Source: a virus | Lineage: Duplodnaviria > Heunggongvirae > Uroviricota > Caudoviricetes | DNA: 64,000 nucleotides | IMG/VR virus record: IMGVR_UViG_3300001605_000025 | Coordinates: 1 to 64,000 of that record | Reading direction: 5' to 3' (one strand) | In this document: one piece after another, positions 1-64,000 of the stretch | Layout: each line of letters begins with the position of its first letter | Numbering within the stretch: position 1 is the first letter of the stretch | Position numbers and translations under genes: made by a program | Notes under the pieces: generated by a model | What the model saw: only the letters and a program-made list of their open reading frames with translations | The model's database searches: none | Told to the model about the DNA's origin: nothing

Positions 1-88
1 ATACCATCCCAAATCATAAATTCACAATCTGCTTTCCCTTCCCCTCTGCAACATCGGTAAAAAGGTTCCCGCTGCTGTGCGTCGGGGG

Positions 89-253
89 TCATGGGATACC
101 TCTCGGACACTTCTTTAATTGTCTTGCGGTATTACAATGCCCGTATATTGCATCATTGTGTTTACACCTATTCCCTTGATATCCCGCCATAGCATTTTCA
201 TCATGATATTCAATATCTGGACATTCACGTTCCGGCTGCTGTGTGTCAGTCAT
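89..253 (-). CDS. small Cys-rich protein (~54 aa), hypothetical
   Basis: Hand-translated minus ORF (MTDTQQPEREC...). SD GAGGTGG sits upstream and the ATG overlaps the stop of the upstream gene (ATGA). Four Cys. Below the track cutoff, coordinates approximate. Confidence 0.3.
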   Translation of the reverse strand: MTDTQQPERECPDIEYHDENAMAGYQGNRCKHNDAIYGHCNTARQLKKCPRGIP

Positions 254-414
254 CGTTTCCACCTCGGGATAGCACCACGAGATTTATTCAAACATACTCC
301 ATGAAGATTGCAATATTTTTGCAATAGTTCGTCAGGAACCTTTTGCGGTATATCTTTTGGAAGACTTACTGAACATGTCATACTCGGACATAGATTACAT
401 ATAGCATCACTCAT
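250..414 (-). CDS. small Cys-rich protein (~54 aa), hypothetical
   Basis: Internal ATG of track ORF 250..447, overlapping the upstream stop as ATGAGTGA. Contains a CxxC...C pattern. Confidence 0.35.
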   Translation of the reverse strand: MSDAICNLCPSMTCSVSLPKDIPQKVPDELLQKYCNLHGVCLNKSRGAIPRWKR

Positions 415-553
415 TGTTATCTCTCCGTTTCCGTTCTCGATCAACAATTCGTTTCTCAGATTCTGGTAATCCGTTATACCAGTCGTCCCAAAGTTTCTGA
501 CGTTCCTCCTCAGTCATCGGAGGCTTATTGATTAGCTTCTTAAAGTCAACCAT
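407..553 (-). CDS. small hypothetical protein (48 aa)
   Basis: Hand-found ORF MVDFKKLINKPPMTEEERQKLW.... Strong SD GGGAGGTG lies 5 nt before the ATG. It is first in a three-gene coupled set. Confidence 0.4.
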   Translation of the reverse strand: MVDFKKLINKPPMTEEERQKLWDDWYNGLPESEKRIVDRERKRRDNNE

Positions 554-688
554 GAGTCACCTCCCGATTAAAGAAGTCCGGATCCTTCTTAAATATTGGA
601 CACCAGAAGATAACGATTAACCATTCAAAGAACGATAACCGTCCAAACTGCTGGCAACCGTTCACATAGAAGATACATCGTTTACATC

Positions 689-868
689 TCATCGTTTATC
701 ACCATAATCGAAATAACAAAGTGTGCAACCTTCTCCATCCCATGCTCGACAACGATTACCGGGTTCAATATCGAATCGTCTAAACGGTACACCAACTCTA
801 CATACGGTACCGTTTCCAAAGATCCTAAACGGACAGTAAAGTCCACCCTCCCACTTCTCATCAACCAT
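689..868 (-). CDS. small Cys-rich (zinc-ribbon-like) protein
   Basis: Track ORF 689..877 uses a GTG start. The internal ATG at ~868 is preceded by SD AGGTGA. Five Cys including CTLC. An alternative overlapping ORF 682..864 cannot be excluded. Confidence 0.35.
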   Translation of the reverse strand: MVDEKWEGGLYCPFRIFGNGTVCRVGVPFRRFDIEPGNRCRAWDGEGCTLCYFDYGDKR

Positions 869-900
869 CTTAATCACCTAGCTCTTCGTCTTTAAAAAAT

Positions 901-1800
901 TTAGTTGGGTGAGTCTACATTCTTGAACAACGGTAACCCGTTATCGTTCACTGGAATATAGATTGCCTTCGGATTAGTCTTCATCGTTTCCAACCAATAC
1001 CACTGTAAGTACTGTTCAGATAACGATCCGGCGATAATCTTGTTCGCATCAGCGATACCTTGAGCTTCAGCTCTCATACGGTTTGATTCCATCTCCTGGA
1101 CACTAACTTCATTCTGCTTGGTCTTAATCTTAGTCTCCATATTCATCTGATCAGTTCGTGCATTCGTGAATTCAGGTGGAAACTCAATATTCCGTATATA
1201 GAACTGCTCAATCGTTATGGAGTCCTTAACCCCAACGTTGTTAATACGCTCACGTACAGCGTCACCCATTCTCTGTTCAACTAACAGTCTGTCTGCTCCA
1301 CCAGTACTTGCAGAATACAACGTCTTAGCATCATACTGAGACATTACATCCCTCGGCACAGTATGCATAGGGTCCCTAAGTACTGTCGTAATATAATCAG
1401 TTCCTACAGTCTTATAAACCTCTACGGCTTTATTTGGATTCAGATGATAGTTCATTGTGACACCAATCGTAGTCTTTAGGGCTTCATTAGATAGTCCAAC
1501 GATGGTAGCTACATCATTAGTCCCATAGTCTATGTACTTCTGTGTCTGAACGGACATAGGGATTATCCTCGTGAACGGGAACTTCAAGTGAAATCCAGGT
1601 TCAAGAACGTTATCGTTAACAGTTCCGAACGTATCCTGAATTCCAACATGTCCAGCTGGAACAGTTGTTATACAGTTCAATAGTAACGGTAATACTATGA
1701 ACGTCCCTATAACTCCAACAAAGAGTACTCCCAGTACTCTTAACGGTCTCGGTTCTCCATACTTATCTCGAAAGAATGATTGTCTCCGATTGTCTTCCAT
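901..1800 (-). CDS. SPFH/band-7 (prohibitin/stomatin/HflKC-like) membrane protein
   Basis: N-terminal TM helix, then an SPFH-like core and a C-terminal AEAQGIADANKI-type coiled-coil typical of band-7 proteins. Confidence 0.6.
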   Translation of the reverse strand: MEDNRRQSFFRDKYGEPRPLRVLGVLFVGVIGTFIVLPLLLNCITTVPAGHVGIQDTFGTVNDNVLEPGFHLKFPFTRIIPMSVQTQKYIDYGTNDVATIVGLSNEALKTTIGVTMNYHLNPNKAVEVYKTVGTDYITTVLRDPMHTVPRDVMSQYDAKTLYSASTGGADRLLVEQRMGDAVRERINNVGVKDSITIEQFYIRNIEFPPEFTNARTDQMNMETKIKTKQNEVSVQEMESNRMRAEAQGIADANKIIAGSLSEQYLQWYWLETMKTNPKAIYIPVNDNGLPLFKNVDSPN

Positions 1801-1870
1801 GTCTACACCTGGGCTTTCGCCCAGATGTAAAGTGGACTGATAGGTTCGACCCTAATCAGCCCGTAAATAT

Positions 1871-2056
1871 CTAAGATCTCATTATATGACCAAGAAACAT
1901 TGCTGACAGCATGCCAACTCGTGGTCTTGAAGCAGTTTCTAGAATATCTAAACATTGTGACTTTGTTCGAACGTTCGGATCTCTGCATAAGTCAACTAGC
2001 GTTTGACATTCCATCACCTCTTCAGGTGTCATATTATATGCCTCATGAATTTCCAT
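1871..2056 (-). CDS. hypothetical protein
   Basis: 61-aa ORF in the minus gene array. An overlapping alternative is 1803..1988. Confidence 0.3.
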   Translation of the reverse strand: MEIHEAYNMTPEEVMECQTLVDLCRDPNVRTKSQCLDILETASRPRVGMLSAMFLGHIMRS

Positions 2057-2058
2057 GT

Positions 2059-2244
2059 TTAATCCTCCCGAGTGTCCACCATAGTATATGGTTCACCAAG
2101 TTCGTTCAACTTTCGTTTCCAGAGGTCAATCTCCCGATCATCAATCTTAAACTCAAGTTTCGTCTTAGTCATTGTGACTATAATCGTCTCATGTTTTAAT
2201 CGTTCATTGATTGCTTTATCCAGATCAATATACTGCTCCGTCAT
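2059..2244 (-). CDS. hypothetical protein
   Basis: 61-aa ORF, abuts its neighbours. Confidence 0.4.
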   Translation of the reverse strand: MTEQYIDLDKAINERLKHETIIVTMTKTKLEFKIDDREIDLWKRKLNELGEPYTMVDTRED

Positions 2245-2486
2245 TAGAACTCCTCTTGTCTAACTAATTCATATACCTCAATTACCACAGGTACTAGATC
2301 TCGTCCACATTTATTCGATTGTCTATTCAACTCCGTAACAATAGCATATTTTGATCGTCCAGACTGGACCATCTTTAGCACCGTAGTTAGTAACCGTACA
2401 TGAAAAAGTTTTTTTGTATCATCAGTTAGTCCTATCGCAACGATATTATCCTGCAGTACGATCGCAAGATTGTCCCTTTTCGTCAT
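2244..2486 (-). CDS. hypothetical protein
   Basis: 80-aa ORF. Its stop overlaps the next start. Confidence 0.4.
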   Translation of the reverse strand: MTKRDNLAIVLQDNIVAIGLTDDTKKLFHVRLLTTVLKMVQSGRSKYAIVTELNRQSNKCGRDLVPVVIEVYELVRQEEF

Positions 2487-2946
2487 CTAGTAGACTCCCG
2501 AACGTTGTGAATGATTTCACTGCGAACACACTCTGTCCCTTTCGTGAAACAGATTCCGGACTACTGTTCGGAGCAACAAAATTCCACCGTTTAATCAGTG
2601 AAGCTGCAATACCCGATACAATATATATTATATCTTCTCGTATTGGATCCGGTAATCCTTTGAACTCAGGTTTACCAACATACCGTTTAATAACAGTTCC
2701 GTTCGCAACGTATATCACCTGTTCCTTTTGTTTCACACGTAACGGAAAATTTGCAGGTGGATACTCTGCAAGTACCCGCCCGTCAGTTGCGATCCTCCGT
2801 ATAATGTGGGGTGTTTTATTCTCCCAACCGTTTATCTTCATCAGTCCATCTCCGAGCTCTCTCTTTAGCAGCTGGTATACCACCTTCAATGTATCCTTTC
2901 GTCTTGTGTTTACATTCCGAACATAAGTATCCAGTAAATGGATCAA
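2446..2946 (-). CDS. hypothetical protein (weak GIY-YIG-like VIY...YVG segment)
   Basis: 166-aa ORF. The GIY-YIG resemblance is weak and unverified. Confidence 0.35.
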   Translation of the reverse strand: MIHLLDTYVRNVNTRRKDTLKVVYQLLKRELGDGLMKINGWENKTPHIIRRIATDGRVLAEYPPANFPLRVKQKEQVIYVANGTVIKRYVGKPEFKGLPDPIREDIIYIVSGIAASLIKRWNFVAPNSSPESVSRKGQSVFAVKSFTTFGSLLDDEKGQSCDRTAG

Positions 2947-3073
2947 TTAATATCGTTCCATCTTCTTTAGTATGTGTGATCAATCCTTCAACGCATCCGT
3001 TTATCTGACTCTCCCGAATCAACGATCCACAACAGAAGCATACTGCTGTAGCTGGTAGGTAGTCACTTCTCAT
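2816..3073 (-). CDS. Cys-rich small protein
   Basis: 85 aa with CFCCG...C...CSEC. Overlaps 2446..2946, so one of the two starts may be wrong. Confidence 0.3.
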   Translation of the reverse strand: MRSDYLPATAVCFCCGSLIRESQINGCVEGLITHTKEDGTILIDPFTGYLCSECKHKTKGYIEGGIPAAKERARRWTDEDKRLGE

Positions 3074-3075
3074 AG

Positions 3076-3453
3076 TTATTCCTCACTAGTCTTCCGTCTT
3101 GTAATGTACCCAGCTACCACATCGTAGCCCCACGTATTCAACGTTCTTACTGGAATATCAGGGATTCCATATCCTGTCATTCGTAAGGAAGCTAAATTTA
3201 AGCACTGAATAAATACTTGTGCATCCAATCGATCGCTCTCTTTAGATAGTTGTCCATATGCTTCGTTAACCAACCGCCTTAGCTCCACGTTCGTTATGAC
3301 TTTCTTGTGTACACCCCAACACTGGTCTAAGGTGTTACCGTATTCCAGTCCGCATCCAGTACAGTAGCCAACCTTCTGGAGTTTATCTCTGTAGGCTTGT
3401 CGTACCACTGAATGGCAGAATGGACAGTAACCCATGATACGTTCGTTAGACAT
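3076..3453 (-). CDS. zinc-ribbon protein
   Basis: N-terminal CPFC...CTGC motif, 125 aa. Confidence 0.45.
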   Translation of the reverse strand: MSNERIMGYCPFCHSVVRQAYRDKLQKVGYCTGCGLEYGNTLDQCWGVHKKVITNVELRRLVNEAYGQLSKESDRLDAQVFIQCLNLASLRMTGYGIPDIPVRTLNTWGYDVVAGYITRRKTSEE

Positions 3454-3478
3454 AAACGATACCTCTCAGAGGTACCGT

Positions 3479-3832
3479 TTAAGCCTTCCGAACGATGTAT
3501 GCAACGTTTCCTTCCTTGATGATCTCGTAGTCACCCTTTTCTACTGCAGACCGGATAGATGAGTTCTGTACCCTGGTGTCTCCATCTTCAGTCTTCTCGA
3601 GACCAAATTTCAGGTCTACCAGGCGCTTCAATGTCGCAACACTGATCTTGTCTTTTCCAGCTGCAAACAGTTCATCACGGTACTCGCGAATCTGATCGGC
3701 AGATACACTTGCCTGTCCAGACTTCCGGACCTTCCTCTCTGCATCGATCTTGTCGTACAGATCTCCGAGTTCCATTACATCCGCATTTTCGATACTGGGT
3801 GCCGGAGCGCCCTTCTTGCTTGCTTTAGGCAT
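3479..3832 (-). CDS. hypothetical protein (117 aa)
   Basis: Track ORF 3479..3946 trimmed to the ATG (MPKASKK) preceded by SD AGGAGAGA. Confidence 0.45.
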   Translation of the reverse strand: MPKASKKGAPAPSIENADVMELGDLYDKIDAERKVRKSGQASVSADQIREYRDELFAAGKDKISVATLKRLVDLKFGLEKTEDGDTRVQNSSIRSAVEKGDYEIIKEGNVAYIVRKA

Positions 3833-3911
3833 GTTTTCGTCTCTCCTGTTCAGGCCTTTCACCTGTGCTGCCCGGAAATGTTTCCGTTTCCGGGTTTCAG
3901 CCAAATAAAGG

Positions 3912-4196
3912 TTATAAAGTAATAGGTACAGCTCTACCCTGTACAAATTTCATTGGTGGGGTTGCTCCCATTGCCTGGTCTATAGTATTCTTGATTATAA
4001 ATGCATCCTCTCTAGTGTTAGCTTTAAACACTATGTATCCTTCACCTACCACTTGGACTCTCCAATGATCGTAATGACTAACTCCATCATCAGGTGGAAA
4101 GATGATAATGGATTTTATTGCATCCACTCTCATCTGGTTGAAATTATGTCCGTTGTCAAACGCTATCATTCCAGTTGGTAATACTTCGATTTTCAT
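3912..4196 (-). CDS. hypothetical protein
   Basis: 94-aa ORF. Confidence 0.4.
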   Translation of the reverse strand: MKIEVLPTGMIAFDNGHNFNQMRVDAIKSIIIFPPDDGVSHYDHWRVQVVGEGYIVFKANTREDAFIIKNTIDQAMGATPPMKFVQGRAVPITL

Positions 4197-4208
4197 AGAA
4201 CGATCCTC

Positions 4209-4487
4209 TCAGTCATGCTCAAACAGTTTCCTGAGCGTATCCCGTCTCGTTATACGGTCCTGGTCCTTCAATGCTTGCATCACAATGATAACTTCTATCT
4301 TTGTGAAGTTATCGTACAGGAGCTGTGCAAATCCAGACCTGCAGTCAGGGTACAATTTATCTTCGTGCCTAACAAGCCTGTTGTACTTCCTCATGATTTG
4401 TTCGAGACGTTCCTTGGTCATTCCCATAGCAATCGGATAATCATTGCTTTCATGATTCCACACAATCTGTTCGTTTTCTGGTTCCAT
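4209..4487 (-). CDS. hypothetical protein
   Basis: 92-aa ORF. SD AGGTGA before the ATG. Confidence 0.45.
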   Translation of the reverse strand: MEPENEQIVWNHESNDYPIAMGMTKERLEQIMRKYNRLVRHEDKLYPDCRSGFAQLLYDNFTKIEVIIVMQALKDQDRITRRDTLRKLFEHD

Positions 4488-4495
4488 AGTTTCAC

Positions 4496-4660
4496 CTACA
4501 AATTATCTTCATTACAAATATCACATTCTTCAGGATCATTCCCATGAATGCACATATCTGGTAGTTGTTCATCATTCATTACATCTTCAAGTTCATCTTC
4601 AGGAAGACTTCCATCTTCCGTCATCAACGGAACAATTACTGATGCTATCAGTTCGATCAT
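4496..4660 (-). CDS. small acidic protein with C-x8-C-x2-C
   Basis: Hand-found 54-aa ORF (MIELIASVIVPLMTEDG...). It fills the gap between two tracked ORFs. Coordinates approximate. Confidence 0.35.
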   Translation of the reverse strand: MIELIASVIVPLMTEDGSLPEDELEDVMNDEQLPDMCIHGNDPEECDICNEDNL

Positions 4661-4807
4661 CTAGCTCACCGTATCAGACCATAAATGAACATTGTTTAGT
4701 TCTTCAATCACATGATCAAGTGGTTCAGTCTCATCACTATAACTACAGTCTGCTCTGAGGTCCTCAAGATCAAGAATGATCCTTTTCAGTCTTGTGCTTA
4801 GACTCAT
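4661..4807 (-). CDS. hypothetical protein (48 aa)
   Basis: Internal ATG (MSLSTRLK) with SD AAGGAGA, within track ORF 4661..4864. Confidence 0.3.
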   Translation of the reverse strand: MSLSTRLKRIILDLEDLRADCSYSDETEPLDHVIEELNNVHLWSDTVS

Positions 4808-5006
4808 GTTGTCTCCTTTCCTGGTAGATCTCAACCATAGCTTTTGCTCCGTGCATGAATGCACGTTGGAACAACTGCATCTGTTCCGGATCGTTGATTG
4901 ATTCGTTATTAGCTACGGTTAAGCATTTCATCTGTAATCTGATAAATGCAGTTCTCGCTTCATCACTTAATCGTTTTGATTTATCCAAATCATCCATTAC
5001 GATCAC
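4770..5006 (-). CDS. hypothetical protein
   Basis: 78-aa ORF. Confidence 0.35.
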   Translation of the reverse strand: MIVMDDLDKSKRLSDEARTAFIRLQMKCLTVANNESINDPEQMQLFQRAFMHGAKAMVEIYQERRQHESKHKTEKDHS

Positions 5007-6196
5007 TCCATCGGTTCTTTAATCTCTTTGAATGCTTTCAGAATATTCTTCGTTGTTAACGAGTCACCGTAAATAATACAGTTCTCGAACGCAGCGCGGA
5101 TATCTGATCCGCTCGCATCTCTCAGTTCTTTACAGAGCCAATCAACATCAACATCAGCTTCGTAGCGTCCTGCATAAAACGCTACAATCATACGTCTCTT
5201 CTCATCTGTCGGCTTCTGTACTTTAATTGCAGGACCTAAACGTCCCACCCTCAGTAATGCTTCATCCAGATCAGCTGCTCGATTTGTTGTCGCGATGAAC
5301 TTAACATGTCCGATATCTCCAACACCATCGAGAACACGTAACAGCTTGAAGACTTTCTCTCTATCTACAGCTCGTGTAAGTCCGTTCTCATCAATCTCAT
5401 CCGCAACAATCAACGCACTTTTTCCGAGGAATCTCATCAGTTTATCGAGTGCTTTCACGAAGTCCTCCCAGGTATCCGAATCAGACCCTAACGGATAGTG
5501 TATCCAGTCCGGAGTTCTCCGTATGATCTCCTTCACGATCTCACTCTTTCCACAACCTGGGGATCCATGTAGTAAAATGTGTCGGTTGATCAATCTTGGA
5601 TCAGTTGTTGTAATCGTAGCGAGAATCCGTTCAATTGTTTTTTCCTCACCAACCAATTCGATACTACCCTCCTCAAGCGTCATGACTTTGCTGAGTGCTG
5701 CGAATATGATCGTCTTCAACGGTTCGAGAGCTTCCTTGTATCCGCTGATGTATAGCACCGACAGTATGTTTATCATACTCTCGTACTTTGAATCGTTCTC
5801 GAACTCGATATACGTTCCTGGTGGAAACTTCTCACATTGCCTATTCGGATCTCCATATACCCGTGAAGTTGTACTGAACCATCCACCACGTCCACCGATC
5901 TTGGTAGATATGAAAGGTCCACTAATACTAACATTAATGAACGGGTGGCACTTCAGATATTTCAGTGGACTATCGGTACCATCTTCATCATCATCATCAC
6001 TGATGGTCCTCATATTCTTTACTGGAGTTGTTATCCGGAAATATGTACCAATCATAGGTCCGAACATTCCTGGAGACATACCTACATATAGATTCTCCGT
6101 ATCAACGAGCTTCCCGATCACTTTGATCGCATCGTTGATTACTTTCATATTACTCTCCAGCTTTGTGGTTTTACCGGTATACGTTAACTCAGTCAT
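5003..6196 (-). CDS. classical AAA ATPase (FtsH/Cdc48/PAN-type AAA module) with a unique ~200-aa N-domain
   Basis: Walker A GSPGCGKS, Walker B IVADEID and second region of homology ATTNRAADLDEALLRVGRLG. No HEXXH protease motif. Confidence 0.75.
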   Translation of the reverse strand: MTELTYTGKTTKLESNMKVINDAIKVIGKLVDTENLYVGMSPGMFGPMIGTYFRITTPVKNMRTISDDDDEDGTDSPLKYLKCHPFINVSISGPFISTKIGGRGGWFSTTSRVYGDPNRQCEKFPPGTYIEFENDSKYESMINILSVLYISGYKEALEPLKTIIFAALSKVMTLEEGSIELVGEEKTIERILATITTTDPRLINRHILLHGSPGCGKSEIVKEIIRRTPDWIHYPLGSDSDTWEDFVKALDKLMRFLGKSALIVADEIDENGLTRAVDREKVFKLLRVLDGVGDIGHVKFIATTNRAADLDEALLRVGRLGPAIKVQKPTDEKRRMIVAFYAGRYEADVDVDWLCKELRDASGSDIRAAFENCIIYGDSLTTKNILKAFKEIKEPME

Positions 6197-6200
6197 CTTA

Positions 6201-6461
6201 TCACCTTATATGTCCTTTGATCAACACACCTTTCCGTCTTGGAGCCTTCCCGCTAACAAGTTTCCGTCCACATCCAGGTAACGGACACTTGTGATCTAGT
6301 TCCGGATGAGCCGTTAGATGTTGATAGGCCATGAATCCATGATCGTGATGCAAGTAGTAAAACGTAACGTCTATTGGTTTGTCCTCCCAATCAGTCGTTT
6401 CGTATATACGTGTTGTATCACTATCGGACTTCAGTTTCATCTCTTTAATACTGATAGTCAT
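6201..6461 (-). CDS. hypothetical protein with HHDHG...CPLPGCG
   Basis: Track ORF 6201..6470 uses a GTG start. The internal ATG overlaps the upstream stop (ATGA). Confidence 0.4.
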   Translation of the reverse strand: MTISIKEMKLKSDSDTTRIYETTDWEDKPIDVTFYYLHHDHGFMAYQHLTAHPELDHKCPLPGCGRKLVSGKAPRRKGVLIKGHIR

Positions 6462-6625
6462 ACGATACACCCGTGTTTCATCAGTATATTCATCAGTTCA
6501 ACGGCACCTGTATTAAACGCTGCTTCGTACATCAAACGTTCACCGGTAGTTAGTGTGAATCCCAGATCGTTGATTCTAGTTACTCTCGCGGCAATTAGTT
6601 CTTCAGTTATCTGTTTTGCATCCAT
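6458..6625 (-). CDS. hypothetical protein (55 aa)
   Basis: Hand-found ORF (MDAKQITEELIAARV...) with SD GGGAGG. Approximate. Confidence 0.3.
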   Translation of the reverse strand: MDAKQITEELIAARVTRINDLGFTLTTGERLMYEAAFNTGAVELMNILMKHGCIV

Positions 6626-6742
6626 TCATTGCCTCCCGTTCGTGTATCATCTTGTGGGCATCGATCCGACGTAAGCCCACACGTCTCCGTTCATCGGTAG
6701 CGATTAGGATCTTCGCTGTGCATATCGGACAGGTATATATTA

Positions 6743-7144
6743 TCATGGTATGATCCTGAAGTCTGGTAATCTCGTCGTTACCGCGGTAACGATTTTATCA
6801 ATATCCAGGCCTTCGCCATTATTGTTGATCGCGTGGTGAATTGCATGTTCAGTACATCCTTCTAGTTGACCAAGCTGGTAGGCTCTCAGTATTGCTACCA
6901 GTTTACTGAGGTTCTGGTGGCAAACATCAGAGTATAACAACCAGATCTTGTCCTCGTAAATATCGAGTGAGTCCATCATCAAGATGGCTCCGAGTCCACC
7001 CATTGAACGTGGATCGATAACATCACCCTGTTTAATCAGTTCGGCACATACTCGTACCGCTCCTGGGTTCCCGTTGCTCATCTTCATTATGCCATCGAAT
7101 GTTGTCATGTTCAAATCGTTAATTCTTGGGTTGTCGTATGACAT
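6743..7144 (-). CDS. hypothetical protein
   Basis: 133-aa ORF. Confidence 0.45.
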   Translation of the reverse strand: MSYDNPRINDLNMTTFDGIMKMSNGNPGAVRVCAELIKQGDVIDPRSMGGLGAILMMDSLDIYEDKIWLLYSDVCHQNLSKLVAILRAYQLGQLEGCTEHAIHHAINNNGEGLDIDKIVTAVTTRLPDFRIIP

Positions 7145-7155
7145 GTTGTTACCTC

Positions 7156-7353
7156 TTAGTCTAATCGTTTAACTTTTACGATCTCCCTTAGATCTACATC
7201 ATCATGGTAACCACGCGGATCAGTCGCCATGTAGAAACACTCCACTACCATATCTTCAAATGATAGATCTTCTGGATTGATCTCCTGATAGTCAGCGATA
7301 ACAGGTCTCAGTCTCTCCAGTTGGTCGTCTGGTATCTCAACCTGGAAGATCAT
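7156..7353 (-). CDS. hypothetical protein
   Basis: 65 aa, acidic. Confidence 0.4.
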   Translation of the reverse strand: MIFQVEIPDDQLERLRPVIADYQEINPEDLSFEDMVVECFYMATDPRGYHDDVDLREIVKVKRLD

Positions 7354-7577
7354 ATAACTTTCGCTCCTAGAATCTCATACGCACGCTTGACATCGTCAAG
7401 TGTTGGAATTCCTTGGAAGTCGTTCAGTATTCCAGTCTCTGGATCTATAATCCAGTGGAACGTCTCATCGATATCAAGACTATCGATCTCAGTATCGGAC
7501 ATCGTTCCTACATCAGCATACAGTACGTTAGCTATCACTAACGGATTGTATATCCTTGGGTCTTTCATTTCAGTCAC
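7350..7577 (-). CDS. hypothetical protein
   Basis: 75 aa, ATGA overlap with its neighbour. Confidence 0.4.
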   Translation of the reverse strand: MTEMKDPRIYNPLVIANVLYADVGTMSDTEIDSLDIDETFHWIIDPETGILNDFQGIPTLDDVKRAYEILGAKVI

Positions 7578-7580
7578 CGT

Positions 7581-7820
7581 TTACTGGTATTTAGTGCCGT
7601 ACAGTCGTACTGCTGCTACTCTGGTAATCTTATCTTGAACACTACCAACTTCACGTTGTAGTGTCACATATCTTAGTACAGCCATTTCAAATAGTTGATC
7701 CTGTTGTGGAGTTGTTTCACCAAGTATTGATTGTATGGTGTATTGAGCAAGTACGTTCGCTAACGTGATTGAAAGTAGTTCGTCAACTGTAAATTCCATG
7801 CTCACTTCATGATCCCTCAT
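7581..7820 (-). CDS. hypothetical protein
   Basis: Track ORF 7581..7865. The internal ATG (MRDHEV) is preceded by GGAGGGA, so the start is ambiguous. Confidence 0.4.
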   Translation of the reverse strand: MRDHEVSMEFTVDELLSITLANVLAQYTIQSILGETTPQQDQLFEMAVLRYVTLQREVGSVQDKITRVAAVRLYGTKYQ

Positions 7821-7825
7821 ATTGA

Positions 7826-7951
7826 TCAGTCCCTCCGATTCGGGTAATACCGTTCCGTTTTGCAATCCTTACACTGTACATGTTCCCCACCCGTTCTGGT
7901 ATTACGTACCGTCACGTTGGTGGATCCACACTTGTAACACTTGTTATGCAT
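7826..7951 (-). CDS. C4 zinc-ribbon protein (41 aa; TFIIS/RpoM-like CxxC-x18-CxxC)
   Basis: Hand-found ORF MHNKCYKCGSTNVTVRNTRTGGEHVQCKDCKTERYYPNRRD. Approximate. Confidence 0.35.
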   Translation of the reverse strand: MHNKCYKCGSTNVTVRNTRTGGEHVQCKDCKTERYYPNRRD

Positions 7952-7969
7952 TGAAACCTCGTTATATCA

Positions 7970-8119
7970 TTACACTTCGGCTACCATTTTCATTAGTGCT
8001 TTGTCCAACTGTTGGTCATCAAGCTCTCCATTTTTTGCTAACTGCTTCAAGAAGGTTGTAGCACCTTCTTTAGTAGATAGATTGAGTTTCATGAACTCAT
8101 CAAACTGTTTCGCTTCCAT
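7970..8119 (-). CDS. hypothetical protein (49 aa)
   Basis: Hand-found ORF with SD AAGGAG (MEAKQFDEFMKLNLSTKEG...). Confidence 0.35.
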   Translation of the reverse strand: MEAKQFDEFMKLNLSTKEGATTFLKQLAKNGELDDQQLDKALMKMVAEV

Positions 8120-8120
8120 G

Positions 8121-8519
8121 TTACGTCTCCTTTGGTTCCCAATCCCTCGGGTGTATATGCCTCGTTATATCGTGCACAACACCGTCATCGGTGGTATACT
8201 GTGTCAGTAATGTATCGCCAGTCATCCACGTTGTCTTCGAGTCGAGATACTGTGCGTTGAACAGTTCTCCAATTAGATCGTCCATTAGTACACAGATTAA
8301 CGTTGCCTGGTCTTGCTCGACTAGCTTGTTCAGAATCTTGCCGATCTTAGCTTGTGCCTTATAGTACGCTTTTCGATTAGCAAGTGGATACGTTGCATCG
8401 TTCACATCGAACATGTTGTGTTCCCACATGTTGGCTAGCTTCTTTATCTGATCAACGTGTAGTGACCGGTTAACGATTGCCTGGTTGAGCATCGTTTCAG
8501 ACTTCGTATATCCAGTCAT
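8121..8519 (-). CDS. hypothetical protein
   Basis: 132-aa ORF. Confidence 0.45.
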   Translation of the reverse strand: MTGYTKSETMLNQAIVNRSLHVDQIKKLANMWEHNMFDVNDATYPLANRKAYYKAQAKIGKILNKLVEQDQATLICVLMDDLIGELFNAQYLDSKTTWMTGDTLLTQYTTDDGVVHDITRHIHPRDWEPKET

Positions 8520-8809
8520 ACGTTCTCCAGTAGCTTTTTCTTATCGTTGTCAGACACCCAGATCTCGTTATGTCCACACGATCCCTTACACAGATACGGG
8601 TAACAGTGTTTCACTGCATGACAGGACATCTCAGGTACATCTGGACATGTTTCGTTCATTAACGGACATCGAGCGTCATCCCAGAACCTCATTACTTCTT
8701 CGAGGAAATTAATCCTACGTATTGCCCAGTCTGGAACATCATTCCAGTCACCAGACAGATGATCTGCATATCCGTCCGGATACTTTGGCTGTACTTTTTC
8801 ACGGTTCAT
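8516..8809 (-). CDS. Cys-rich hypothetical protein
   Basis: 97 aa with six clustered Cys (CPLMNETCPDVPEMSCHAVKHCYPYLCKGSCGH). Confidence 0.45.
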   Translation of the reverse strand: MNREKVQPKYPDGYADHLSGDWNDVPDWAIRRINFLEEVMRFWDDARCPLMNETCPDVPEMSCHAVKHCYPYLCKGSCGHNEIWVSDNDKKKLLENV

Positions 8810-9068
8810 TTGGTCTCACCGACACTACGTTTGTTTCATACTCCCAGTCATACTGAACATACGTGCAAGGAATTAGTGCATTCTTACACGCTTCAGCAAC
8901 CTTCTCTTGAAGGTTTGCTTGTGTACATCCTTCTATCCGAAGAAGCATTCCCTGGACGAACACTCTAGATGCATCAGTGATTATTGCACCGTAAACTTCT
9001 TCCAGATCACCATCGTGATATTTTGTACCGTCAGATACAAAATATATCGTCATGGTATCGCACCCCAC
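8799..9068 (-). CDS. hypothetical protein
   Basis: 89-aa ORF. Confidence 0.4.
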   Translation of the reverse strand: MGCDTMTIYFVSDGTKYHDGDLEEVYGAIITDASRVFVQGMLLRIEGCTQANLQEKVAEACKNALIPCTYVQYDWEYETNVVSVRPNEP

Positions 9069-9130
9069 ATAGTTCTACGAAACGCATAGTATACGCCTCG
9101 TACCGTCATACTCATAGCTCGAAACATAGT

Positions 9131-9466
9131 TTAGTCCTCTTTACTGTACTTCTCGATCAGTTGATCGAGTTCTACATAGAATTCTTTCGGAAACTGTTTC
9201 TTCGGTGCAGTCGAACGAGCTTCTGGTATTACCTTCGATTCGTCCAAGTATGCACACTCTCTCCAGAGTTCGAATACTCCAACTACTGGTCCGGAATCTT
9301 CCAGTATCTCGATCAGCTCTCCAACGTCAGATGTTACGATCTGGTTGAACCCAGTATCATCACATTCTTCAGGATCGGGCCACTTATATACAAACGTATA
9401 TAATCGACCGTACTTATCAACTAACCGTACACCTAACGGGTCGTTCGTACTATATGTTTCATCCAT
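9131..9466 (-). CDS. hypothetical protein
   Basis: 111-aa acidic ORF. Confidence 0.45.
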   Translation of the reverse strand: MDETYSTNDPLGVRLVDKYGRLYTFVYKWPDPEECDDTGFNQIVTSDVGELIEILEDSGPVVGVFELWRECAYLDESKVIPEARSTAPKKQFPKEFYVELDQLIEKYSKED

Positions 9467-9468
9467 GA

Positions 9469-9978
9469 TTAGTCCTCCAGATTGATAATCTCGTACGTTA
9501 GCCCGTACATTCGCTTCTTTGTTCGTACTTCGCTACTTCTTTCATATGAACCAGTTAGTCCATCGAACCGTTCGAATAGTTCCCACTCATCGGAAATCTG
9601 TTCTTTCAGTCTTCGAACTTTCAGACACATCGTTCTCCATACAACATTATAGATGTAACATTTCGGTTTGAACGGAATACGTTTCCACTCAAACTTCTGT
9701 TCATGACAACGTAGAACTATGTTCGCGATATGTTCTTCGGAACAGTCAAAATTCAGTCTCGTTGTACCCTCATAGTAGAATGTTAGTTCCTCCATCACGT
9801 TCAGTTGAAATGATATGTTCGTCGGTGCGTTCTTATTGAACTCTCTCGTGGCTTCGGGCGACAGTTTATCTTTGGTCTCAGATGATCTAGATGCTCTTGA
9901 CCGTCGTGAACGATCAACATCATCATACAGTTTCTTTATTCTGTTCCATTTTTCTTGATCTGTTTCATCTAGTACCAT
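9469..9978 (-). CDS. hypothetical protein (first gene of the leftward block)
   Basis: 169-aa ORF adjacent to the divergent control region. Confidence 0.5.
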   Translation of the reverse strand: MVLDETDQEKWNRIKKLYDDVDRSRRSRASRSSETKDKLSPEATREFNKNAPTNISFQLNVMEELTFYYEGTTRLNFDCSEEHIANIVLRCHEQKFEWKRIPFKPKCYIYNVVWRTMCLKVRRLKEQISDEWELFERFDGLTGSYERSSEVRTKKRMYGLTYEIINLED

Positions 9979-10116
9979 GTTGACCTCTCGATCATATTCT
10001 CATTCTTATCTATCGTATATATATTAAACTTGTTCTCATATATAAGTATAGGTTCTCGCAATTAACCGTTAAGATGGTTATTACCATTCAGGCTCTCTAT
10101 ACCAACAAAATGTTTA

Positions 10117-10134
10117 TTATATATAGTCCGGTAG
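10117..10134 (+). promoter_or_regulatory. promoter-like motif TTTATTATATATAGTCCGG
   Basis: Resembles the motifs at 12437 and 16044. Points into about 400 nt with no ORF. Confidence 0.3.
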
Positions 10135-10522
10135 TTTGCATGATAACGGTAGTGGCGCAGATGATGGAACTTAACGGTCTGTGAACTGTTGTAGGGAATC
10201 TTTCCTTTTAGAGGGTAGATCGGCTTTTGTCGGTGTGTCTTGCGGTCCTTCGGTCCGGAGCTCCGTAATTTCCCATGGGTATAGCTCTGCGTCGGGGATT
10301 GCATAGCACCCCTCGTAATCCATCTTACGAATCTTAATCTTCGTAATGACCCGTTTAATAGTGTGTTCGCTCCTTCGTCTGCACGCTTGCTCGATAATAA
10401 GGTTGGTCGTCCTTCATCCCCCGCATGCCTCTTCAGTTCGGCGGTAACCAGATTGAACGGTCGGTCGGTCGGGCCTCCTCCTAACGTCAGGAGTACCCCT
10501 TTAACAAAAAAAAATTATGGTG

Positions 10523-10627
10523 TTACTTGCCTGTCATCTTAGCGGCAGATACGCTTTGTTTCCACTCATCCAGGACTTCACACCATTCACTCCACATAGC
10601 GGCTTTGACCGCAGGGTAGTCATGCAT
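10523..10627 (-). CDS. small hypothetical protein (34 aa)
   Basis: SD GAGGT 4 nt before the ATG, directly after the 10637..10945 stop. Approximate. Confidence 0.25.
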   Translation of the reverse strand: MHDYPAVKAAMWSEWCEVLDEWKQSVSAAKMTGK

Positions 10628-10636
10628 ACTACCTCG

Positions 10637-10945
10637 TTACTTCTTTGCGGCCTGGTCCTTCTTCTTTGGAGCCTCGTACCTGAACACGTTGTGCGCTACT
10701 TCTTTGAACCCTGCCTTTCCGTCCATTGCGTACTTAACAGTCATCCAGTTGACCTTCACCTTGGGCTCATCACCAGTCTTGCCTTCATTCAGGCCAGCAT
10801 CAAGCCATGCCCTCAGTTTTGCAACTGTGTAGTCCTGGCCATCCGCCATGATCTCCTTCAAGATCTTGTTGTACCTGGCTACTGATTCAGTCTTCGACCT
10901 TCCGCGCACTTCAACGTTTGCCTTGATTGCATTCCAGTCTGTCAT
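10637..10945 (-). CDS. Lys-rich hypothetical protein
   Basis: 102 aa, SD AAGGAG. The overlapping + ORF 10517..10885 looks like non-coding translation. Confidence 0.5.
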   Translation of the reverse strand: MTDWNAIKANVEVRGRSKTESVARYNKILKEIMADGQDYTVAKLRAWLDAGLNEGKTGDEPKVKVNWMTVKYAMDGKAGFKEVAHNVFRYEAPKKKDQAAKK

Positions 10946-11103
10946 GCTTTACTCCTTGGCACCCTTTTTTGTGCCACATGCTTCACAAATTTCTTCATCG
11001 ATACACACACTTTGATATCATCGGTCGGCTTGCCCAGTGCTAGTTGGCAACGCGTCATCCCCAATCTATCATTCAACAGGTCAGGACATCCATCACACTT
11101 CAT
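10942..11103 (-). CDS. small Cys-containing protein (53 aa)
   Basis: Hand-found ORF (MKCDGCPDLL...). Its stop overlaps the next ATG (ATGA). Approximate. Confidence 0.35.
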   Translation of the reverse strand: MKCDGCPDLLNDRLGMTRCQLALGKPTDDIKVCVSMKKFVKHVAQKRVPRSKA

Positions 11104-11128
11104 CCTTCATCCCCCCTTTTATTTTCAA

Positions 11129-11314
11129 TTAAACAATAATAACAATTTCATGTTCAAGATCCGGTACTAATTCCTTAACAGTAACATACCCTCTTACATC
11201 AGGTAATCGGTCCGCTACAATAACGTTGCCTCGATAATTAACAGTTGCGTAAACTGTGATAGTTCCAAGATCAACTTTGGTCCATAACATATCGTCAACA
11301 CGTATTGGTTCCAC
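11129..11314 (-). CDS. hypothetical protein
   Basis: 61 aa, GTG start with SD AAGGAGGT 6 nt upstream. Confidence 0.45.
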   Translation of the reverse strand: MEPIRVDDMLWTKVDLGTITVYATVNYRGNVIVADRLPDVRGYVTVKELVPDLEHEIVIIV

Positions 11315-11375
11315 TTTTAACCTCCTTTTTGTTTTTCAACAATATAAAAACAACTTCAACAGTTAACCACTATAA

Positions 11376-11401
11376 TCAACCCCAGCTAGGCGGGGGTTGA
11401 T
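11376..11401 (-). terminator. GC-rich hairpin TCAACCCC-AGCTAGGC-GGGGGTTGA
   Basis: Perfect 8-9 bp stem. It lies about 110 nt downstream, in the minus sense, of the last G-free-island gene. There is no strong T-tract, so function is uncertain. Confidence 0.25.
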
Positions 11402-11514
11402 AGGTGTCGGTAACCTTATAACTATAACGCTTAGTTGTGTAACCATATAAGTCACCTTTCATTAAAAAAACTTTAAAATAACTCTCTATTCCACATACAC
11501 CTTATTACTTCTTA

Positions 11515-11706
11515 TCACCACTCCTCAAATTCAAATCCATCTTCATCCACCAACTTCCCTTTCTTTCTATTCAATAAATTATTATAACTATAATCCTCCT
11601 CACTTTCTTTCTCATCAACATTACACATACCTTTAACATTCCATCCACAACTTATTATCTCACACTTTCTCCCTTTCCAACAAATCTTATCTTTACCTTC
11701 AATCAT
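11515..11706 (-). CDS. G-free-island protein 4 (63 aa; lacks A/T/P/H/Q)
   Basis: Track ORF. Codons use only A/G/T. Confidence 0.5.
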   Translation of the reverse strand: MIEGKDKICWKGRKCEIISCGWNVKGMCNVDEKESEEDYSYNNLLNRKKGKLVDEDGFEFEEW

Positions 11707-11845
11707 TATTCTTCATCTCCTTCATATATTCATTAATACCTTTATCATATACTTCTTTACTCACTTCTTTCCACCACTTACATTCAATACAATCATCATA
11801 ACATTCATCAACCTCTTTATTTAAACAAAACCCATATCTACTCAT
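11699..11845 (-). CDS. G-free-island protein 3 (48 aa; C-x7-C-x3-C-x2-C)
   Basis: Hand-found ORF (MSRYGFCLNKEVDECYDDCIECKWW...). The ATG overlaps the upstream stop and the stop overlaps the next ATG. Approximate. Confidence 0.45.
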   Translation of the reverse strand: MSRYGFCLNKEVDECYDDCIECKWWKEVSKEVYDKGINEYMKEMKNND

Positions 11846-12107
11846 TCTTAATCACCACCCAATCTTCAACCTTTAATATATCATCATTCAACATTAACTT
11901 CTCAATAACATACCCCTCTTTATTCAACATATCCTTTATTCTATATATATCCAAACACTTATTCATATATCTACTTAAATCACCAACAATATCCTTTAAT
12001 CTCTTACTCCCACCAATCCTCACACTCATAATAACCATATCACATACATTACTATAATTAACCTTCTCAACCTTACCACATAACATTCTCATACAATATA
12101 CCTCCAT
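11838..12107 (-). CDS. G-free-island protein 2 (89 aa; lacks A/T/P/H/Q)
   Basis: Track ORF. An internal GGAGGT precedes the second Met. Confidence 0.5.
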   Translation of the reverse strand: MEVYCMRMLCGKVEKVNYSNVCDMVIMSVRIGGSKRLKDIVGDLSRYMNKCLDIYRIKDMLNKEGYVIEKLMLNDDILKVEDWVVIKNE

Positions 12108-12127
12108 TATAATTTCACATAAAATAA

Positions 12128-12253
12128 TTAAATTCTCCTCTCACTATACATCATCTTACCCTTCTCATCAAACTCCAACTTCTTCTTAATATCAACAATC
12201 TCCCATTCATTCTTATCCTTATTCCAAACCTTATCCTTCACAATCTCAATCAT
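12128..12253 (-). CDS. G-free-island protein 1 (41 aa)
   Basis: Hand-found ORF (MIEIVKDKVWNKDKNEWEIVDIKKK...). SD AGGAGGT 7 nt before the ATG. Approximate. Confidence 0.45.
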   Translation of the reverse strand: MIEIVKDKVWNKDKNEWEIVDIKKKLEFDEKGKMMYSERRI

Positions 12254-12436
12254 ACTCTTAACCTCCTATATATTTTCATAAACCTTAATAACATTAATAA
12301 AAATTTAACATATAACTATCTATATTCTATATATATGGTCACCGTACATCATTACCACTAGTTGCAATGTTTTGCACAAGCTAGCACCGGAAATACTTAA
12401 GGAGTAGCCCGTTAGTCCGTCTACTCGAACGTTCCG

Positions 12437-12448
12437 TTTAAATATAGG
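12437..12448 (+). promoter_or_regulatory. promoter-like motif TTTAAATATAGG, about 41 nt upstream of the TerS ATG
   Basis: The motif recurs with the same spacing before the 16086 gene. Confidence 0.35.
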
Positions 12449-12478
12449 CACGTCCCAAAAACTTTACCGGAGATACCA

Positions 12479-13006
12479 ATGGATAGTGAACAACCTTGTC
12501 CTGTGTGTCGTGCTGGTAGTCTTGGAGCTACCATGATGCGGGACTGCCACCTTGGACGAAAGACTACATTTCAAGTTGCCGCCGAACTAGACACAACTAA
12601 CGAACTTGTGATGAAGCATATCAATGAGTCCCACGAACTAACGTTTGATGAGGACGGAGCGTTACGGTCACAAGATAGACTGATGGATGACTTACTGAAA
12701 ACGTTAAAGACACTGAAAACGTGGACGGATTATGTTGTAAATACAGTTAAGGATCCAAACCAGATCGACCGTGCTAAAGTTGATATGTTAGTCCGGTTAT
12801 CACAGGAAGCTAGAAAGACAATCGAATCGGTAGCTACTTTGCAGGGAAGAAAGGGCCCGGGAGACACACATATCCAAATGCAGATCCTGAACGGTAAGGT
12901 CGTTCTGTTGACTAATACGATTATCGATGTAGCATGTCCAGACTGTAAGATGAAGATTCTAGATGCAATTGAAGGCCAACCATTGCTTATGGAGGCTCCT
13001 AAATGA
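12479..13006 (+). CDS. terminase small subunit candidate (zinc-ribbon + HTH-like)
   Basis: Sits immediately upstream of TerL. Contains CPVC...C and CPDC motifs. Confidence 0.4.
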   Translation: MDSEQPCPVCRAGSLGATMMRDCHLGRKTTFQVAAELDTTNELVMKHINESHELTFDEDGALRSQDRLMDDLLKTLKTLKTWTDYVVNTVKDPNQIDRAKVDMLVRLSQEARKTIESVATLQGRKGPGDTHIQMQILNGKVVLLTNTIIDVACPDCKMKILDAIEGQPLLMEAPK

Positions 13007-14478
13007 TTGAGACAGAGTGTCAGCTGTCAAGTCACGAGACGCTAGATGGAAAGGATTACGTTCAGTACATGAGAACTGTTCTAAAAGGTAAATCAGATCC
13101 AGTTTGGTGGATAAAAGAGTATCTAGGTGTTAAATTTGAACCACACCATATAGAACAAGAGCTCGTTCTACGTCAGTGGTATCGACATCGTTACAATCCA
13201 ACACTGATACCTTATAAGAATATGTACGTATTGGCGGGAATGAGGTCTGGAAAGACAGCACTTGATAGCATGATTACATGTTATGAACTGTTTGATGTTG
13301 TGACATTACCGAAGATTCCGTGGGAGTACTATAGCTTAATACGGAATCAGTTAGTAACGTTATCGATTCTATCGATTAGTCGTGACCAGTCAGATGACGG
13401 TCTATGGGGTAACGTCCAGCAGTTCCTCGACAAGAATGCGTGGTTCGACCAGTGGACTGACCTAACTCTGAAGTCAGAAAGTGCTGATATAGCGTCTAAA
13501 CGTGTTGGAATACGTGTTCTATCATCATCTAGCAGTACAATTGTAGGACGATCTAACAGATTCGTGGGACTAGATGAGTTAGATAGTTTTGAAAATACAG
13601 AAGGGAAGCGCGGAGCATGGAAAGTATTCACGAAAATGCAAAACTCAACACAGACATTCGGCCAAGATGGCCGACTTGCTGCAATATCATCATCGAACGA
13701 CGACCCGAATTCTATTATGAATACGTTAATCAGGCAGTCAGAAGGGAAGCAGAACGTTTTAGCAATTATGAAGCCTACTTGGATTATGAATACAGCGATT
13801 TCGGAAGCGGAGCTGAGGGAGGAGTACAAGGACAATCTAGCAGGGTTCTACAGAGACTTCGCATGTATGCCAGGTATGTACACTGGAATGGAGTTCCCAG
13901 ATGGTATAAAACTAGCTGATATACCGAATGTTTTCCTGACGAAACGTTCAGACGTTCCGTATGGTCGTGTCATTGCGATAGATCCTGCAGCTAAGAATGA
14001 TGCATTTGGTGTTGCTACTGGATATCGTGCGTTCGGTCGTGTGATTGTTGATGGGGTATGTCGGTTTCAGAAAACTGGAGATGAAGTCTTTATTAATCCA
14101 GAGGATATTGACAAGTTTCTAGAAGAATGTTATAAGTATATGAACATAAGAGCTCTTGTATTTGATACATGGATGTATCCGAACATTATTCATAAGGCAG
14201 AACATGATCACGGTCTTATGTGTGTCAAACATATTGTACGGAAAGCAGAATACGATGCAGTTAAAGGTATGATTAAACAGGGAACTTTGGATGTAGTAGC
14301 AGATCCAGTGCTAAAGCGTGAGTGTGAAGGATTAAAGATTATTAACGATTTACGGGTAGATCACCCGTTACAAGGGAGTAAAGACATGGCAGATTGTGTA
14401 GCAAACGTTGTATGGTACTTAACAGAATGTGAGGTTGAACCTCAGAAGCCGAGAATCTTATTAGCGAAGGTGTTCTAA
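13003..14478 (+). CDS. terL: terminase large subunit
   Basis: Walker A AGMRSGKT and a C-terminal RNase-H-like nuclease region (IAIDPAAKNDAFG). 491 aa, positioned before the portal. Confidence 0.85.
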   Translation: MIETECQLSSHETLDGKDYVQYMRTVLKGKSDPVWWIKEYLGVKFEPHHIEQELVLRQWYRHRYNPTLIPYKNMYVLAGMRSGKTALDSMITCYELFDVVTLPKIPWEYYSLIRNQLVTLSILSISRDQSDDGLWGNVQQFLDKNAWFDQWTDLTLKSESADIASKRVGIRVLSSSSSTIVGRSNRFVGLDELDSFENTEGKRGAWKVFTKMQNSTQTFGQDGRLAAISSSNDDPNSIMNTLIRQSEGKQNVLAIMKPTWIMNTAISEAELREEYKDNLAGFYRDFACMPGMYTGMEFPDGIKLADIPNVFLTKRSDVPYGRVIAIDPAAKNDAFGVATGYRAFGRVIVDGVCRFQKTGDEVFINPEDIDKFLEECYKYMNIRALVFDTWMYPNIIHKAEHDHGLMCVKHIVRKAEYDAVKGMIKQGTLDVVADPVLKRECEGLKIINDLRVDHPLQGSKDMADCVANVVWYLTECEVEPQKPRILLAKVF

Positions 14479-15978
14479 ATGGGACTAATTAAGGATACAG
14501 TAGGTAAGTTATTTGGATATCCAGTTACAAACACACGGTCCGTTCAGCAGATCAGTAACCCTGTAACTCGGACAATGGCTGGAAAGAAGATCACTGTAAA
14601 ACTGGTAGAATTTCTACAGAACATCTCTGACTTTAGCAACATGCAGGATGAAGAGATGCAAGAACAGATGTTTATCTGGGAACCTGAAGTTGGAGGTGCG
14701 TTAGATAGGTTGTCTACTTTAGTCGCGGAGTGTTATCAGGGACCAATTCTGATGGATACCGATAAGGCAACATCTGAGATTGAAGAGACTATGCTTAAAG
14801 AAGCGAAACGTATATCGGATCGTATACAAATGGCGAATCAGTTTGAGATGTATGGAGAACTGTTACCGTTGTTTGGTGATGTTTACGTTGATGTACGTGA
14901 CCCACTAACGTATCGTATTATACCTAATAAGTACGTTACGATAGTTGAGAGTAAGGATCAGATTAACCAAATGATACCAAACGTTCTAATGACTAACGGG
15001 AACTATCTAGTATTTAACGAGACATTCCAGACTAATATGTTTATACTAGAGCCAAGTCAGTGGATTCATCTTAAGTATAAAGATACTCCAATCTTTGCAG
15101 TAGATAAGAAAGGAAGACAGACATATGGTATCTATTCTGTTAGTCCTGTTCAGCGAGCCATCATCGCGACATGGCAGAAGCGTCAAACGTCTATCATTGA
15201 CATATTATATCGCTGGAGAATCATTCCACGTGAGATCCACTCTGTTGACAGTACGATCTTTGCATTGGACCAGTTTTCCGGTAGTCAGATGGATCGTCTC
15301 GACGCTTCAAAAACGAAAGCTGATCAGTATATAAGCGAGTATAACAAAAGTATTGAAAACCAGACACCTGATCAAGGATATACAGTACTTGATACAATTG
15401 ACATCAAGATGTTGGAAACGAAAGCTAATTCGTACATGCGAACTAACGAGTTGATAGATCAGCTAGATGCAAAAGTTTGGACTGCATTAAATATGCCAAA
15501 GTCAGTTGTAACAGGCGAGGGTGCCGGATCGTATGCATCAGAACTTATTATTAGTAATTACGTTAGTCAGAAAGCGTTACAGATCGCTAAGAAGATACGA
15601 CCGTTACTGCTGACTAATCTTCGTGCTAGACTTCTGATGATTAATCCGGAATTTCCAGTCGAGAAGATAGATCTAAAATTAGAGCTAGAAATGGCAGCTA
15701 CACGGTTAGAAACGTTCCGTGAAATGGCTATTATGGCATCACTCGGATGTTTCACGCAGACCGAAATCCGTTCAATGATACCTGGATACGCTCCACTGAC
15801 TGAGGAACAGAAATCTGAAGTCGTAACGGGTGGACGGACAGTTCAGGCTGCTCTTGACCAGTTTGATTCCTTACAGGCGAAGTACCCAGATACTCCACAA
15901 AGTGATAGTCAGCATAAACAAGATTCCGGTCAGCAAGCAGTAACTAAGACTCAAAAGTCTGCTGTTACTCCACAATAA
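14479..15978 (+). CDS. portal protein
   Basis: 499 aa immediately after TerL. Assigned by synteny. Confidence 0.6.
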   Translation: MGLIKDTVGKLFGYPVTNTRSVQQISNPVTRTMAGKKITVKLVEFLQNISDFSNMQDEEMQEQMFIWEPEVGGALDRLSTLVAECYQGPILMDTDKATSEIEETMLKEAKRISDRIQMANQFEMYGELLPLFGDVYVDVRDPLTYRIIPNKYVTIVESKDQINQMIPNVLMTNGNYLVFNETFQTNMFILEPSQWIHLKYKDTPIFAVDKKGRQTYGIYSVSPVQRAIIATWQKRQTSIIDILYRWRIIPREIHSVDSTIFALDQFSGSQMDRLDASKTKADQYISEYNKSIENQTPDQGYTVLDTIDIKMLETKANSYMRTNELIDQLDAKVWTALNMPKSVVTGEGAGSYASELIISNYVSQKALQIAKKIRPLLLTNLRARLLMINPEFPVEKIDLKLELEMAATRLETFREMAIMASLGCFTQTEIRSMIPGYAPLTEEQKSEVVTGGRTVQAALDQFDSLQAKYPDTPQSDSQHKQDSGQQAVTKTQKSAVTPQ

Positions 15979-16043
15979 CTTCTTTTTAACTGTTGGTTGA
16001 ACAACCTCTCTCCGTGAACAACCCTCTTCATCTCTTGTCCCTC

Positions 16044-16056
16044 TTTTATATATAGG
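16044..16056 (+). promoter_or_regulatory. promoter-like motif TTTTATATATAGG, about 42 nt upstream of the ATG at 16086
   Basis: Same motif and spacing as at 12437. Confidence 0.35.
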
Positions 16057-16085
16057 TTCGGATATACCAGTTCGTGGAGGTTCTA

Positions 16086-17138
16086 ATGAGTGATAACATT
16101 GAGTGGCGGTCGCTCGACGTAACGGCTGCCGAAGGTATGTCCCTACGCGTTGGAACTTTCCTAGCATCGGACGGTGAACCAGTTGAGTTTACACAAGATG
16201 TTCTTAAGAAGGTGTTTTCTAAAGTAACTAAGCCTGTTCCAATGTACCTCACGCACAAAGATGCGGGAACTGGTAAGGATCGTGTCATACTTGGACATGC
16301 TGTAAAACTTGGCATAACTCCACAGTATGATAGTATTCATTTTAAAGCACTAATGATGGATCCAACGTTTAAGCTTATGTATGCATCGGGTTACGATGAC
16401 ACTAGCGCAGAGATTACTCCTATCCGGGATGAAGCCACTGGACGAATAGTCGATGGTGTGCTGACTGGCTTTGCGGTAGTGCCAAATCCGGCAATAAGTG
16501 GGACAGAGATGAAAGTATCTGCGATAGCCTTTTCGACTGGAGGAACGACAGGATCTTATGTACCAACAGTTCCTGTAGTTCCAAAGATTGAATTGGATTC
16601 GGCAAAGGATATCGTTAAACCGAATAACGGAGGGATTAAGTTGACAGGAAAAACGGTCATTGAACGCACACTGCTCGAGAGTGGGGTACCAGCTGATAAA
16701 CTGGACGCTACCGTCGACGCTCTCGGTCAGGCGTTCAGTAAGAAGTTCGAGCAGGCGGGTCTTCAGAAGAAATTCGAAGATGCCCAGGAAGCTATTAAGC
16801 TTGCTTGTTCCGAACGTGATGAGATGAAGAAGAAATTTGAGGACTTAAATAACGAGTACAACACTATGCTTTCGGATAAGGTTGCAGCACTGTCGTCTGA
16901 GATTAAGACGATTGGATTTGCAAATGCTGAAGCTATTGTTGAAGGACTCGATGTTCGTCAGAAAATTGCAACATTAAGTAAGATGAAGGAAGGTCTTGCT
17001 ACTAGCAAGCCTATGACTGCTGGCGCACAGTTCCAGACACAGGTACCACCTGCAGCTAGTTCTGCTAAAGCATTCCAGGATAATCTGACTGAACTTGGTG
17101 TTGCTGACCTTTGGAACAAATATCATAAGGGGGCCTAA
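16086..17138 (+). CDS. scaffolding protein (possible protease-scaffold fusion)
   Basis: SD GGAGG before the ATG. The C-terminal half is a long charged coiled-coil. The N-terminal ~170 aa is globular. Confidence 0.5.
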   Translation: MSDNIEWRSLDVTAAEGMSLRVGTFLASDGEPVEFTQDVLKKVFSKVTKPVPMYLTHKDAGTGKDRVILGHAVKLGITPQYDSIHFKALMMDPTFKLMYASGYDDTSAEITPIRDEATGRIVDGVLTGFAVVPNPAISGTEMKVSAIAFSTGGTTGSYVPTVPVVPKIELDSAKDIVKPNNGGIKLTGKTVIERTLLESGVPADKLDATVDALGQAFSKKFEQAGLQKKFEDAQEAIKLACSERDEMKKKFEDLNNEYNTMLSDKVAALSSEIKTIGFANAEAIVEGLDVRQKIATLSKMKEGLATSKPMTAGAQFQTQVPPAASSAKAFQDNLTELGVADLWNKYHKGA

Positions 17139-17140
17139 CC

Positions 17141-17644
17141 ATGGCAGGCGCAACCGAAGCAACTATTATAAGTTATGGACTGGAGAATCCAGCACAAGCA
17201 ATCGCGTATACAATTCTCGAAGCCTACGCTACACCTGGTTACGTTGTGAAAGTTCACACAGTATCAGGTCAGATGACTGGAACAAACGCAATTACGGATA
17301 TCCCGGACGGTTACATCATTAAGAGTACTGTTCCTGCTACAATGCAAGCAATAGTTAACTCTGTAGAAGGTGATGCACAGACATTACAGTTTATCGGTGT
17401 TCAGGCACTTATTCCTGGACAAATCGCGTATCTGCAGCTTGCAGCCGCAACTGTAGCTGTAGCGATTGGCGACTTGCTTGGACCTACTGTAACACAAGGT
17501 TGTGTATCACCACGTTCAGCTACTGGTGTTAGAGGTGCTGGAATTGCAATTGCGAAGGCTCTTGAGGCTAAGGATGCAGCAGCTGGCGGAACGATTCGTT
17601 GTCGTATTATCCCGACTATGTACTTTGGAGCTGGATTACCATGA
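17141..17644 (+). CDS. head decoration-like protein
   Basis: 167 aa, Ala/Gly-rich, between the scaffold and the major capsid protein. Confidence 0.35.
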   Translation: MAGATEATIISYGLENPAQAIAYTILEAYATPGYVVKVHTVSGQMTGTNAITDIPDGYIIKSTVPATMQAIVNSVEGDAQTLQFIGVQALIPGQIAYLQLAAATVAVAIGDLLGPTVTQGCVSPRSATGVRGAGIAIAKALEAKDAAAGGTIRCRIIPTMYFGAGLP

Positions 17645-18513
17645 TCAGCAAGTACTTTAGTTCTGGTTATTCAGATCGTCCGATGGAGAAGAAGGATATC
17701 ATACGGGAGCTTGTGTATCTCCAGGCTGATGAGATGCTGCCAATGAAACAGGCAGTTGTTCAGAAGCCTATTGGAGTTCTTGACTTTAAGTACGATATTC
17801 CTAAGATCACTAGGATCGCATCTCAGAAGATTGAGGAAGGGACTCGTTCTGATAGGAAACGCATGGAGTTCTGGCAGAAAGCTGTTAGCCTGGATAAGTA
17901 TCAGACAACCGTAACGATTACGGATGAAGCGAAGGTTCGACAGCTCGGTAACACCCAGACCTCGATGACTATCGATGCGGTAGCTCGTGGTATGGCTTAC
18001 GATATTGATACTGAGATTATGAATGCTCTTATTGCAGCGACTCCAACTGCAACTGCAGCAACTGCATCAGCGAAATGGAATCTATCGTCAGCATCTCCAG
18101 GGTACGATATTGCAAGCGTTCTATCGAAAATCTTCGATAACACGAACATTATGGAACAGGACCTTTCGAATGTTCAGGTGTATGTTCCGGCAAGTGTCTG
18201 GCCGTTCCTGAAATTCCCGAAGGATGTCGGATTGCTGTACACTTCCGTTAAGGACTTTATCGAGAAACAACAGGCTGTGACAATGTATCTGAGTAGAAAG
18301 TTGACTAATGGAGCTCTCGTAGTTCTTCCAGGTCAGCAGACTGCACATCACTTGACGTATAACGGAACCGAAGTCCCGACTGCTGAGAATCAGCGTGAGA
18401 TTGGTGTTGGTGAAGAGTACGTCATTACTAGGTACTACAAGACTGTTGTCATTCCGGATACTGTTTACGGAACAACTACTTCTCGGCTTGGTTGGATTTC
18501 CGTTGTTGCATAA
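17641..18513 (+). CDS. major capsid protein (HK97-like, inferred)
   Basis: Track ORF 17599 trimmed to the ATG that overlaps the upstream stop (ATGA). About 290 aa, in the expected position. Confidence 0.5.
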   Translation: MISKYFSSGYSDRPMEKKDIIRELVYLQADEMLPMKQAVVQKPIGVLDFKYDIPKITRIASQKIEEGTRSDRKRMEFWQKAVSLDKYQTTVTITDEAKVRQLGNTQTSMTIDAVARGMAYDIDTEIMNALIAATPTATAATASAKWNLSSASPGYDIASVLSKIFDNTNIMEQDLSNVQVYVPASVWPFLKFPKDVGLLYTSVKDFIEKQQAVTMYLSRKLTNGALVVLPGQQTAHHLTYNGTEVPTAENQREIGVGEEYVITRYYKTVVIPDTVYGTTTSRLGWISVVA

Positions 18514-18522
18514 GGTGTTCAG

Positions 18523-18939
18523 ATGACTGTCAACTTATCTGCACTTCTTTTTAGAGTGCGATCGATGGTAGCGGAGATCGACATCCGTAATATGGATGAT
18601 CTCGAGATGTTCCGTGAAGTCCAGAAAGCGTACTACTTTATAGAGAAGATTAAAAGTTCGACAGTTACTGATACTGATCTGGAGGTACCAATTATTTGTT
18701 TAGCAGCGTACTACAGTCATGTGAACTATACGTTACTAAACGCCAGACAGATTGGAACGATCGACGAGACTGTTATTATCAGACAGCAAGAGCTAAAAAA
18801 GATAGCTCGTGCAATGCTTCAAACGATCACTGAGAATGTAATCGCTGAAGACTTAAGTATTGATAACAGTAGATATGCTGAAGTTGGTGGTATAGGCTTC
18901 TCGTTAACACGAGGTGTACTTGATGATACACGTTTCTGA
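18523..18939 (+). CDS. head-tail connector/adaptor
   Basis: Synteny. Confidence 0.35.
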   Translation: MTVNLSALLFRVRSMVAEIDIRNMDDLEMFREVQKAYYFIEKIKSSTVTDTDLEVPIICLAAYYSHVNYTLLNARQIGTIDETVIIRQQELKKIARAMLQTITENVIAEDLSIDNSRYAEVGGIGFSLTRGVLDDTRF

Positions 18940-19366
18940 GTTCTGGACTAGTAAGTACGGTCAGGCAGCACTTGATGGTATCCAGTCTAGAGGATCTCAG
19001 TACTGGGCTAACAATATTTACCGGTATTATAAACAGGATACTGGTAAGTTAGGCCAGGCTTGTGATATCACTGTCGAGGATGGTATAGTTATCATCGGTA
19101 TGAAGCCTATATACGGTATTCAGCGCGATGGAACGATTCATGAATACGGTCAGGATATAATGAACGGTATTAGACCTGGACCCGGAAAGTATAATCCGGT
19201 AAGGGGTGTTCGTATCAAGACTGGGTACTATCCAGGTGTTTCCGTTACTAAGTTTTGGGAACCGTGGTTAGCTGAATTCGAACCAGCTATGCTGGAGATT
19301 GTTCGAGAGGAAGTGTCATCAAATTTGAGAGACTTCATAACTGAACAATTCAAACAGGGTGCTTAA
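18923..19366 (+). CDS. head closure / tail completion protein
   Basis: ATG preceded by SD GAGGTG. Assigned by synteny. Confidence 0.35.
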   Translation: MIHVSEFWTSKYGQAALDGIQSRGSQYWANNIYRYYKQDTGKLGQACDITVEDGIVIIGMKPIYGIQRDGTIHEYGQDIMNGIRPGPGKYNPVRGVRIKTGYYPGVSVTKFWEPWLAEFEPAMLEIVREEVSSNLRDFITEQFKQGA

Positions 19367-19367
19367 T

Positions 19368-19727
19368 ATGGTTACATCGTTCAACGAACTGTACGATAAA
19401 GTTGTTTCGTATGGATACGATGTTTCGAGAGAGATCGAGGAACATCTAGATATTGGTACGATTTGGATGGAGTTCACAAATTGTGATCTGAAAGTTGAAT
19501 CTATCGATAATTCTTCATACATATCGACTAACGTTGTAACGTTCTACTGGATTGAACGTGATCCAGGAGTGATTGTAACTAATATTGCTGCATTTCTGAC
19601 TAAACTAGGTACAGACAAATGGTCAGAGAACCGATTCGTGTTTAAACGATCAGGTTGTAAGCGAGTCGGTCAAACCTATCGTGTGTTTGTACCAGTTGAA
19701 TGGGTAGAAGTAATTACTCTACCATAG
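19368..19727 (+). CDS. tail completion/neck protein
   Basis: Synteny. Confidence 0.35.
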   Translation: MVTSFNELYDKVVSYGYDVSREIEEHLDIGTIWMEFTNCDLKVESIDNSSYISTNVVTFYWIERDPGVIVTNIAAFLTKLGTDKWSENRFVFKRSGCKRVGQTYRVFVPVEWVEVITLP

Positions 19728-19738
19728 GAGGAATTTAA

Positions 19739-20713
19739 ATGGGACGATATGTAAAAATCTCAACTGAGACTGAATCAACATTTGGTAACGGCACTGCAAT
19801 GCTTGCTGTTGCTAAGTTCACACCAATTCGTGTGAAGAGTATATCGAACCCTGTTGATCGTGGTCTTCTGATTGAAGAGAACATTGAAGGGTATATCCCT
19901 ACTGCTGCATATGGTGGTGCTCTGAAACTTTCCGGAACACTGGAAGGTAATCTTAGACCTAAGCAGATGGAGAACTTGATTTACTCGTTAATGGGTGCAT
20001 CGGCGGCAACGGCTGCTGGGATCCTGACGGGTATAGTCTATACGATGGCGAATCCGTTAAGTATTCAGATGAAAATTGGTGAGTCAACCACAGCAGCGAC
20101 TACCGATCTGGAACTTGGCTACATGGGTGCTGCCGTTAAGACGTTCAACATGAATGTTGCTGCGAAGGAATTCGTAACTGCACGTTTCGACTGGTTCGCT
20201 AAGAACTATACAGCTGCAAGTCCGTATAGTCCTCCAGCTTCGGGAGACTATTCAGATGAAGAACCAATTGTGTTCTATAATGCTAGTGTATCATTCGATG
20301 GTGTCGACACGAGTGCTAAGATTAAGAACATGACGATAAACATCGACCGGAAAGTTGATGAGGAACGGTATGTTATCGGAGACTACACGTTGACTGAAAT
20401 TGGTATCAACGGTATGAATGAGGTTACAGGAGACATCACGTTTACAGAACATGAGTACGGTATCTTTAGACAGGCGTTATTCGGTGCAACCACTGCATCG
20501 ACACTTGGTTGCGATGATGCTGTCGGAACAGCAGCATTCTTAGCACAATTTACGGATATTGCAGTGTGTGGTGCTGAAGCAGTTAAGATGTATGTTGAGT
20601 TCGGATCGATTAAATTCGCATCTACCGACACTACAATTAATGGTCAGAACGAGATTGAGAAGAAAGTTTCATACCGTGCCGTTGGGTACTTCGGTATCGG
20701 TGTTGCTACCTAA
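19739..20713 (+). CDS. major tail (tube) protein
   Basis: SD AGGAGG. 324 aa, located before the chaperone and tape measure genes. Confidence 0.5.
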   Translation: MGRYVKISTETESTFGNGTAMLAVAKFTPIRVKSISNPVDRGLLIEENIEGYIPTAAYGGALKLSGTLEGNLRPKQMENLIYSLMGASAATAAGILTGIVYTMANPLSIQMKIGESTTAATTDLELGYMGAAVKTFNMNVAAKEFVTARFDWFAKNYTAASPYSPPASGDYSDEEPIVFYNASVSFDGVDTSAKIKNMTINIDRKVDEERYVIGDYTLTEIGINGMNEVTGDITFTEHEYGIFRQALFGATTASTLGCDDAVGTAAFLAQFTDIAVCGAEAVKMYVEFGSIKFASTDTTINGQNEIEKKVSYRAVGYFGIGVAT

Positions 20714-20734
20714 GATGGTTAGTGGTGATGGACG

Positions 20735-21109
20735 ATGACAACGTTAAATATTAAAACTGCAAATGGAATCTATGAGGTTCGGAAACCAGCTGGAAAGCTT
20801 GGTGCTAGAAATATGATCATCCTGTCGAAGCTGGCGAATGTTCAGCCGATAAAAGTGAATGTGGAGAATGAAGATCCAGCTTTTGTTGAAAAAGTTCGAC
20901 AGATGAATAACGCTAAACAGATGGAAGCCTTCGGGAATGTCTTCGAAGAGTGGTCTGATAAGATCTTACCAACGATTGTTGTTAAGGGACCCTTTACGTA
21001 CGAAGAGATGCCTGGAGAGGACCAGCTGGCTATATTCCTTGCGTTGACACAAGAGACTCAGGTGACGGAAGAATTCTTTCAGATCTTGCCCGCCGAGCCT
21101 AGTGTATAA
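20735..21109 (+). CDS. tail assembly chaperone
   Basis: 124 aa, acidic, between the tail tube and tape measure genes. Confidence 0.4.
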   Translation: MTTLNIKTANGIYEVRKPAGKLGARNMIILSKLANVQPIKVNVENEDPAFVEKVRQMNNAKQMEAFGNVFEEWSDKILPTIVVKGPFTYEEMPGEDQLAIFLALTQETQVTEEFFQILPAEPSV

Positions 21110-21264
21110 CCTTGGAACATTAGCGTTCTTTACTGGGTCCCGACCCTCCGCTTTTTTCGAGTGGAACGATCCAGACGACTGGGCCGAACGACTAACGTTT
21201 GATAGTTTAGTAATGAACACTGCAATGCCAGAGCTAATAAATAAAATTATTGGAGGGGATTCCA

Positions 21265-24200
21265 ATGGCAGATCGTGAAATTATTGAGTACGAAATAGTA
21301 ATGGATGATACCCAACTAGTAGAGACGGAACGGAGAGTGAAGGAACTTCGTGGAATGCTTGAAGATGTCCGGAAAGGTGTTACTGTTAATATGACTGTAC
21401 CGGATATCGAGAAGGAACTGAAAGCTCGTGTTGCTGCTATAAATAGCTATATTAAGGGTAGTATTAAAATCGACGATATGTTCGATAGACGATTTGACAG
21501 AAATGCTGCTCGTTCTGTAGGTGATGATGTTGGTAAGCAAGTTGCAAAAGGAATGACTGAAGCAATACGAAGTGCCTTAAATAAATTCACACCTGATACT
21601 GATGTTAATCTCGAGAAGCATATTGCTGATCCCCTCCAGCAAAAGACTATTCGTGAAACGTTAACACCTAGTAAAACAAAGACATCACAACTTGTAGCAT
21701 CGAAACGTGAATCGTTAGCTAACATTAAACAGTCTATTACTGCCCTACAAAATCTAACCGCTGAACAGAAATCAGAGCTATCAAAGCGAAATAAAGAGAT
21801 CGACAGACTGTATAGTGATGAGGAACGGGCTGATAACGAGTTTATTGATCAGTTAACTGATGCTGAAGAGCGTCATGATCAAGTTATTAAAGACTTATCA
21901 GTTCAGATGAAAAAGCCACGGTCTGAACTGAAAGATGAAGGCTTCTATATTAAAGGGAAGTTCGTAAAGACTGGATTCGGATCACATAGGGACGTATTGG
22001 AACCCACACCATTAGTTACTCCAGCTAGTAAAGAGTATGGAAAAGGCATCGGAGCTCAACAGAAGATACCAGAACCAGGTCCTGTTCCGTCTAGATTACC
22101 GTCTCGTGACAGGTTTAAGACGAATGAAGAGTTTCTACTGGCGTTAAGAAAGGCCCGTGAGTTTTATATTACTCAGACGTTTAAGGAGATCTTTGGACGT
22201 GGAGCGATAGATACTAAGGCTTTAAGTAGGATGACAAAGGAGCAGCTAGCAATTACGACTAATGAGAATGCACCACGGAAGCCGAGATTAGATAAACAGA
22301 TCGAAACTGAGTTAAAGTTACTGTTTAACGATCCGAAGTATACTGTTAAGTTAAATGAGATATTAAAACAAGCTGAGACGAATGAACTTGGTGCTATACA
22401 AGAAATTAGATCTATTATAGAGTATGAACGTGGTAAAGTTGACGATATAATGCCCTATAATAGGATTAAACAGTGGAAGGATAGACTAAAGTCTACTGAA
22501 CCGGAGGATACTGGAAAACGTGAATATCATCAGGTAGTTCCGAGACATCAGGCGTATGATCCATTGTGGCACAAAAGGGCAGGACGGACAGTAGAACGTA
22601 CTGTATCAGCTGAACCGGTTGATCAGTTGACTGATAAGTTTGTGCGACAGAAAGACGTTAAGTATGATACGATATCTAAGATACAACGGAGGATGCGTGG
22701 TATTAATAAACTAGCTGATCAGTTGTATACTGTAATTCAGGACGCACAGACGTTATCACCTAAGTTTTATGCTGCACTAAATACTAGACAGCCTAAACCG
22801 ATTAGTAAGCATGCTTTATCACCAAAATTGGAAGCTATGCTAGAGGTAGAAGCTGAAAGACAGTTAGCTCCACAACGAGAAGTTCAGAGAGCTCCCGCTA
22901 CATTAGTTGCGTTTACTGGACATCGTCCAAATAAACTTGGTGGATATGATGAGACAACACAACCAGTTAGAGATATTAAAGCCGGACTAGTAGACTCTAT
23001 ACGGACTGCTATTGCCAGTGGAACGAAACATTTCATATCAGGAATGGCACTTGGTGCTGATATGTGGGCTGCAGAGGCAGTACTCGAACTTAAAAAGGAG
23101 TTCCCTGATATTAAGTTAACAGCAGCTGTTCCATTTAAAGGTCAAGAACGTCAGTGGCCTAAACCAGTACAAGAACGTTATAGTAAAATATTAAGTCAGG
23201 CTGATACTGTTAAGTATATCTCAGATGAAAAGTCAAAACTAAGTATATCTCAGATGATGCAGAAGCGTAACCAGTGGATGGTTGATCAAGCCGACAAGAT
23301 GATTGCCGTATTTAGCGGATCTGCTGGAGGAACTGCAAACACTATCAGAGCTGCTAAGAAACGTGGAATACCGGTAGAAAATGTGCTTGAAAATTTGAAA
23401 CAACCTGAACAAGCGAGAACAGAGACAGTTCGGGAGGCTAAGAAGACGTTAGGTCCTCAGTATGTTCCACCTGTTGTACCAACGACTATTGAGCAGACTG
23501 AGAAAGTTGTTAAGCCTGTCGAGAAAGCGATTCAGAAGCCGGTAACTGAAAAGCAGGTGGGTCCAGATGCGTTCGCTAAAATAGCTGATGCGATTAATAA
23601 TCAGTTGACGATCCAATCTGGACCCGGACTTACTCCTGAACAGTTAACTAAGCATATAGACTGGATGGGACTTGGAAAGGAAATTGGTACTGGGTTTGAA
23701 CCAAATCCTATTAATCTGAAACCGATTCAGGAAGCTATGGAACGGGTACTAAACGCTGAACCGCCAAAATTATTAACAGCAGGTAAACCAACTGAAGTGC
23801 CTGATAAGGTAACATTGTATCGTGGGGGAGCACGTAAGAAAGAAGATAGTGATATAGAATCTACAAGTAATTGGTTCACAGATGAGCTGGAACGTGCACG
23901 CGGATACGCAGCTATGCGGACTATGGCGTCTGAAGGAGAAAATAAAGTTCCAGCGATTAAAACAATTAGTGTTCCATCTAGTTTACTAAAAACGTTAAAA
24001 GATGTTGGGTCACATAGTCCGGGACATGAATTCCAGTTACCACCGGAAATTGCTAAACGTGCAGAAACTGCCCCAGACTTACTGAAAGGTCCGATCACTA
24101 TATATGGTAAGACACCAACAGTTAAAATGCAACAGGCTTACGATTCGTTAGTTGATAAGGTAATTCAACCAATAAAGACTGGGATTGATACATTTAATAA

Positions 24201-27200
24201 TCGATCAACTGAGATACCAGCTGAATCGGGAACGAAGTATTTCAAGAATGCCCCAAAGAGTCAACGATTTGAAGACTCATTAAGTGGACTAGATCGTAAA
24301 GAGTATATGCAAGAATCTCAAGAAGGACTTGATGCGTTACATAATGAAATGAATAATATGACCTGGGAGCAGAGTGGTGAAGTAAATAAAGTAAAAGATG
24401 TACAGAAGAAACGTCAGGACTTAATTGATTTTGTTAAGAATGCTGGTGTAAAAATTGGTCTCGATATCGATGAAACGATTCAAAGTATGAACGTGTTCTC
24501 GATTATGTTTGGTGAAGAGAGCAAGGGATTCTTAGATCCTGAATATATGAATAAGAATTACGAACAGTGGTTTGAGAAGCTAAATAAACTAAGCCCGATA
24601 TATAGTGATATACAAAAGTTCCTCGGGAATAAATCCGTACTGATAACAGCTAGACCAAATCTAGTGGGACTTCACGATAAAGCACAACAAATCGGTAAGC
24701 AGTTCGGAGCTATAGCAACGTTCGCAGTTGAGAATACGAAAGAGAAGGCTAAACTGATTAAGGAACTAGGACTAGAAACGTATTACGATGAGGATACGTT
24801 ACAAGTTACCAAATTACAGAAGGAGCTTGATGCAATAGGTGCAACGACTAAAGTTATGCAGTCTGATTTTGGTGTTGCAAGAGAGAAAGGTGAACTACCA
24901 AATGTTAAGCGTATGGCTGAACAAGCTACAGCTAAACCGGTAACTAGTCCTGTTAAGACTGAATTACCAACAGCTCCGGCACAGAAACCAACTAGGAATA
25001 CGATAGCTGATACGTTAAAGGGAATGGTAATAAACGGTGGTGCGTTAGGTGGTGCTGGACTTGGATTCCTTGGTGGGATGACACTTGGACCGTTACCTGC
25101 AGTCTTTACAGGTTGGTTAGGTGCTAACATTGGGATGTGGGTTGACCGGGTAATCAAGAGTGGTCAACTGAAACAGTCGATTGCGAATCTGTTCAATAAG
25201 ACACCAGTTGTTGAGATTCCACCTACTGTTGTTGAGAAGACAACTCAGGTTGCTACTGGAATTAGTGACGCAATGGCTGGGATGTTAGAACGTTCGACGT
25301 TCCAGGCACAGAAAGTTATACGTGATAAGTTTGCATCTGTTGATAAGAACGGCGGAACGTTAACGATTGAAGAGGCTCCTGGTGCAGAACCTGCTTATCC
25401 TGGTGCAGCTGTTCCAAATGTTCCGTATGTGAATCCTGCTCTCGTTACTAGAGTTGAAGGAAGCGTAACGGGTATAGTTACAGCAATGACTACAGCATCG
25501 AGAGATATAGCGACCGCTGGTGGAAAGGTAGCTGGACAGATACAAGTTCTTGGGATGGAGGACTTCGGAAGTCTTGGTGGTAGTATAAAGGAAGCTGCAC
25601 AGAAAGGTGTTCAAGCTGTTCAGGAGAAAATGCCACGATTAGGATCGTCTGAACGTCCATATACCGGTGGTATTCGTTGGCAGAAGTTCTTAGACGGAAC
25701 GTTGTTTACGGATCAGAAAGCTTATGAGGAAGCAGTTGCAGCGAAGATTGATGAGTCAATTAAGTTCCAGGTTGACACGCTACGTGAGATGACTGGACTA
25801 TCGTTAGAAGCAGCAACAACGTTACGAAAGGATCTAGCTGCTATAATTAAGCCATCTCGTATGAAGATGTCTACGTTAATTGGTAGAGCTAAGGCGTATA
25901 TCGAGACTAAAGGGGCAACTGGAACTACTCCTGAGGCACTGAAGGAGTTTGCAACTGGTGAGGAGAAGATATTTGAACGATCTCATCCTGCAATGAAGAA
26001 TCTAGTTCCTGAGGACGTTACACCGTATCAGAGAATGTTTGGACAGGACTACACAATTAAACTGTCATTCCTAGATTATGATGAGTTCATGGCTGCAGCT
26101 GAGACTGTAAGACAGTTACCTGGATGGACTAGTACCGCGACTAAGGAATTCGAACGGTATGGTCAGCTCGGAACTAATGTTCTACATACGATGAAAGTTA
26201 CCGGACATATACCTGGTGGAAAGGAGATTGGGGGACGGATTGAACAGGTACGGACAGCTACCGAAACGTTAGCAACTGGACCATCGGCTATAACTGAAAG
26301 AAGTCAGTTAGAGATTGGAGATAAACGACTGAACTTACAGGAACGGATGAACTTAGCTGCGATGTATCTGGATAAACTGAACTGGAAGCTTGTACGCGGA
26401 CAGATGGCTCTATTAGGTATCGCATTCTCGATGATGGGTGCAATCAAGATGATCCAGAAGGCCTGGTCGACTGTAACAACTAGTATGTCGAATCTACCTG
26501 ATATATTTAAGAATATCGGTATGGCGATGGCATTCGGACCAGCTAACGCACAGGGATTCCTACGGACTATGCTTGGATCGAGTAACCAGATTGTTGGATC
26601 CTGGAAGAAGTTCACCGGTTATACAGCAACGTTAAACTCGATGCTTGCGTACTTTGCATTCCGTTTACTACAGGATACACGTGTAATCTTTGCGATCGAT
26701 CGATTGGTAGAGAAGATTATAGGACTACTGTCCGATCAGGCATTCTTAGATAAGATCTTCGGATTAATAGCTAACATTATCGATGCGTTACCTGGTGCAG
26801 TTGATTGGATCGTTAGTATGGTAACATGGTTAATGGGAATTTTAGAGACTCCAGGGATGAAGGATGTTCTAAAATGGGCTCTCGCTATGGGATTAGCAGC
26901 TCAGTTCCTGATGACCCCGTTAGCATTGTTAGGTGGTGCCGTACAGTTCTTGGGTTGGGCAGTTAGTGCACTAGCAGCTATACTAGCAACTGTACAAGCA
27001 GGATGGACTCTACTATTGGGACAGTTAATGGGAGCGCCAGCTGCATTAACTCAGGTTGTTGCCGGAATAGCTGGTGGAATCGTTCTTGGACTAGCTGCAG
27101 TCTGGTTACTCGTTAAGATGGGAATCATCGATGCAGTAGTTAAGATCGGTGAAGAGTTCCAGAAGAACTTCCCTGATATAATGGCTATACTGAGGATAGT

Positions 27201-28389
27201 TCTATCTCCGTTAGCGTTACTTGGTGGAATAATTCTTGAACTCGTTACAACAGGAGTTCAAGTATTCTGGGATACCTTACGTATTCTATTTGATAGAGGA
27301 GCAATAGATGCTGGAATATATCTGTTACAGGGTTTACTCTATTTAGTCGGTAGGATTGCTAACGTGATAGCGACAGTTCTAGTTGGTGTCATATCATCGG
27401 TTATGCAACTAGTAGTTAAAGCTATTATCAGTAACATAGGATTGATTCCGGGTGTTGGATCATTCCTATCAGCTATGGGATGGGATGCTAAAACTATCAA
27501 TGCTGAAATTGGTAAGGTAGCTACATCATTAACGGGTGGTATTGGATCGTTAGTAGATCAGTTCTTGAGACCTGCTAGTTATGGGATCAGCTCATTACCT
27601 GGAAGAGCTAGAGGCGGAAAGGTAGTTGCTGGAACACCCGTTATCGTTGGTGAAGAAGGACCTGAGGTGTTTGTACCAAGTGGATCTGGAGATATAATTC
27701 CGAATCATATGACTGGATATGCCGACGGTACAGTTGATGCTATAAGTCTTGAGGCGTCAGCAGAGAAGATCGAGAAAGGAGGATCTGATATTGTATACGG
27801 AGCCGAGGCATATAAACGTATAATGGAAGAACACCGTTCTAAGAATTTCGATATGATGAATCGGTTAATTGGTAATGTCGATCGGATATTCTGGGATGTA
27901 TCAACGGGAACGAATCAACAGATCGGAATGACGAACCCGAACGTACCTGTTACCGGTGATAAGGATTATACACGACATAGAGAACAATTCCTAAGTGCTA
28001 GAACACAGGAAGAAGTTCGTGCTATGCCAAGTGGATTCAGCGGACGATATACTGAACTTGTTCAACCTATTGCTAGTGCTGTGACTAGTATAGCAACCGG
28101 GATACATCAATCATACAGTAGTCTAGAAGAAGTTCTAAGATTACGCAAGTCGTTATCATCTATGGGACCGTTAGCGACTCCAGTGTATCCACATCTAGCA
28201 TCTGGTGGGTTTGTTATGCAGACTGGTGCTGCGGTTGTACATAAAGGAGAACGTATAATACCTGCTGAAGAAGCTTCAGTACAATCCGTTCAGGTTACTA
28301 ACTACGTTACGGCTACCGTCAATAATAAGACTGATGAGAAGTATCTGTTAGAGTTAATGGGTAGAAAGTATTACAGTGGAGCGTATTAA
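21265..28389 (+). CDS. tape measure protein (2374 aa) with embedded YpsA/SLOG(DUF1273)-like domain
   Basis: Coiled-coil N-terminal half, hydrophobic glycine-zipper segments, and the C-terminal VIVGEEGPEVFVP motif typical of tape measure proteins. Track ORF 21250 uses TTG; the ATG at 21265 follows SD GGAGGGG. Confidence 0.85.
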   Translation: MADREIIEYEIVMDDTQLVETERRVKELRGMLEDVRKGVTVNMTVPDIEKELKARVAAINSYIKGSIKIDDMFDRRFDRNAARSVGDDVGKQVAKGMTEAIRSALNKFTPDTDVNLEKHIADPLQQKTIRETLTPSKTKTSQLVASKRESLANIKQSITALQNLTAEQKSELSKRNKEIDRLYSDEERADNEFIDQLTDAEERHDQVIKDLSVQMKKPRSELKDEGFYIKGKFVKTGFGSHRDVLEPTPLVTPASKEYGKGIGAQQKIPEPGPVPSRLPSRDRFKTNEEFLLALRKAREFYITQTFKEIFGRGAIDTKALSRMTKEQLAITTNENAPRKPRLDKQIETELKLLFNDPKYTVKLNEILKQAETNELGAIQEIRSIIEYERGKVDDIMPYNRIKQWKDRLKSTEPEDTGKREYHQVVPRHQAYDPLWHKRAGRTVERTVSAEPVDQLTDKFVRQKDVKYDTISKIQRRMRGINKLADQLYTVIQDAQTLSPKFYAALNTRQPKPISKHALSPKLEAMLEVEAERQLAPQREVQRAPATLVAFTGHRPNKLGGYDETTQPVRDIKAGLVDSIRTAIASGTKHFISGMALGADMWAAEAVLELKKEFPDIKLTAAVPFKGQERQWPKPVQERYSKILSQADTVKYISDEKSKLSISQMMQKRNQWMVDQADKMIAVFSGSAGGTANTIRAAKKRGIPVENVLENLKQPEQARTETVREAKKTLGPQYVPPVVPTTIEQTEKVVKPVEKAIQKPVTEKQVGPDAFAKIADAINNQLTIQSGPGLTPEQLTKHIDWMGLGKEIGTGFEPNPINLKPIQEAMERVLNAEPPKLLTAGKPTEVPDKVTLYRGGARKKEDSDIESTSNWFTDELERARGYAAMRTMASEGENKVPAIKTISVPSSLLKTLKDVGSHSPGHEFQLPPEIAKRAETAPDLLKGPITIYGKTPTVKMQQAYDSLVDKVIQPIKTGIDTFNNRSTEIPAESGTKYFKNAPKSQRFEDSLSGLDRKEYMQESQEGLDALHNEMNNMTWEQSGEVNKVKDVQKKRQDLIDFVKNAGVKIGLDIDETIQSMNVFSIMFGEESKGFLDPEYMNKNYEQWFEKLNKLSPIYSDIQKFLGNKSVLITARPNLVGLHDKAQQIGKQFGAIATFAVENTKEKAKLIKELGLETYYDEDTLQVTKLQKELDAIGATTKVMQSDFGVAREKGELPNVKRMAEQATAKPVTSPVKTELPTAPAQKPTRNTIADTLKGMVINGGALGGAGLGFLGGMTLGPLPAVFTGWLGANIGMWVDRVIKSGQLKQSIANLFNKTPVVEIPPTVVEKTTQVATGISDAMAGMLERSTFQAQKVIRDKFASVDKNGGTLTIEEAPGAEPAYPGAAVPNVPYVNPALVTRVEGSVTGIVTAMTTASRDIATAGGKVAGQIQVLGMEDFGSLGGSIKEAAQKGVQAVQEKMPRLGSSERPYTGGIRWQKFLDGTLFTDQKAYEEAVAAKIDESIKFQVDTLREMTGLSLEAATTLRKDLAAIIKPSRMKMSTLIGRAKAYIETKGATGTTPEALKEFATGEEKIFERSHPAMKNLVPEDVTPYQRMFGQDYTIKLSFLDYDEFMAAAETVRQLPGWTSTATKEFERYGQLGTNVLHTMKVTGHIPGGKEIGGRIEQVRTATETLATGPSAITERSQLEIGDKRLNLQERMNLAAMYLDKLNWKLVRGQMALLGIAFSMMGAIKMIQKAWSTVTTSMSNLPDIFKNIGMAMAFGPANAQGFLRTMLGSSNQIVGSWKKFTGYTATLNSMLAYFAFRLLQDTRVIFAIDRLVEKIIGLLSDQAFLDKIFGLIANIIDALPGAVDWIVSMVTWLMGILETPGMKDVLKWALAMGLAAQFLMTPLALLGGAVQFLGWAVSALAAILATVQAGWTLLLGQLMGAPAALTQVVAGIAGGIVLGLAAVWLLVKMGIIDAVVKIGEEFQKNFPDIMAILRIVLSPLALLGGIILELVTTGVQVFWDTLRILFDRGAIDAGIYLLQGLLYLVGRIANVIATVLVGVISSVMQLVVKAIISNIGLIPGVGSFLSAMGWDAKTINAEIGKVATSLTGGIGSLVDQFLRPASYGISSLPGRARGGKVVAGTPVIVGEEGPEVFVPSGSGDIIPNHMTGYADGTVDAISLEASAEKIEKGGSDIVYGAEAYKRIMEEHRSKNFDMMNRLIGNVDRIFWDVSTGTNQQIGMTNPNVPVTGDKDYTRHREQFLSARTQEEVRAMPSGFSGRYTELVQPIASAVTSIATGIHQSYSSLEEVLRLRKSLSSMGPLATPVYPHLASGGFVMQTGAAVVHKGERIIPAEEASVQSVQVTNYVTATVNNKTDEKYLLELMGRKYYSGAY

Positions 28390-28391
28390 TC

Positions 28392-29333
28392 ATGCCTCTA
28401 GCGATAACAAGAAGGATTAAGACTGGTGGATCGTTAGTAGATGCTGATCTAGTAGCTGCAACGTTTGATCCGAAACGGGTAACGTTGATACGTAAGATGA
28501 ATTCGGTCTTGACACCAATTCCTGGTGAGCAACATTTCGGGATGCCTATGGGTCCGGAAGCAGTAGAGTTTAGTGTTAATTTTTTGTGGGATCAATCTAA
28601 CTGCCCATGTCCCGGAAGAACATTTGCACAATCATTGAAACAGTGGACCTGTAATTCGATATATGCCGCTACACCATACGGTTCGTTAGTTAATGATATT
28701 GCGACCGCCCACTATATAGCTAAAACGATTACGTATGATCGAAAAGCTCCAGGTGTGAAAGGAGTTAAGAATGGTAGCTGTACGCTGTATCCGGTTTGGA
28801 ATGTAACAATGAACTTAATGAAATTGAGAGATTCAGATGTTACGGACTGTCCAACGTTTACCGATTATACGATTAGTAATTCGTACAGTGGGTCGAGTCT
28901 TACACCGTTCCTTGAAATGACTAATGTACTGGATGATTCTGATATTACTGTACAACCGTCAACAATAAAAGTTGCACATACTGGACAGCCTCAAGCTTTT
29001 GCGTTATATGATGAGGAAGCACTAAGTATATTACCACCGTTAGGTAACGTAGGACCGGTTATCGATATTGAGTTCCGAGCTAGTAATGCTGATTTTGAAC
29101 TTATAAAAGGATGGGCTGCCACACGAACAACTGTTGTATCAACTGATCAATGTCAGTATGACGAATTTGATATTGATAACGCTCCGTCTTACTATAGTAG
29201 ATGGATAGTAAGTGGTTATAGTTGGGATCGTGATGTTGGATCGGGAGGTCAGTATACAGCTACTGGTAAAGTGACTAGGCGTATAGCGATGTCGCTAACA
29301 CGTTATTGGGGATATGAATTACTGGAGGTGTAA
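28392..29333 (+). CDS. distal tail protein (Dit-like)
   Basis: Follows the tape measure gene. Confidence 0.4.
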   Translation: MPLAITRRIKTGGSLVDADLVAATFDPKRVTLIRKMNSVLTPIPGEQHFGMPMGPEAVEFSVNFLWDQSNCPCPGRTFAQSLKQWTCNSIYAATPYGSLVNDIATAHYIAKTITYDRKAPGVKGVKNGSCTLYPVWNVTMNLMKLRDSDVTDCPTFTDYTISNSYSGSSLTPFLEMTNVLDDSDITVQPSTIKVAHTGQPQAFALYDEEALSILPPLGNVGPVIDIEFRASNADFELIKGWAATRTTVVSTDQCQYDEFDIDNAPSYYSRWIVSGYSWDRDVGSGGQYTATGKVTRRIAMSLTRYWGYELLEV

Positions 29334-29336
29334 AAT

Positions 29337-31298
29337 ATGCCGTGGATACTATATGAAGTACTTGCTGCTGCTACGCATAATGTGATAGATTCATCAAGAG
29401 CAATAGTATCATGTGATTTACAGAAACTGAATGAAGCAAGAGTGATTTGTTCACACTCTAACGTTAGTGGTCCAGTTGATAATGATACTGAAGTTCAGAT
29501 TATTGATCAAGTTGTTGATCCGGTAACTAAGTTGGTTACCGAGGAGCATGTACTGATACATGGATATGTAGAAAAGTATGCTCAGATGACTAAAGGAGCT
29601 ATTAATAGTACATACGAGTATACGATAAAGGAACTTGCTGGTGAACTAGAGAAGTATCGTGTACACGTAACGGGAACGTCTAACTATATCGTAACGTGTC
29701 CTGCTCAGAATACTAGTGCTTATGCAGCATCCATTTTAGTTGAAACAACGTGGAGTGCTGCGACAGCTATGACCAATTATTTAGTTGATGCATTACAGTT
29801 TCGTTACATGACTGCTTTAGCTGGACTTAATAAAATAGTCTCACAACTATCTGCGGCGACGGCTGCGACACCACTTTATATGTGGTTTGATAGTGATCTA
29901 AAGACGGTCGGCTGGGGGACCTCTAGGAACGATAGGACGTCTGTGAACTTTATCAAAGGACTGTATTACGATTATAAGGAAGAAAAGACAATCCGTAACC
30001 AGGTAAATGGTGTTGTTATATTTGGTGCTAATAGCGCGTATAGTGGCCAGTATCCAGCTGTTCCGACTGGACACAATCTAGCGGTATATCAGTATGACGA
30101 TGCGAATACTGATGCGGAATGTGAACAGATAGCAACTGCTGTATACTTGACGTGGTGTAATGATCCGAAACGACGTATCCAATTTAAGGTAAGACCTATA
30201 GATACGAAAGTTGCTGGAAGCTACGTATTAGAGGGTGATCGTATACAGGTCGATGGTGTTAACTATACGGTTATCGACATGACGTATACACCGAAAGATA
30301 TACTGATAGGTGTAAATGCTGGAGAGGACTCTGTTCTGTATAGTCTTGGTGATAAACTGAAACCAGTAGCCGGAACAGCTAGTGGAGCACTTAATCAGAG
30401 TTGGGATCCAGGAACACAGAATGTTAGTAGTGACGGAACTACTAAGACAGTCTTTACGTATCAGCTAGCTGATAATACGAAGCTTGGAGATGATTGGTTA
30501 CTAGACTGTACAATTGGAACGTATAAGGCTCAGTCCTATCAGGTTACGGCAGCTGTTGCTAATGAGTTGTTAAGTAATGTACTAGTTCCGTCTAGTTTCG
30601 ATGGACTTAGCTATCCAGGTGATCTGTGGAATGCAGCGACTACCTACTTACCATTCACATCTGGTACTCCTGAACTAGTTGCTGGTTCTGAGATCGAGAA
30701 CGGATTTGAATATGCATTCGCAACTGTATCGTTTACGACTGAACCTATATTAGCAACTGTTGATATTGGATACTTATATGTAACATGTGAATATAATTAT
30801 ACAGGAGCCACTACTGGATGGTTTGAAGGAACGTTCCAGCAGAAATGGAGAATCCCAACTGGTCCAGATGGAGAACGTACATTCTGTACGAATACGTATT
30901 TGATCCCTGGAACTGCGAATACGTGTCAGCCGCATGTTAGATGGAAGTGTCTAGCTGAGATTGGTGTTAATGATGTTGCTGCTGGTGTACATTATTATTT
31001 ACGGAATATTAGTTGTATGTTAGATGTTATACCGAGACATACTCATGACTGGCAACAGACTGGTGTGACGAATGCGAATGAACTGTTAGCTCCACAGACT
31101 GATGATGTTACTGAAGTGGAGACCACACCACCAGCATCGGTAACTGTGTACGTTAATGGAACAAATTTAGGATCGTTAACACCCGGAGTACCGAAGGATA
31201 TTAAATCATATCTAATTGATGGGATTAATGATATATCGTTTACATCGGATACTGTATGTACCGTCACACCATCTGGTAAGTTTATAATGTACGGGTGA
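29337..31298 (+). CDS. tail-associated/baseplate hub protein (Tal-like)
   Basis: 653 aa in the second position after the tape measure gene. Confidence 0.4.
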   Translation: MPWILYEVLAAATHNVIDSSRAIVSCDLQKLNEARVICSHSNVSGPVDNDTEVQIIDQVVDPVTKLVTEEHVLIHGYVEKYAQMTKGAINSTYEYTIKELAGELEKYRVHVTGTSNYIVTCPAQNTSAYAASILVETTWSAATAMTNYLVDALQFRYMTALAGLNKIVSQLSAATAATPLYMWFDSDLKTVGWGTSRNDRTSVNFIKGLYYDYKEEKTIRNQVNGVVIFGANSAYSGQYPAVPTGHNLAVYQYDDANTDAECEQIATAVYLTWCNDPKRRIQFKVRPIDTKVAGSYVLEGDRIQVDGVNYTVIDMTYTPKDILIGVNAGEDSVLYSLGDKLKPVAGTASGALNQSWDPGTQNVSSDGTTKTVFTYQLADNTKLGDDWLLDCTIGTYKAQSYQVTAAVANELLSNVLVPSSFDGLSYPGDLWNAATTYLPFTSGTPELVAGSEIENGFEYAFATVSFTTEPILATVDIGYLYVTCEYNYTGATTGWFEGTFQQKWRIPTGPDGERTFCTNTYLIPGTANTCQPHVRWKCLAEIGVNDVAAGVHYYLRNISCMLDVIPRHTHDWQQTGVTNANELLAPQTDDVTEVETTPPASVTVYVNGTNLGSLTPGVPKDIKSYLIDGINDISFTSDTVCTVTPSGKFIMYG

Positions 31299-31762
31299 TA
31301 GTAATGACGTTTCAGAATGGTGATTTTGAAACTGGAGATCTGACGGGATGGACAGATAATAGTTCTGGTGCAGGATCAGCTTCTGTGACAACTGGAGCTA
31401 AATATAGTGGAACGTATGGATGTAGTTTGTTAATGTCATCTAATAGTGAAGGAACGATGGATGGTCAGGCATCGATTAGTCAAGACTTTGATACCAACTT
31501 CATCAGTATTAGTATGAAACATAAAGTGGCACAATTCGATGAAAGTCCAGGGATGGTTGGGTTTCGTGTGTATGTATCTGTACACGATGCTTCACATGCT
31601 GTAACGAATCTCTGGATATATGGGGGTTGGATATGGAGTACGTCGGACTGGGAAACGATGTCGTTCACGAAAGCTGAAATCGAGGCGATGTTTCCGTCCG
31701 GGTACCACTGGAACGAAAGTGGAGTGTCAACACTGATGATTAACCAGTTCGTGCTAGCTTAA
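31295..31762 (+). CDS. tail structural protein
   Basis: Synteny. Confidence 0.3.
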   Translation: MIVMTFQNGDFETGDLTGWTDNSSGAGSASVTTGAKYSGTYGCSLLMSSNSEGTMDGQASISQDFDTNFISISMKHKVAQFDESPGMVGFRVYVSVHDASHAVTNLWIYGGWIWSTSDWETMSFTKAEIEAMFPSGYHWNESGVSTLMINQFVLA

Positions 31763-31777
31763 TAAGAGGTAGGATAC

Positions 31778-33175
31778 ATGACAATCTATTATAACGAGAG
31801 TTACGTCGATGATATAGAGATTGAGTATCCGTTATCACCTATTATAGAGGTTAGCTTAACGTATCGTGTTAAACGAACTGGTTTAATAACAACAGATCTC
31901 AGGTACGACATATGTCATGTTATCCAGAAAACTTTAGAGTATCGTTTTACACGAACAGTAACACTTAGCCGACCGTTAGTAGAGTGGATACCATCATCTG
32001 CGACTATTAACTATAACGATCAGGGAACATATACAGTTAACAATCTGTATGGTAGTAATAATAATGCGTATGCAAAGTTTAACGTTAATACGGTACCAAG
32101 TAGAACGTTACCGTGGACACTCCAGTATGATTACGGGTATGGTGGACAGAAGCAGGTAACCCGATATGTGATGCACTATCCGAATGGATTCACTGGTAGT
32201 GATATATTTCCGAAGTCGTGGGTATTTGAAGGATCTTTAAACGGAACAACTTGGACAGCGTTAGATACGCAGACTAGTCAGACATTTAGTGTGACACGCA
32301 CTATTGATTTCGTAAACAATAAGGCCTACCGTTACTATCGTCTGAGAGTTACCGAACATTGGAGTCCAGCGTCACCTAAAGATCTATATATAGGTAGAGT
32401 AAAGCTTTACGATCAAGGTAGTACGTTACTTGAATATGCTATATATACGGCATCACTAGAAGCAGATACGTATGCTGGAGTTGCTCCAATAAACGTTACG
32501 TTTACCATTACGGATGAAAGTTTACCAAGTCTACCTAGATATCATTGGGATTTCGGAGATGGAACATCTGGATATAGTACAACACCAACAGCACGGAAAC
32601 AATACCTAAATGCTGGTACGTTTACGGTATCTGTTAGTGTCCCTAATCTAGAGTATCTACCTGTCGCATCGGTAGTAGTAACAATTACTGAAAGGCCAGC
32701 TGGACCACATGCAATGTTCTTTGCAAATCCAGTTATGGGAATCGCACCGTTGAATGTTCAGTTTGAGAACATTAGTGTGTATACTGGAGCCGTAACATGG
32801 GACTGGAATTTCGGAGACGGAACAGATCATTCAGCAGAAAAGAATCCGTTACATACGTATACTGGAGGTGCCACATACAACGTATCGTTAACGGTTACAG
32901 ATAGTGATGGGAATGATACGTTAACTCGGGTAAATTATATACATGGATCAGTTGTTCCGCCATCTGCTAACTTCGAGATTGCTAGTGGAAATGCAACGGT
33001 AACATATGGTGAGGGAATATGGGTGGAACTTAAGGTAACCGATAGTTTAGGGAATACCAGTTCTATCACTATGAACGTACTTCTAGATGATGAAGAAGAT
33101 AGATTCATAGAGTTTAGAAATACATCTACTGGTGATATAGTAGAGTGTAGATGGACATATGGTGATCTATCGTGA
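31778..33175 (+). CDS. tail adhesin with discoidin-like domain and two PKD domains
   Basis: HWDFGDGT...TFTVSVSV and WDWNFGDGT...HTYTGGATYNVSLTVTDSDGN PKD signatures, plus an N-terminal F5/8-type-C-like region. Confidence 0.55.
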   Translation: MTIYYNESYVDDIEIEYPLSPIIEVSLTYRVKRTGLITTDLRYDICHVIQKTLEYRFTRTVTLSRPLVEWIPSSATINYNDQGTYTVNNLYGSNNNAYAKFNVNTVPSRTLPWTLQYDYGYGGQKQVTRYVMHYPNGFTGSDIFPKSWVFEGSLNGTTWTALDTQTSQTFSVTRTIDFVNNKAYRYYRLRVTEHWSPASPKDLYIGRVKLYDQGSTLLEYAIYTASLEADTYAGVAPINVTFTITDESLPSLPRYHWDFGDGTSGYSTTPTARKQYLNAGTFTVSVSVPNLEYLPVASVVVTITERPAGPHAMFFANPVMGIAPLNVQFENISVYTGAVTWDWNFGDGTDHSAEKNPLHTYTGGATYNVSLTVTDSDGNDTLTRVNYIHGSVVPPSANFEIASGNATVTYGEGIWVELKVTDSLGNTSSITMNVLLDDEEDRFIEFRNTSTGDIVECRWTYGDLS

Positions 33176-33600
33176 CAGTATATACACATAAGAAGTCTGT
33201 GCTGTATCATCCGACACATCTTTTTGGGACACCAGATATTTGGGGGAAGCCATTTGACTCATCGGTATATCCACAAGATACTCCGATTGTAAGTCAAGGT
33301 ACAACTGGCTTCGACTGGGATGGTACGGGAATAGTATACGTTACACAGTCGTATGAAGGTACGTTATTGTATGGACTAATCGTTGATGATAATGTACGGA
33401 TAGAGACAGCCTTGGATACGTTTGAGACTGTTGGTGGATCTGGGCTTAAACCAGCACTAGATATTACAGCTGGGCTAAACGTTGGATTTAATGCCATTAC
33501 GTTAACAGTTCTTAATACAGGTTTGTTATCAATTGCGTTAGGATGGAATGATGAATACGAATATTATTTATGGACACGTATTGTTCAGGTTTCCGGTTGA
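33172..33600 (+). CDS. tail protein
   Basis: Synteny. Confidence 0.3.
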   Translation: MTVYTHKKSVLYHPTHLFGTPDIWGKPFDSSVYPQDTPIVSQGTTGFDWDGTGIVYVTQSYEGTLLYGLIVDDNVRIETALDTFETVGGSGLKPALDITAGLNVGFNAITLTVLNTGLLSIALGWNDEYEYYLWTRIVQVSG

Positions 33601-33701
33601 TTTCGTGAATGGATCCAACATTTCTAATTAATCTCATTCTTTATATTGAGGGAATAAGATATAATCGTTTCAGGTGATAGGTATCACCATGGAGACTTTT
33701 A

Positions 33702-34229
33702 ATGTCAGCTACTGTAACTATTGCCGAGAAAAACGGCGCGGGTGGAACGCAAACTGATAGCATTACGAATACTAATATGGGTAGTACTGATGCTGTGAAT
33801 CTTGTTGCAGCCTCGTTTCCGATAACTGCTGGAGCGAACAGCTATGAGAAGATTCAGCACTTTAGAGTTTCGGCAGCTGGTGGATCATCACAGATTAAAC
33901 AGCCGAAGGTTTGGGCGTCTGCAGTATTAGCATCTGGTGCGACACTGTACACTAATGCGAATGTGACGCCTGCTAATTATAAGAATGTTGGGACGTACTG
34001 GCAACCTGTTACAACTGCAAGTACTGCTGCGACTTATAACATGCCAACAGCAACTCCTGCAACTGCTAATCTTGGAATTGGTGGAGTGTTACTCGATTCG
34101 GCGTATATCGATCTGGCAGGAACACTTCCAGCATCGACTGATTATCTAGTCACGCAGATCAAGACAAGTTCAAATGCAACAGCCGGAACTACGGTTACTA
34201 TGAATTATCAGTATGATGAGATAGCCTAG
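33702..34229 (+). CDS. Thr/Ala-rich structural protein
   Basis: Composition and position. Confidence 0.35.
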   Translation: MSATVTIAEKNGAGGTQTDSITNTNMGSTDAVNLVAASFPITAGANSYEKIQHFRVSAAGGSSQIKQPKVWASAVLASGATLYTNANVTPANYKNVGTYWQPVTTASTAATYNMPTATPATANLGIGGVLLDSAYIDLAGTLPASTDYLVTQIKTSSNATAGTTVTMNYQYDEIA

Positions 34230-34253
34230 AAAACGATATGGAGAATCAATACA

Positions 34254-34667
34254 ATGATTCCAGTTTGGAAGTTCTACCCGGAACAGTCGGGAGCTGAGAC
34301 ACAAGAAGTGTCACCTGAGCGATGGGCTTGGGTGGCACTCTATTCTGACTGTACAATTCTTGAGCAATTCGGATCAGATGGACGATTCCATCAACTGAAA
34401 GAGATCGACGTAACAAAACTTATCGGGTTCCAGATGGTTAACCTGTTAGGCGTCCAGCAGCCTATTTTGATACACTGGAAACCAGGATGGAAGCTTATAC
34501 ACTTCTATCGTAATATTCGACTGCATGTTGGGACACCTGAAGAGGTAGCTATACGTTTATATTGTTTCGGTTACGAAGCGAATAAGCAAAAGGTTATCAT
34601 CGTAATTATGCCAACTGACCAGATTCGGATTGTTGAAGATGTGAACGAAATATCAATAGAGGGATAG
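34254..34667 (+). CDS. hypothetical protein
   Basis: 137 aa. Confidence 0.35.
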   Translation: MIPVWKFYPEQSGAETQEVSPERWAWVALYSDCTILEQFGSDGRFHQLKEIDVTKLIGFQMVNLLGVQQPILIHWKPGWKLIHFYRNIRLHVGTPEEVAIRLYCFGYEANKQKVIIVIMPTDQIRIVEDVNEISIEG

Positions 34668-34668
34668 T

Positions 34669-34953
34669 ATGGCATTAGATACGTCAGCTGTTAAGATCAC
34701 ACCTGCTGAAGTGAAATCGTTAGTAGCGTCTTATATGTTAGCAGAAACTAAGACACCTACACAGATGAAAGAGTTGATCAGTTCGTATGAAGTTAAGTGT
34801 GAACGGATTGATAGTATGATTAATGATCCAATGATACCAGCAGAACTTAAAAAAGATCTAAAGGATAAGAAGCTTCGGATACTTAAGAAGTATATGGTAC
34901 TACAAGAACATGATAAAAACATATCTATTAAGCCCGTAGAAGAGGTTAAGTAA
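34669..34953 (+). CDS. hypothetical protein
   Basis: 94 aa. Confidence 0.35.
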   Translation: MALDTSAVKITPAEVKSLVASYMLAETKTPTQMKELISSYEVKCERIDSMINDPMIPAELKKDLKDKKLRILKKYMVLQEHDKNISIKPVEEVK

Positions 34954-36437
34954 TGGCATATTACTACGTAGACTATACGAATGGTTCGGACTCTCGTACC
35001 GGATTACGTATACCTGCGGGTGACCATGATTCGGTATCTTATTATACAATCGATTCTACTGCAGATACGACACATTTTGTTGATTCAGCGTTAACTGGAG
35101 CAAACGACTACATTAACGGTGGGTACGTCTATAATGTTACACGGTCGATTGGAGCTGTAGTATCTGATTTTGATGCTGCAACTGATACGGTTACGCTAGC
35201 AACGGCAATTGCTGGAATGACTGCTGGTGACTCCTATTATATACTGAACTCGTTTAAGAATATCTCACAGTTTACAACTGCTGGATCAGCTAGAAGTCCA
35301 GGTGATAAATGTTACGTTAGAGCGAATCAGACACACAATCTAGCTTCTACATCACTAGGATTTGATGAGGATGGATCAGTAAGTGCGTTTATTTATCTGA
35401 TAGGTTGTAACGCGACTCAAGGTGTTGATCCGTATCATGATGGATCTGATGTTAGGCCGACGTTAGACTTTGGTGCTACAACAGCATACGTGCAGATATC
35501 AGGAGATTACTGGTGGTATATCCAGAATCTAGATGTTAGGGGATCAACTAGTTCTAATGGTAATATATCTCTTACTGCTGCAATTGGGACTGTTATTGAT
35601 AACTGTATGTCTAGAGATGGTGGAGCGAGCACAACTGGAATTAGAACTAGTATGACTAGAGGTATTTGGTTGATGAATTGTGTTGTCGCGAAGTGCCCGT
35701 ACTATGGAATGTATCTAATGGAGTCATATGTAGTTGTAACTAGATGTGTAATAGATGCAAATGCATCTGGGTCTTCGTATGGTATAGCTACACGTGGATC
35801 AGAAGTAATAGTTAATAATTGTATAATTGGAGCATCAACACCGTTTCTTACTGATATACACTTTAGTTATTCACATGTACTAGTTGGTAATTCTACATTA
35901 AGTAGTTCAGTTAAACTAGTTACGTTACCTGATTACGTGTTTGGTACAGGATCAACTGAGGATTATCTCGGAGTATATGGAAGTTTCTATCGCAAAGTTA
36001 GTTGTCTTGGGGTAACTAATTCAACAGCAGTTACTAGACCAGGTGGAGCATCATCAACTGTTGTTATGCAACCGTATATAACAATGTGGTATAAGAGTCC
36101 GATTAGTATAAACAATTCGATAATAAATCCAGATTTCCGTGTGTGGTCATCTGCTAACGAAAGAACGATTACCGTTTACATACGTGGGTTTAATTGGGCG
36201 TCGTTTCCGACTGCTGAACAACTATATATAAAAGCGGAATATATTTCAGCTGCTAGCCCACTAACATATAGTTCTGCTGTATCGACACAAGTACTAACAG
36301 ATAATACAACATGGGTAGCCTTTCGGGTTACTGTTACACCAGTTGTTGCGTCATTCATTAATATATGGGTTCAACTTGGACAGTTCGAAGATACATCAAC
36401 TGGTATATACGTTGATCCGAAGTTGGTGGTATCATGA
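34953..36437 (+). CDS. tail fibre/tailspike, right-handed beta-helix-like (paralogue A)
   Basis: Shares MxYYxDYxNG, GDSYY, CYxRANQTH, YIYLIGCN and C-terminal blocks with 36434..37900. Confidence 0.5.
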   Translation: MAYYYVDYTNGSDSRTGLRIPAGDHDSVSYYTIDSTADTTHFVDSALTGANDYINGGYVYNVTRSIGAVVSDFDAATDTVTLATAIAGMTAGDSYYILNSFKNISQFTTAGSARSPGDKCYVRANQTHNLASTSLGFDEDGSVSAFIYLIGCNATQGVDPYHDGSDVRPTLDFGATTAYVQISGDYWWYIQNLDVRGSTSSNGNISLTAAIGTVIDNCMSRDGGASTTGIRTSMTRGIWLMNCVVAKCPYYGMYLMESYVVVTRCVIDANASGSSYGIATRGSEVIVNNCIIGASTPFLTDIHFSYSHVLVGNSTLSSSVKLVTLPDYVFGTGSTEDYLGVYGSFYRKVSCLGVTNSTAVTRPGGASSTVVMQPYITMWYKSPISINNSIINPDFRVWSSANERTITVYIRGFNWASFPTAEQLYIKAEYISAASPLTYSSAVSTQVLTDNTTWVAFRVTVTPVVASFINIWVQLGQFEDTSTGIYVDPKLVVS

Positions 36438-37900
36438 CCGATTACTATATTGATTACGTTAACGGACTAAATACGAATACCGGATTACAATATAATCCGT
36501 TAACAGTTGATTCGACAGCTGATACGACACACTTAACAGATGCAGCACTCACCGGTATGACTATTGGAAACGGATCATTTGTTTGGAATGTAACACGAGG
36601 AGCTGGTGCTACAACACTAGCGTGGGATGATGGAACTGATACGTTAACACTTGGAACTGCGATTGCTGGTATGGCTGCGGGAGATTCATATTATCTGATT
36701 ACACCGTATAAAACGATATCTCAGTTCACGACAGCTGGTGGTGTACGATCTGCGGGTGATAAGTGTTATATTAGAGCAAACCAGACTCATGACTGTTCAG
36801 CTGCTAATATAGAGTTTGATGAAGATGGATCGTCTGTTGATTATATTTATCTAATTGGTTGTAACGTAAGTCAGGGTATTGATCCATGGCATGATAATTC
36901 TGATGTTAGACCCATAATAGATTTTAAGAATAGCTCAACATACTATATGTATTTGTATACTGATTATTGGTGGTATATTAAGAATTTAGACTTTACATCA
37001 ATCTATAGATCGTCTGCTGAAGCTGGAATATTATCAACTTGGGTAGTTCTTGGATTATATATTGACAATTGTCAGTTCCATAATGCTACAGGAACAGCAG
37101 CATATGCATTAAATCTAGCACGAGCAGGATGTGTTACTGTACATAATTGTGGGTTTTATTCTAATACAGGACCTGGATTATTTACAAATGAAAGTTGGGG
37201 AATTATAGAAGGATGCACATTCTCTAGTAGTGGTACTGGAACAGGTACTGGAGCAGCTTTCCGAGGAAGTGAATATATTGTAAAAGATTCAGTTTTTGGA
37301 TCACCAACTACATTTGCATATGATATACAGTCTGGGTACGGAGCGAATGTAATTCTGAGAAACTGTACAGTTAACTATAGTAAGTTTACCATTCCTGCAT
37401 TTTCATGGGGATCAATAGCAGTTGAAGATTATAATGGTGTATACGGAGATAAGTATCTAAAGACAGCTCGGGCAGTAATTACTAGTTCGACTGCTGTTAT
37501 ACGGGAAGGTGGATCACCAGAGTCTGCTTATTTAGTAGCAACATCATCTGATGTTGGTCAATATGATGCAGTAGGACTACATGATTCTATCGAACCAGAT
37601 TTTAAGATTTGGTGTACTGATACTACAACAGTTACTATTTATATGAGAGGAGCGGGATGGAGTTCCTTCCCAGTGACAACATACGACCTGTATATTACAG
37701 CTGAATATATATCTGCGACTAATCCATTAGATTATGAGTATGAGTATTCATCACAGGAATTATCTGATAATACTACATGGGTAGGTTATCAAGTTACGTT
37801 TACACCTGCTACTCCCTCGTACGTAGGAATATATGTATGTTTAGCACGGTACGTAGCTAGCACAGGTGTCTATATAGATATAGAACCAGTTATAACTTGA
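36434..37900 (+). CDS. tail fibre/tailspike (paralogue B)
   Basis: Paralogue of 34953..36437. Confidence 0.5.
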   Translation: MTDYYIDYVNGLNTNTGLQYNPLTVDSTADTTHLTDAALTGMTIGNGSFVWNVTRGAGATTLAWDDGTDTLTLGTAIAGMAAGDSYYLITPYKTISQFTTAGGVRSAGDKCYIRANQTHDCSAANIEFDEDGSSVDYIYLIGCNVSQGIDPWHDNSDVRPIIDFKNSSTYYMYLYTDYWWYIKNLDFTSIYRSSAEAGILSTWVVLGLYIDNCQFHNATGTAAYALNLARAGCVTVHNCGFYSNTGPGLFTNESWGIIEGCTFSSSGTGTGTGAAFRGSEYIVKDSVFGSPTTFAYDIQSGYGANVILRNCTVNYSKFTIPAFSWGSIAVEDYNGVYGDKYLKTARAVITSSTAVIREGGSPESAYLVATSSDVGQYDAVGLHDSIEPDFKIWCTDTTTVTIYMRGAGWSSFPVTTYDLYITAEYISATNPLDYEYEYSSQELSDNTTWVGYQVTFTPATPSYVGIYVCLARYVASTGVYIDIEPVIT

Positions 37901-37907
37901 GGGTATC

Positions 37908-39599
37908 ATGATAACAAGGTGGTCTAACGGTAAATTAGTTAGTACGACTGGATCAATATATGAGTGGGTTAGCGGTAGACCTGTAGTAGTTGTAATGTTG
38001 GAGCGGACAACTGTACAGAAGACATTAGTTTATGCGGTTCGTAGCACACCATCGATTACTAAAACGTTAACGTATACTATTAAGAAGTCGGTAAGCGTTC
38101 AGAAATCATTAGCATATGAGATTAGAAATACACAACCATTCATTGTAGAGAAGACATTAACGTATACTATCAGGACTATATTAACTGTACAGAAGACATT
38201 ATCTTATGCTATTAAAAAGTTGGTAAGTATACAAGACACGTTAGCTTATGTTATTAAGAATGTATATACTATCCAGAAGCCATTATCTTATGTAATCGGG
38301 ACTGTAGTTAGTATAACTAAAACGTTAAACTATTCAATTAAAAGTAACTCCAGTAAAACAGCTAGTTTAACATATGTTATTAGTAAAGTATCAACACTAA
38401 CAGAACCGTTAACATACTGTATTACTAGCAGACAAACTATTCAGATATCGTTAACGTACAATGTTCAGGTACCTTCCAGTCTAACAAAACTATTAACGTA
38501 TAGTATACTACGATCAGAAAGTATAACGAGAACATTAAGCTATACTGTTAAGTTTGTATCTAGTAAAACAATCAGTTTGACATATAGTATTACTGGAGGG
38601 TCGGCATTATCAGTTCCGTTAACGTACTACATTGCTACCGAGCAGGTTATTCAACTACCGTTAACGTATAGTATACAGTTTATTTCTAGTATAGTAGACA
38701 CGTTATCGTATAGTATAAAACGGGTAGAAGATATAACTAAGTCGTTAACCTATTCAATTACAGGTATTCCTACTAGGATACTAAGCTTAACGTATAGTAT
38801 CCACAGAGTATCAACGTTAACACACATACTAACGTATAACGTTCAGTTTACTGGCAGTAAGAATCTTGGATTAACATATATCATCGGTAACGTTCCAGTT
38901 ATACAGAAGACGTTAACATATGCTATCGGACTAACAAGTAGTCTGACAAAACAGTTAGATTATAGGATTAGAACGGTAGTGTTGAAAACACTTGAACAAG
39001 CCTATAGTATTAAATTTGTTCAATCTGTATCTAAGACCCTAACGTATGCTATTGAACGTTCAGAATCGTTGAGCATTTCATTAACCTATCGCATCAACGT
39101 TCCAACTAGTATCGCGAAATCATTAGACTACGTTATATTATCGATTACAAGTCCAACCATACAGAAGACGTTAACATACTATATTAAGAGTAGTAAGGTT
39201 GTACAGAAAACATTAACATACTGTATACCATTCAGTGTTCAGAAAACGTTAACGTTAGCGTATAGTATTGGAGTAGGTACAACAATAACTAAGTCACTGG
39301 ATTACATTATACAATCCAGTGTGGATATTCAGAGGACGTTAAGTTACGTGATTAGGGCAGCATTATCTAAAACGCTATCGTTGACATATTCTGTTCTCGG
39401 ATATGTTCCGTGGTATGAAGATATAACGTTAACGTCTTATATTATATTAGAACAAACATTTACATCTAGTATAGATATAACATATAGTATTGAATCGGAT
39501 GTCGATACCGAGTATCTGTTAGACTCTCAGATTACTAGTCTAGAGATATCACTGGAATCGATAGTAGCTATTGAATTAGAGACAGGAGGAACTATATGA
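37908..39599 (+). CDS. fibrous repeat protein (~34 x 15-aa repeats x-S/T-L-T/S-Y-x-I...)
   Basis: Visible periodic repetition of xTLTYxI throughout the protein. Confidence 0.5.
   Translation: MITRWSNGKLVSTTGSIYEWVSGRPVVVVMLERTTVQKTLVYAVRSTPSITKTLTYTIKKSVSVQKSLAYEIRNTQPFIVEKTLTYTIRTILTVQKTLSYAIKKLVSIQDTLAYVIKNVYTIQKPLSYVIGTVVSITKTLNYSIKSNSSKTASLTYVISKVSTLTEPLTYCITSRQTIQISLTYNVQVPSSLTKLLTYSILRSESITRTLSYTVKFVSSKTISLTYSITGGSALSVPLTYYIATEQVIQLPLTYSIQFISSIVDTLSYSIKRVEDITKSLTYSITGIPTRILSLTYSIHRVSTLTHILTYNVQFTGSKNLGLTYIIGNVPVIQKTLTYAIGLTSSLTKQLDYRIRTVVLKTLEQAYSIKFVQSVSKTLTYAIERSESLSISLTYRINVPTSIAKSLDYVILSITSPTIQKTLTYYIKSSKVVQKTLTYCIPFSVQKTLTLAYSIGVGTTITKSLDYIIQSSVDIQRTLSYVIRAALSKTLSLTYSVLGYVPWYEDITLTSYIILEQTFTSSIDITYSIESDVDTEYLLDSQITSLEISLESIVAIELETGGTI
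37980..39500 (+). repeat. 45-bp periodic coding tandem repeat
   Basis: Degenerate repeats such as aagacattaacgtatactat... Confidence 0.6.
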
Positions 39600-39892
39600 C
39601 CGATGAAAGAATTTACGAAGGAGATGTTGGAGTTCGATTCTTGGTATCAACTGGAATTGATCTCACGACTACAACTGTTACTCAGTTGAAAGTAACGAAA
39701 GGTGACTTATCAACAGCAACTTGGAATGCATCCGTTAACATTGACGATAATACAGTTATGGAGTATATATCTGTTGATGGTGATTTAGATGTTTCAGGAA
39801 AGTACAAGTTATACGCTTACGTAGAATTTACTACCGACTCGAAACATTCGGGACGTGTTGCAACATTCACCGTGTACGATGTATTTAAATAG
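39596..39892 (+). CDS. hypothetical protein
   Basis: 98 aa. Confidence 0.35.
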   Translation: MTDERIYEGDVGVRFLVSTGIDLTTTTVTQLKVTKGDLSTATWNASVNIDDNTVMEYISVDGDLDVSGKYKLYAYVEFTTDSKHSGRVATFTVYDVFK

Positions 39893-39924
39893 TTTCAGGG
39901 TGATGATCTGAACGGTGTTCAGTG

Positions 39925-39938
39925 AACCTATGCGCATA
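39925..39938. promoter_or_regulatory. perfect 14-bp palindrome CCTATGCGCATAGG
   Basis: Located 20 nt upstream of the 39958 gene. Confidence 0.25.
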
Positions 39939-39957
39939 GGACTAAAGGAGAATATGT

Positions 39958-40908
39958 ATGGATGTATCTTTGATTCAACCAATGGTGATGCCGATTGTAG
40001 TCGCTGCGTTCGGTATCTTTGCCGGTTTCATGTTCATATACCGGAATATGACTACGGGAGATCAGTTTTCGTTTGAGAAGTTCCTCCCTACTATGGGAGT
40101 TGGTGCTATCGCAGCACTTTTCCTGTATGCGACAGGTGGAGTATTTCCGGGTATCGATGAAGTGTTCGCTGAACTGATTATTCTTGCACCTGGTGGTGTA
40201 CCAGCAGTTGCTGCTATCTTTGCAGCTGTACTCGCGATACTGAATGGATTCGCATCGACTAAGCCTATTGTTACTGGGAAGGCTACTGTAAAACAGTCTC
40301 TGGTGGGTGTTAGGCCACTTATGTCAACCCCGACAACTGTTCCAGCTAGTAACGTTGATAGTGGTGGTATTGTAGGTACCCGCATTAAGATGGGTGACGG
40401 ACGGTATGCAATCGTTAACGGTGATGGAACGTTCACATTTGATGATGGATCGATTATCAAGTGTGACGGTACTATTGTTAAGCCTGCTGATCCTGTTCCC
40501 GTTCCGGTTCCAGATCCGACAACTGCCCCTGGGTATACGGAAGTTGGTAGTGATAATATGCCTGACAATTACGTTCCGTGGTCAGCACCCGGATTTACGG
40601 TAATGCCACCCTTTAATAAGATTAAGTCTGGTGAGACTGTTAATCTTCAGGTGTACGTCGGAATGAATAAGGATAAGAAGACTTATCCAGCACTCCAGGT
40701 ACTTTGGGGAGACGGAACTGCATTGCAGGTTGTTCCAGTTGTGAACGGACTTGCTACTGCTTCACACAGTTATACGTATGTTAAGGGAGCAGCAAAGTAT
40801 TCAGGTCGGTCGTTCTATCCTACATTTATCGTGATAGAGAACGATGGAACGGTAACGAACTTTAACACAGTACGAAAGTGTTGTGAAGTTGAAGTTCAAT
40901 CTATCTAA
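39958..40908 (+). CDS. membrane protein with PVPVPVPDP linker and PKD-like C-domain
   Basis: Three N-terminal hydrophobic helices and a WGDGT...HSYTY segment. Confidence 0.45.
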   Translation: MDVSLIQPMVMPIVVAAFGIFAGFMFIYRNMTTGDQFSFEKFLPTMGVGAIAALFLYATGGVFPGIDEVFAELIILAPGGVPAVAAIFAAVLAILNGFASTKPIVTGKATVKQSLVGVRPLMSTPTTVPASNVDSGGIVGTRIKMGDGRYAIVNGDGTFTFDDGSIIKCDGTIVKPADPVPVPVPDPTTAPGYTEVGSDNMPDNYVPWSAPGFTVMPPFNKIKSGETVNLQVYVGMNKDKKTYPALQVLWGDGTALQVVPVVNGLATASHSYTYVKGAAKYSGRSFYPTFIVIENDGTVTNFNTVRKCCEVEVQSI

Positions 40909-40975
40909 ACCTTTTTTAGATCCAGTTCTTTATAACAGGGAAAGGCAAACCCTTTTATAAAGGAGAGAATTCTGA

Positions 40976-41293
40976 ATGCAGACCATTAGAGTGGCACAAA
41001 ATGATGTCTATAACATTAGTTATACGTTAACTAATCCAACGATTAACTTGTGGACCGCTGCTACACCTGCGACACCAAGTGTTGATCTAGACATTATTGA
41101 TATAGATACGAAAGAAGTATTGACAACGATTCCGTGTACGGTTACTGCACCGACAACTGGAGTTATTCGGTTTAGTACTGAGGACTTTGCATCACTGGAT
41201 AAAAAGATGTATCTTGCACAGTTCCGGATAATGATAGGAACGACATTACAGTCGATACCTAAGGATTCCGAACAAGCAGTGTGGGTTTACTAA
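40976..41293 (+). CDS. hypothetical protein
   Basis: 105 aa. Confidence 0.35.
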   Translation: MQTIRVAQNDVYNISYTLTNPTINLWTAATPATPSVDLDIIDIDTKEVLTTIPCTVTAPTTGVIRFSTEDFASLDKKMYLAQFRIMIGTTLQSIPKDSEQAVWVY

Positions 41294-41649
41294 GGGTGGT
41301 CGAAATTGATAACGAAGATCAACATGGAGTGGTAGATTATAGGAATCGATGTATTGACGATCATGAAATGCGTCTACGTCATCTTGAGGCGAATAATAAA
41401 GAACAGGCGAAACTATTCGTCATGTCTGAAAAACTTGAAAACCAAATTCAAGCACTTGATGATAAAACCGATGTTCGATTTAAGAACTTAGAGAAGTGGA
41501 TGGATTCACAAATTGCTATTATTGCAGTTGAACGTGCTACTCAGAAAGAACGTGTAGAGGAAGTTAAAGATACTAAAAAAGATCTGTTTGGGATTATAGC
41601 ACTTGTTATATCATGTATCGTGCTTATACTAAACATACTGAAGGGTTGA
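41281..41649 (+). CDS. coiled-coil protein with C-terminal TM anchor
   Basis: C-terminus LFGIIALVISCIVLILNIL. Confidence 0.35.
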   Translation: MGLLRVVEIDNEDQHGVVDYRNRCIDDHEMRLRHLEANNKEQAKLFVMSEKLENQIQALDDKTDVRFKNLEKWMDSQIAIIAVERATQKERVEEVKDTKKDLFGIIALVISCIVLILNILKG

Positions 41650-42023
41650 TGCCTACTATGGTTGCACACAACGAGAACAATGGTATTGTTACCCATTGTA
41701 AACAGGAAACTACTATTGATAGACTAGTAGCGAAACAAGATAAGTATGAAGAACTAATAGCACAACTGATCACTAATGGAAGTAAAATAGATATGTTATC
41801 AGAGAGTATAGGTGAACTGAAAGATTCATTTAGTGTGATAACAAAGTGTTTACACACAATACAAATAACACAAGCTACATTACCATCGCAAACTGAAATT
41901 TCAACAATGAAGGAGGATTTGGTCCGGCATCGGACATGGTTTCAAATCCTTGGGGCTGCTACTGGGATCTTGGCTACACTTACTATTGCGTTGATAATGT
42001 TTATAGTAAATAAGATACTCTAG
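41649..42023 (+). CDS. coiled-coil protein with C-terminal TM anchor
   Basis: The ATG overlaps the upstream stop. C-terminus ILGAATGILATLTIALIMFIV. Confidence 0.35.
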   Translation: MPTMVAHNENNGIVTHCKQETTIDRLVAKQDKYEELIAQLITNGSKIDMLSESIGELKDSFSVITKCLHTIQITQATLPSQTEISTMKEDLVRHRTWFQILGAATGILATLTIALIMFIVNKIL

Positions 42024-42508
42024 CGGTTCATTTCTTTACGGAAATTAGTGATGTGGACATCGAGCTGGAACATTGGGTTGATTGTAACAATTTTCTCTAC
42101 AACCTCCTTCGCTGACTCTCTAACCGTTATCAAATCGTATTGTGCAGCTATAATTGCTAAATTCAGTTGATACATATATCTCGATAACATTACTGTCTTT
42201 TTAGTAACCTCATATTCATTTAGTATATCGGTACGTTTTGCAATTGAATTTTCTAATCGTTGTCTCAAATACGTCAGTCGAGTCTCCAGTCGTAAGATCT
42301 CTTCACGTGTTGTATTAATCACATCATCATTTATCTTTAGCCGCATCTCAACAGCGATATCTGCAAACTCATCTGAATCAATAATATCTAACGCTTTAGT
42401 AGTAATATTAGATAGATCTAGTCCCATATTCTTAATTCGTTCAACTTTCTCTCTATCAACATATACCGATGTTGTTCCCTTTCGCACCATTAGAATCCTC
42501 CTCAACAA
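42020..42508 (-). CDS. hypothetical protein (possible RHH-like N-terminus + coiled-coil)
   Basis: 162 aa. Confidence 0.35.
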   Translation of the reverse strand: MLRRILMVRKGTTSVYVDREKVERIKNMGLDLSNITTKALDIIDSDEFADIAVEMRLKINDDVINTTREEILRLETRLTYLRQRLENSIAKRTDILNEYEVTKKTVMLSRYMYQLNLAIIAAQYDLITVRESAKEVVEKIVTINPMFQLDVHITNFRKEMNR

Positions 42509-42592
42509 TGACTACCATAGCACAATAGCTGCTCCGAATCATCCAGATATGTGTTCACAGCGTGTATTCGATAGCACCTACCGTAATACGTC

Positions 42593-43699
42593 CTACTTCA
42601 ACTTAACCAGATCACCGGCTAGTGTTTCTATCAGTCTATACTTAATCATATCAGCTAACTTCTCGTATACCTGTTTAGCATTCCAACCTACCATTGAACA
42701 TTCCTTAACGATATCACGTCTTGCACATGTTCCGCCGTGTAACGTAACGATGCGTCTAATCTGAACAAAGTCTAGGTTATTCGCTATGTCATCTCTCCAC
42801 ATCTTTTCATTTTGTAACAACGTTACTAGATCTGGATCCGTAACATCAAGATGCATAACAGGTTCGATCTCACGTTTCATCAGATGGTATCCAAGAATTA
42901 ACCGATTGAAGTAACTCGATTCAAAACTATATATATCCATCTCATGGTACAACTTCAGTATTGAGTCGTCAAATTCGATCTTGTTAATCGTATCCATCTG
43001 GTGTACTTGATCGTCGATGTTACTCCACAACACAGACATAGCTTGTGGATTCGGTCTTACATTTTGTGTCCGATGCATGATATCCATCAACGCTATATTA
43101 TCAGCATACGTAGGTAGGAATACCATAAAGATCAGTCTACGCCCTAACCCAGAACTAAGATCATAACTTCCAGGCTGAATTCCAGCCCACATCGATAGAT
43201 TCGTCTGATAGGCTATAGCTCCAGACGATAATCGTTTGAACACTCGTCCGTGATCTAACGCTGCTAACAGTTGTGTTTCCATCTGACTATTCATCTGATT
43301 CTTTAAGGCATCAGATATCGCTTTAAACTCATCAATTAACAACAGTCCATCTTTATTCAGTTCTGCAGCTCCAGGATTATTAATGCCTAAACCGTTAACC
43401 GACACGACAGTTCCAACAAAACCGGCTTCAGTCATTGACTGTTCACTAGCAATCTGGATCTCCGTCCCGTGAAAGATACCATGTGGATCAGCAGCCATAG
43501 TCTGGAGATAGTAAGTCTTCATAAACCCAGGTGGAGCTACAAATAGTAAGTGGCATCGCATATTCGGTAACTGCTTACCAGCATAGTATATCTCCCGTTT
43601 CTGGTTCATCAGATTGAACGCATGAACAGCATAGCTACAGGTAAAGTATGGAGCGTAGATCTCCCGTTTGTAAGCTTGCCGATCAGCAAGTTCACTCAT
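42593..43699 (-). CDS. AAA+ ATPase, clamp-loader(RFC/gp44)-like with degenerate P-loop
   Basis: LLFVAPPGFMKT in place of GPPGxGKT, and Walker B LLLIDEF. Confidence 0.4.
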   Translation of the reverse strand: MSELADRQAYKREIYAPYFTCSYAVHAFNLMNQKREIYYAGKQLPNMRCHLLFVAPPGFMKTYYLQTMAADPHGIFHGTEIQIASEQSMTEAGFVGTVVSVNGLGINNPGAAELNKDGLLLIDEFKAISDALKNQMNSQMETQLLAALDHGRVFKRLSSGAIAYQTNLSMWAGIQPGSYDLSSGLGRRLIFMVFLPTYADNIALMDIMHRTQNVRPNPQAMSVLWSNIDDQVHQMDTINKIEFDDSILKLYHEMDIYSFESSYFNRLILGYHLMKREIEPVMHLDVTDPDLVTLLQNEKMWRDDIANNLDFVQIRRIVTLHGGTCARRDIVKECSMVGWNAKQVYEKLADMIKYRLIETLAGDLVKLK

Positions 43700-43722
43700 G
43701 ATCTGATCGTAAATTGATTTCG

Positions 43723-44355
43723 TTAGAATCTCTCCTTTAACGTTCTTCTTATCTGAATTGATTTCGCTGGACCAATTCCACGAACTCTCTGTAAATCTTT
43801 ATCTGGAACGTTTGCGATATTTGTTAAACAATTATGAGTCATCATTAATTGTGTCAGTTGTGCTGTTGAGATTCCAAGTAAACGTGCTGCCAGTATCGTG
43901 CGATCTCTTCTAACGGGAACATTATACTTTCCCTCATCAACTTTCTTCATGAACTTAACTAACGTGATCATACCTTCCCATTCGTTCTCTACCCATAACG
44001 GTTGAATACCGTACCGGCAGGCTATCGATGCGATCTCTCCGAAGAGAATATCTGGATCGATTGTTATCCCGATATCTCGCATATTCTTAACGTAAGGTGC
44101 TATAGCGCCTGTGATAAGCAGAATCTGGACTTTATCTTGGTGGACAGATATTCGTTCAATCTGATCGTGTATTCTACGATTAGGGCCTGTGATACTTCCA
44201 TACAAGTCTGCAATTGTCTTACGTTCAGCCAAACACCGTTCCGATTGGTAATCTCCTTCGTCTAGTTTAATCCTCCTGAACTTCATTTCCGGGAACTTCT
44301 TAGTTAAAAAGTCATAGTACTTTGGTGGCTCTCTTGTATCTACGTCGACTGGCAT
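43723..44355 (-). CDS. ERCC4/XPF-Mus81-Hef-type nuclease with C-terminal HhH2
   Basis: DTRE...GDYQSERCLAERKTIADL ERCC4 motif and GIGPAKSIQI HhH. Confidence 0.6.
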   Translation of the reverse strand: MPVDVDTREPPKYYDFLTKKFPEMKFRRIKLDEGDYQSERCLAERKTIADLYGSITGPNRRIHDQIERISVHQDKVQILLITGAIAPYVKNMRDIGITIDPDILFGEIASIACRYGIQPLWVENEWEGMITLVKFMKKVDEGKYNVPVRRDRTILAARLLGISTAQLTQLMMTHNCLTNIANVPDKDLQRVRGIGPAKSIQIRRTLKERF

Positions 44356-44594
44356 GGTATCGTTCCGCCTATCATTAGTTCCTCGTCACACCGTTTACAT
44401 CTACAGAGTACCTCGTAACGTACGGCTCCAACAATAACCTTCTTTAAAACAAAATCTGTAGGGTCCTCAGACCATATGCTAATTGGTTTCTCCATTATAT
44501 CACGATGAACTGTAACATCTAGAACGACCAGTTGATCAGCTGGATGTTTACAGTTTACTGCAGGATCTATTCCAACTATACTAGTTTCAGGCAC
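44340..44594 (-). CDS. Cys-containing hypothetical protein
   Basis: 84 aa. Confidence 0.35.
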   Translation of the reverse strand: MPETSIVGIDPAVNCKHPADQLVVLDVTVHRDIMEKPISIWSEDPTDFVLKKVIVGAVRYEVLCRCKRCDEELMIGGTIPCQST

Positions 44595-44595
44595 G

Positions 44596-44811
44596 TTATC
44601 CCTCTCGGAAAACTTTTCGTTCTATCATCATTCGAATAGCTTCTAGTGCTGGAGATATCTCTACCCAGTCTCCAGAAAAATAGCTGGTTGGTAAGTTTGC
44701 TTTATCGCAATATGAATCAAACAGTTCAGACTTCTGCATCCATTCATGTTCTGTGTCCAGAAGCTCTAAAAATTGGACTAACGTTAGATTAGTTTCTTTC
44801 CCTTCCGACAT
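44596..44811 (-). CDS. hypothetical protein
   Basis: 71 aa. Confidence 0.35.
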   Translation of the reverse strand: MSEGKETNLTLVQFLELLDTEHEWMQKSELFDSYCDKANLPTSYFSGDWVEISPALEAIRMMIERKVFREG

Positions 44812-45563
44812 ACCGACACCACGTCATGCTGATGAATTGATTCCTGATGTGTACAGACGACTACCCAATCTTCCATCCATCCATCGATCGTTGCACCGAT
44901 CACTCTTGAAGCATCCTCGACAAACAGATTCGTTCGGGCGGCTCGCTGACACCAATCTAGTTCGTCCGGTCTCTTCATCAACGGTATAGGAACAATGTCT
45001 ACCACTTCGATGATCCGTGCTACAATTGATGTCATTAGATCGTCCAGGTCCTCCTTCGGCGATAACAATCCAGTTACCTGTGCTAAAGCTCGCTGCATAT
45101 GAGGAACCCCTCCTTCTTGTTTCACCATTCTCATGGCACATGGGCACACACTCGCATACGGAACTTTCATAGTCAGATACCAATCTTCTTTATCGGGTAC
45201 ACGGACACCTTCTAACATACTATCTATAAAGATCAATTGTTCGTTCTCCATCTCATATGCTGCTGTCCAATTACATTCCCAGTAACTGTTAGTCGTTTCA
45301 TGTCCTTCAGCTAACGTTTCTAATAATTCTGAGTTCATATAAATCGGATCGTCCTCGTAATCTGTTAACGCATCAACTAATCGTGACATATGAACACCAG
45401 TCCGATCGATCAGATCAACATAAGCAGACTGACTTGTTAACGTTCGTCGTCCGCTAAAGTCTTGCATAAACTGTTTGAATCCTTTAATACCAACTTTCTC
45501 TAGTGGCATACCACCAGACGGACCTTCAGCATAGTCAGGTAACAATCGTACACATGAATCCAT
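44784..45563 (-). CDS. folE2: GTP cyclohydrolase FolE2/MptA-like
   Basis: N-terminal LPDYAEGPSGGMPLEKVGIKGFK resembles the FolE2 LPDVQ...VGIKxL block. The start was trimmed to the ATG with SD AAGGAG. Confidence 0.5.
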   Translation of the reverse strand: MDSCVRLLPDYAEGPSGGMPLEKVGIKGFKQFMQDFSGRRTLTSQSAYVDLIDRTGVHMSRLVDALTDYEDDPIYMNSELLETLAEGHETTNSYWECNWTAAYEMENEQLIFIDSMLEGVRVPDKEDWYLTMKVPYASVCPCAMRMVKQEGGVPHMQRALAQVTGLLSPKEDLDDLMTSIVARIIEVVDIVPIPLMKRPDELDWCQRAARTNLFVEDASRVIGATIDGWMEDWVVVCTHQESIHQHDVVSVCRKGKKLI

Positions 45564-45564
45564 A

Positions 45565-45738
45565 CTACTGCTCCTTTGGGTTCTTCCAGTTACCAAATAC
45601 AGTCTCAAGAACAGCTGCTGAATATGGATGTGTATTACATGAATTATGAAGTAGCTGTTGGTCACAGCTTATAGCTCGTAACGCCTCTCCAATTGCATCT
45701 ACTTTCTGTTCAAGTCTTTTAAAGTCTTTAGTAGTCAT
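45565..45738 (-). CDS. small hypothetical protein (57 aa)
   Basis: The ATG overlaps the QueE stop (TAATG). Approximate. Confidence 0.3.
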   Translation of the reverse strand: MTTKDFKRLEQKVDAIGEALRAISCDQQLLHNSCNTHPYSAAVLETVFGNWKNPKEQ

Positions 45739-46385
45739 TATCTCACCTTATACAGTACATGAAGTCTCGGGCTTACGGCTCCGTTAACTCCATATTCATC
45801 CATCATACGAATAATCTCACGAACCATTCTATTATGTTCCGTTATCATCGTATCGTCCTGGGGAGTCATCGGCATAAAGTACATTCTCACTTCAGAGTGT
45901 TCAGTTGCCCATTTCATCCACCATCTAATATTCTCATACCTAATAACTGGTTTAATAACTACATCTACTTCACAAATGTTAGTCCACAACGTTAATAGAT
46001 CGGTCAGTCCAGAAGTAGGTAGTTCACTATCTTTCGGACTAACAACTACCAGATCGAACGCAGCAACACCAAACGGTATCGTTCCATTCGTTTCGATAGC
46101 ATGTGTCATACCTAACGATTCAACTGAAGCGATCGTATCCTTTATCTCATCAACCTGGAGTCCAGGTTCTCCACCAGTCCAGACAACGTTCCTCACTCCT
46201 TTCTTATATGCTTTAGTAATCAGGCTTTTTAGTTCAGTCCGACTAACATTAATATACAGTGTTGCGTATTTCGTATCACAAAAAGGACAATGAAGATTAC
46301 AGCCCGATAGTCTTATAAACAACGACCGTACTCCAGCTTGTGGACCTTCACCCTGAATCGATATAAACGTTTCGTTTAGTCTCAT
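45738..46385 (-). CDS. queE: 7-carboxy-7-deazaguanine synthase (radical SAM)
   Basis: FISIQGEGPQAGVRSLFIRLSGCNLHCPFCDTKY. Confidence 0.8.
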   Translation of the reverse strand: MRLNETFISIQGEGPQAGVRSLFIRLSGCNLHCPFCDTKYATLYINVSRTELKSLITKAYKKGVRNVVWTGGEPGLQVDEIKDTIASVESLGMTHAIETNGTIPFGVAAFDLVVVSPKDSELPTSGLTDLLTLWTNICEVDVVIKPVIRYENIRWWMKWATEHSEVRMYFMPMTPQDDTMITEHNRMVREIIRMMDEYGVNGAVSPRLHVLYKVR

Positions 46386-46816
46386 TGTAACCCTCTCTCA
46401 GGAGTCCACGTGACGGTAGCCTTACTAACATCATTCTCCCATACCGTCACACTAACCATTGTTAGTGGTCCAAGTTTCCAGTTGTACACATCCATCACAC
46501 TATTACAAAGTAACGTTGCAATATTTTCGCATGTTGGATTCTCTCTCGTTGGATATACTAGTTGATTACACGATCTAAGTATCTGAACTAACGGATCAGA
46601 TTCTTTCAGTATCACTTTATGATCCATACCATCCGTTAGTCTTTTAAGTACCGTAAAGTTCTCGAGGTACCCAACAGAGTTAACTTTGTCACCCTGTAAG
46701 ACAAAATCTACTTTCCAATTATGCCCATGTAAGAATCCACATTTCGAATCATCACCATACTGTCTATGTGCAGCTTCAAAATCGACAGACGTCTGTATCG
46801 TAACCATGATGTTCAC
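46382..46816 (-). CDS. queD: 6-carboxy-5,6,7,8-tetrahydropterin synthase
   Basis: CGFLHGHNWKV motif, 144 aa, ATGA overlap with queE. Confidence 0.75.
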   Translation of the reverse strand: MNIMVTIQTSVDFEAAHRQYGDDSKCGFLHGHNWKVDFVLQGDKVNSVGYLENFTVLKRLTDGMDHKVILKESDPLVQILRSCNQLVYPTRENPTCENIATLLCNSVMDVYNWKLGPLTMVSVTVWENDVSKATVTWTPERGLQ

Positions 46817-46825
46817 CTAAAAATT

Positions 46826-46992
46826 TAGTGCCTGGTAACTACAGGTACTTGTTCACACTGTCTAACGATAGTCCCATTAGTTCCAGTTTTCTTATAATCA
46901 GTGCAATACATTTGAGGTCCATGTAACACTTTGAGTGCTGCTGGACATTTTCTAGCTCTCGATACGTTGACACATTTAACAATTTCTTTCAT
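46826..46992 (-). CDS. small Cys-rich protein
   Basis: Hand-found ORF (MKEIVKCVNVSRARKCPAALKVLHGPQMYCTDYKK...). Approximate. Confidence 0.25.
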
Positions 46993-47219
46993 TTGACCGC
47001 CCTTAATAACGCTGATTCAGTCGATAACTGTTCATCATCAGGATATAGTTCCTCAAACATTGCTAACGATTCTTCAAATTGTTCCGTTGACATCTCTTTA
47101 TGATGTTTCACGTTCTGTTCTATCGTACCACAAATCTTTCGTGCAGCAATATCAGACTTTCCACGTTTCCGTTGTGCCGTCACACATGCTGCAAAATCTG
47201 GATATGGACCGATTGGCAT
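46989..47219 (-). CDS. hypothetical protein
   Basis: 76 aa. Confidence 0.35.
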   Translation of the reverse strand: MPIGPYPDFAACVTAQRKRGKSDIAARKICGTIEQNVKHHKEMSTEQFEESLAMFEELYPDDEQLSTESALLRAVK

Positions 47220-47336
47220 AACTAATCATCTTCCTGTAGTTCTCTTTTGATCACAGTACATGCTGCGGTAATTGCACTACAGTAGACCTTACTCTCGGTT
47301 CTGTTCGATCCACCGTACCTACATTCATCTTTAATC

Positions 47337-47606
47337 TTAGCAATAAGTTCCTTTGCTGATAACATACTCATCTCCTTGGCCTAACGTTGATAGTGCTTTA
47401 GCTGATAACTGATAGATATTATTATACTGTTCTTGCGCTATCGTAATCAGCCAACCATCTTTAGATGCTCGTGTGATTGATGTCGCAACGTCATCACCAA
47501 GATACTTTCGAACCTTAGTTCTCGTAAATGATGTTTGCTTAAATCTATCGTACAGGAGAACAATTAGTTCTCGTGGTGGTATCTTGCCTACTTTCCGTCT
47601 AGTCAT
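47337..47606 (-). CDS. hypothetical (possible winged-helix) protein
   Basis: 89 aa. Confidence 0.35.
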   Translation of the reverse strand: MTRRKVGKIPPRELIVLLYDRFKQTSFTRTKVRKYLGDDVATSITRASKDGWLITIAQEQYNNIYQLSAKALSTLGQGDEYVISKGTYC

Positions 47607-47608
47607 CT

Positions 47609-47827
47609 CTAACTCTCATCCTCCAGTTCCTTAGTTAAATCATCTCTCATATCATTAAGTTCAGCTCTTATATCAACCAACTGACTGTCTAGATCAGAAA
47701 TATTTAGTACTACTGTCTCAATATCAAGCTCGTCGGTACTACATAGCTTATGTACAGCATCAAGTTGGTTAATTGCTTCATTCATCATATACCTAATACT
47801 AGCTAAGTACTCAGGTATGTCGTTCAC
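47609..47827 (-). CDS. hypothetical coiled-coil protein
   Basis: 72 aa. Confidence 0.35.
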   Translation of the reverse strand: MNDIPEYLASIRYMMNEAINQLDAVHKLCSTDELDIETVVLNISDLDSQLVDIRAELNDMRDDLTKELEDES

Positions 47828-48231
47828 TTTATCTCCCTCGCGATTACAACTCGATTCAAGTGGTCAGCTGTCTGAATATAAATGTTCGTTCTTGGAGTCC
47901 ATTTAATAGTAACACGAACATTCCGTTCACGAATAACAGTTAGAACAGTTGTACAGAGTTCAGCTAACCGTTTATTCGTAGTCTGGTACTGTTTGTTCAA
48001 CTGTTTAACAACAAGTTCACTATCCGAATACAGTGTTATGTCATCGTATCCCTCTCCTATACAATAGTTTAATGCGTTCAACAGTCCAGTATACTCAGCA
48101 ACGTTATTCGTTACACCTGTAAGTATATCAGTTCGTTGATACACTACTATATTGTTCTTCACTATTAAAAAGGAGGCTGCACCTATCCCGTTGCTATTCT
48201 TACCGGATCCATCACTGTAAGCTACAATCAT
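47824..48231 (-). CDS. rnhA: ribonuclease H
   Basis: YSDGS, NNVAEYTGLLNAL, YSDSELVV and ADHLN catalytic blocks. Confidence 0.75.
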   Translation of the reverse strand: MIVAYSDGSGKNSNGIGAASFLIVKNNIVVYQRTDILTGVTNNVAEYTGLLNALNYCIGEGYDDITLYSDSELVVKQLNKQYQTTNKRLAELCTTVLTVIRERNVRVTIKWTPRTNIYIQTADHLNRVVIAREIK

Positions 48232-48323
48232 AACGTATCACCCTAAATACTGAACTAAGAAATGATGGACAACAATCGCTACTGTAACTCCTATTAGTAC
48301 TACTATAACCATCATTAAGTCTA

Positions 48324-48527
48324 TCATTTAGTGGTCACCTTTGGACGTTCCTCAATAACAAACGATATAATCAACGATAAGTGAGTAATGATAGCTTCAC
48401 ATTCTTCTAGTGATAGTTCTAATCGTTGTCCGACATCCCCACGATAAGACTGGTCACTCATCTGGCCACACATATATTTCCATTCTTGTTCTCTTATCGG
48501 TATAACTAATCGATTACCTCTAATCAT
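48324..48527 (-). CDS. hypothetical protein
   Basis: 67 aa. Confidence 0.35.
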   Translation of the reverse strand: MIRGNRLVIPIREQEWKYMCGQMSDQSYRGDVGQRLELSLEECEAIITHLSLIISFVIEERPKVTTK

Positions 48528-48529
48528 CG

Positions 48530-48775
48530 TTATCCTCCCATAGCAATTGCATACAGTAGTTGACGTTCATCAGAACAAACTATCTCATCTTCACCTTGTT
48601 CAGCAATCTTATCCTCGAACATTTTAATCATTTTCGGACCACCGATAACCTTGGCAATTCCGTACCAAGTTTTCAGATTACTCGGTTCTCCAGTTGAGAT
48701 TATCAGATCTCCAGGTTTCCACGGATGAGGTGATGTTACACCCTCCACCCACGCTCCGTTAACAAACTTACCACT
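48530..48775 (-). CDS. hypothetical protein
   Basis: Track ORF 48530..48820, start ambiguous. Confidence 0.35.
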   Translation of the reverse strand, partial: SGKFVNGAWVEGVTSPHPWKPGDLIISTGEPSNLKTWYGIAKVIGGPKMIKMFEDKIAEQGEDEIVCSDERQLLYAIAMGG

Positions 48776-48893
48776 CATCATCACCACTCTCATCTTCTCC
48801 AGGGCAGTAATCGTTACCACTTAAATATCGCTGACAGATTCCCATACTTCCCATGTTATCACATTCCAGTTCTGGATACTCACAGTCTGTCAT
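48768..48893 (-). CDS. small acidic Cys-rich protein (41 aa)
   Basis: SD AGGTGG (MTDCEYPELECDNMGSMGICQRY...). Approximate. Confidence 0.3.
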   Translation of the reverse strand: MTDCEYPELECDNMGSMGICQRYLSGNDYCPGEDESGDDEW

Positions 48894-49030
48894 AGTTTAC
48901 CACCTAACCACATGTAACATTATACTGTCTGCTCGATTATCATTCTTCCAGTCTCTAGCAGCAAACGGATCGTTAAACTCCTTAAGATGGAGTCCTTTAG
49001 TATCCTTCCAAAGAACAATCCAGTCTTCAG

Positions 49031-50950
49031 TTATGAACATCCAGACCACCCGCATGTCATACACGTTCCGCTTCTACAACCCGAACCGAAACTAAGTACC
49101 GTCCCACATTGTGGACACTTATTCGTTACAATTTCAGATTCTGTAAACCAGAATGCATTCATTCGTTTCGCAAGAATATCCGGACAACTCTTTCCAGCAG
49201 AGTTTGGATTCTTCATTGCGGTAGTACACTCAACTTTCGATAGCGTCGATATGATCCGTTTAATCGTTGTCTTCTCATCACCATAGAGTCTCGGGTCATG
49301 TATATACTTGGAAATAACCTTCCCCATTCCTTCCATGTTAGCCTTACATCCGCCTTGCGTGAGAACATAAGCTTCGTATGGGTGATCGTCGGCGATGTTG
49401 TTATTGGTAGTAACGTGTATCTCGCCACACCCTGTGGGGAAGTCCAACGTTCTACCGTATCGTTCAACTCTGTCTCCTTTAGAGCTCGGTTGGCCTCTTC
49501 CTGGAATCGGTCCAGTAGGTCGAACAGATGTAAGTACCTGTTTATCTTTTGAACCATCTCGATACACCGTTATCCCTTTGCATTTCAGTTTCCAAGCTAA
49601 ATGTATCGCATCCTCAATATCCTGTACTGTAGCACTTGATGATAGATTAATCGTTTTTGATACAGCGTTATCAACATGGTTCTGCCAGGCAGCCATATGT
49701 TTCAACTGCCACTCTACAGATATATGCTTAGCTGTATCTTCTAGTAATCCATGTTGTCTTGCGAGATCGGTCAGTGGATGTTCGAGTGTTACAATTCCAG
49801 CTTCTGACTCTCGTGTGTACGTCCAGTCAAATACTGGTTCGATACCTGACGAACAATCTGCAAGGAAGGATAATGTTCCAGTTGGAGCAATCGTCATAAC
49901 TGTTTCGTTGTTATAGGTCCGTCCTGGAACTTCTCTCGTTGCAACATCATAGTACCTAGATCCAATCTTATCGATCAACTGAATCGCTTCTGTTGATTGA
50001 TAGCTGATACCCATTTTAATCAGTAAGTCAGCCCAACCCATAACACCGGATCCAATCTTTCTAGACAGTAATGTAGCCTCTCGTATCTCTGGTATCGGGA
50101 ACGTATTCAAATCAATAACATCGTTTAACGCTCGTACCGACAATCTTACCGTATCGTCAAGCATCCCGTAATCAAACGTCTCTCCTTCCGGTATCAGTTT
50201 ACTTAGATTGATAGACGCTAAATTGCACGACTCATACGGTCGTAACGGCTGTTCGCCACAAGGGTTCGTACAATCGATAACACCTCTCTCAGGAAACCGA
50301 TTCGTCTCGTTGAGTCTATCCAAAAATACGACACCGGGGTCTCCCGTTCTCCAGGCATGCTCTGCAATAGTGTGAACCAGTCCGTTATCGCTTTGCATAT
50401 CTGAGTCCTTGATCCCGACGCTAATATTGAAATGTGATAGTCCGGATCCACTATCTTTACAGTGTATAAACTCTTGGATGTCTGGATGATCAGCGTTAAG
50501 TATCCCCATATTGGCACCCTCGCGTTTACCTCCTTGGGATACCACACCGGCTGACTCGTTAAGCAATTCCATGACTTTAACAGGACCACATGCTTTCCCT
50601 TTAGTTGATTGTATAAGTGAGCCACGTGGTCTAAGTCTAGAGAAGTTGAAACCGGTTCCACCAAAGTACTTATGCACACGGGCGGCGTGCCAAACCGTTC
50701 TATATATTCCATCCAGTGAATCTTCCACTGGTAAGACGTAACACGCTGATAATCCTCCAGCTCCCGGTACGCCTGCATTAACAAGCGTCGGAGTGTTTGG
50801 CAACCAGATTCCGTGAGACATAGCATTGAGCAATGTTTCCGTGTACTTGCGATCCTCTCGTCCGATAAACTTTGCAACTCTCTCATATACATCACGTTCT
50901 GTTCTCTCTCCAGGTTGTAAATAACGATCCTTTAGTAGTTTCTCTTTCAT
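49031..50950 (-). CDS. ribonucleotide reductase catalytic subunit (probably class II, B12-dependent) with C-terminal Cys-rich tail
   Basis: NPCGEQPL...CNLASINL active-site block. 639 aa single chain, C-terminus CPQCG...CMTCGWSGC. Confidence 0.75.
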   Translation of the reverse strand: MKEKLLKDRYLQPGERTERDVYERVAKFIGREDRKYTETLLNAMSHGIWLPNTPTLVNAGVPGAGGLSACYVLPVEDSLDGIYRTVWHAARVHKYFGGTGFNFSRLRPRGSLIQSTKGKACGPVKVMELLNESAGVVSQGGKREGANMGILNADHPDIQEFIHCKDSGSGLSHFNISVGIKDSDMQSDNGLVHTIAEHAWRTGDPGVVFLDRLNETNRFPERGVIDCTNPCGEQPLRPYESCNLASINLSKLIPEGETFDYGMLDDTVRLSVRALNDVIDLNTFPIPEIREATLLSRKIGSGVMGWADLLIKMGISYQSTEAIQLIDKIGSRYYDVATREVPGRTYNNETVMTIAPTGTLSFLADCSSGIEPVFDWTYTRESEAGIVTLEHPLTDLARQHGLLEDTAKHISVEWQLKHMAAWQNHVDNAVSKTINLSSSATVQDIEDAIHLAWKLKCKGITVYRDGSKDKQVLTSVRPTGPIPGRGQPSSKGDRVERYGRTLDFPTGCGEIHVTTNNNIADDHPYEAYVLTQGGCKANMEGMGKVISKYIHDPRLYGDEKTTIKRIISTLSKVECTTAMKNPNSAGKSCPDILAKRMNAFWFTESEIVTNKCPQCGTVLSFGSGCRSGTCMTCGWSGCS

Positions 50951-51603
50951 AGTCTCATCACGTTACCGATGTAATCTTCGTCACGCTTTAAGTACAGATG
51001 TGGACAGAAACAAATATGTGTATACGTTCCAACCGGTAGTCCTACAGCTAACGATATATGTTTCTGTAACTCCGTTAGTCCATACATATTTGGACCTAGT
51101 CCCAGTGTCATATCCTCCGACCGGAATACAACTTTCATATTTAAACGTCCTTCTCTTACATCACAATGTATCAACTGTAAGCACGGAACGTCTTCACGAG
51201 TCGTATCCAATTTCGGATTCCATGTTATCGCTTGAGCTCGTCTAGTAGATGGTGACCCAATAAGTTTCTGTTCAATATACGTTATCTGGTTGATCCCAAA
51301 GTGATGCGTTAATCGATCGTGGTAATCGTAGACAAAGTCAGCAGACGTTCCCGCAATCAGATCGTTAGCATACTGATCCATATACTTCTGACTGAACGGT
51401 AGTGTGGGAGGTTTAATAAATCGTGGTTCCACAAACGGAGTTCTAATAAACAATGCTAGTTCTTTAGCCTCAATAGTATCCTGTTTGTTCTCTCCAGGAT
51501 ATACAATCGGGCATTCAGTCTCATCTTTATAACAATGGTTCATGATATACCGTATAACGATCTCATGACCTTTCGCTAAGTTAGGTGCTTGTAACAACTT
51601 CAT
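50947..51603 (-). CDS. thymidylate-synthase-family enzyme (ThyA / dCMP- or dUMP-hydroxymethylase-like)
   Basis: PCLQLIHCDV...RSEDMTLGLGPNMYGLTELQKHISLAVGLPVGTYTHICFCPHLY matches the ThyA fold blocks. Short at 218 aa. Confidence 0.55.
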   Translation of the reverse strand: MKLLQAPNLAKGHEIVIRYIMNHCYKDETECPIVYPGENKQDTIEAKELALFIRTPFVEPRFIKPPTLPFSQKYMDQYANDLIAGTSADFVYDYHDRLTHHFGINQITYIEQKLIGSPSTRRAQAITWNPKLDTTREDVPCLQLIHCDVREGRLNMKVVFRSEDMTLGLGPNMYGLTELQKHISLAVGLPVGTYTHICFCPHLYLKRDEDYIGNVMRL

Positions 51604-51760
51604 CCTTCACTTCCTTACGTTTCTTTTTAGCCGATAGTCTAGCAGATTCACGTGAACATGTTTTACATACATAAGTTCGTCCTCTTTTCTCATGCCAGTA
51701 ATTAGTTGTAACGTAGAACTGATCTTCTGGTAGATCTTGTTTACAGTGAGAACATATCAT
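51581..51760 (-). CDS. zinc-ribbon protein (59 aa, CSHC...CKTC)
   Basis: Hand-found ORF overlapping the ThyA-like start. Approximate. Confidence 0.3.
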   Translation of the reverse strand: MICSHCKQDLPEDQFYVTTNYWHEKRGRTYVCKTCSRESARLSAKKKRKEVKDEVVTST

Positions 51761-51825
51761 TTTAAATCCTCGTTTAAATTATGTATTGTTCACCAAAAAT
51801 AACGTATTGTGCAAAGATATTTATT

Positions 51826-51845
51826 ATTTCCTATATATGAATCGT
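51826..51845 (-). promoter_or_regulatory. promoter-like motif (minus strand TTCATATATAGGAAA)
   Basis: Same TATATAGG core as the + strand motifs. Upstream of the ThyA/RNR block. Confidence 0.3.
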
Positions 51846-52136
51846 GTGGAGTTGAACAATAAGTTATCTATGATATCTACTCACAATGCTATCCAATATC
51901 TTATTTACTTTCAGTGCGTATTCCTTACATCCACCTTGCATCTCTACAGCTACTGCAATCTCCCATAACTCAGTATCAGTAATGCAGTACTTTCGTGCAG
52001 GTGGACGTTCAATCACGATATCACCTACTTCTTATCGAACGTAATAACAACACGCTCAACTGGTAATATAGTAGCCTTAAGTTCAAGTTTCACATACGAC
52101 ACCCCGTAGAACATTAAGTCACGATTCACTCGTTCC

Positions 52137-52442
52137 TCACTTCTCCGGCCATGGTCGTCTATTAGCATGAAACATATACCCAACTCGTTGTAACGATCCA
52201 TCTAGTAGTCTAATACAAACTATCTCCGCATGATATCCAGCAGCTTCTAATGGAGCTACTTCATTACATATGATATCATTACATTCAGTAGTTAACCTAT
52301 TTGCTTGATCACCAAACTCAGTAACTGTTATCAATCCTGCTTTTAGGTCAAACCATAGATCATCTTTCCGTTTAGCTAATATCTGTAATCGATCGTGAGC
52401 ATCTTTTAATTCTTGAAGCTTCTGATCAGTCATAAATATCAC
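52137..52442 (-). CDS. hypothetical protein
   Basis: 101 aa. Confidence 0.4.
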   Translation of the reverse strand: MIFMTDQKLQELKDAHDRLQILAKRKDDLWFDLKAGLITVTEFGDQANRLTTECNDIICNEVAPLEAAGYHAEIVCIRLLDGSLQRVGYMFHANRRPWPEK

Positions 52443-53184
52443 TAAACTTCTTTAGTCCATCATCTGGAAACAACCTCGGTAACTCCTCTAACGTACACAT
52501 ACGACAGGCTGCAAACTTTCCGTCCGAACAACGATACGGGAAGTCATTCTTATCTATTGCAGCACGTAGTTTAGCAATCCGTGTCAAAGCTAACCGTCTC
52601 ATATCATCTGTTAACTGTTCAGTATATATGGCTTGCAATCTTGGATTAATCAATCGAAGTTCGGTTATAGTTCCTGGGTTACCTGATAACTCCCAAAGTA
52701 CCGCATAGAAAGCTAATTGTCGTATAGCAGATTCCGTATTCATCTTACTACCGGTCTTATACTCTATCAGTCGTACAGTATTATATAGTTTGTCAACCCA
52801 CTCTGCACCATCTAACGTTGACTTTATCTGTATACGATCACATTGCATAAACAGTTCACGATACAGTGGACAGAACTCGTTCTCACGTTCCTCATTCCTT
52901 AGTTTGTCAAGTCGTTTCCGTTGATACGATAGGAACCATTCATACATTGATAGTTCTTCTTCATTCAACCAGTCTGCGGGTATTAGTTCCGACCAATCAT
53001 CAGGATCAATAGTTAGTGCATAGTCGAAGAATCGTTCAGCAAACTCATGAAACCTAGTCCCGATCAGCATCTTCTGGTTAACGGGTTTATTAACCAGTTC
53101 GACGTATTGGTGGTAAAATTGTCTCGGACAGAAGTCATAACTTTCTAGCATCGACTTTCGTATATGTTTATCGTTCATATACAT
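52426..53184 (-). CDS. Cas4/RecB-family PD-(D/E)xK nuclease with Fe-S-type Cys cluster
   Basis: N-terminal CPRQFYHQY, IEYKTG (ExK) and C-terminal CSDGKFAACRMC. Confidence 0.6.
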   Translation of the reverse strand: MYMNDKHIRKSMLESYDFCPRQFYHQYVELVNKPVNQKMLIGTRFHEFAERFFDYALTIDPDDWSELIPADWLNEEELSMYEWFLSYQRKRLDKLRNEERENEFCPLYRELFMQCDRIQIKSTLDGAEWVDKLYNTVRLIEYKTGSKMNTESAIRQLAFYAVLWELSGNPGTITELRLINPRLQAIYTEQLTDDMRRLALTRIAKLRAAIDKNDFPYRCSDGKFAACRMCTLEELPRLFPDDGLKKFSDIYD

Positions 53185-53260
53185 CCTCCGTGAAGAATCA
53201 CCAACGCAATCGCTATTATGAATCCCAATAGGACACCCAGTACAACATCTTGATTTACGT

Positions 53261-53962
53261 TCATATGTCTAACCTGTTTGATATAATCCATCCACAACCT
53301 ATTCCAGCAGCATTACCACTAATCGTTAGCGGCATATCTTGACCGATACCAATTATACACTCCTGTAGTCTACCGATTATCGGCTGTATCTGTTTCAAAT
53401 AATCAGTAGCTACAAGTACTGTAACTTTAGGTGCTTCCTCCTTTCGTATCGTAATCTCATCACGTTTATACGTAACGTCAACAAGTTCAGCTAACTTATC
53501 TTCAAAAACGATACCATCTGGTCCATACGTTATTTTCATAGCAGCACTACTGTCTTTCTTATCATAAGCGTCAGTAATTGTTTGTATCCCAAACTTCAGA
53601 TCGTTAGGTGTCATTGTAAAAACATTAGTCCATGGAATCTTCGGACTCGGTCCAGGTTTTACACCAGTCAATCTTTTCAGTTTATAGTTTGCACGTCCTG
53701 AATGAACAACTACCGGATTATCCAGTTCAATTGTAACGTCCCCAACCATCGTAGATGGAAAGTCATCAAACCTAAGTGCTAGATTAGTTGCATCAGTAGA
53801 CGTACAAGCAACTTTACATTCTACGAATCCTACCAACGCAATATCAGTCGCAGACATGAATAGATGATCCAGTTGAACGTTGATGTTACTTTCAGGAACA
53901 AACGATCTCATAATCGCTAACGCTAATGTTAATCGTTCTCCAGTTATCGTAATACTAGTCAT
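53261..53962 (-). CDS. DNA polymerase sliding clamp (PCNA/gp45-like)
   Basis: 233 aa, of clamp size, located in the replication module. The assignment is tentative. Confidence 0.45.
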   Translation of the reverse strand: MTSITITGERLTLALAIMRSFVPESNINVQLDHLFMSATDIALVGFVECKVACTSTDATNLALRFDDFPSTMVGDVTIELDNPVVVHSGRANYKLKRLTGVKPGPSPKIPWTNVFTMTPNDLKFGIQTITDAYDKKDSSAAMKITYGPDGIVFEDKLAELVDVTYKRDEITIRKEEAPKVTVLVATDYLKQIQPIIGRLQECIIGIGQDMPLTISGNAAGIGCGWIISNRLDI

Positions 53963-54109
53963 GGGTACTCTCCAGTCAGTTTACCTTTATAATTTCGTCT
54001 CCGTTTGATAATTTCTGTCCTACCTTTGGTTTAATTTTCATTACCGTTGTACTCAGTTTACCTTCTGGACTTCTAACAGATACAATCCATTTCGTCTGAG
54101 GTTTCCGTG

Positions 54110-54670
54110 TCATGGTGTATTCTCGAAATAACGAGATCCCGTGGCTCCAGTCTGATCATGATATTTTGCGTCATGTTTCGAATAATACGGAACATTAGCG
54201 TGGTGTGTCTTATAAAAAACTAATTGAGCGATAGGCATCCCAGCTGTCAGAATGATAGAGCGCATATTCTCGTTCGTCATCTCTAAGGTAATTGTACCCC
54301 GGAATCCGCAATCCACCCATCCGCCAGTTTGATGTACAGTAATCCCTAATCTCGCTAACGAGCTTTTGCCTTCGATCGTCGCACATACTTCATCACTTAA
54401 CTCAATCCGTTCCATCGTTTCAGCTAGTAAGAATGAATTCTTCTCTAATGTTATCCGTTCAGCTGTAAAATGATGTAGACCAAGTTCTACTGATTCTTTA
54501 TCATATGGATCAATCGGATAGTTAAATGACTGGATATCATACACAGCAAAGTTATTACCTAGTCTAACATCAATACTATTCGACTGAATACCATTCTTAT
54601 ATAGTGGCAGTATCTTTATATCTCCACTTTCCAATAATCCGTTCAGTTGCCAATCAACCATTACGCTCAT
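54110..54670 (-). CDS. dCTP deaminase/dUTPase-superfamily enzyme
   Basis: N-terminal MxxxDxQLxxL...GDIKI and a VDCGFRGTITLEM block. Confidence 0.55.
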   Translation of the reverse strand: MSVMVDWQLNGLLESGDIKILPLYKNGIQSNSIDVRLGNNFAVYDIQSFNYPIDPYDKESVELGLHHFTAERITLEKNSFLLAETMERIELSDEVCATIEGKSSLARLGITVHQTGGWVDCGFRGTITLEMTNENMRSIILTAGMPIAQLVFYKTHHANVPYYSKHDAKYHDQTGATGSRYFENTP

Positions 54671-55161
54671 TTATTATCATCCACCTTCGTTAACGTTGTA
54701 GTTATCGGGTTCTTTATTTCATTCGCTAACGCCCATTGTCTTGGATCATTCCACGGTTCGGGTTGGAATCCAACACCTGTTTCTTTCTTAAACTGATTAT
54801 CAGTAACGTATACAATTAAGAACCAGAGCATCCATCCTATACGTGCACGAAGTTCAGGAATTGCAACATACATCCATACGAAGTGATCAATTATAGGTCC
54901 AAAGATACTCTTTAACGTCTCATCAGTTTCATGTGACATGTAGTATTGTCTAAACATAAGCATTACGTGGTTGTTGGAGTTCCGCCAAATTGGATTACTA
55001 GGATTCCAGAGTTCAGGATCCAATTCCAGACTACCGATCACAATTGACATTCCTCTTAGTCTATCCAAAATAATAGGATCTATCGTCAACTTTCCATCTC
55101 CGTGTATCTGATATTCATTCTTATCTGTTACAGTTGCAGTCGCACTACCTTGTTGTTTCAT
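54667..55161 (-). CDS. hypothetical protein
   Basis: 164 aa. Confidence 0.4.
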   Translation of the reverse strand: MKQQGSATATVTDKNEYQIHGDGKLTIDPIILDRLRGMSIVIGSLELDPELWNPSNPIWRNSNNHVMLMFRQYYMSHETDETLKSIFGPIIDHFVWMYVAIPELRARIGWMLWFLIVYVTDNQFKKETGVGFQPEPWNDPRQWALANEIKNPITTTLTKVDDNK

Positions 55162-55835
55162 CCTTTACCACCATGCATCATATCCCATAATTGACCACGA
55201 CCTGCAGGATACCAATGTTCTGGATAGAATGCCTTCAGTCCTAGACGTGATAACTCATCTCTTTTATACATATCTTTATGAACGTTCAGTCTCTCAATAA
55301 CAAAATTAACAGATCGTTCAATACCTTCATCAGTTTCGTACATATGAATTCCATAGTCCCAGAACTTGGTAATATATTCGATACGATCCATTCGTTTCTC
55401 ATGTGTCAGATATAGTGCACGTTCCTCCTTAAGTATCGTTAAACGTTTAGACTTATCGGTAGTACTCCATTCAGTATACCGTTCTATCAGTCTCCACATT
55501 AGATATCCGAATCGTTCATAGTACATATCATCATTTCGATGAAGAACCACTAGAAATGCTCCTAACCGGTGTATTGCAAGTCTATTCAACCACGAACATC
55601 CTTTTAACAATTTGGGTATCTCACGAACATACTCATCAAATAGTACCATGGTTAACTTCATACTGTCAGTTATAAACTCACCACTATCAACTCGTAACCA
55701 CTCAGGTCTTAATATCAATCCTTTCAGTAGATTAATATTATTACCGTTCATGATCACATCAAGAATCAGTGGTTTGTCTTTCGCATGGAACTCGGCTCCA
55801 TGTCCATCATCATACCATAAACTAGGAACTCTCAT
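55158..55835 (-). CDS. hypothetical protein
   Basis: 225 aa. Confidence 0.4.
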   Translation of the reverse strand: MRVPSLWYDDGHGAEFHAKDKPLILDVIMNGNNINLLKGLILRPEWLRVDSGEFITDSMKLTMVLFDEYVREIPKLLKGCSWLNRLAIHRLGAFLVVLHRNDDMYYERFGYLMWRLIERYTEWSTTDKSKRLTILKEERALYLTHEKRMDRIEYITKFWDYGIHMYETDEGIERSVNFVIERLNVHKDMYKRDELSRLGLKAFYPEHWYPAGRGQLWDMMHGGKG

Positions 55836-56340
55836 TGAACACCTGTGTCTGTACTCTTTCTAGTGGAATTGTACCAATATCTTTAACACCATATTCAACC
55901 GACGTAGCTGTAAGTGCCTGTCGGTTACCATACGAAAAATATACATAGTATAGTCCGATAGAGGATCCTTTAGGAAGTGTCACACTGAATGATCCATCAC
56001 CGGTTGTACTAGTATTGGCGACATCTTTAGAACTTTCATTTTTCACGGTAACTACTATAGCTGCTTGTGGAAGACCATCTACTGTGGCCTTACCTTGAAT
56101 TTTAATATAGTCAGGAGTCGGAGTTGGTGTAGGTGTTGGTACAATAACCAATACTAGGAGTATAGCCACGAGTATCATGACTGTCCATACTATCTGTTTC
56201 AGATCCATTTGATCACATCCAATTAGAACCATTTTGTTAGTCCGGTTTGTCCATTGATTTCTGTATCCCAATTCAATCCGATAGATTCCATTAAAGACTC
56301 CATCTTCATCTGAACTGTCTTCAGTCCCATTTTTTGCCAA
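55822..56340 (-). CDS. membrane protein with PTPTPTP linker
   Basis: One TM helix followed by a Thr-Pro linker. Confidence 0.4.
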   Translation of the reverse strand: MAKNGTEDSSDEDGVFNGIYRIELGYRNQWTNRTNKMVLIGCDQMDLKQIVWTVMILVAILLVLVIVPTPTPTPTPDYIKIQGKATVDGLPQAAIVVTVKNESSKDVANTSTTGDGSFSVTLPKGSSIGLYYVYFSYGNRQALTATSVEYGVKDIGTIPLERVQTQVFNESS

Positions 56341-58508
56341 TCAACCGTAACACGAGATAATAGATCAGCGTCAGGATAATCAGTATCGATACATATAACG
56401 TCAACGGGACTAATGCAATATAATAACTTAGGCTTCTTGTCTGCCCTGAACTTAATTCCAAGAAGTTTCCGTCCATTCTCTTTACCTCGAATCCAAGGGC
56501 TTGAACCTCTCTCTTCGTGTGAACGATTCTTTGTAATACCCTTAGGTATCGCTACAAGTTGACAACCAACTCTACCGTTCAATATATTATAGTAAGTTTC
56601 TCTTATTAAACGTACTGCTGTTTCGGGATCATTGTTAACGAGAACGTTCTCGAAGAATTGTTTCATCAACGTTCTCGATATCTCGGCAGTATCCGATCGT
56701 TTGACTTCAAGCCCAGTATAGTTAACCTTTGGTGGTAGTTTTGTAAGGTCTTGTCCATCCTTCCAAATAAGAACACCGGCATAACGTTTCTTCGCAGCGA
56801 CGTCCTTGTCCGACCGTTTCTTAAACATAAGTGTGCGGTATATCTTCTCCAGTTTAAGCGTAGGAGCAAGATGGTCGGCGATATTGACGGATCGTGCCCA
56901 ATCCAAGAGATAAGTATTGAGTTCCGTCTGGATGCGCAAACCTTCTTCTGGTGTCTTAACTGGCTTGATAAACGTACTGTCCGTATCCCCATAGACGATA
57001 GTATAACCCAACTCTCTGATGCGTTTATGTAGTTCTCTGGAGATCTCGCGACCCTTTCCAGTAATAAACGCTGCGATTTCGGGTTTATGGAGTCTGGCTC
57101 CAGAAAAAGCCAAATATCCGTAGAACGCGTTGATGACATATTTCAAACTCTGTTCACTAGTTAACATAGCCTTTGAGGCTTTACCTTCCATTTTCAATCG
57201 TCTCATCACATCTCTAGCTTCCATCAATTCAACGATGATCTTAGGTATCATCTTAAGTCTGTCCGGACTCAGATTAAACGCTAAGATAATTGATGGGTAT
57301 AGAGCTTTCAAATCAGTAGTACCAACGTTCTCGTGAACACCAAACTCCGGTTGTAAGACTAACGCTCCTTCATAATCAACCGATACCACATCATGTCGCT
57401 TAGTCGGTAGAGGCATAACCTCACCAGCTAATACGACCTTATGCATGATATAGTATTCGATAATCTTTGCACGTTGATAGCAATCGGTAATCTTGATACC
57501 GACCATCCTACGGAGAGACTCGTAGAACTCTATAAGTCCAGTTTCAGCATCGATCTTCTGTAACGCAATAACATCATTCTTTCCGTACTGTATAAGTTCC
57601 TTCCAACGCTTCTCTTGGATCAAGGTACGGATATGATCTCCGTGGTCTTCGTACGTGAACTGTGCCTCGTGCCGTGCCACAAACTTTAAGTCGTAAGTTG
57701 GTAAACCACCCTTTGGCTTGCTCCAGTCCTTGTAGAATTTCAGCATATCGAAGAGTTCCCGTCCTTGCCATCTCTCCTCGTCTGGGTACGTCGTAGGCCA
57801 CCTCGATAACTTCGAAACATTGACCTTGAGCATCCTTGCTCTTCTTATGATATACGGAATATCGAACTTTTCGCTGTACCAACCGCACATCAGATCCGGA
57901 TCTGTTCTCCAAACGAACTCTACAAATGCTGTGAGTAATTCCTGTTCCGTATCGAACGACTCTTGGTCTGGGTCGATCAACTCTCCGTTCAGTGTAAACA
58001 CTTTGCACTCTGATGTGTAAGAATCTAGGACCTGTATCTGACAGATTGGCCATTTGCATTCCTCCGGTAGTGGCATTTCATCAACTGGACTATCAACTTC
58101 AATATCGAAAAAGCAGCATCTCGGTTTCAACATCGGAACGTCTATTGGGTGTCCCAGTTCATCGAACCCATACATGATTCCGTGATCGATTAGGTAACGC
58201 ATATCGTAAACGATATCCGCTTCGCACGTAAACGGAAAGAGATCACGTACCTTCGGAACGTCACTCGGTAATCTTGTGAAACATCGTGTAACGTTTCGCC
58301 CAAAAGCATCAATGTAACCAGGTTCCGTTCTAGTGATAAAAGGAGTTGACGGAATGTACGACCCTCCTCCGTAAAAGTAAGGTTCTTGATTTCCAAACCC
58401 CATAACTTTGACTTCTTCCGGTTTATCATAATTCCGACCTATCAATACCGTTATTGGTTTCCCGTTATGCATTGTCCAGAACGATTGTTCCCAAACGTAC
58501 CGACTCAT
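56223..58508 (-). CDS. family B DNA polymerase
   Basis: Exo I FDIEVD, motif A DLKALYPSI and motif C YGDTDS. Confidence 0.9.
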   Translation of the reverse strand: MSRYVWEQSFWTMHNGKPITVLIGRNYDKPEEVKVMGFGNQEPYFYGGGSYIPSTPFITRTEPGYIDAFGRNVTRCFTRLPSDVPKVRDLFPFTCEADIVYDMRYLIDHGIMYGFDELGHPIDVPMLKPRCCFFDIEVDSPVDEMPLPEECKWPICQIQVLDSYTSECKVFTLNGELIDPDQESFDTEQELLTAFVEFVWRTDPDLMCGWYSEKFDIPYIIRRARMLKVNVSKLSRWPTTYPDEERWQGRELFDMLKFYKDWSKPKGGLPTYDLKFVARHEAQFTYEDHGDHIRTLIQEKRWKELIQYGKNDVIALQKIDAETGLIEFYESLRRMVGIKITDCYQRAKIIEYYIMHKVVLAGEVMPLPTKRHDVVSVDYEGALVLQPEFGVHENVGTTDLKALYPSIILAFNLSPDRLKMIPKIIVELMEARDVMRRLKMEGKASKAMLTSEQSLKYVINAFYGYLAFSGARLHKPEIAAFITGKGREISRELHKRIRELGYTIVYGDTDSTFIKPVKTPEEGLRIQTELNTYLLDWARSVNIADHLAPTLKLEKIYRTLMFKKRSDKDVAAKKRYAGVLIWKDGQDLTKLPPKVNYTGLEVKRSDTAEISRTLMKQFFENVLVNNDPETAVRLIRETYYNILNGRVGCQLVAIPKGITKNRSHEERGSSPWIRGKENGRKLLGIKFRADKKPKLLYCISPVDVICIDTDYPDADLLSRVTVDWQKMGLKTVQMKMESLMESIGLNWDTEINGQTGLTKWF

Positions 58509-58511
58509 AGT

Positions 58512-59105
58512 TTATCCTCTGTGTAACCATCCTGGAAGTCCACCATGCACATTGAACCGATTAGATGCAATCACATCAGACCAGTCACCTGGATGCATAA
58601 TGATACAACCTCTCGGTGCAGACGCATGTACAAGTACACGTATACTTTGTCTACCATCATCTAAACCTAGATCCCAACTCATTGAATGTGTTTCAGGTAC
58701 AGAATCAACTTGCTGACCATATAGATGTAACCGATCGATAAGTAGATATACTGCTCGTCCAACGGCACACCTTATCATATCGAATCTCGAATTTTTAATT
58801 GTATCGTTATCTATAGCAAGCTGAACCCCAACAGGTAAGTATAACGTTACGACGACACGTAAATGATTATCTGAGTACGCACGAATCTTTAGATGTTCCA
58901 TAATACGTTCTACACGTGGACTAGTCCTAGCTAGTTTAACTAACTCTTCATAAACTGCACATTCTACATCTGGTTTTCTTGAACCGTTCTTTAGTTGCTT
59001 AAACGTAAGCGTAAGATGTGCTAAAGCTTCAAGTACGTCAGTAGGATTCTCATCTCTAAACAATGCAAATATCCTATCAGCTATATACTGCTGTCTAGTG
59101 TTCAT
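58512..59105 (-). CDS. hypothetical protein
   Basis: 197 aa. Confidence 0.4.
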   Translation of the reverse strand: MNTRQQYIADRIFALFRDENPTDVLEALAHLTLTFKQLKNGSRKPDVECAVYEELVKLARTSPRVERIMEHLKIRAYSDNHLRVVVTLYLPVGVQLAIDNDTIKNSRFDMIRCAVGRAVYLLIDRLHLYGQQVDSVPETHSMSWDLGLDDGRQSIRVLVHASAPRGCIIMHPGDWSDVIASNRFNVHGGLPGWLHRG

Positions 59106-59108
59106 AAA

Positions 59109-59303
59109 TCACCACAAACCTTGAGTATACAGTTGTTCGTAAATCTCGTTAATCCGATCTCCAATTTCATCCCAACGTGCACACTCATTATCAGACAGTA
59201 CACATCCACTAGCTTCCATTGCTTGAAACCTATTCCACTGGACAACAAGTTTAGCTTGTTCAGCTTTCATAGCTTTAGCTTGTTCCCTAGTAATGTTTAC
59301 CAT
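59109..59303 (-). CDS. hypothetical protein
   Basis: 64 aa. Confidence 0.35.
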   Translation of the reverse strand: MVNITREQAKAMKAEQAKLVVQWNRFQAMEASGCVLSDNECARWDEIGDRINEIYEQLYTQGLW

Positions 59304-59305
59304 AT

Positions 59306-59569
59306 CTAGCTCCGTACGTAGAATCCAGGATCATTCTCTACAATGTACAATCTTCGTTCATGCTTCAATGGAACATGTGTCGGTCTCATAATTATAGTCC
59401 CATCTTCTTTCAGATAGTAATAATCATTCTCCGAAACAGGTCTCATATGTACAGCCCTACATTTTTTACATCCATAGTGTGATACAAGAATCCATCCATA
59501 GCTAGAACGTTCCGTATACCAGACACCTAAAAATGTTATGTCATCAGATCCACACGTTGGACATTTCAT
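59306..59569 (-). CDS. zinc-ribbon protein
   Basis: CPTCG...CKKC. Confidence 0.4.
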   Translation of the reverse strand: MKCPTCGSDDITFLGVWYTERSSYGWILVSHYGCKKCRAVHMRPVSENDYYYLKEDGTIIMRPTHVPLKHERRLYIVENDPGFYVRS

Positions 59570-59657
59570 ACTTTCACCTTTTGTTTACGTTCCTTATTTG
59601 CCCTTCGTTTCGCATCCTTCTTATCATGCGACCGTCCTCGTGGTAACATTCTAACCA

Positions 59658-60494
59658 TTAGTCCACCATTGATCGCTTTGGTAGTTCAGACTCAGCAAAG
59701 ATCATCTGACCGTCAGCTTGTGTAAACGCATCCAGGAACTGAATATTCTTCACGATATCGTACATCATCACCTTATCATCAAGTCCAGAGTTATCAGATC
59801 CATCCCAACTAATCGGTAACCGTGATGTAACTTTCCGTCCGTCCATCTTAACGTTCCGTGTTATCTGCCACTGCTGTTTCAAATCGACTTCGTTAATAGC
59901 AGCACTAACACACAAGCTACTATCAATACTATTAAACCGACCAGCCATATTATATATTTCAAGCAGGTTATCCCATCCAAACGCGTGGACGTAACGATCT
60001 TGAGGAAGGTCCAAAAACTTATGCAAGCTACCACGATCGAAACCAAGACGGTAACTAAAGATACTGATTCCGAGAGCGACATCTCTATACTTCCGTATCA
60101 TATTCCACTGTTCTAGCATCTCGTTAGGTCTTTCGTGAAGAATACACATCAGATTAATATTATCATCCAGAAGACCTTCAGACTGGTACTCCTCCAGAAT
60201 ATCAATAGTCATCCGACCAGTTTCAATTCCATCCGTCAGTTTCTCAGGTCCAACAACGAACACCTGATCGGCATCAAGTTGTCTAGCCATGACCATCATA
60301 TGTTCAAAATCAGTAGCCTTTACATCTTCATATAATGCATTATCTAGAACTACGGTATCCCATTTCCGTCCGAGATAGAAGTCTCGATAGGCTTTAATCT
60401 TCCAGTACTGTGATAGAATAAAAACATTAGTTGTTCCTGCAACATCTAACGTCTCCAGGTATCCAATCGGAACGATCGGCATATAGTTAACCAT
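59658..60494 (-). CDS. hypothetical protein (tested and not confirmed as DpdA/TGT-like)
   Basis: 278 aa. No diagnostic motif recognised. Confidence 0.4.
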   Translation of the reverse strand: MVNYMPIVPIGYLETLDVAGTTNVFILSQYWKIKAYRDFYLGRKWDTVVLDNALYEDVKATDFEHMMVMARQLDADQVFVVGPEKLTDGIETGRMTIDILEEYQSEGLLDDNINLMCILHERPNEMLEQWNMIRKYRDVALGISIFSYRLGFDRGSLHKFLDLPQDRYVHAFGWDNLLEIYNMAGRFNSIDSSLCVSAAINEVDLKQQWQITRNVKMDGRKVTSRLPISWDGSDNSGLDDKVMMYDIVKNIQFLDAFTQADGQMIFAESELPKRSMVD

Positions 60495-60897
60495 TCAGTT
60501 CATCTCCTTTAACAATAATAGTAGATGATGTTCCCGTTAACGCTGTTCGTTTCTTTGGACTAATCGGTTGTAAGCTAGTTACATGATCCGATAACATTGA
60601 TATGTCCGAATCCGTACCGATTACCGGAGCATGTTCCACTGATGGTTGTGTAGCATCATCCAGTAACGATAATGCTAGTGCGCAATAATTCGCAGTATCG
60701 ATCAGTTCATCACGAAGCTTAGAACTCGATACAGAGTACCGCGCTCGTGTAGCCTTAATCGTGATCTGGACTAACCAATCTTCAAGTCCATGTAATGCAA
60801 TAACATCAGTCGTATATCCAGGACCAGCAGACGTAAGTCTGTCAATCATATGTTCTAACTGTTTAATAGCTTTCTTCGTTCTTTCATCAGCAGTCAT
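60487..60897 (-). CDS. hypothetical protein
   Basis: 136 aa. Confidence 0.4.
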   Translation of the reverse strand: MTADERTKKAIKQLEHMIDRLTSAGPGYTTDVIALHGLEDWLVQITIKATRARYSVSSSKLRDELIDTANYCALALSLLDDATQPSVEHAPVIGTDSDISMLSDHVTSLQPISPKKRTALTGTSSTIIVKGDELNG

Positions 60898-60991
60898 TCA
60901 CTTACCTCGTTTTACACATTCACAGATAACACGTTTCATATCTCCGTACTTCGGACTATGAAGTTCAACTCTCACTCCAGTTCCTCCGCAT

Positions 60992-61189
60992 TTAGGACAA
61001 ATCCATTTTCTCATCATCATACCTTACAGGCATAAACATTGCTTTGGCTCCGTCGAAGATAATACACTTCTGTCGTTGAGCAACACCGATATCCATGTAT
61101 CTCTCATTCGACCTATCAATTATGATAGTACATGCGTACTCCTCACACTCTGTACAAATGTATGCAGTCTTAACGTTCTCGGATTTCAT
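60992..61189 (-). CDS. Cys-rich small protein
   Basis: CTECEEYAC. Confidence 0.35.
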   Translation of the reverse strand: MKSENVKTAYICTECEEYACTIIIDRSNERYMDIGVAQRQKCIIFDGAKAMFMPVRYDDEKMDLS

Positions 61190-61969
61190 TCAGTTCACCT
61201 TAATCTTAGATGTGTCACGGAGATGCTTAACGATCGAATCCCATGTTGGATTCGTCAGTGGTGTGTGAGTCCCGCCAAACCGATCACCCTTAAAGATCAC
61301 TTGTCTAGTCAGTCCGTCATACTTCATTTCCAGTATAACATCAAACCAGTAGTCAGTTTTCTTCTGCCACTTAGCCTTATCGTATCCAAGATCAGCACCA
61401 CGGTCACCAACAGCAGCCTCTGCACGGAAACACCCGATAACATTCCACTGGGAGTGAAGCATCATCATGATAAACTCGTTATACCGTTTATTGGCGTGTC
61501 CCCAAGCTAACCGTCCAGGATCTGTAAAGTTCGATTCGTCCTTCCATGTTCCTAACCAATCCCATATATCAGATCCACTATCGATCACGATAGTTCCGAT
61601 TGGACCCTTATAGTCAGCGATAAAGTCAGTCAGAACATCCATCGCCTCATATGCAGCGTCTAAGCTCTTTACAACGTCAACTTTATGGAGCTTCTTATCA
61701 GCTTCATAAAGTACCTGGGCAACGTGAATCTGTTCCTGAACATCTTTTGGAAACTGTAAACGATTCAGTGACCAAGATCCTTCAGTATCTATCCCATAGA
61801 TAGGTTTAGGAGCTGTCATCGCTAGATGTGTCTTCCCGACTTTCGCACGTCCCCAACACGCTATCTTGAGACCCGAAACGTGTTCTAGTTCCACAGAAGG
61901 CTTAAAGATCTCCTTAATATTCCGTGGAACACGTTCTGGTTCGTCCTTAATCTTCTTTCCGAGTGCCAT
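61190..61969 (-). CDS. RecA-fold ATPase (Sak4/AAA_24-like)
   Basis: Walker A GRAKVGKT near the N-terminus, 259 aa. Confidence 0.45.
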   Translation of the reverse strand: MALGKKIKDEPERVPRNIKEIFKPSVELEHVSGLKIACWGRAKVGKTHLAMTAPKPIYGIDTEGSWSLNRLQFPKDVQEQIHVAQVLYEADKKLHKVDVVKSLDAAYEAMDVLTDFIADYKGPIGTIVIDSGSDIWDWLGTWKDESNFTDPGRLAWGHANKRYNEFIMMMLHSQWNVIGCFRAEAAVGDRGADLGYDKAKWQKKTDYWFDVILEMKYDGLTRQVIFKGDRFGGTHTPLTNPTWDSIVKHLRDTSKIKVN

Positions 61970-61972
61970 ATG

Positions 61973-63496
61973 TTACCCCGTTAAAAAAGTATAGTGTTCA
62001 ATATCCTTTAACATTGTTCCACGATCAGCTTCAAACATTGGAACAAACTTGAATACTGCATCGCTGTATCCACTAATCGGACATGTTAACGGATCCGACT
62101 CTGGAATCTTAAGTAGTCCGTAAGACGATACATCGAAACTATACAGTCTACAGTTCGGATTGACTTTCATCCTGTACTGTTTAAGCACATCCTGAACGTC
62201 ACTACCGTACCCGTAGCTATTATAGCACTGCATATCGGAGAACAAGAAGATCCGATCGTAGAACTGGTTCTTCGATAATATATCAGTTATTGCTAACCAA
62301 GCATTAGTAGAATGACCAACGTCAGTAGTAGCAACTTTCTGCATATTAGTAAGAATGCTGTCACGTTTAGATAACGGTACAGTCTTGTAAGTTTGTCCGA
62401 ACGCACCAACTGTTGCCTCCTCACATACATGTAACGAGATTGCACTGAACAGTGATGCGATATCAATGCACTGAACAGTACTCTTATCGGAAACGTCTGA
62501 ATGCATCGATCCACTGTTATCAGACGCAATAAATGTCTTGCCTGATATCCGTGGAACATTCTCAACGGATATAGTCATTGCATCGTTTATCGCATCCAGA
62601 ACTTTTGTAGGTCCACCTACCTCACGGTAAGCACTGAAGAACCTATAGGGGAACTGTTTACTTTTCCGTACAGCAACAGGATCCGTTAACCGCTTCAGAT
62701 AAAGATTCATATCAACATCATGCTTCTGGAAGTTTCTTAAGTTCCTCAGTAGCGCCATGTAGCCCATCTTTGGAATTACTTCCTCCCATGTCCTCTTAGA
62801 AGCACCGTTCTTCGAAATGTGAGTCTCCCAAGTAAACGGAGTCTCCAATGTTCCGTTGATAATCTTATCATACAGTACCTGTTGTTCTGCAGATTTCGGT
62901 TTCGGATGTGTCAGGAAGATAACATCTTTCAGTGTTACCTTTCCTTCACGATTATACTTCGCCAGCTGGTATTCATCAAACTGGTTTAACGCATCACTAA
63001 TACCCTTCTTTAGCATTCCAGGTATCGGAGCGAATGTCTTCGGTACATACTTCTTACCTTGAGCTTCAAGTGAGGCTTTCCGTTTCGCTTCTACTTCTGG
63101 GTTAATAGGTGACGACGCTAAAAAGTATGCTATCGCTTCTGCGGGTTCGTCAGCTCTCCGAAGAATACTTGAAACATATTTATACGCACCTTCCAGTTTA
63201 GTTCCAGCCTTAGCATACTCAACTAATAGAAACACAGGAACAGTTCTCAAGTACATTTCGTTCCGTGCATATGCCGCCAACTTCGGTACGTACTCAGGAT
63301 CGTTTACACTGATCCGTTTAACAAGATTCAGTATAGCATCGCTAGTCTGTTTCTCCTTCGTATAGTATGAGTCTCCAGACATCATAAACGACATCGTGTG
63401 GAGCATCAATGCTAACTTGTCAGAAGGCTTATACGCTTCCGCCCCCTCATAGTTAACGGGTTTCGTTCCGTTTGGTTTTGCATTAAATCTCGCCAT
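61973..63496 (-). CDS. rsr: Ro60 orthologue (TROVE domain + vWA/MIDAS)
   Basis: MALLRNLRNF, FPYRFF, IASDNSGSM (MIDAS DxSxS) and FLFSD blocks align with human Ro60. SD GGAGAAG before the ATG. Confidence 0.7.
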   Translation of the reverse strand: MARFNAKPNGTKPVNYEGAEAYKPSDKLALMLHTMSFMMSGDSYYTKEKQTSDAILNLVKRISVNDPEYVPKLAAYARNEMYLRTVPVFLLVEYAKAGTKLEGAYKYVSSILRRADEPAEAIAYFLASSPINPEVEAKRKASLEAQGKKYVPKTFAPIPGMLKKGISDALNQFDEYQLAKYNREGKVTLKDVIFLTHPKPKSAEQQVLYDKIINGTLETPFTWETHISKNGASKRTWEEVIPKMGYMALLRNLRNFQKHDVDMNLYLKRLTDPVAVRKSKQFPYRFFSAYREVGGPTKVLDAINDAMTISVENVPRISGKTFIASDNSGSMHSDVSDKSTVQCIDIASLFSAISLHVCEEATVGAFGQTYKTVPLSKRDSILTNMQKVATTDVGHSTNAWLAITDILSKNQFYDRIFLFSDMQCYNSYGYGSDVQDVLKQYRMKVNPNCRLYSFDVSSYGLLKIPESDPLTCPISGYSDAVFKFVPMFEADRGTMLKDIEHYTFLTG

Positions 63497-63538
63497 AACA
63501 CTTCTCCAGTATTAGGTATTCGGACTTCGGTACTTAAC

Positions 63539-63619
63539 GGTAACGGGTGGGAGTTGAACCCACACTGACTATCATCGTACTTGTCAGCTCCACCATGTAC
63601 GACAGGGCAATTCCGTTAC
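63539..63619 (-). tRNA. tRNA-like element 1 (possibly a Y-RNA module or atypical tRNA)
   Basis: Minus strand: perfect 7-bp acceptor GTAACGG/CCGTTAC and a T-arm GTGGG-TTCAACT-CCCAC. The interior (49 nt) does not fold into a canonical D/anticodon layout by eye. Confidence 0.4.
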
Positions 63620-63621
63620 CA

Positions 63622-63694
63622 ATGTGACTGCTGGGATTTGAACCCAGGTCGCTCGCGTGGAAGGCGAAGTAACTGTCAACTACGCCACTCTCTT
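63622..63694 (-). tRNA. tRNA-like element 2 (Gly-like TCC anticodon loop; acceptor mispaired)
   Basis: T-arm CTGGG-TTCAAAT-CCCAG, anticodon arm TTCGC-CTTCCAC-GCGAG and D-arm GTAG-TTGACAG-TTAC. The 5' and 3' acceptor strands do not pair. Confidence 0.35.
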
Positions 63695-63952
63695 AAGGGT
63701 ACAACCGTTTACAGCTATGTTAAGCATGATGAACCGTACTACACTACAGTCACTACATTAATTGTATGACAGGTGGGGGGGTTATATCCTCTCCGCTTAC
63801 AGATGGAAGCGTCTTTTACCGAGGTGCTTTACCTCTGACCATCGTACCTGTCACTAGTAATGATTGGAGGAACAATCGTTAACGGTGTTATTCCGGTAAG
63901 TCTGAAGTAACCGTTAACTTTACCATCCAATCTCTAACATATCGTTAGATAG

Positions 63953-64000
63953 TGAGTCTGTCCGGATTTGAACCGGAACCTCTTCATCCACAGTGAAGTA
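63953..64000 (-). tRNA. tRNA-His (GTG), 3' portion; 5' part lies beyond the window end
   Basis: T-arm TCCGG-TTCAAAT-CCGGA and anticodon arm CTTCA-CTGTGGA-TGAAG with GTG at positions 34-36. Confidence 0.65.

Follow-up and report, generated by a model that had tools for sequence, protein, structure and literature searches.

The window analyzed here, 64,000 nucleotides of DNA from an uncultured phage of about 75 kb, carries a tail module in which a tail tube gene is followed by a gene of 124 amino acids (aa), a giant open reading frame (ORF) of 2374 aa that exceeds every other structural gene in length by a wide margin, two genes of 313 and 653 aa, and genes for PKD and beta-helix proteins (Table 1). 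The tube gene is identical in L001 and L003, where it carries Phage_tube_2, and it matches phrog_290, of the tail category. The 124-aa gene matched no family. Translation of the giant ORF gives 2374 aa from the ATG at 21265 and 2379 aa from a TTG upstream at 21250; the ATG, which has the Shine-Dalgarno sequence GGAGGGG just 5' of it, is most likely the true start. The gene call was continuous in independent assemblies from other samples, with 0 nucleotide differences, so that an assembly chimera is unlikely.

Table 1. Features of the tail module and of the giant ORF (positions in the window; residues numbered from the ATG)
Feature	Coordinates	Strand	Basis
Tail tube gene, separated from the giant ORF by one gene	19739..20713	+	PF18906 Phage_tube_2; phrog_290
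124-aa gene, in the position of a tail assembly chaperone	20735..21109	+	Position only
Giant ORF, read as tape measure protein much extended at its N terminus	21265..28389	+	ORF list
YpsA/YoqJ-type SLOG domain (residues 547-711)	22903..23397	+	
F-T-G-H-R-P motif, first strand of the SLOG domain	22912..22929	+	92-100% conserved, 231 aligned members
G-A-D, GxD/E signature of the predicted nucleotide-binding site (YpsA G53, E55)	23053..23061	+	
R-N pair	23266..23271	+	100% and 95% conserved in the family
G-G-T motif, close to the C terminus of the SLOG domain	23326..23334	+	81%, 100%, and 100% conserved in the family
Linker 3' of the SLOG domain (residues about 712-784), Pro/Lys/Glu/Val/Thr-rich	23398..23616	+	Read from translation
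Orphan middle region of the N-terminal extension	23617..24984	+	Without homologues or confident fold
Tape-measure-like C-terminal region	26317..28386	+	Hydropathy scan, sequence, tblastn, phrog_30701
Block common to tape measure proteins of other phages	27388..27864	+	tblastn

The giant ORF had been called a tape measure protein in an earlier, sequence-only reading, and it is indeed best read as that of a siphovirus-like phage because of its slot in the tail module after the tube and 124-aa genes, its great length, the hydrophobic segments in its C-terminal third, and a block that matches annotated tape measure proteins of other phages. Hydrophobic 19-residue windows cluster at residues 1876 to 2074 (TTG numbering; about nucleotides 26875 to 27471), and the C-terminal region also holds two copies of a G-E-x-G-P-E/G-E-R-I-I-P-type motif and a match to phrog_30701 (residues 2093 to 2162). 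The matching block, of only ~160 residues (about 2042 to 2200, ATG numbering), found its tblastn matches (E values of 1e-7 to 3e-4) in Methylophilaceae phage P19250A, Cyanophage KBS-S-2A, and Ralstonia and Vibrio phages, in proteins annotated as "tail length tape-measure protein." It is highly improbable that the ORF encodes some other large virion or injected protein that merely happens to lie in the tail module. Such a protein would be consistent with the lack of a match to any tape-measure family of Pfam, NCBIfam, or PHROG and with the lack of an established programmed frameshift in the gene upstream (an open frame of ~70 codons runs across the 3' end of this 124-aa gene, with no slippery site or homology established), but the synteny is canonical, the stretch from the tube gene to the distal tail genes holds no other tape measure candidate, and both the C-terminal block and the hydrophobic segments argue for a tape measure protein.

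Embedded in this single ORF is a genuine and complete SLOG domain of the YpsA family (DUF1273). The Pfam profile PF06908, whose gathering score is 27.7, matched with 111.8 bits (E value of 4.5e-32) over residues 553 to 698 in TTG numbering (548 to 693 from the ATG) and profile positions 1 to 144 of 168, and the isolated segment scored slightly better (2e-33, 116.2 bits). A phmmer search of the PDB matched only Bacillus subtilis YpsA (2NX2; E value of 4e-20), in an almost gap-free alignment that bears out the block-by-block similarity to YpsA noted in the sequence-only reading. That reading had suggested a Pfam search and structure prediction as checks, and both came out in its favor: the AlphaFold2 model (59-sequence alignment) reached a pLDDT of 95.4 and a pTM of 0.90, with a Rossmannoid SLOG fold superposable on YpsA. 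The peptide that it quoted, from FTGHRPNKLGG to GIPV, is found in the frame of the long ORF (the F of FTGHRP at nucleotide 22912, GIPVENV at 23365), and the range that it gave, residues about 545 to 710, fits the structured domain in ATG numbering. Its nucleotide segment, 22905 to 23385, had the right content, although the start was set one base ahead of the codon boundary at 22906, so that translation straight from 22905 runs into stop codons.

The domain is also intact. Among the positions conserved in at least 80% of 231 family members, 36 of 38 are kept, including FTGHRP, GxD, W, RN, and GGT. The T, G, H, and R of the first motif are invariant in alignment A2, and the G and D of G-A-D, equated with YpsA G53 and E55 through the ungapped 2NX2 alignment, are 100% conserved in the 231-sequence family alignment. 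GC and GC3 of the segment are the same as in the rest of the gene, which argues against a recent, unselected insertion; no compositional sign of recent transfer was found by either measure.

By its sequence, the domain falls into the YoqJ-like branch of phages and not into YpsA proper, so that the earlier YpsA-like assignment holds for the family (PF06908) but not for YpsA itself. The NCBIfam YpsA equivalog NF010181 gave 86.5 to 91.6 bits, short of its cut-off of 165, and identity to YpsA is ~30%, the second-lowest among 230 other aligned sequences. YpsA requires G42, E44, W45, G53, E55, and W87 for filamentation (PMC6459960); here four of the six remain (G42, G53, W87, and, in the form of D, E55), while E44 and W45 are replaced by K and H. 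The GxD/E motif of YpsA is the predicted nucleotide-binding site, a site for a small nucleotide, and proved important by mutation (PMC6459960). YpsA proper is found in the context of its conserved gene partner gpsB, whereas none was found near the giant ORF. Both B. subtilis YpsA and SPbeta YoqJ are stand-alone proteins of 160 to 230 residues, in contrast to this domain, which is internal to a 2374-aa tail protein.

Other branches of the superfamily are farther away. The Pfam DprA profile PF02481 matched the domain just over its gathering score (31.4 to 35.6 bits against 29.6), the DprA equivalog TIGR00732 stayed well below its cut-off (13.8 to 19.5 bits against 191), and PADLOC reported a ShosA match at 2.9e-5. 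DprA and ShosA, DNA-binding members of the SLOG superfamily, are ~20% identical to the domain and differ from it by additional domains (SAM and winged-helix-like in DprA). The SLOG domain of Thoeris ThsA, which binds 3'cADPR, and the LOG phosphoribohydrolases are more distant than DprA and ShosA, and no specific ThsA or LOG profile of Pfam or PADLOC matched.

The linker that follows the domain was without a family match (Pfam, E values up to 10), and the middle region (residues about 780 to 1250) retrieved nothing by Pfam at the same threshold, by phmmer against the PDB, or by a word-indexed homologue search; its single-sequence AlphaFold2 model had a pLDDT of 37.8 and no confident fold. Two patterns were picked out by eye in this region, an ADP-ribosyltransferase-like R/STS/E pattern (residues about 865 to 930) and a HAD-like DxDxT...T...DD pattern (residues about 1072 to 1182), both unsupported; the sole hint for the latter was a nonsignificant similarity (E value of 0.17) between "VKIGLDIDETI" and motif I in the NT5C protein of locus L086. 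For the protein as a whole, neither a full-length word-indexed search nor a pattern scan of IMG/VR found any relative, and none was retrieved by a contig scan or when deposited phages were searched by megablast with the structural module. In an exhaustive HMMER search with residues 61 to 1260, the best 150 matches all ran through the SLOG domain alone, except P0001, a truncated copy of the giant-ORF protein itself.

The SLOG domain is normally a small, separate phage protein. In 240 loci sampled elsewhere, the YpsA domain was always encoded by a stand-alone gene of 160 to 280 codons; YpsA/YoqJ-like SLOG proteins were present in 199 of the 50,697 deposited phage records, and 6477 cluster representatives were matched. 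A 2022 survey likewise describes viral SLOG domains as "typically standalone proteins" (PMC9503650). A SLOG domain inside a tape measure protein is an architecture not described in the literature searched, in agreement with the sequence-only reading, which knew of no description of one delivered by a tail. In viral contigs, the stand-alone homologues adjoin DNA methyltransferases, parts of restriction-modification systems, and HTH regulators, with C5 methylases making up 14 of 130 dereplicated neighbors and lying within two genes at 16 of 79 loci.

Fusion to giant proteins has nevertheless arisen independently. Two proteins, P0016 (2472 aa) and P0047 (2376 aa), carry a SLOG domain of the same type at the N terminus and occupy the same kind of slot (genes for capsid, adaptor, and Phage_tube_2, then one of about 155 aa, and then the giant ORF). 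They are 48% identical to each other and have only the SLOG domain in common with the giant ORF, profile-profile comparison included. Their identity as tape measure proteins rests on position, because viral-contig scans for both and a tblastn search of the C-terminal half of P0047 against deposited phages returned no match. A metagenome scan with the alignment of the two, whose patterns were too degenerate, returned only stand-alone SLOG genes. A third protein, P0011 (3054 aa), combines the domain with the polyvalent-protein domain LPD38, and its gene comes immediately behind those for the terminase and a putative portal. Since the fusion recurs in the P0016/P0047 lineage and in P0011, it seems to have been selected more than once in virion-borne giants. 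The YoqJ-like branch is also fused to Macro (P0005 and P0040) and NADAR (P0002 and P0020) domains. A tape-measure-specific SLOG clade derived from a single ancestral fusion found no support: the nearest neighbors of the domain are stand-alone proteins (54% identity), P0016 is at rank 25 by identity, and nothing is shared beyond the SLOG domain.

The presence of the domain in tape-slot proteins of two unrelated lineages and in a polyvalent protein suggests that it is needed at DNA entry, a timing that narrows the hypotheses to early counter-defense or genome protection. What we infer from the arrangement is that the domain would be present in the virion, be delivered by the tail, bind a ligand, and exert an effect; an action in the host upon injection had likewise been put forward as a possibility in the sequence-only reading. 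The most likely role would be a time-zero counter-defense whose target is either NAD/ADP-ribose-type nucleotides or the DNA that enters. A tape measure gene would at some point have captured a SLOG gene of the phage YoqJ type, and the domain would now sit between flexible linkers in the ~1250 residues by which the protein is extended at its N terminus. The tape measure protein of studied siphoviruses occupies the tail tube and is ejected, before the DNA, into the envelope and the cell, and therefore the domain would reach the cell ready-made at time zero, each virion bringing a few copies. The conserved GxD/E pocket could then bind or process a nucleotide-type ligand, for which the best candidate would be derived from NAD+ or ADP-ribose, either a soluble immune signal or an ADP-ribose adduct, and the incoming genome would be protected before any phage gene is expressed. 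That the captured domain is a counter-defense or host takeover module with precisely this kind of ligand is a tentative reading, to which we give somewhat less than an even chance. The Macro and NADAR fusions of the YoqJ-like branch point to ADP-ribose chemistry, and viral YpsA-like SLOGs have been predicted to counter cADPR-type signals (PMC9503650); no experiment on any YoqJ-like protein was found in the literature searched. With so few copies in each virion, the domain would be weak as a sponge but adequate as an enzyme. Three copies of a 165-residue alpha/beta domain should not fit folded in the lumen of the tube, so in the tail they would be either unfolded or sited outside the lumen, and how folded cargo passes through the tail tube is a question raised by this architecture.

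A DprA/ShosA-like module that binds the leading end of the genome or single-stranded DNA, with no NAD or ADP-ribose chemistry involved, is an unlikely alternative but the strongest one; the domain would then pilot or protect the DNA, or recruit recombination proteins, during entry of the DNA into the cell behind the tape measure protein. The marginal DprA match, the ShosA match, the methyltransferase and restriction-modification neighbors of the stand-alone homologues, and the extreme N-terminal location of the domain in P0016 and P0047 would all suit it, as the tape measure proteins of studied siphoviruses have their N terminus toward the head, where the DNA lies. However, the YpsA match is far above that to DprA (112 against 31 bits), DNA binding is reported for no YpsA-family member, PMC6459960 treats the GxD/E pocket as a site for small nucleotides, and the Macro and NADAR fusions favor ADP-ribose chemistry. 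It is quite improbable that the domain is not delivered at all and instead acts late in the producing cell, in tape measure protein not yet assembled, is cleaved off before assembly, or serves as a spacer or assembly aid in a tape measure protein of unusual length. The steric problem posed by folded domains in the tube lumen would disappear, and tape measure proteins of some studied phages do undergo proteolytic processing, but a stand-alone gene would do equally well for late cytoplasmic action, the near-complete set of conserved positions argues against a mere spacer, and the fusions to tail-slot giants and to the head-module protein P0011 argue for selected codelivery. Very improbable is a YpsA-like inhibitor that blocks FtsZ-ring formation in the host, as B. 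subtilis YpsA does when overproduced: an excess of YpsA inhibits division in B. subtilis and Staphylococcus aureus, and the same possibility was raised for the prophage homologue YoqJ, which likewise lacks the conserved filamentation residues (PMC6459960), but here E44 and W45 are replaced, identity to YpsA and the equivalog score are low, and a divisome is unlikely to be titrated by the few molecules that each cell would receive.

Returning to a tail-delivered counter-defense, a broader and somewhat doubtful version of it would make the tape measure protein a tail-borne carrier of cytoplasmic effectors, with several cargo modules that would disarm nucleotide-based or DNA-directed immunity at time zero. 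The ~1250-residue extension would then combine the SLOG domain with orphan regions, including one with HAD-phosphatase-like motifs seen by eye, all threaded through the tail before the DNA, and the N-terminal SLOG fusions of P0016 and P0047 would be further cases of this strategy.

Tape measure proteins with embedded enzymatic parts are known, such as T5 pb2 with its muralytic domain and that of mycobacteriophage TM4 with an Rpf-like motif. The resemblance lies in a globular functional module within the tape measure polypeptide, presumed to be active on ejection, but those modules act on envelope peptidoglycan, whereas for a SLOG domain no substrate in the envelope is known, and it would have to reach the cytoplasm or the DNA to act. 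What is normally a small separate protein may thus be delivered ready-made by the tail, which would widen the cargo of tape measure proteins from cell wall hydrolases to a nucleotide-binding domain of cytoplasmic type. Virion-packaged anti-defense proteins such as P1 DarA and DarB, T4 IPI*, and T4 Alt also enter ready-made with the DNA and act before phage gene expression; they are separate proteins carried in the head, while the cargo described here is part of a tail polypeptide. Alt is cited in PMC9503650. The polyvalent proteins (Iyer et al. 2017, PMC5512222) share with the giant ORF their size, a build of several regions, a conflict-type domain, and a predicted association with the virion and entry with the DNA. 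Their genes are linked to those for head, portal, and MuF, and the head is their presumed place of packaging, whereas the giant ORF occupies a tail slot, away from the portal/MuF or conjugation genes whose linkage marks polyvalent proteins; Pfam found no LPD domain in it, the YpsA domain being its only recognizable effector domain, and PMC5512222 mentions neither SLOG domains nor tape measure proteins. If the tape measure protein is indeed a carrier of effectors, it would represent a second delivery route besides the head-packaged polyvalent proteins.

The peptide quoted in the sequence-only reading was located in the frame of the giant ORF, and the span proposed for it (22905-23385) held for the peptide content but not for the exact ends, being one base out of frame, a trivial discrepancy. 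Its assignment to the YpsA/SLOG family was confirmed by Pfam PF06908 (E=4.5e-32, 111.8 bits versus a gathering score of 27.7; E=2e-33 for the segment alone), and the only solved structure reached from sequence was 2NX2, B. subtilis YpsA (E=4e-20). This last alignment is gap-free over the first 103 aligned residues, and therefore the block-by-block match to YpsA proposed in that reading is real. The structure prediction suggested at that stage, performed with AlphaFold and a 59-sequence family alignment (A2), gave a pLDDT of 95.4 for the SLOG domain. Residue numbers are counted from the ATG unless stated (TTG-based numbers are 5 higher).

In an alignment with 230 other sequences (family members, SLOG segments of multidomain proteins, and YpsA), 38 positions reach ≥80% conservation, and the domain keeps 36 of them, including F-T-G-H-R-P, G593, the G597-x-D599 signature, P, W631, R668-N669, and G-G-T690. 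The two that differ are conserved tyrosines, and the domain is intact. In YpsA, the "GxD/E" motif at the predicted nucleotide site consists of G53 and E55, mutation of which abolishes function; YpsA-driven filamentation also requires E44 and W45 (PMC6459960), the equivalents of which are K and H in the giant ORF. The domain did not reach the NCBIfam YpsA equivalog cutoff (86.5 versus 165 bits), and its identity was ~30% to YpsA versus 50 to 54% to stand-alone "YoqJ-like" proteins, named after the SPbeta prophage homologue. We assign it to the phage YoqJ type. GC and GC3 of the segment equal those of the remainder of the giant ORF.

The window covers most of a ~75-kb phage genome, with terminase, capsid, PolB, RNR, and MCM-like helicase genes among others, and the same phage is present in four public assemblies (the longest of 74.9 kb), with the giant ORF identical base for base in all those that cover it. 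The capsid gene is followed by three small genes, the tail tube gene (Phage_tube_2), a gene of 124 aa, the giant ORF, two genes of 313 and 653 aa, and then those for PKD and beta-helix proteins. No gene large enough for a sheath separates capsid from tube, and the tail is therefore probably noncontractile. The C-terminal third of the giant ORF contains a cluster of hydrophobic segments, and a block at nt 27388-27864 matches annotated tape measure proteins of Methylophilaceae phage P19250A and Cyanophage KBS-S-2A, as well as Ralstonia and Vibrio phage homologues. Since no curated tape-measure profile from Pfam, NCBIfam, or PHROG matched the giant ORF, its identification, already made in the sequence-only reading, is based on synteny, size, hydrophobic segments, and this one shared block, which make it very probably a tape measure protein. 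The 124-aa gene, found in the chaperone position, is overlapped at its 3' end by an open frame of ~70 codons that reaches the giant-ORF start and might extend the chaperone by frameshifting.

SLOG domain excepted, the giant ORF before about residue 1250 had no relatives in Pfam, PDB, and homologue searches, and single-sequence AlphaFold gave no confident fold. A motif series resembling HAD phosphatases was seen by eye, with "GLDIDETI" as DxDxT and a helical stretch separating motifs I and II. This region had no match in Pfam, in PDB, or among homologues searched for, the sole hint being a nonsignificant alignment (E=0.17) of motif I with the NT5C protein of another locus (L086). A Gly-rich hydrophobic stretch, GMVINGGALGGAGLGFLGGMTLGPLPAVFTGWLGANIGMWV, possibly a glycine zipper or a segment active on membranes, marks the border between this orphan extension and the tape-measure-like C-terminal half.

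Elsewhere in the window, GTP cyclohydrolase FolE2 (E=4e-32) adjoins a possibly QueE-like radical-SAM protein, which suggests a 7-deazaguanine (preQ0/archaeosine-type) DNA modification pathway. TROVE (E=2e-30) and Ro60 vWA domains mark a protein of 507 aa as a phage-encoded Ro60-like RNA-binding protein. The phage also encodes a member of the SPFH/Band 7 family (E=6e-24) and, beside ribonucleotide reductase and a Cas4/PD-(D/E)XK nuclease, a short protein resembling thymidylate synthase (218 aa, partial match), which might be an enzyme of the pyrimidine hydroxymethylase type and not ThyA.

Coordinates of the features discussed, in the window unless a locus is named
Feature	Position	Strand	Remarks
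SPFH/Band 7 protein	901-1800	-	
Phage_tube_2 tail tube gene	19739-20713	+	two genes before giant ORF
~70-codon open frame	about 21067-21279	+	
Giant ORF, TTG start	21250	+	2379 aa; start in ORF list
Giant ORF, ATG start	21265	+	2374 aa; GGAGGGG upstream; start in public-assembly gene calls
Structured SLOG domain	22903-23397	+	residues 547-711
HAD-like motifs GLDIDETI, VLITARP, YYDED	24457-24480, 24637-24657, 24781-24795	+	by eye
Gly-rich stretch	about 25012-25149		
FolE2 and radical-SAM genes	44784-45665, 45738-46385	-	
Thymidylate-synthase-like, RNR, and nuclease genes	50947-51603, 49031-50950, 52426-53184	-	
TROVE protein	61973-63496	-	
P0011	L087 10001-19165		head-module protein; HExxH motif (HEITH) by eye, YpsA domain, LPD38
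P0040	L088 10001-15031		1676 aa; Macro and YpsA domains at C-terminal end
Example stand-alone locus	L094 10001-10441 (SLOG), 10831-11934 (C5 methyltransferase)		same strand

The YpsA-family domain matched 199 of 50,697 deposited phage records; among the matches listed (60 records), the underlying feature was a small gene or unannotated and in no case a tape measure gene. The stop-to-stop frame around the domain, measured in 80 IMG/VR, 80 metagenome, and 80 genome loci, spanned 160 to 281 codons in all 240. The genome matches came almost entirely from Clostridia of the gut or rumen, both MAGs and isolates (Oscillospiraceae, Acutalibacteraceae, and Christensenellales), a weak hint as to the host. 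Many RefSeq phage records (H4, H13, H15, and others) name YpsA/DUF1273 proteins "GTP-binding domain" after PHROG 289, probably a propagated misnomer, as the family has no visible basis for it.

An exhaustive HMMER search with the N-terminal part of the giant ORF nevertheless returned a few giants among the best 150 cluster representatives. Two of them, P0016 (2472 aa) and P0047 (2376 aa), share 48% identity and carry the SLOG domain at the extreme N terminus. On their contigs, capsid and SU10-type adaptor genes are followed by a single gene, Phage_tube_2, a ~155-aa gene, and then the gene for P0016 or P0047, which thus occupies the same slot as the giant ORF of the window. By BLAST and profile-profile comparison, the SLOG domain is all that they have in common with the window ORF and phage, and the nearest neighbors of the window's domain in the identity ranking are stand-alone proteins. 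Thus, at least two separate events, at different positions, most likely joined the domain to a tape-measure-slot protein. In P0011 (3054 aa), whose gene follows those for terminase, a putative portal protein (596 aa), and a 286-aa product, the YpsA domain is combined with "large polyvalent protein associated domain 38" (LPD38). P0011 is a SLOG-bearing polyvalent protein, a pairing on which the polyvalent-protein paper (PMC5512222) is silent. The gene of P0040 adjoins packaging genes and is divergent from the terminase and portal cluster; the N-terminal 1350 residues of P0040 are unassigned, and a "GGDDDGD" motif noticed there by eye might be a polymerase-type metal site.

No experimental study of any YoqJ-like protein was found in the searched literature. 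Viral SLOGs are described as mostly YpsA-like and "typically standalone" and have been proposed to degrade cADPR-type immune signals (Iyer et al. 2022, PMC9503650), with which the fusions of the YoqJ-like branch to ADP-ribose-processing domains (Macro, NADAR, and DUF488 or DUF1848 combinations) agree. In viral contigs, stand-alone SLOG genes are surrounded by genes for DNA methyltransferases, HTH regulators, recombinases, and parts of restriction-modification systems. Of 130 dereplicated neighbors, 14 are C5 methylases, and these lie within two genes of the SLOG gene in 16 of 79 IMG/VR loci (L089-L168), mostly just downstream on the same strand, although many loci are from related gut phages and these counts are not independent events. 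Because of both the fusions and the methylase/restriction neighborhood, a small-nucleotide and a DNA-directed role may each be considered candidates. Three copies per virion are expected if the tape measure protein is trimeric, as in studied siphoviruses, a number better suited to catalysis or to binding of DNA ends than to a sponge.

An intact YoqJ-type SLOG domain is thus part of a tape-measure-slot polypeptide, an arrangement that recurs, apparently independently. The siphovirus tape measure protein sits in the tube lumen and exits before the DNA, and known domains embedded in such proteins (T5 pb2, TM4) act at entry. The SLOG domain would be codelivered with it and might blunt host defense at time zero by acting either on a ligand of the NAD/ADP-ribose type or on the DNA as it enters. 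A main difficulty for codelivery is the steric fit of folded cargo inside the tube lumen. The main value of the fusion is that it indicates when a common, uncharacterized phage domain acts, and it suggests a tail-borne route for cytoplasm-type cargo. As first suspected, the combination is absent from the searched literature; its parts, namely, phage YpsA-family SLOG domains, enzymes embedded in tape measure proteins, and polyvalent effectors delivered by the virion, are already known.

What the first reader, a model, noticed from the sequence alone, without database searches (positions are those of the whole stretch)
37908..39599. Protein built from about 34 tandem 15-residue repeats (45-bp DNA periodicity)
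A near-crystalline repeat x-x-x-S/T-L-T/S-Y-x-I-x-x-x-x-S/T-I/V runs for about 1.5 kb. It suggests a beta-solenoid or fibre of tunable length. At the DNA level it is a recombination-prone periodic repeat.
Basis: seen in the sequence. Interest (0 to 1): 0.5.

Follow-up and report, generated by a model that had tools for sequence, protein, structure and literature searches.

The report
Viral fibre protein of 14-residue repeats
A late gene of an uncultured tailed virus encodes a protein made almost wholly of about 34 tandem 14-residue beta-strand units (not 15), belonging to an unannotated family of about 320 virus proteins in which the array probably forms a rigid stalk of variable length.

Summary
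The ORF (37908-39599, +, 563 aa) and the count of about 34 units are right. The period is wrong: it is 14 aa / 42 bp (protein autocorrelation z about 14, DNA z 10.5). Lag 15 aa / 45 bp falls below background.

The unit is K-[TS]-L-[TS]-Y-x-[IV]-x4-[ST]-[IL]-[TQ]. Odd positions are 67% hydrophobic; even positions are 53% Thr/Ser.

The motif has no Pfam, PHROG, NCBIfam, PDB-sequence or cultured-phage match. It does define a family of 321 clusters among 1.84 billion, with roughly 4-74 units per protein. In most members the array follows N-terminal lectin, CBM, Kelch or FN3 domains, and the gene lies between the capsid and head-tail adaptor genes.

Here the protein is shaft-only. It sits at the end of the tail module, after two beta-helix proteins, and is translationally coupled to a 98-aa ORF. 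That gene pair is conserved in one distant relative.

"Beta-solenoid/fibre of tunable length" is supported at prediction and family level. "Recombination-prone DNA repeat" is not: units average 48% DNA identity, the longest exact repeat is 20 nt, and TRF finds nothing.

This is a new sequence family of a known kind, of moderate interest.

The parts
37899..37903 (+). Shine-Dalgarno-like GAGGG, 4 nt upstream of the ATG; overlaps the TGA stop (37898-37900) of the upstream beta-helix gene
   Evidence: read directly from the sequence
37908..39599 (+). Whole ORF, 563 aa, pI 9.5, 29% Thr+Ser; the repeat protein
   Evidence: The exact protein is called on 10 metagenomic contigs. No >=60-aa ORF on the other strand inside it; no Rfam match in 36000-42000
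37908..38018 (+). Non-repeat N-terminus, aa 1-37 (MITRWSNGKLVSTTGSIYEWVSGRPVVVVMLERTTVQ); possible attachment segment
   Evidence: AF2 pLDDT <50. The 'EW' segment aligns with aa 51-52 of the syntenic relative P0033. The attachment role is inferred
38019..39374 (+). Canonical repeat array, aa 38-489: 32 units of 14 aa (two of 16 aa at 38103-38150 and 39117-39164)
38319..38948 (+). Higher-order repeat: three copies of a 5-unit (70 aa / 210 bp) block, aa 138-347
   Evidence: the repeat finder family D5 at 210-nt spacing. DNA identity at unit-lag 5 is 0.58 against 0.45-0.52 at other lags; none of 5000 unit permutations reached the observed value (p < 2e-4)
39375..39596 (+). Degenerating, acidic C-terminal end, aa 490-563 (13 D+E, 0 K+R, against 16 D+E and 49 K+R in the array); contains VPWYEDITLTS, shared with relative P0033
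   Evidence: AF2 pLDDT <50
39596..39892 (+). Downstream 98-aa ORF, translationally coupled (ATGA overlap, AGGAGG 7 nt upstream); conserved partner gene
   Evidence: 36% identical to the 95-aa ORF directly after the homologous repeat gene in L080. No family or PDB match
34953..36437 (+). Upstream beta-helix protein 1 (494 aa), a tailspike/depolymerase-like neighbour
   Evidence: Pfam PF13229 Beta_helix, 29.3 bits against cut-off 25.9; 43% identical to the next gene
36434..37900 (+). Upstream beta-helix protein 2 (488 aa), tandem paralogue; ends 7 nt before the repeat gene, in a different frame
   Evidence: Pfam PF13229, 38.9 bits

Best explanation
The gene encodes a late, probably virion-associated structural protein of the host-recognition end of the tail module of an uncultured tailed virus. 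About 34 tandem 14-residue strand-plus-turn units stack into an elongated all-beta rod. The best current model is a flattened beta-helix with two units (28 aa) per turn. Odd positions (I13, K/hydrophobic 1, L3, Y5, I7) face the core. The Thr/Ser-rich even positions form the two flat outer faces. The variable positions 8-11 form the turns. Seventeen turns would give a rod about 8 nm long.

The rod acts as a rigid shaft or spacer whose length is set by the number of units. In most family members the shaft carries N-terminal sugar-binding or adhesion domains. Here it has none. It most likely works with separately encoded partners: the translationally coupled 98-aa protein, and perhaps the two beta-helix proteins encoded just upstream.

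Shown: the ORF, the 14-aa period, the family, the variable copy number, the synteny and the conserved gene pair.
Predicted only: the fold.
Inferred: the virion location, the shaft role and the partners.
For: Periodicity and beta-type alternation.

Family: 36 homologues. 321 cluster representatives at E<=1e-3, 180 at <=1e-10. Consensus from 1922 units is K1(85%)-S-L3(83%)-x-Y5(99%)-x-V/I7-x4-[SA]-[IVL]13-T14(67%).

Stalk role: arrays of roughly 4-74 units follow CBM96, Laminin_G_3, FN3 and Kelch domains.

Virus structural context:
- The window has terminase, capsid, tail-tube-like and 2379-aa tape-measure-like genes upstream on the same strand.
- There is a 7-nt gap to the upstream gene and an ATGA overlap with the downstream gene.
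- No excess of promoter-like or terminator-like sites.
- In 22 of 51 IMG/VR loci the homologue lies directly before the head-tail adaptor gene.

Conserved pair: in L080, a distant relative of this virus (45% and 41.5% identical neighbours), the repeat protein P0033 aligns end to end (24% identity, shared C-terminal VPWYE.I.LTS). It is again followed by a ~95-aa ORF, 36% identical to the window's 98-aa ORF. It is flanked by lectin/CBM-type genes rather than beta-helix genes.
Against: No direct evidence that the protein is in the virion.

The fold is a monomer prediction of only moderate confidence. The full-length model had pLDDT 54 and the alignment held only about 35 sequences. AlphaFold tends to give solenoids for beta-rich repeats.

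No sequence signal distinguishes two units per turn: variable positions and unit lengths show no lag-2 preference. The 5-unit block duplication requires the two sheets to be equivalent.

A conserved Lys on the hydrophobic face is unusual for a core.

This member lacks the family's usual N-terminal domain, Y/P/K-rich tail and head-module position, so function inferred from relatives may not transfer.
Confidence: 0.55

Rival explanations
1. Same role (a virion fibre shaft), but the chain is not a monomeric solenoid. Three chains intertwine into a trimeric fibre (triple beta-helix or triple beta-spiral type). Each 14-residue unit would contribute about 1.3 nm of rise, giving a fibre of about 40 nm.
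For: Most phage fibres are trimers (general knowledge). The hydrophobic pattern L-x-Y-x-I ... I resembles positions 1, 3, 5 and 11 of the roughly 15-residue adenovirus shaft repeat (from memory, not tested). 28% of family units are 15 aa. The conserved Lys on the hydrophobic face and the lack of a lag-2 signal fit equivalent units better than a two-sheet monomer. The monomer AF2 confidence is only moderate.
Confidence: 0.2
2. It is a head or neck fibre (capsid-attached decoration), like most of its family, and only happens to be encoded at the end of the tail gene block.
For: In L001, L003, L009 and L010 the homologue lies between the major capsid protein and the head-tail adaptor or closure genes. 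The same holds for 22 of 51 IMG/VR loci, and a conserved ~140-aa protein lies upstream in 33 of 51.
Against: In this window the capsid-to-tube interval (18523-19727) holds only three small ORFs. The gene and its 98-aa partner lie among receptor-binding-type genes both here and in the relative L080. The window protein lacks the family's C-terminal Y/P/K-rich tail. None of the 51 loci shares any neighbour with the window.
Confidence: 0.12
3. It is not a virion part. It would be a secreted or cell-surface beta-rich protein made during infection, for example an amyloid-like (curli-like) polymer, or a flat Thr/Ser-faced binding surface for polysaccharide or S-layer.
Against: No signal peptide or transmembrane segment is evident by eye in the N-terminus. 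There is no Curlin-repeat or other Pfam match. The operon context is tail and structural genes. Relatives are fused to virion-type adhesion domains in head modules.
Confidence: 0.06
4. The periodicity is a chance or compositional artefact, or the ORF is not a real gene.
For: TRF finds nothing at DNA level. GC is lower here (0.347, against about 0.41 elsewhere in the window).
Against: Autocorrelation z-scores are 10-15 against residue and codon shuffles. The frame is open for 563 codons with an SD site. There are hundreds of homologues with the same motif.
Confidence: 0.01

Closest known systems
SufD / SufB core beta-helix (Fe-S cluster assembly; PDB 1vh4, 5awf, 9h78)
   Same: [quoted passage not shown] SufB is also proposed to have polar residues (Lys, Thr, Gln) inside its core.
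Curli subunit CsgA (two-sheet beta-solenoid, functional amyloid; PDB 8c50)
   Different: The curlin repeat is about 19-23 aa per coil with Ser/Gln/Asn ladders (general knowledge). No Curlin_rpt hit. Rmsd is 9.8 A. There is no secretion signal and no csg genes.
Adenovirus fibre shaft / reovirus sigma1 triple beta-spiral (about 15-residue repeats)
   Same: A virus attachment fibre whose length is set by the number of short beta repeats of nearly the same length. The alternating hydrophobic pattern is similar (from memory).
   Different: The period is 14, not 15, in this protein and in 68% of family units. There is no conserved Gly/Pro turn. Trimer state is unknown. There is no sequence or PDB match.
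Beta-helix stalks of tailspikes, autotransporter passengers and fungal/bacterial adhesins (e.g. UpaB 6bea, Awp1 7o9q, phage tailspikes)
   Different: Those are three-sided helices of about 20-25 aa per turn with irregular sequence. PF13229 matches the two upstream genes but not this one.
Capsid/neck fibres and decoration adhesins of phages (phi29 gp8.5 head fibre, T4 Hoc, neck fibres of A-1(L))
   Same: Most family members sit in the head-to-neck gene interval and carry lectin-like heads on the repeat stalk. That is the architecture expected of such fibres.
   Different: There is no sequence relation. The window's member lies in the tail-end module and has no head domain. Virion location is untested for any member.

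Membership tests
Unnamed 'K-S-L-x-Y-x-V' 14-residue repeat family of uncultured tailed viruses (defined here) | Tandem 14/15-aa units with conserved L3, Y5, V/I7 and I/V/L13 | tested here: met
   L3 28/28, Y5 28/28, I/V7 28/28 and I/L/V13 22/28 in canonical units. The family logo comes from 1922 units.
Unnamed 'K-S-L-x-Y-x-V' 14-residue repeat family of uncultured tailed viruses (defined here) | Significant sequence similarity to other members | tested here: met
   Best hit E 7e-44 at 29% identity over 79% of the query. 321 representatives at E<=1e-3 with the array alone as query.
Unnamed 'K-S-L-x-Y-x-V' 14-residue repeat family of uncultured tailed viruses (defined here) | Conserved K1 and T14 (85% and 67% in the family) | tested here: inconclusive
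   Only K 13/28 (otherwise L/I/D/R/A) and T 13/28 plus Q 9/28 in the window protein. It is a divergent, Thr-rich member.
Unnamed 'K-S-L-x-Y-x-V' 14-residue repeat family of uncultured tailed viruses (defined here) | Usual architecture: N-terminal globular binding domain, then the array, then a short Y/P/K-rich tail | tested here: not met
   The window protein has a 37-aa N-terminus and an acidic degenerate C-terminus. Shaft-only members do exist, such as the 925-aa L003 paralogue and P0018, but those keep Tyr-rich tails.
Unnamed 'K-S-L-x-Y-x-V' 14-residue repeat family of uncultured tailed viruses (defined here) | Usual gene position: between the major capsid protein and the head-tail adaptor | tested here: not met
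   Here the gene lies after the tape-measure and beta-helix genes at the end of the + strand block. Compare.
Triple beta-spiral fibre shaft (adenovirus fibre, reovirus sigma1) | About 15-residue repeat with a conserved Gly/Pro in the turn | tested here: not met
   The period is 14. No position has conserved G/P.
Triple beta-spiral fibre shaft (adenovirus fibre, reovirus sigma1) | Homotrimer with intertwined chains | not testable with these tools
SufB/SufD (SUFBD core) family | Two-strand-per-turn flattened right-handed beta-helix | tested here: inconclusive
SufB/SufD (SUFBD core) family | Sequence membership (Pfam SufBD domain) and flanking helical domains | tested here: not met
   No Pfam or NCBIfam hit. 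No helices are predicted anywhere in the protein.
Curli CsgA / Curlin repeat | Curlin_rpt sequence motif (Ser/Gln/Asn ladders), about 19-23 aa per coil | tested here: not met
Right-handed three-sided beta-helix (Pfam Beta_helix PF13229; tailspike/pectate-lyase type) | PF13229-type repeat match | tested here: not met
   The upstream genes match (29 and 39 bits). The repeat protein does not.
Pfam YTV repeat (PF07639) and DUF6468 (PF20072) | Score above the gathering threshold | tested here: not met
   The window protein has no hit at E<=1. Only single relatives score: P0028 for YTV (25 bits against 21) and P0039 for DUF6468 (52.7 bits, no single stretch passing).

The most novel reading that the evidence does not exclude
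The 14-residue K-S-L-x-Y-x-V unit defines a so far undescribed class of length-variable virion stalk. It would be a flattened two-strand-per-turn beta-helix whose narrow core is zipped by facing Lys-Tyr and Leu-Leu ladders. Uncultured tailed viruses would use it as a modular 'ruler' to hold lectin-type heads on capsid, neck or tail. It would be shared between bacterial phages and what may be an archaeal (methanogen-associated) tailed virus. In the window's shaft-only, Thr/Ser-faced version the rod itself, together with the conserved 98-aa partner, would be the adaptor that carries interchangeable receptor-binding proteins.
Probability: 0.25. Interest if true: 0.55.

Novelty: new variant of a known kind. 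Interest (0 to 1): 0.4.

Why it matters
Repeat-built beta rods are a familiar way for viruses to make fibres. This particular repeat is absent from Pfam, PHROGs, NCBIfam, the PDB and about 50,000 cultured-phage genomes, yet it recurs in some 320 protein clusters from metagenomes. Naming it would annotate large 'hypothetical' genes in many uncultured phage genomes.

Most of those genes sit in the poorly understood capsid-to-adaptor interval, where head or neck fibres with sugar-binding heads would be encoded. The wide range of unit numbers (roughly 4-74) and the very regular unit make it a natural test case for how fibre length is set. It could also serve as a designable rigid spacer. For this window alone, the finding is a plausible tail-module shaft protein of unknown partner. 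That is useful, but not surprising.

Tried and rejected
- Period 15 aa / 45 bp: rejected by autocorrelation.
- TRF on the DNA: no array. The repeat is visible only in protein or by autocorrelation.
- A gene split from, or frameshifted with, the upstream beta-helix gene: rejected. The frames differ, the gene has its own SD, and the N-terminal domains of relatives show no similarity to the beta-helix protein.
- Known families: Pfam, PHROGs and NCBIfam give nothing credible. The only hits are phrog_29227 at E 2e-4 with no stretch passing, and LegC2C7 at 19 bits against a cut-off of 350. PDB by sequence and by a six-unit profile gives nothing.
- Cultured phages (INPHARED tblastn): no match for the window protein or for the 925-aa all-repeat paralogue. 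Only the N-terminal domain of P0001 matches Streptomyces phage Hiyaa gp13, which has a different C-terminal repeat.
- Close relatives for comparing copy number:
  - IMG/VR and JGI metagenome scans with the protein, and IMG/VR with the beta-helix neighbour, found none.
  - Contigs carrying the identical protein are near-clonal copies.
  - The only syntenic relative is L080/P0033, at 24% identity.
- Full-length AF2 model: pLDDT 54, so its Foldseek hits are not significant. The BFVD viral fold search was uninformative.
- Sequence evidence for two units per turn (lag-2 similarity, alternation of 14/15-aa units): none overall, though a few proteins alternate 14/15.
- Host assignment: the pattern scan of 185,579 species genomes gave only three real hits, all MAG contigs.
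- Literature searches for a described 14-residue phage repeat or for head/neck fibres of this type found nothing relevant.
Full report
**Observation.** The coordinates are exact. 37908..39599 (+) is a single 563-aa ORF. An SD-like GAGGG lies 4 nt before its ATG, and the stop codon of the upstream gene lies 7 nt before the ATG. The protein is visibly repetitive, but the period is 14 residues, not 15.
- Self-identity of the protein is 0.27 at lags 14, 28, 42, 56 and 70, against 0.091 +/- 0.012 in residue shuffles (z 13-15). At lag 15 it is 0.053, below background.
- At DNA level, identity is 0.411 at lag 42 and 0.427 at lag 84, against 0.291 in codon shuffles (z 10.5 and 12.2). Lag 45 gives z -2.7.
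- All odd lags are depressed and even lags raised. This is the mark of a beta-strand alternation that stays in phase across units because 14 is even.

**Unit anatomy.** Anchoring on [LAIV]xYx[IV] gives 14-residue spacing almost throughout aa 38-489. There are two 16-residue units (aa 66-81, 404-419) and one unit with Q for L. Two to three degenerate units follow. 'About 34 units' is therefore right.
- The unit is K-[TS]-L-[TS]-Y-x-[IV]-x-x-x-x-[ST]-[IL]-[TQ].
- In 28 canonical units L3 and Y5 are invariant and position 7 is I (24) or V (4).
- Odd positions are 67% hydrophobic. Even positions are 20% hydrophobic and 53% Thr/Ser.
- The array is basic (49 K+R against 16 D+E). The last 74 residues are acidic (13 D+E, no K/R).

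**DNA level.** Tandem Repeats Finder reports nothing inside the gene, even at score 30.
- Units average 48% DNA identity (max 74%), and the longest exact direct repeat is 20 nt.
- The repeat finder recovers only 60-72% identical copies.
- There is one trace of how the array grew. Aa 138-347 is three copies of a 5-unit (210-bp) block. DNA identity at unit-lag 5 is 0.58, against 0.45-0.52 at other lags, and none of 5000 unit permutations reached it (p < 2e-4). This is an old event.
- The exact protein is called on 10 metagenomic contigs. The four I compared are 99.9-100% identical to the window over 3.5-21.7 kb. They show no length variation, but they are also too close to be a real test.
- 'Recombination-prone' is therefore not supported for the present sequence. 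The family as a whole has clearly gained and lost units over long times.

**Context in the window.** The window is a tailed-virus genome, distant from cultured phages.
- Gene content:
  - terminase large subunit (13003-14478);
  - a major-head-protein match (17599-18513);
  - a tail protein (19739-20713);
  - a 2379-aa tape-measure-sized ORF (21250-28389);
  - on the other strand, family B DNA polymerase, ribonucleotide reductase and others.
- blastn of the terminase/portal region and tblastn of the repeat protein find nothing in 50,697 phage records.
- After the tape-measure-sized ORF come a PKD/discoidin-type protein (31778-33175) and two tandem paralogous right-handed beta-helix proteins, 43% identical (34953-36437, 36434-37900). 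Then comes the repeat gene.
- A 98-aa ORF follows whose ATG overlaps the repeat gene's stop (ATGA), with AGGAGG 7 nt upstream.
- Promoter-like and terminator-like sites are not enriched, and no Rfam family matches.
- The gene therefore sits in one long late operon, at its host-recognition end.

**Family.** The repeat matches no Pfam, PHROG or NCBIfam model. It matches no PDB sequence, either alone or as a six-unit profile.
- It is not an orphan. The 5.8-billion-protein index gives 36 unnamed homologues, the best at E 7e-44 and 29% identity.
- An exhaustive phmmer search with the array alone gives 321 cluster representatives at E<=1e-3, 180 at <=1e-10 and 45 at <=1e-30, out of 1.84 billion. Their lengths in the listed sets run from 315 to 2446 aa.
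- A crude anchor-chaining count on the 163 proteins held gives a median of 24 units and a maximum of 74; one weak hit chains none.
- The logo from 1922 units is K1 (85%), S2, L3 (83%), x, Y5 (99%), x, V/I7, four variable positions, S/A12, I/V/L13, T14 (67%). Unit lengths are 14 (68%), 15 (28%) and 16 (3%).
- The array is nearly always C-terminal and is followed by a short Tyr/Pro/Lys-rich tail.
- The N-terminal parts differ between members:
  - CBM96, Laminin_G_3 and FN3;
  - Kelch propellers;
  - a domain shared with gp13 of Streptomyces phage Hiyaa, phrog_14065.
- Some phages carry two members in tandem. One of these is a 925-aa protein that is almost all repeat (L003).

**Where relatives are encoded.** In L001, L003, L009 and L010 the gene lies between the major capsid protein and the head-tail adaptor, head-closure and tube genes. 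The gene directly downstream matches the head-tail adaptor family phrog_442.
- A degenerate DNA pattern for two successive units hits 58 IMG/VR contigs.
- In 51 of them I find a repeat ORF of at least 6 units:
  - 22 have an adaptor homologue immediately downstream;
  - 12 are cut by the contig end;
  - 17 have no recognised downstream neighbour.
- 33 of the 51 have a conserved ~140-aa protein upstream, and none shares any neighbour with the window.
- The same pattern finds only three real cases among 185,579 species genomes, all MAG contigs. The family belongs essentially to uncultured, mostly non-integrated viruses.

**The one syntenic relative.** P0033 (646 aa) aligns with the window protein end to end at 24% identity. 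The alignment includes the C-terminal motif VPWYE[DR]I[ST]LTS.
- Its contig L080 shares the 95/98-aa downstream ORF (36% identity). On the other strand it shares the 383/368-aa protein (45%) and the ERCC4 nuclease (41.5%).
- In L080 the array is interrupted by globular segments that look FN3-like by eye (untested).
- The flanking genes there are lectin/CBM types (DUF2341-like upstream, CBM_4_9 downstream) rather than beta-helix proteins.
- The repeat protein plus its small partner is therefore the conserved core of this module, while the neighbouring binding or enzymatic proteins are exchanged. This is my main reason for reading it as a shaft or adaptor of the tail's host-recognition apparatus.

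**Fold.** Full-length AlphaFold2 with 34 sequences is poor (pLDDT 54) but all-beta. Its Foldseek hits are not significant; the best is curli CsgA at E 0.08.
- A 15-unit segment (aa 138-347) gives pLDDT 69.6 and pTM 0.57. Strands of 10-12 residues are separated by 3-residue turns at unit positions 9-11 or so. That is where the sequence is variable, where Gly/Pro occur, and where the 16-residue units carry their insertions.
[quoted passage not shown] SufB is described as having a hydrophilic, Lys/Thr-lined tunnel in its core (PMC6006206).
- On this model one turn is two units (28 aa), and 34 units give a rod of about 8 nm.

**What follows from the model (inference only).** Because successive strands run in opposite directions across the rod, the core would pair I13 with V/I7, K1 with Y5, and L3 with L3. 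This would explain why Lys and Tyr are conserved together. It would also explain why Lys is replaced by Leu or Ile in half of this protein's units.

**Caveats on the fold.**
- It is a monomer prediction of moderate confidence.
- No sequence signal separates the two sheets.
- I could not test a trimer. If the protein were a trimeric beta-spiral-like fibre, it would be about 40 nm long.

**Most likely function.** It is a rigid beta rod that serves as a shaft of set length in a virion appendage. In most relatives it holds sugar-binding heads away from the capsid or neck. In this virus it is probably a shaft-only component at the tail tip, working with the 98-aa partner and perhaps the beta-helix proteins.
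- Shown: gene, repeat, family, variable length, synteny.
- Predicted: fold.
- Inferred: virion location, partners, role.

**Comparison and novelty.** It works like other repeat-built virus fibres and beta-helix stalks. It is not a member of the triple beta-spiral, curlin, SufBD or PF13229 families, because the defining sequence features were tested and not met. It is a divergent, architecture-poor member of an undescribed family. I rate it a new variant of a known kind, with interest 0.4.

Noticed in passing
window 56223-58508 (-), 61973-63496 (-), 43723-44355 (-), 42593-43699 (-): The virus may be archaeal. Its family B DNA polymerase matches haloarchaeal tailed viruses best (HRTV-25, 27.7% identity over 97%). 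Its Ro-like RNA-binding protein matches Halogranum tailed virus 1 best (32.6%). It also has an ERCC4/XPF-type nuclease and a weak, sub-threshold MCM P-loop match. The contigs come from methanogenic oil-sands tailings samples. Terminase matches are weak and bacterial or cyanophage, and the portal has none.
   Followed up: partly
window 44784-45563, 45738-46385, 46382-46807 (all -): A 7-deazaguanine (preQ0-type) synthesis set is present: GTP cyclohydrolase I (PF02649), a radical-SAM QueE-like protein and a PTPS/QueD-like protein. This suggests modified DNA. Pfam calls were taken from L005 and mapped onto the window.
   Followed up: no
window 21250-28389 (+): The 2379-aa tape-measure-sized ORF carries unexpected matches: phrog_289 'GTP-binding domain' (aa 543-734, E 1e-14) and Pfam YpsA plus a weak DNA_processg_A hit.
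   Followed up: no
window 34953-37900 (+): There are two tandem paralogous right-handed beta-helix proteins (43% identity over their full length). Neither has a recognisable tailspike-type N-terminal anchor domain. In the relative L080 this position is taken by lectin/CBM-type genes.
   Followed up: partly
window 39958-40908 (+); L007 3293-4250: The 316-aa ORF has a hydrophobic N-terminus and a PVPVPVP linker. In one otherwise 99.95% identical contig (L007) it is split into 69-aa and 262-aa ORFs by a single indel. This is a population variant or an assembly error.
   Followed up: no
L003 5227-8004 and 8001-10352; L015, L017, L038; L011 8001-8948 and 10172-12241: Several phages carry two family members side by side. 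Typically one is almost pure repeat (925 aa in L003) and one has an N-terminal domain. This hints at hetero-oligomeric or two-length fibres.
   Followed up: partly
C-termini of P0041, P0057, P0059, P0005 and others: Canonical family members end in a short basic, aromatic tail with reiterated S-P-Y/F-x-K-K motifs. This could be the virion anchor. The window protein lacks it.
   Followed up: no
L001 7569-7997, L009 7489-7908 and 33 of 51 IMG/VR loci: A conserved ~140-aa protein of unknown function, with no Pfam or PHROG match, lies upstream of the family's gene in the capsid-to-adaptor interval. It is a candidate capsid-side partner.
   Followed up: partly
L012 7001-10333 (Streptomyces phage Hiyaa gp13): Hiyaa gp13 shares the N-terminal domain and the capsid-to-adaptor position of family members P0001 and P0005. 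Its C-terminal half is a different, Ala/Arg-rich degenerate repeat. The same 'head' is thus mounted on unrelated repeat stalks.
   Followed up: partly

Follow-up and report, generated by a model that had tools for sequence, protein, structure and literature searches.

A short XPF/Hef-type nuclease in the replication module of an uncultured tailed virus with archaeal-style replication genes

A gene in a virus from anoxic metagenomes encodes, judging by its sequence, a real and catalytically intact nuclease of the XPF/Hef type, a family that cuts DNA by structure. The virus is tailed and uncultured, with a genome of 74.87 kb (74,870 bp). This genome is that of a complete tailed virus with an archaeal-style replisome. 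The window analysed here is a stretch of 64,000 nucleotides of it.

The most satisfactory explanation, which we hold to be probable, is that the protein is an active short XPF-family endonuclease, that the host is a methanogen or another anaerobic archaeon, and that the enzyme would remove 3' flaps and debranch stalled forks and recombination intermediates. The identity, fold, intact active site and conservation of the nuclease, its gene context and its archaeal-type partners are documented below.

The nuclease and its two domains

The ORF starts with ATG, encodes 210 amino acids and spans exactly 43723-44355 on the minus strand. It overlaps an upstream ORF of 84 amino acids by 16 nt. The start codon is right, since the N-terminus, MPVDVDTREP, aligns with the N-termini of the relatives. 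Two plus-strand ORFs inside the gene (43758-43913 and 44002-44265) were rejected as unsupported; they run antisense to all of the 42-64 kb block, which is coded on the minus strand. In the protein, a short linker joins an N-terminal ERCC4 domain to the (HhH)2 domain at the C-terminus (Table 1).

A preliminary description of this DNA had read an ERCC4 signature and an HhH2 tail into about 210 amino acids, and had proposed a profile check against PF02732. Both domains are indeed there. The Pfam ERCC4 profile (PF02732) scores 39.6 bits over residues 5-126 (E 5.9e-10), above the gathering cutoff of 24 bits, and the PHROG 'ERCC4-type nuclease' family also matches. The quoted signature consists of G34-D35-Y36, E44-R45-K46 and D50-L51, with V5-D6-x-R8-E9 upstream. 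This corresponds to the catalytic signature of the ERCC4 superfamily, V-D-x-R-E and then G-D-x(n)-E-R-K-x3-D. In a family alignment of 28 sequences, which reaches down to ~37% identity, residues D6, R8, E9, G34, D35, E44, R45, K46 and D50 are invariant, and because of this the nuclease is predicted to be active.

The AlphaFold model of the protein has a pLDDT of 92.5. Its nuclease domain consists of strands alternating with helices, and its best fold matches are the short XPF of Aeropyrum pernix (ApeXPF) and the Hef nuclease domain, then FANCM, Mus81 and XPF. The top matches are all XPF, Hef, FANCM or Mus81; for the Hef nuclease 1j22, the TM score is 0.83 at an rmsd of 2.6 A. Inactive proteins with the ERCC4 fold (ERCC1, FAAP24, EME1) also occur among the fold matches.

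The single-sequence match of the tail to Pfam HHH_2 (PF12826) is weak, at 13.6 bits against a cutoff of 27. The HhH2 domain is nevertheless established, because four other lines of evidence point to it. In the NCBIfam Hef model, positions 573-778 of 781 line up with residues 3-209 (E 2.6e-15). The family profile covers ApeXPF from one end to the other and aligns to the HhH2 domain of Hef on its own (1x2i) and to that of ERCC1, many relatives have precomputed HHH_2 or HHH_5 matches, and the C-terminus of the model folds into five helices. Of the two hairpins, the second (G193-I194-G195) is invariant and the first degenerate.

The protein ends in RRTLKERF-COOH. This has the leucine and the terminal aromatic residue of a PCNA-interacting (PIP) box, with no glutamine and one aromatic only, and is best described as a putative, partial PIP-like motif and not as a canonical PIP box. 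An aromatic residue (W or F) falls within the last three positions in 58 of 100 family members, mostly as ...GW, and the other 42 lack a terminal aromatic. The aromatic tail on most of the family is a new observation. In Sulfolobus, PCNA binds XPF through the last six residues of the latter and is an essential cofactor (PMC2836553).

Relatives in viruses and cells

The crenarchaeal short XPF, known from A. pernix (2bgw/2bhn) and Sulfolobus solfataricus, has the same two-domain layout in ~210-250 amino acids. The family profile matches ApeXPF from end to end (positions 4-211 to 4-208, E 1.2e-14), with the same catalytic motif. A single-sequence query against solved structures returned noise only, so the family profile was required for this match. 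The short archaeal XPF architecture proposed earlier is thereby confirmed, by profile and fold matches over the full length to ApeXPF and to the nuclease and HhH2 domains of Hef. The viral enzyme is encoded together with a PCNA, which for S. solfataricus XPF is the essential cofactor. It differs from the crenarchaeal one in its low identity (~19-20%), its degenerate first hairpin and partial PIP-like tail, and in being virus-encoded and located next to a mini-MCM gene.

Euryarchaeal Hef (Pyrococcus furiosus; 1j22-1j25, 1x2i) is the best NCBIfam match, and shares its nuclease and HhH2 end with the viral protein. The latter begins at the nuclease domain and lacks the N-terminal SF2 helicase of ~550 residues. 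In Hef the motor is this fused helicase, whereas the neighbouring motor in the virus is a separately encoded AAA+ protein with the MCM fold. The scores fall far under the NCBIfam equivalog cutoffs, with 22.7 bits against 300 for Arch_Xpf (NF040956) and 55.6 against 610 for Hef. The viral nuclease is therefore not an orthologue of cellular Xpf or Hef, and appears to be a separate, virus-borne branch relative to cellular archaeal Xpf.

Among cultured viruses, full-length homologues with both domains exist in the replication/recombination modules of Methanobacterium virus Drs3 (ORF13, 218 aa) and PhiF1 (ORF54, 216 aa). Aligned with hhalign, the family profile matches Drs3 ORF13 over 202 columns (probability 99.2%, E 3.8e-19), and BLASTP finds 21% identity to PhiF1 ORF54 over the whole length and across both domains. 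PhiF1 further has in common with this virus a methanogen-type thymidylate synthase (32% identity), and nearby a PD-(D/E)XK nuclease and a ribonucleotide reductase. These nucleases are distant (21-26% identity), the remaining genes of both genomes have no detectable relation to this virus, and neither genome has a mini-MCM beside the nuclease. Halorubrum tailed viruses 25 and 27 and HSTV-2 have nuclease-only forms, with matches over ~112-128 residues in HRTV-25/27 and a protein of 161 amino acids in HSTV-2.

A tblastn search of 50,697 phage records with the protein and its relatives found ERCC4 nucleases in HRTV-25/27, Drs3 and PhiF1. The only other match to the ERCC4 region is in a single unannotated human-faecal 'Bacteriophage sp.' record. 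In the remaining records only the HhH2 half is matched, in two from Acinetobacter phages through uvrC and in another faecal one. A viral structure library gave eleven significant matches, five of them unnamed; the named ones come from tailed viruses of archaea and giant viruses of eukaryotes, and none is from a bacterial phage. The statement that such enzymes are essentially unknown in bacterial phages thus holds broadly, apart from the one faecal record. The novelty it implied was overstated. Short XPF genes are annotated in Drs3 and PhiF1, genes for ERCC4 nuclease domains in haloarchaeal tailed viruses, and ERCC4-type nucleases have been reported in magroviruses, Asgard viruses and nanohaloarchaeal viruses; the nuclease is of a type already known.

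Further away, Mus81-Eme1, XPF-ERCC1 and the African swine fever virus protein EP364R share the ERCC4 fold and the ERK motif, and Mus81 and XPF also the HhH2. Their substrates, 3' flaps, forks and nicked junctions, are of the class proposed here for the viral nuclease. Those enzymes are heterodimers with an inactive partner and extra domains, while the viral nuclease is presumably homodimeric like archaeal XPF.

The nuclease has no close DNA or protein relatives among cultured phages. In metagenomes more than 100 relatives are found, of 206-254 amino acids, many on contigs of 60-155 kb. A scan of IMG/VR with the single protein as query gave no match, and with the family alignment it gave 17 loci.

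The replication module and the proposed role

Directly downstream of the nuclease lies a 368-aa AAA+ ATPase, here called mini-MCM. It folds like MCM and carries a winged helix at its C-terminus, and the N-terminal domain of MCM is missing. Its Pfam MCM match is weak (20.5 bits). Profile searches match it to MCM9 and Sulfolobus MCM, and its model (pLDDT 90.4, pTM 0.91) has only MCM proteins among its best 50 PDB folds. The gene order from XPF to mini-MCM is kept in all related loci that extend past the nuclease (L003-L005, L007-L013, L022/23, L028, L029), down to 28% mini-MCM identity. Some mini-MCM relatives contain inteins, which are typical of essential replication proteins.

The 162-aa ORF that closes the minus-strand block follows mini-MCM directly in L003-L005, L007-L010 and L022/L023. 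It has weak, sub-threshold Pfam hints of CcdA and coiled coil, and no PHROG or PADLOC match. In all related loci that were sampled in full, the triad of XPF, mini-MCM and small ORF is conserved without exception, which is a new observation.

Table 1 Features of the viral replication module, in positions of the window.
Feature	Position	Strand	Basis
162-aa ORF, third gene of the triad and last of the minus-strand block	42020..42508	-	Conserved after mini-MCM
Mini-MCM, 368-aa AAA+ ATPase	42593..43699	-	Weak Pfam MCM, profiles, model, PDB folds, synteny
Short XPF/Hef-type nuclease gene, 210 aa, ERCC4 + (HhH)2	43723..44355	-	ORF, Pfam, Hef model, ApeXPF match, AlphaFold model
(HhH)2 DNA-binding/dimerisation domain, residues 152-210	43726..43902	-	Profile match to 1x2i and ERCC1 HhH2, five model helices
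ERCC4 nuclease domain, residues 1-140	43936..44355	-	Invariant active-site residues, strand/helix pattern, Hef 1j22 superposition
Cas4-like PD-(D/E)XK exonuclease	52426..53184	-	Pfam PDDEXK_1, 70.2 bits; PADLOC Cas4 models
Archaeal-type PCNA sliding clamp, 233 aa	53261..53962	-	Profile of 18 relatives
Family B DNA polymerase	56223..58508	-	Pfam DNA_pol_B; PIP box at C-terminus
Sak4-type (AAA_24) single-strand annealing/recombinase protein	61190..61969	-	Pfam AAA_24, PHROG Sak4-like

What had been called a PCNA-sized clamp is an archaeal-type PCNA: a profile built from 18 relatives aligns along its full length with Archaeoglobus PCNA (1rwz) at E 3.1e-33, and with Haloferax PCNA at 4e-25, compared to only 2.4e-7 for the bacterial beta clamp. 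This clamp is a candidate platform for the nuclease. The polymerase (PolB) was also named correctly, and its last eight residues, QTGLTKWF (nt 56226-56249), are a canonical PIP box. A relative in locus L010 has QTSFDQFI near its C-terminus, and the best cultured relatives of PolB are in haloarchaeal tailed viruses. The Sak4-type protein is a likely source of branched substrates for the nuclease, and the Cas4-like exonuclease is the recombination partner within this operon. The thymidylate synthase is methanogen-type (162.9 bits). Among the ORFs scanned, no other junction resolvase was recognised, nor a second ERCC4-fold gene or inactive paralogue; this last result fits a homodimer.

How the nuclease dimerises, which substrates it prefers, whether it depends on PCNA and what it does for the virus we infer by analogy with crenarchaeal XPF. 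It would act as a homodimer. The HhH2 domains of the two chains would bind the duplex arms and bend them, and one nuclease domain would cleave, close to the branch point, the strand that bears a 3' flap, a fork arm or a nicked four-way junction. Viral PCNA may hold the enzyme on the DNA via the short C-terminal tail. Branched DNA would arise during replication by PolB, PCNA and mini-MCM and during recombination by the Sak4-type and Cas4-like proteins, and its debranching would allow concatemers to be completed and packaged.

It is conceivable that the association with mini-MCM goes further. XPF and mini-MCM could form one helicase-nuclease machine, a two-gene analogue of Hef/FANCM, in which the AAA+ motor remodels or unwinds a fork or origin and the nuclease cuts, so as to restart forks or to initiate viral replication by a break-induced or recombination-dependent route. 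This would refine the explanation given above. It draws on the conserved adjacency of the pair, usually with the small ORF next, and on the small size of mini-MCM (against ~650-700 amino acids), which may need a DNA-binding partner in place of its absent N-terminal domain. The inteins point the same way, as does a distant cellular relative of the nuclease that adjoins a ResIII/DEAD helicase in an archaeal chromosome and looks like a split Hef. Adjacency within a long co-directional replication operon is however weak evidence of physical contact, and Drs3 and PhiF1 manage without a mini-MCM neighbour, so we consider a joint machine doubtful. A further version, which strikes us as unlikely, makes the three-gene cassette a virus-specific machine, where the HhH2 nuclease and/or the small protein target the truncated MCM motor. 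Such a complex would process forks or make a priming 3' end for recombination-dependent replication.

The nuclease could also be tied to the 7-deazaguanine genes FolE2, QueE and QueD, for example by degrading host DNA that lacks the modification and sparing viral DNA that has it. FolE2 is directly upstream, with two small ORFs between, and is adjacent in L003/L004. But these genes flank the nuclease in closer relatives only: L008-L013, L022 and L028 keep XPF and mini-MCM, with no FolE2, QueD or QueE in the sampled flanks. Neither DpdA/TGT nor QueC, which would insert the base into DNA, was found in the ORFs scanned, and XPF-family enzymes recognise DNA structure, not base identity. Because the mini-MCM pairing stays in distant relatives and the deazaguanine synteny is lost there, the replication role is favoured and the modification link was rejected as very improbable. 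Pairs of a nuclease and an AAA+ ATPase are common in defence systems, and ERCC4-fold proteins can be inactive, like those among the fold matches, which would leave room for a dead ERCC1-like scaffold. Against a defence or counter-defence enzyme, no PADLOC model matches any of the three triad proteins with E <= 0.01; the defence reading was rejected on this result. A dead scaffold does not agree with catalytic residues that are all invariant, and the gene sits inside a viral replication operon, conserved with replisome genes. Both ideas are hardly credible.

The host and the wider meaning

An archaeal host is very probable, and it is most probably a methanogen or another anaerobic archaeon. The preliminary description had argued for an archaeal host or archaeal-type machinery, and the PCNA, the PIP box of PolB, the MCM-fold ATPase and the methanogen-type thymidylate synthase all support this. 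In addition, scanning a collection of quality-filtered genomes with the mini-MCM alignment gave two loci only, in a Methanospirillum and a Thermoprotei bin.

The converse is that the virus infects a bacterium and acquired its archaeal-like genes horizontally, which would make the nuclease a rare ERCC4 enzyme of a bacterial phage. There is material for this. The NCBI labels of bins with relatives are mostly bacterial (Clostridia, Proteobacteria, Dehalococcoidales, Bacteroidetes, Babeliales), the nearest cultured relatives of the large terminase are in bacterial phages (at ~21% identity), and the virus has Sak4, Ro60/TROVE and FolE2-type genes, which are common in bacterial phages. Its GTP cyclohydrolase, earlier given as FolE2/MptA, is indeed better described by the FolE2 model, which is the bacterial type, than by that of MptA. 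Shine-Dalgarno sites, previously offered as an argument for bacteria, do precede many genes (51 of 74), but their use is normal in methanogens and other Euryarchaeota too. The bin labels are unreliable as host evidence, since the same viral module is found under five unrelated bacterial phyla and Thorarchaeota. The one bacterial-labelled contig inspected, of 155 kb and assigned to Dehalococcoidales, bears this module; together with the scatter over phyla this suggests mis-binned viral DNA. Both loci from quality-filtered genomes are archaeal. Weighed against the archaeal-type genes listed above, and with archaeal viruses carrying the closest cultured homologues of PolB and of the ERCC4 nuclease, a bacterial host is quite unlikely.

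Some other signals do not help. The TATA-like motifs that had been mentioned are not enriched (7 against 10.3 expected), sigma-70 sites are at chance (44 against 48.5) and so are intrinsic terminators (8 against 7.4), which makes a host call based on promoters uninformative. A YpsA-like domain, also reported before, has no Pfam match in any ORF scanned. The window contains no tRNA gene; at its edge there is a truncated match that resembles a tRNA.

The find leaves knowledge of the XPF family itself unchanged. What it adds is a compact and well-supported member to the small set of virus-encoded XPF enzymes, with 210 amino acids, a high-confidence model and an intact active site. Purified with its own PCNA, it could provide a system for studies of clamp-dependent flap cleavage. 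Together with PCNA, the PIP-box polymerase and mini-MCM, the nuclease helps assign a 75-kb metagenomic virus that could not otherwise be classified to archaeal hosts, and with it a fairly large set of relatives, found in anoxic habitats on contigs of 60-155 kb.

The pairing of XPF with mini-MCM offers a lead, open to testing, on the way these viruses deal with forks and branched intermediates. If the cassette did turn out to work as one machine, this would be a functional analogue of Hef/FANCM built on an AAA+ motor, present across a large uncultured group of archaeal tailed viruses.

The XPF gene and its product

The nuclease gene lies within a long co-directional minus-strand block in which GC skew is uniformly negative, and it overlaps the preceding 84-aa ORF by 16 nt. 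The start codon is right, because the N-terminus MPVDVDTREP lines up with the beginning of every relative. Residues 5-126 match Pfam ERCC4 (PF02732) at 39.6 bits (gathering score 24), and the PHROGs match is 'ERCC4-type nuclease'. The signature residues are V5-D6-x-R8-E9, then G34-D35-Y36, E44-R45-K46 and D50-L51.

Searched as a single sequence, the HhH2 tail scores 13.6 bits where Pfam requires 27. Despite this it is established by other means. Positions 573-778 of the 781 in the NCBIfam Hef nuclease model align with residues 3-209 (E 2.6e-15). A profile of 28 relatives matches Aeropyrum pernix XPF (ApeXPF, 2bhn/2bgw) from end to end (E 1.2e-14); the nuclease domain (1j22) and the HhH2 domain (1x2i) of Pyrococcus Hef each give a separate alignment to it. 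Precomputed HHH_2/HHH_5 matches exist for many relatives, and the AlphaFold model (pLDDT 92.5) has five C-terminal helices.

In Foldseek against the PDB, that model finds ApeXPF first, aligned over its full length, with the Hef nuclease domain second (TM 0.83, rmsd 2.6 A) and FANCM-FAAP24, Mus81-Eme1 and XPF-ERCC1 after it. The preliminary description, which saw here an ERCC4 nuclease with HhH2 tail of the short archaeal XPF kind, thus read a real gene correctly.

Database searches yield more than 100 relatives, all from metagenomes or metagenome bins and many on contigs of 60-155 kb; those keeping the C-terminal hairpin measure 206-254 aa. In a 28-sequence alignment, with identity down to ~37%, D6, R8, E9, G34, D35, E44, R45, K46 and D50, which correspond to the positions for metal binding and catalysis in XPF-family nucleases, are invariant, as are G193 and G195 of the second hairpin. 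This makes a dead, ERCC1-like scaffold very unlikely. Judging by its intact active site, the product is apparently a conserved, active enzyme.

The genome and its replication genes

An identical nuclease is found on 74,870-bp contigs from two independent assemblies (runs SRR943323 and SRR943327), and on a JGI contig from sample 3300002220. Equal length with different starting points in the two assemblies indicates that the genome is complete, assembled as a circle, and circularly permuted or terminally redundant. The whole genome is represented by L001, L030 and L031, and the window covers 64 kb of it. No DNA similarity of the genome to cultured phages is detectable.

Features of the viral genome (window coordinates)
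Feature	Position	Strand	Remarks
SPFH/Band-7 protein	901-1800	-	left-hand block of small ORFs
AAA+ ATPase, 397 aa	5003-6196	-	same block
Tailed-virus morphogenesis module	12.5-42 kb	+	large terminase, capsid, tail tube, PKD and beta-helix fibre proteins
Probable portal, 499 aa	within 12.5-42 kb	+	no family match
ORF, 2379 aa	21250-28389	+	single ORF after tail tube gene
Replication and nucleotide metabolism block	~42-64 kb	-	Ro60/TROVE, Sak4-type annealing protein, PolB, dCTP deaminase, Cas4-like PD-(D/E)XK nuclease, thymidylate synthase, class II ribonucleotide reductase, RNase H, QueD, QueE, FolE2; ends with XPF gene, 368-aa ATPase, 162-aa ORF
162-aa ORF	42020-42508	-	
mini-MCM, 368 aa	42593-43699	-	directly downstream of XPF
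XPF gene	43723-44355	-	ATG start, 210 aa
FolE2, QueE, QueD in a row	44784-46816	-	FolE2 of GTP cyclohydrolase IB type
FolE2, mechanical ORF	44784-45665	-	293 aa, GTG start
Thymidylate synthase	50947-51603	-	methanogen-type model TIGR03283
PCNA by profile of relatives, 233 aa	53261-53962	-	
PolB, C-terminal end	56226-56249	-	QTGLTKWF-COOH
Ro60/TROVE	61973-63496	-	
ORF-free stretch, ~1.1 kb	63497-64000 and beyond		L030 8900-10000
tRNA-Sec-like fold	~63539-63620		29.4 bits
mascRNA-like fold	~63624-63683		19.3 bits
Rfam tRNA match	partly 63953-64000		30.9 bits; L030 9482-9544

The clamp, described earlier only as PCNA-sized, is PCNA by profile. Built from 18 relatives found in an exhaustive HMMER scan, the profile has its best match in Archaeoglobus fulgidus PCNA, aligned from end to end (E 3.1e-33). 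Next come the PCNAs of Haloferax, Pyrococcus, Thermococcus and Sulfolobus, and after them eukaryotic PCNA; a bacterial beta clamp reaches 2.4e-7 at best. The C-terminal end of PolB reads as a textbook PIP box (PCNA-interacting peptide), and a relative in L010 has QTSFDQFI near its C-terminus.

The 368-aa ATPase is a mini-MCM: an AAA+ core and C-terminal winged helix, without the MCM N-terminal domain. The Pfam MCM match is weak; profile matches are to MCM9 and Sulfolobus MCM, and the best 50 PDB matches of its model (pLDDT 90.4, pTM 0.91) are all MCM2-7 or archaeal MCM chains. Several relatives of 505-593 aa (P0171, P0175, P0191, P0209, P0210, P0215) contain Hint/intein domains, which marks mini-MCM out as a replication factor essential to these viruses.

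Wherever a related locus reaches beyond the nuclease gene, XPF is followed by mini-MCM. These are L005 and L007-L013 from IMG/VR, the metagenome contigs L003/L004 and L022/L023, and L028 and L029 from the genome collection. L006 ends within the nuclease gene. Even in L029, where mini-MCM is only 28% identical, a 218-aa ERCC4+HhH2 ORF lies directly upstream. The 162-aa ORF follows mini-MCM in most loci. PADLOC gives no match for any of the three genes.

FolE2, QueD and QueE are seen only in the closer relatives (L003-L007). A functional tie of the nuclease to these deazaguanine genes was rejected: the flanks sampled around L008-L013, L022 and L028 lack them and keep mini-MCM, so the nuclease travels with the helicase.

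Across the whole 74.87-kb genome, Pfam detects neither QueC nor a DpdA/TGT-type transglycosylase. The deazaguanine pathway appears to stop at 7-carboxy-7-deazaguanine, unless the remaining steps come from the host or from some divergent viral product, such as one of the unassigned 278-, 264-, 261- or 331-aa ORFs. The true FolE2 start is probably internal to the mechanical ORF, because the Pfam match begins only at residue 49; gene callers on an identical contig give a 259-aa product.

Elsewhere in the genome, the 2379-aa ORF presumably encodes a tape measure protein of unusual length, which would imply a very long tail. The archaeal proteasome-activating nucleotidase/CDC48 family is the nearest to the 397-aa ATPase, which also has weak matches to IetA/IteA anti-phage ATPases. 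Three tRNA-like elements, none called a tRNA by ARAGORN, precede the Ro60/TROVE gene; in a probable archaeal virus, this arrangement resembles YrlA-type Y RNAs with tRNA-like domains.

Host of the virus

The host is very probably an archaeon. PCNA, the PolB PIP box and the MCM fold count for this. The thymidylate synthase scores 162.9 bits with TIGR03283, just under the cutoff of 174.55, against ~40 bits for bacterial ThyA models, and is 32% identical to that of Methanobacterium virus PhiF1. For PolB, the best matches among cultured viruses come from tailed viruses of haloarchaea, with 25-28% identity across 96-98% of the protein.

A search of 50,697 phage records finds ERCC4 homologues in the Halorubrum tailed viruses HRTV-25 and HRTV-27 and the Methanobacterium viruses Drs3 and PhiF1. 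The sole other ERCC4-region match is an unannotated human-faecal 'Bacteriophage sp.' record; the remaining matches, to uvrC in two Acinetobacter phage records and to a second faecal record, involve the HhH2 half only. BFVD holds 11 fold matches at E <= 0.001: 5 are unnamed, and the rest belong to tailed viruses of archaea and to eukaryotic giant viruses.

In 185,579 species genomes the mini-MCM profile finds two loci: a Methanospirillum sp. MAG contig with RNR, Dcd, XPF and mini-MCM, and a Thermoprotei MAG contig with XPF and mini-MCM. The Methanospirillum bin and the methanogen-type ThyA make Methanomicrobia a reasonable guess. A distant cellular relative, P0125, is encoded on a contig of 0.7-1 Mb that also has genes for archaeal ribosomal proteins; its neighbour is a ResIII/DEAD helicase, so that the pair resembles a Hef split in two.

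If the virus instead infected a bacterium, this would agree with the nearest cultured TerL relatives, which are bacterial phages at ~21% identity, and with the NCBI labels of other bins holding relatives (Clostridia, Proteobacteria, Dehalococcoidales, Bacteroidetes, Babeliales). These labels are scattered, however, and the viral module is present on the only contig of this kind that was inspected (155 kb, Dehalococcoidales), so such bins are treated as mis-binned viral DNA. The suggested FolE2/MptA gene is indeed a GTP cyclohydrolase, but the FolE2 model outscores MptA, which counts against archaea.

Strong Shine-Dalgarno use, previously held to favour bacteria, is real: 51 of 74 genes have such a motif ahead of them, where internal controls give 8-15, and GGTG is present in 17. 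Methanogens too use these sites, so the signal fits either domain. The TATA-like motifs cited for archaea are uninformative, as TATA boxes, sigma-70 sites and terminators are all at chance level. The archaeal reading is supported by the replication proteins, ThyA and the archaeal bins, and the points raised for bacteria are not supported.

Proposed role and novelty

The virus encodes an intact short XPF alongside a likely clamp and recombination proteins. Crenarchaeal XPF is a homodimer of nuclease and HhH2 domains, with most DNA affinity coming from the HhH2 domains, which bend the duplex. The viral protein is built like short archaeal XPF in sequence and model, and by analogy would work like it: it would dimerise, its HhH2 domains would bind two duplex arms of a branched molecule, and it would cut a 3'-flap or fork strand near the junction. 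It is no orthologue of cellular Xpf or Hef, since it misses both NCBIfam equivalog cutoffs by a wide margin.

Of a PIP box, the tail RRTLKERF-COOH retains the leucine and the aromatic at the very end. An aromatic stands in the last three positions of 58 of 100 family members, mostly as ...GW-COOH, and is lacking in 42. PCNA tethering is therefore plausible from the residues, and may be limited to part of the family.

The ORFs scanned include no recognisable resolvase of the Hjc, RuvC or endonuclease VII type. For this reason XPF may be the debranching enzyme, acting before packaging on replication and recombination intermediates made by PolB, PCNA and mini-MCM together with the Sak4- and Cas4-like proteins. 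A more novel reading, in which XPF and mini-MCM are partners in one dedicated helicase-nuclease machine, an analogue of Hef/FANCM, is unlikely.

A virus-encoded ERCC4 nuclease is already a known kind. The nearest described kin are the annotated proteins of Drs3 (ORF13; hhalign probability 99.2%, E 3.8e-19, full length) and PhiF1 (ORF54; 21% identity, full length). PhiF1 also has a methanogen-type ThyA, a PD-(D/E)XK nuclease and ribonucleotide reductase nearby. Both viruses lack the cassette of XPF, mini-MCM and small ORF. ERCC4-type nucleases have further been reported from almost all magroviruses (PMC10160649), from Asgard archaeal viruses (10.64898/2026.08.12.739948) and from haloarchaeal or nanohaloarchaeal tailed viruses (10.1101/2025.02.15.638363).

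Modestly new are the strict conservation of this cassette, the recurrent C-terminal aromatic tail of the XPF family, and the assignment of a sizeable uncultured virus group to the archaeal viruses.
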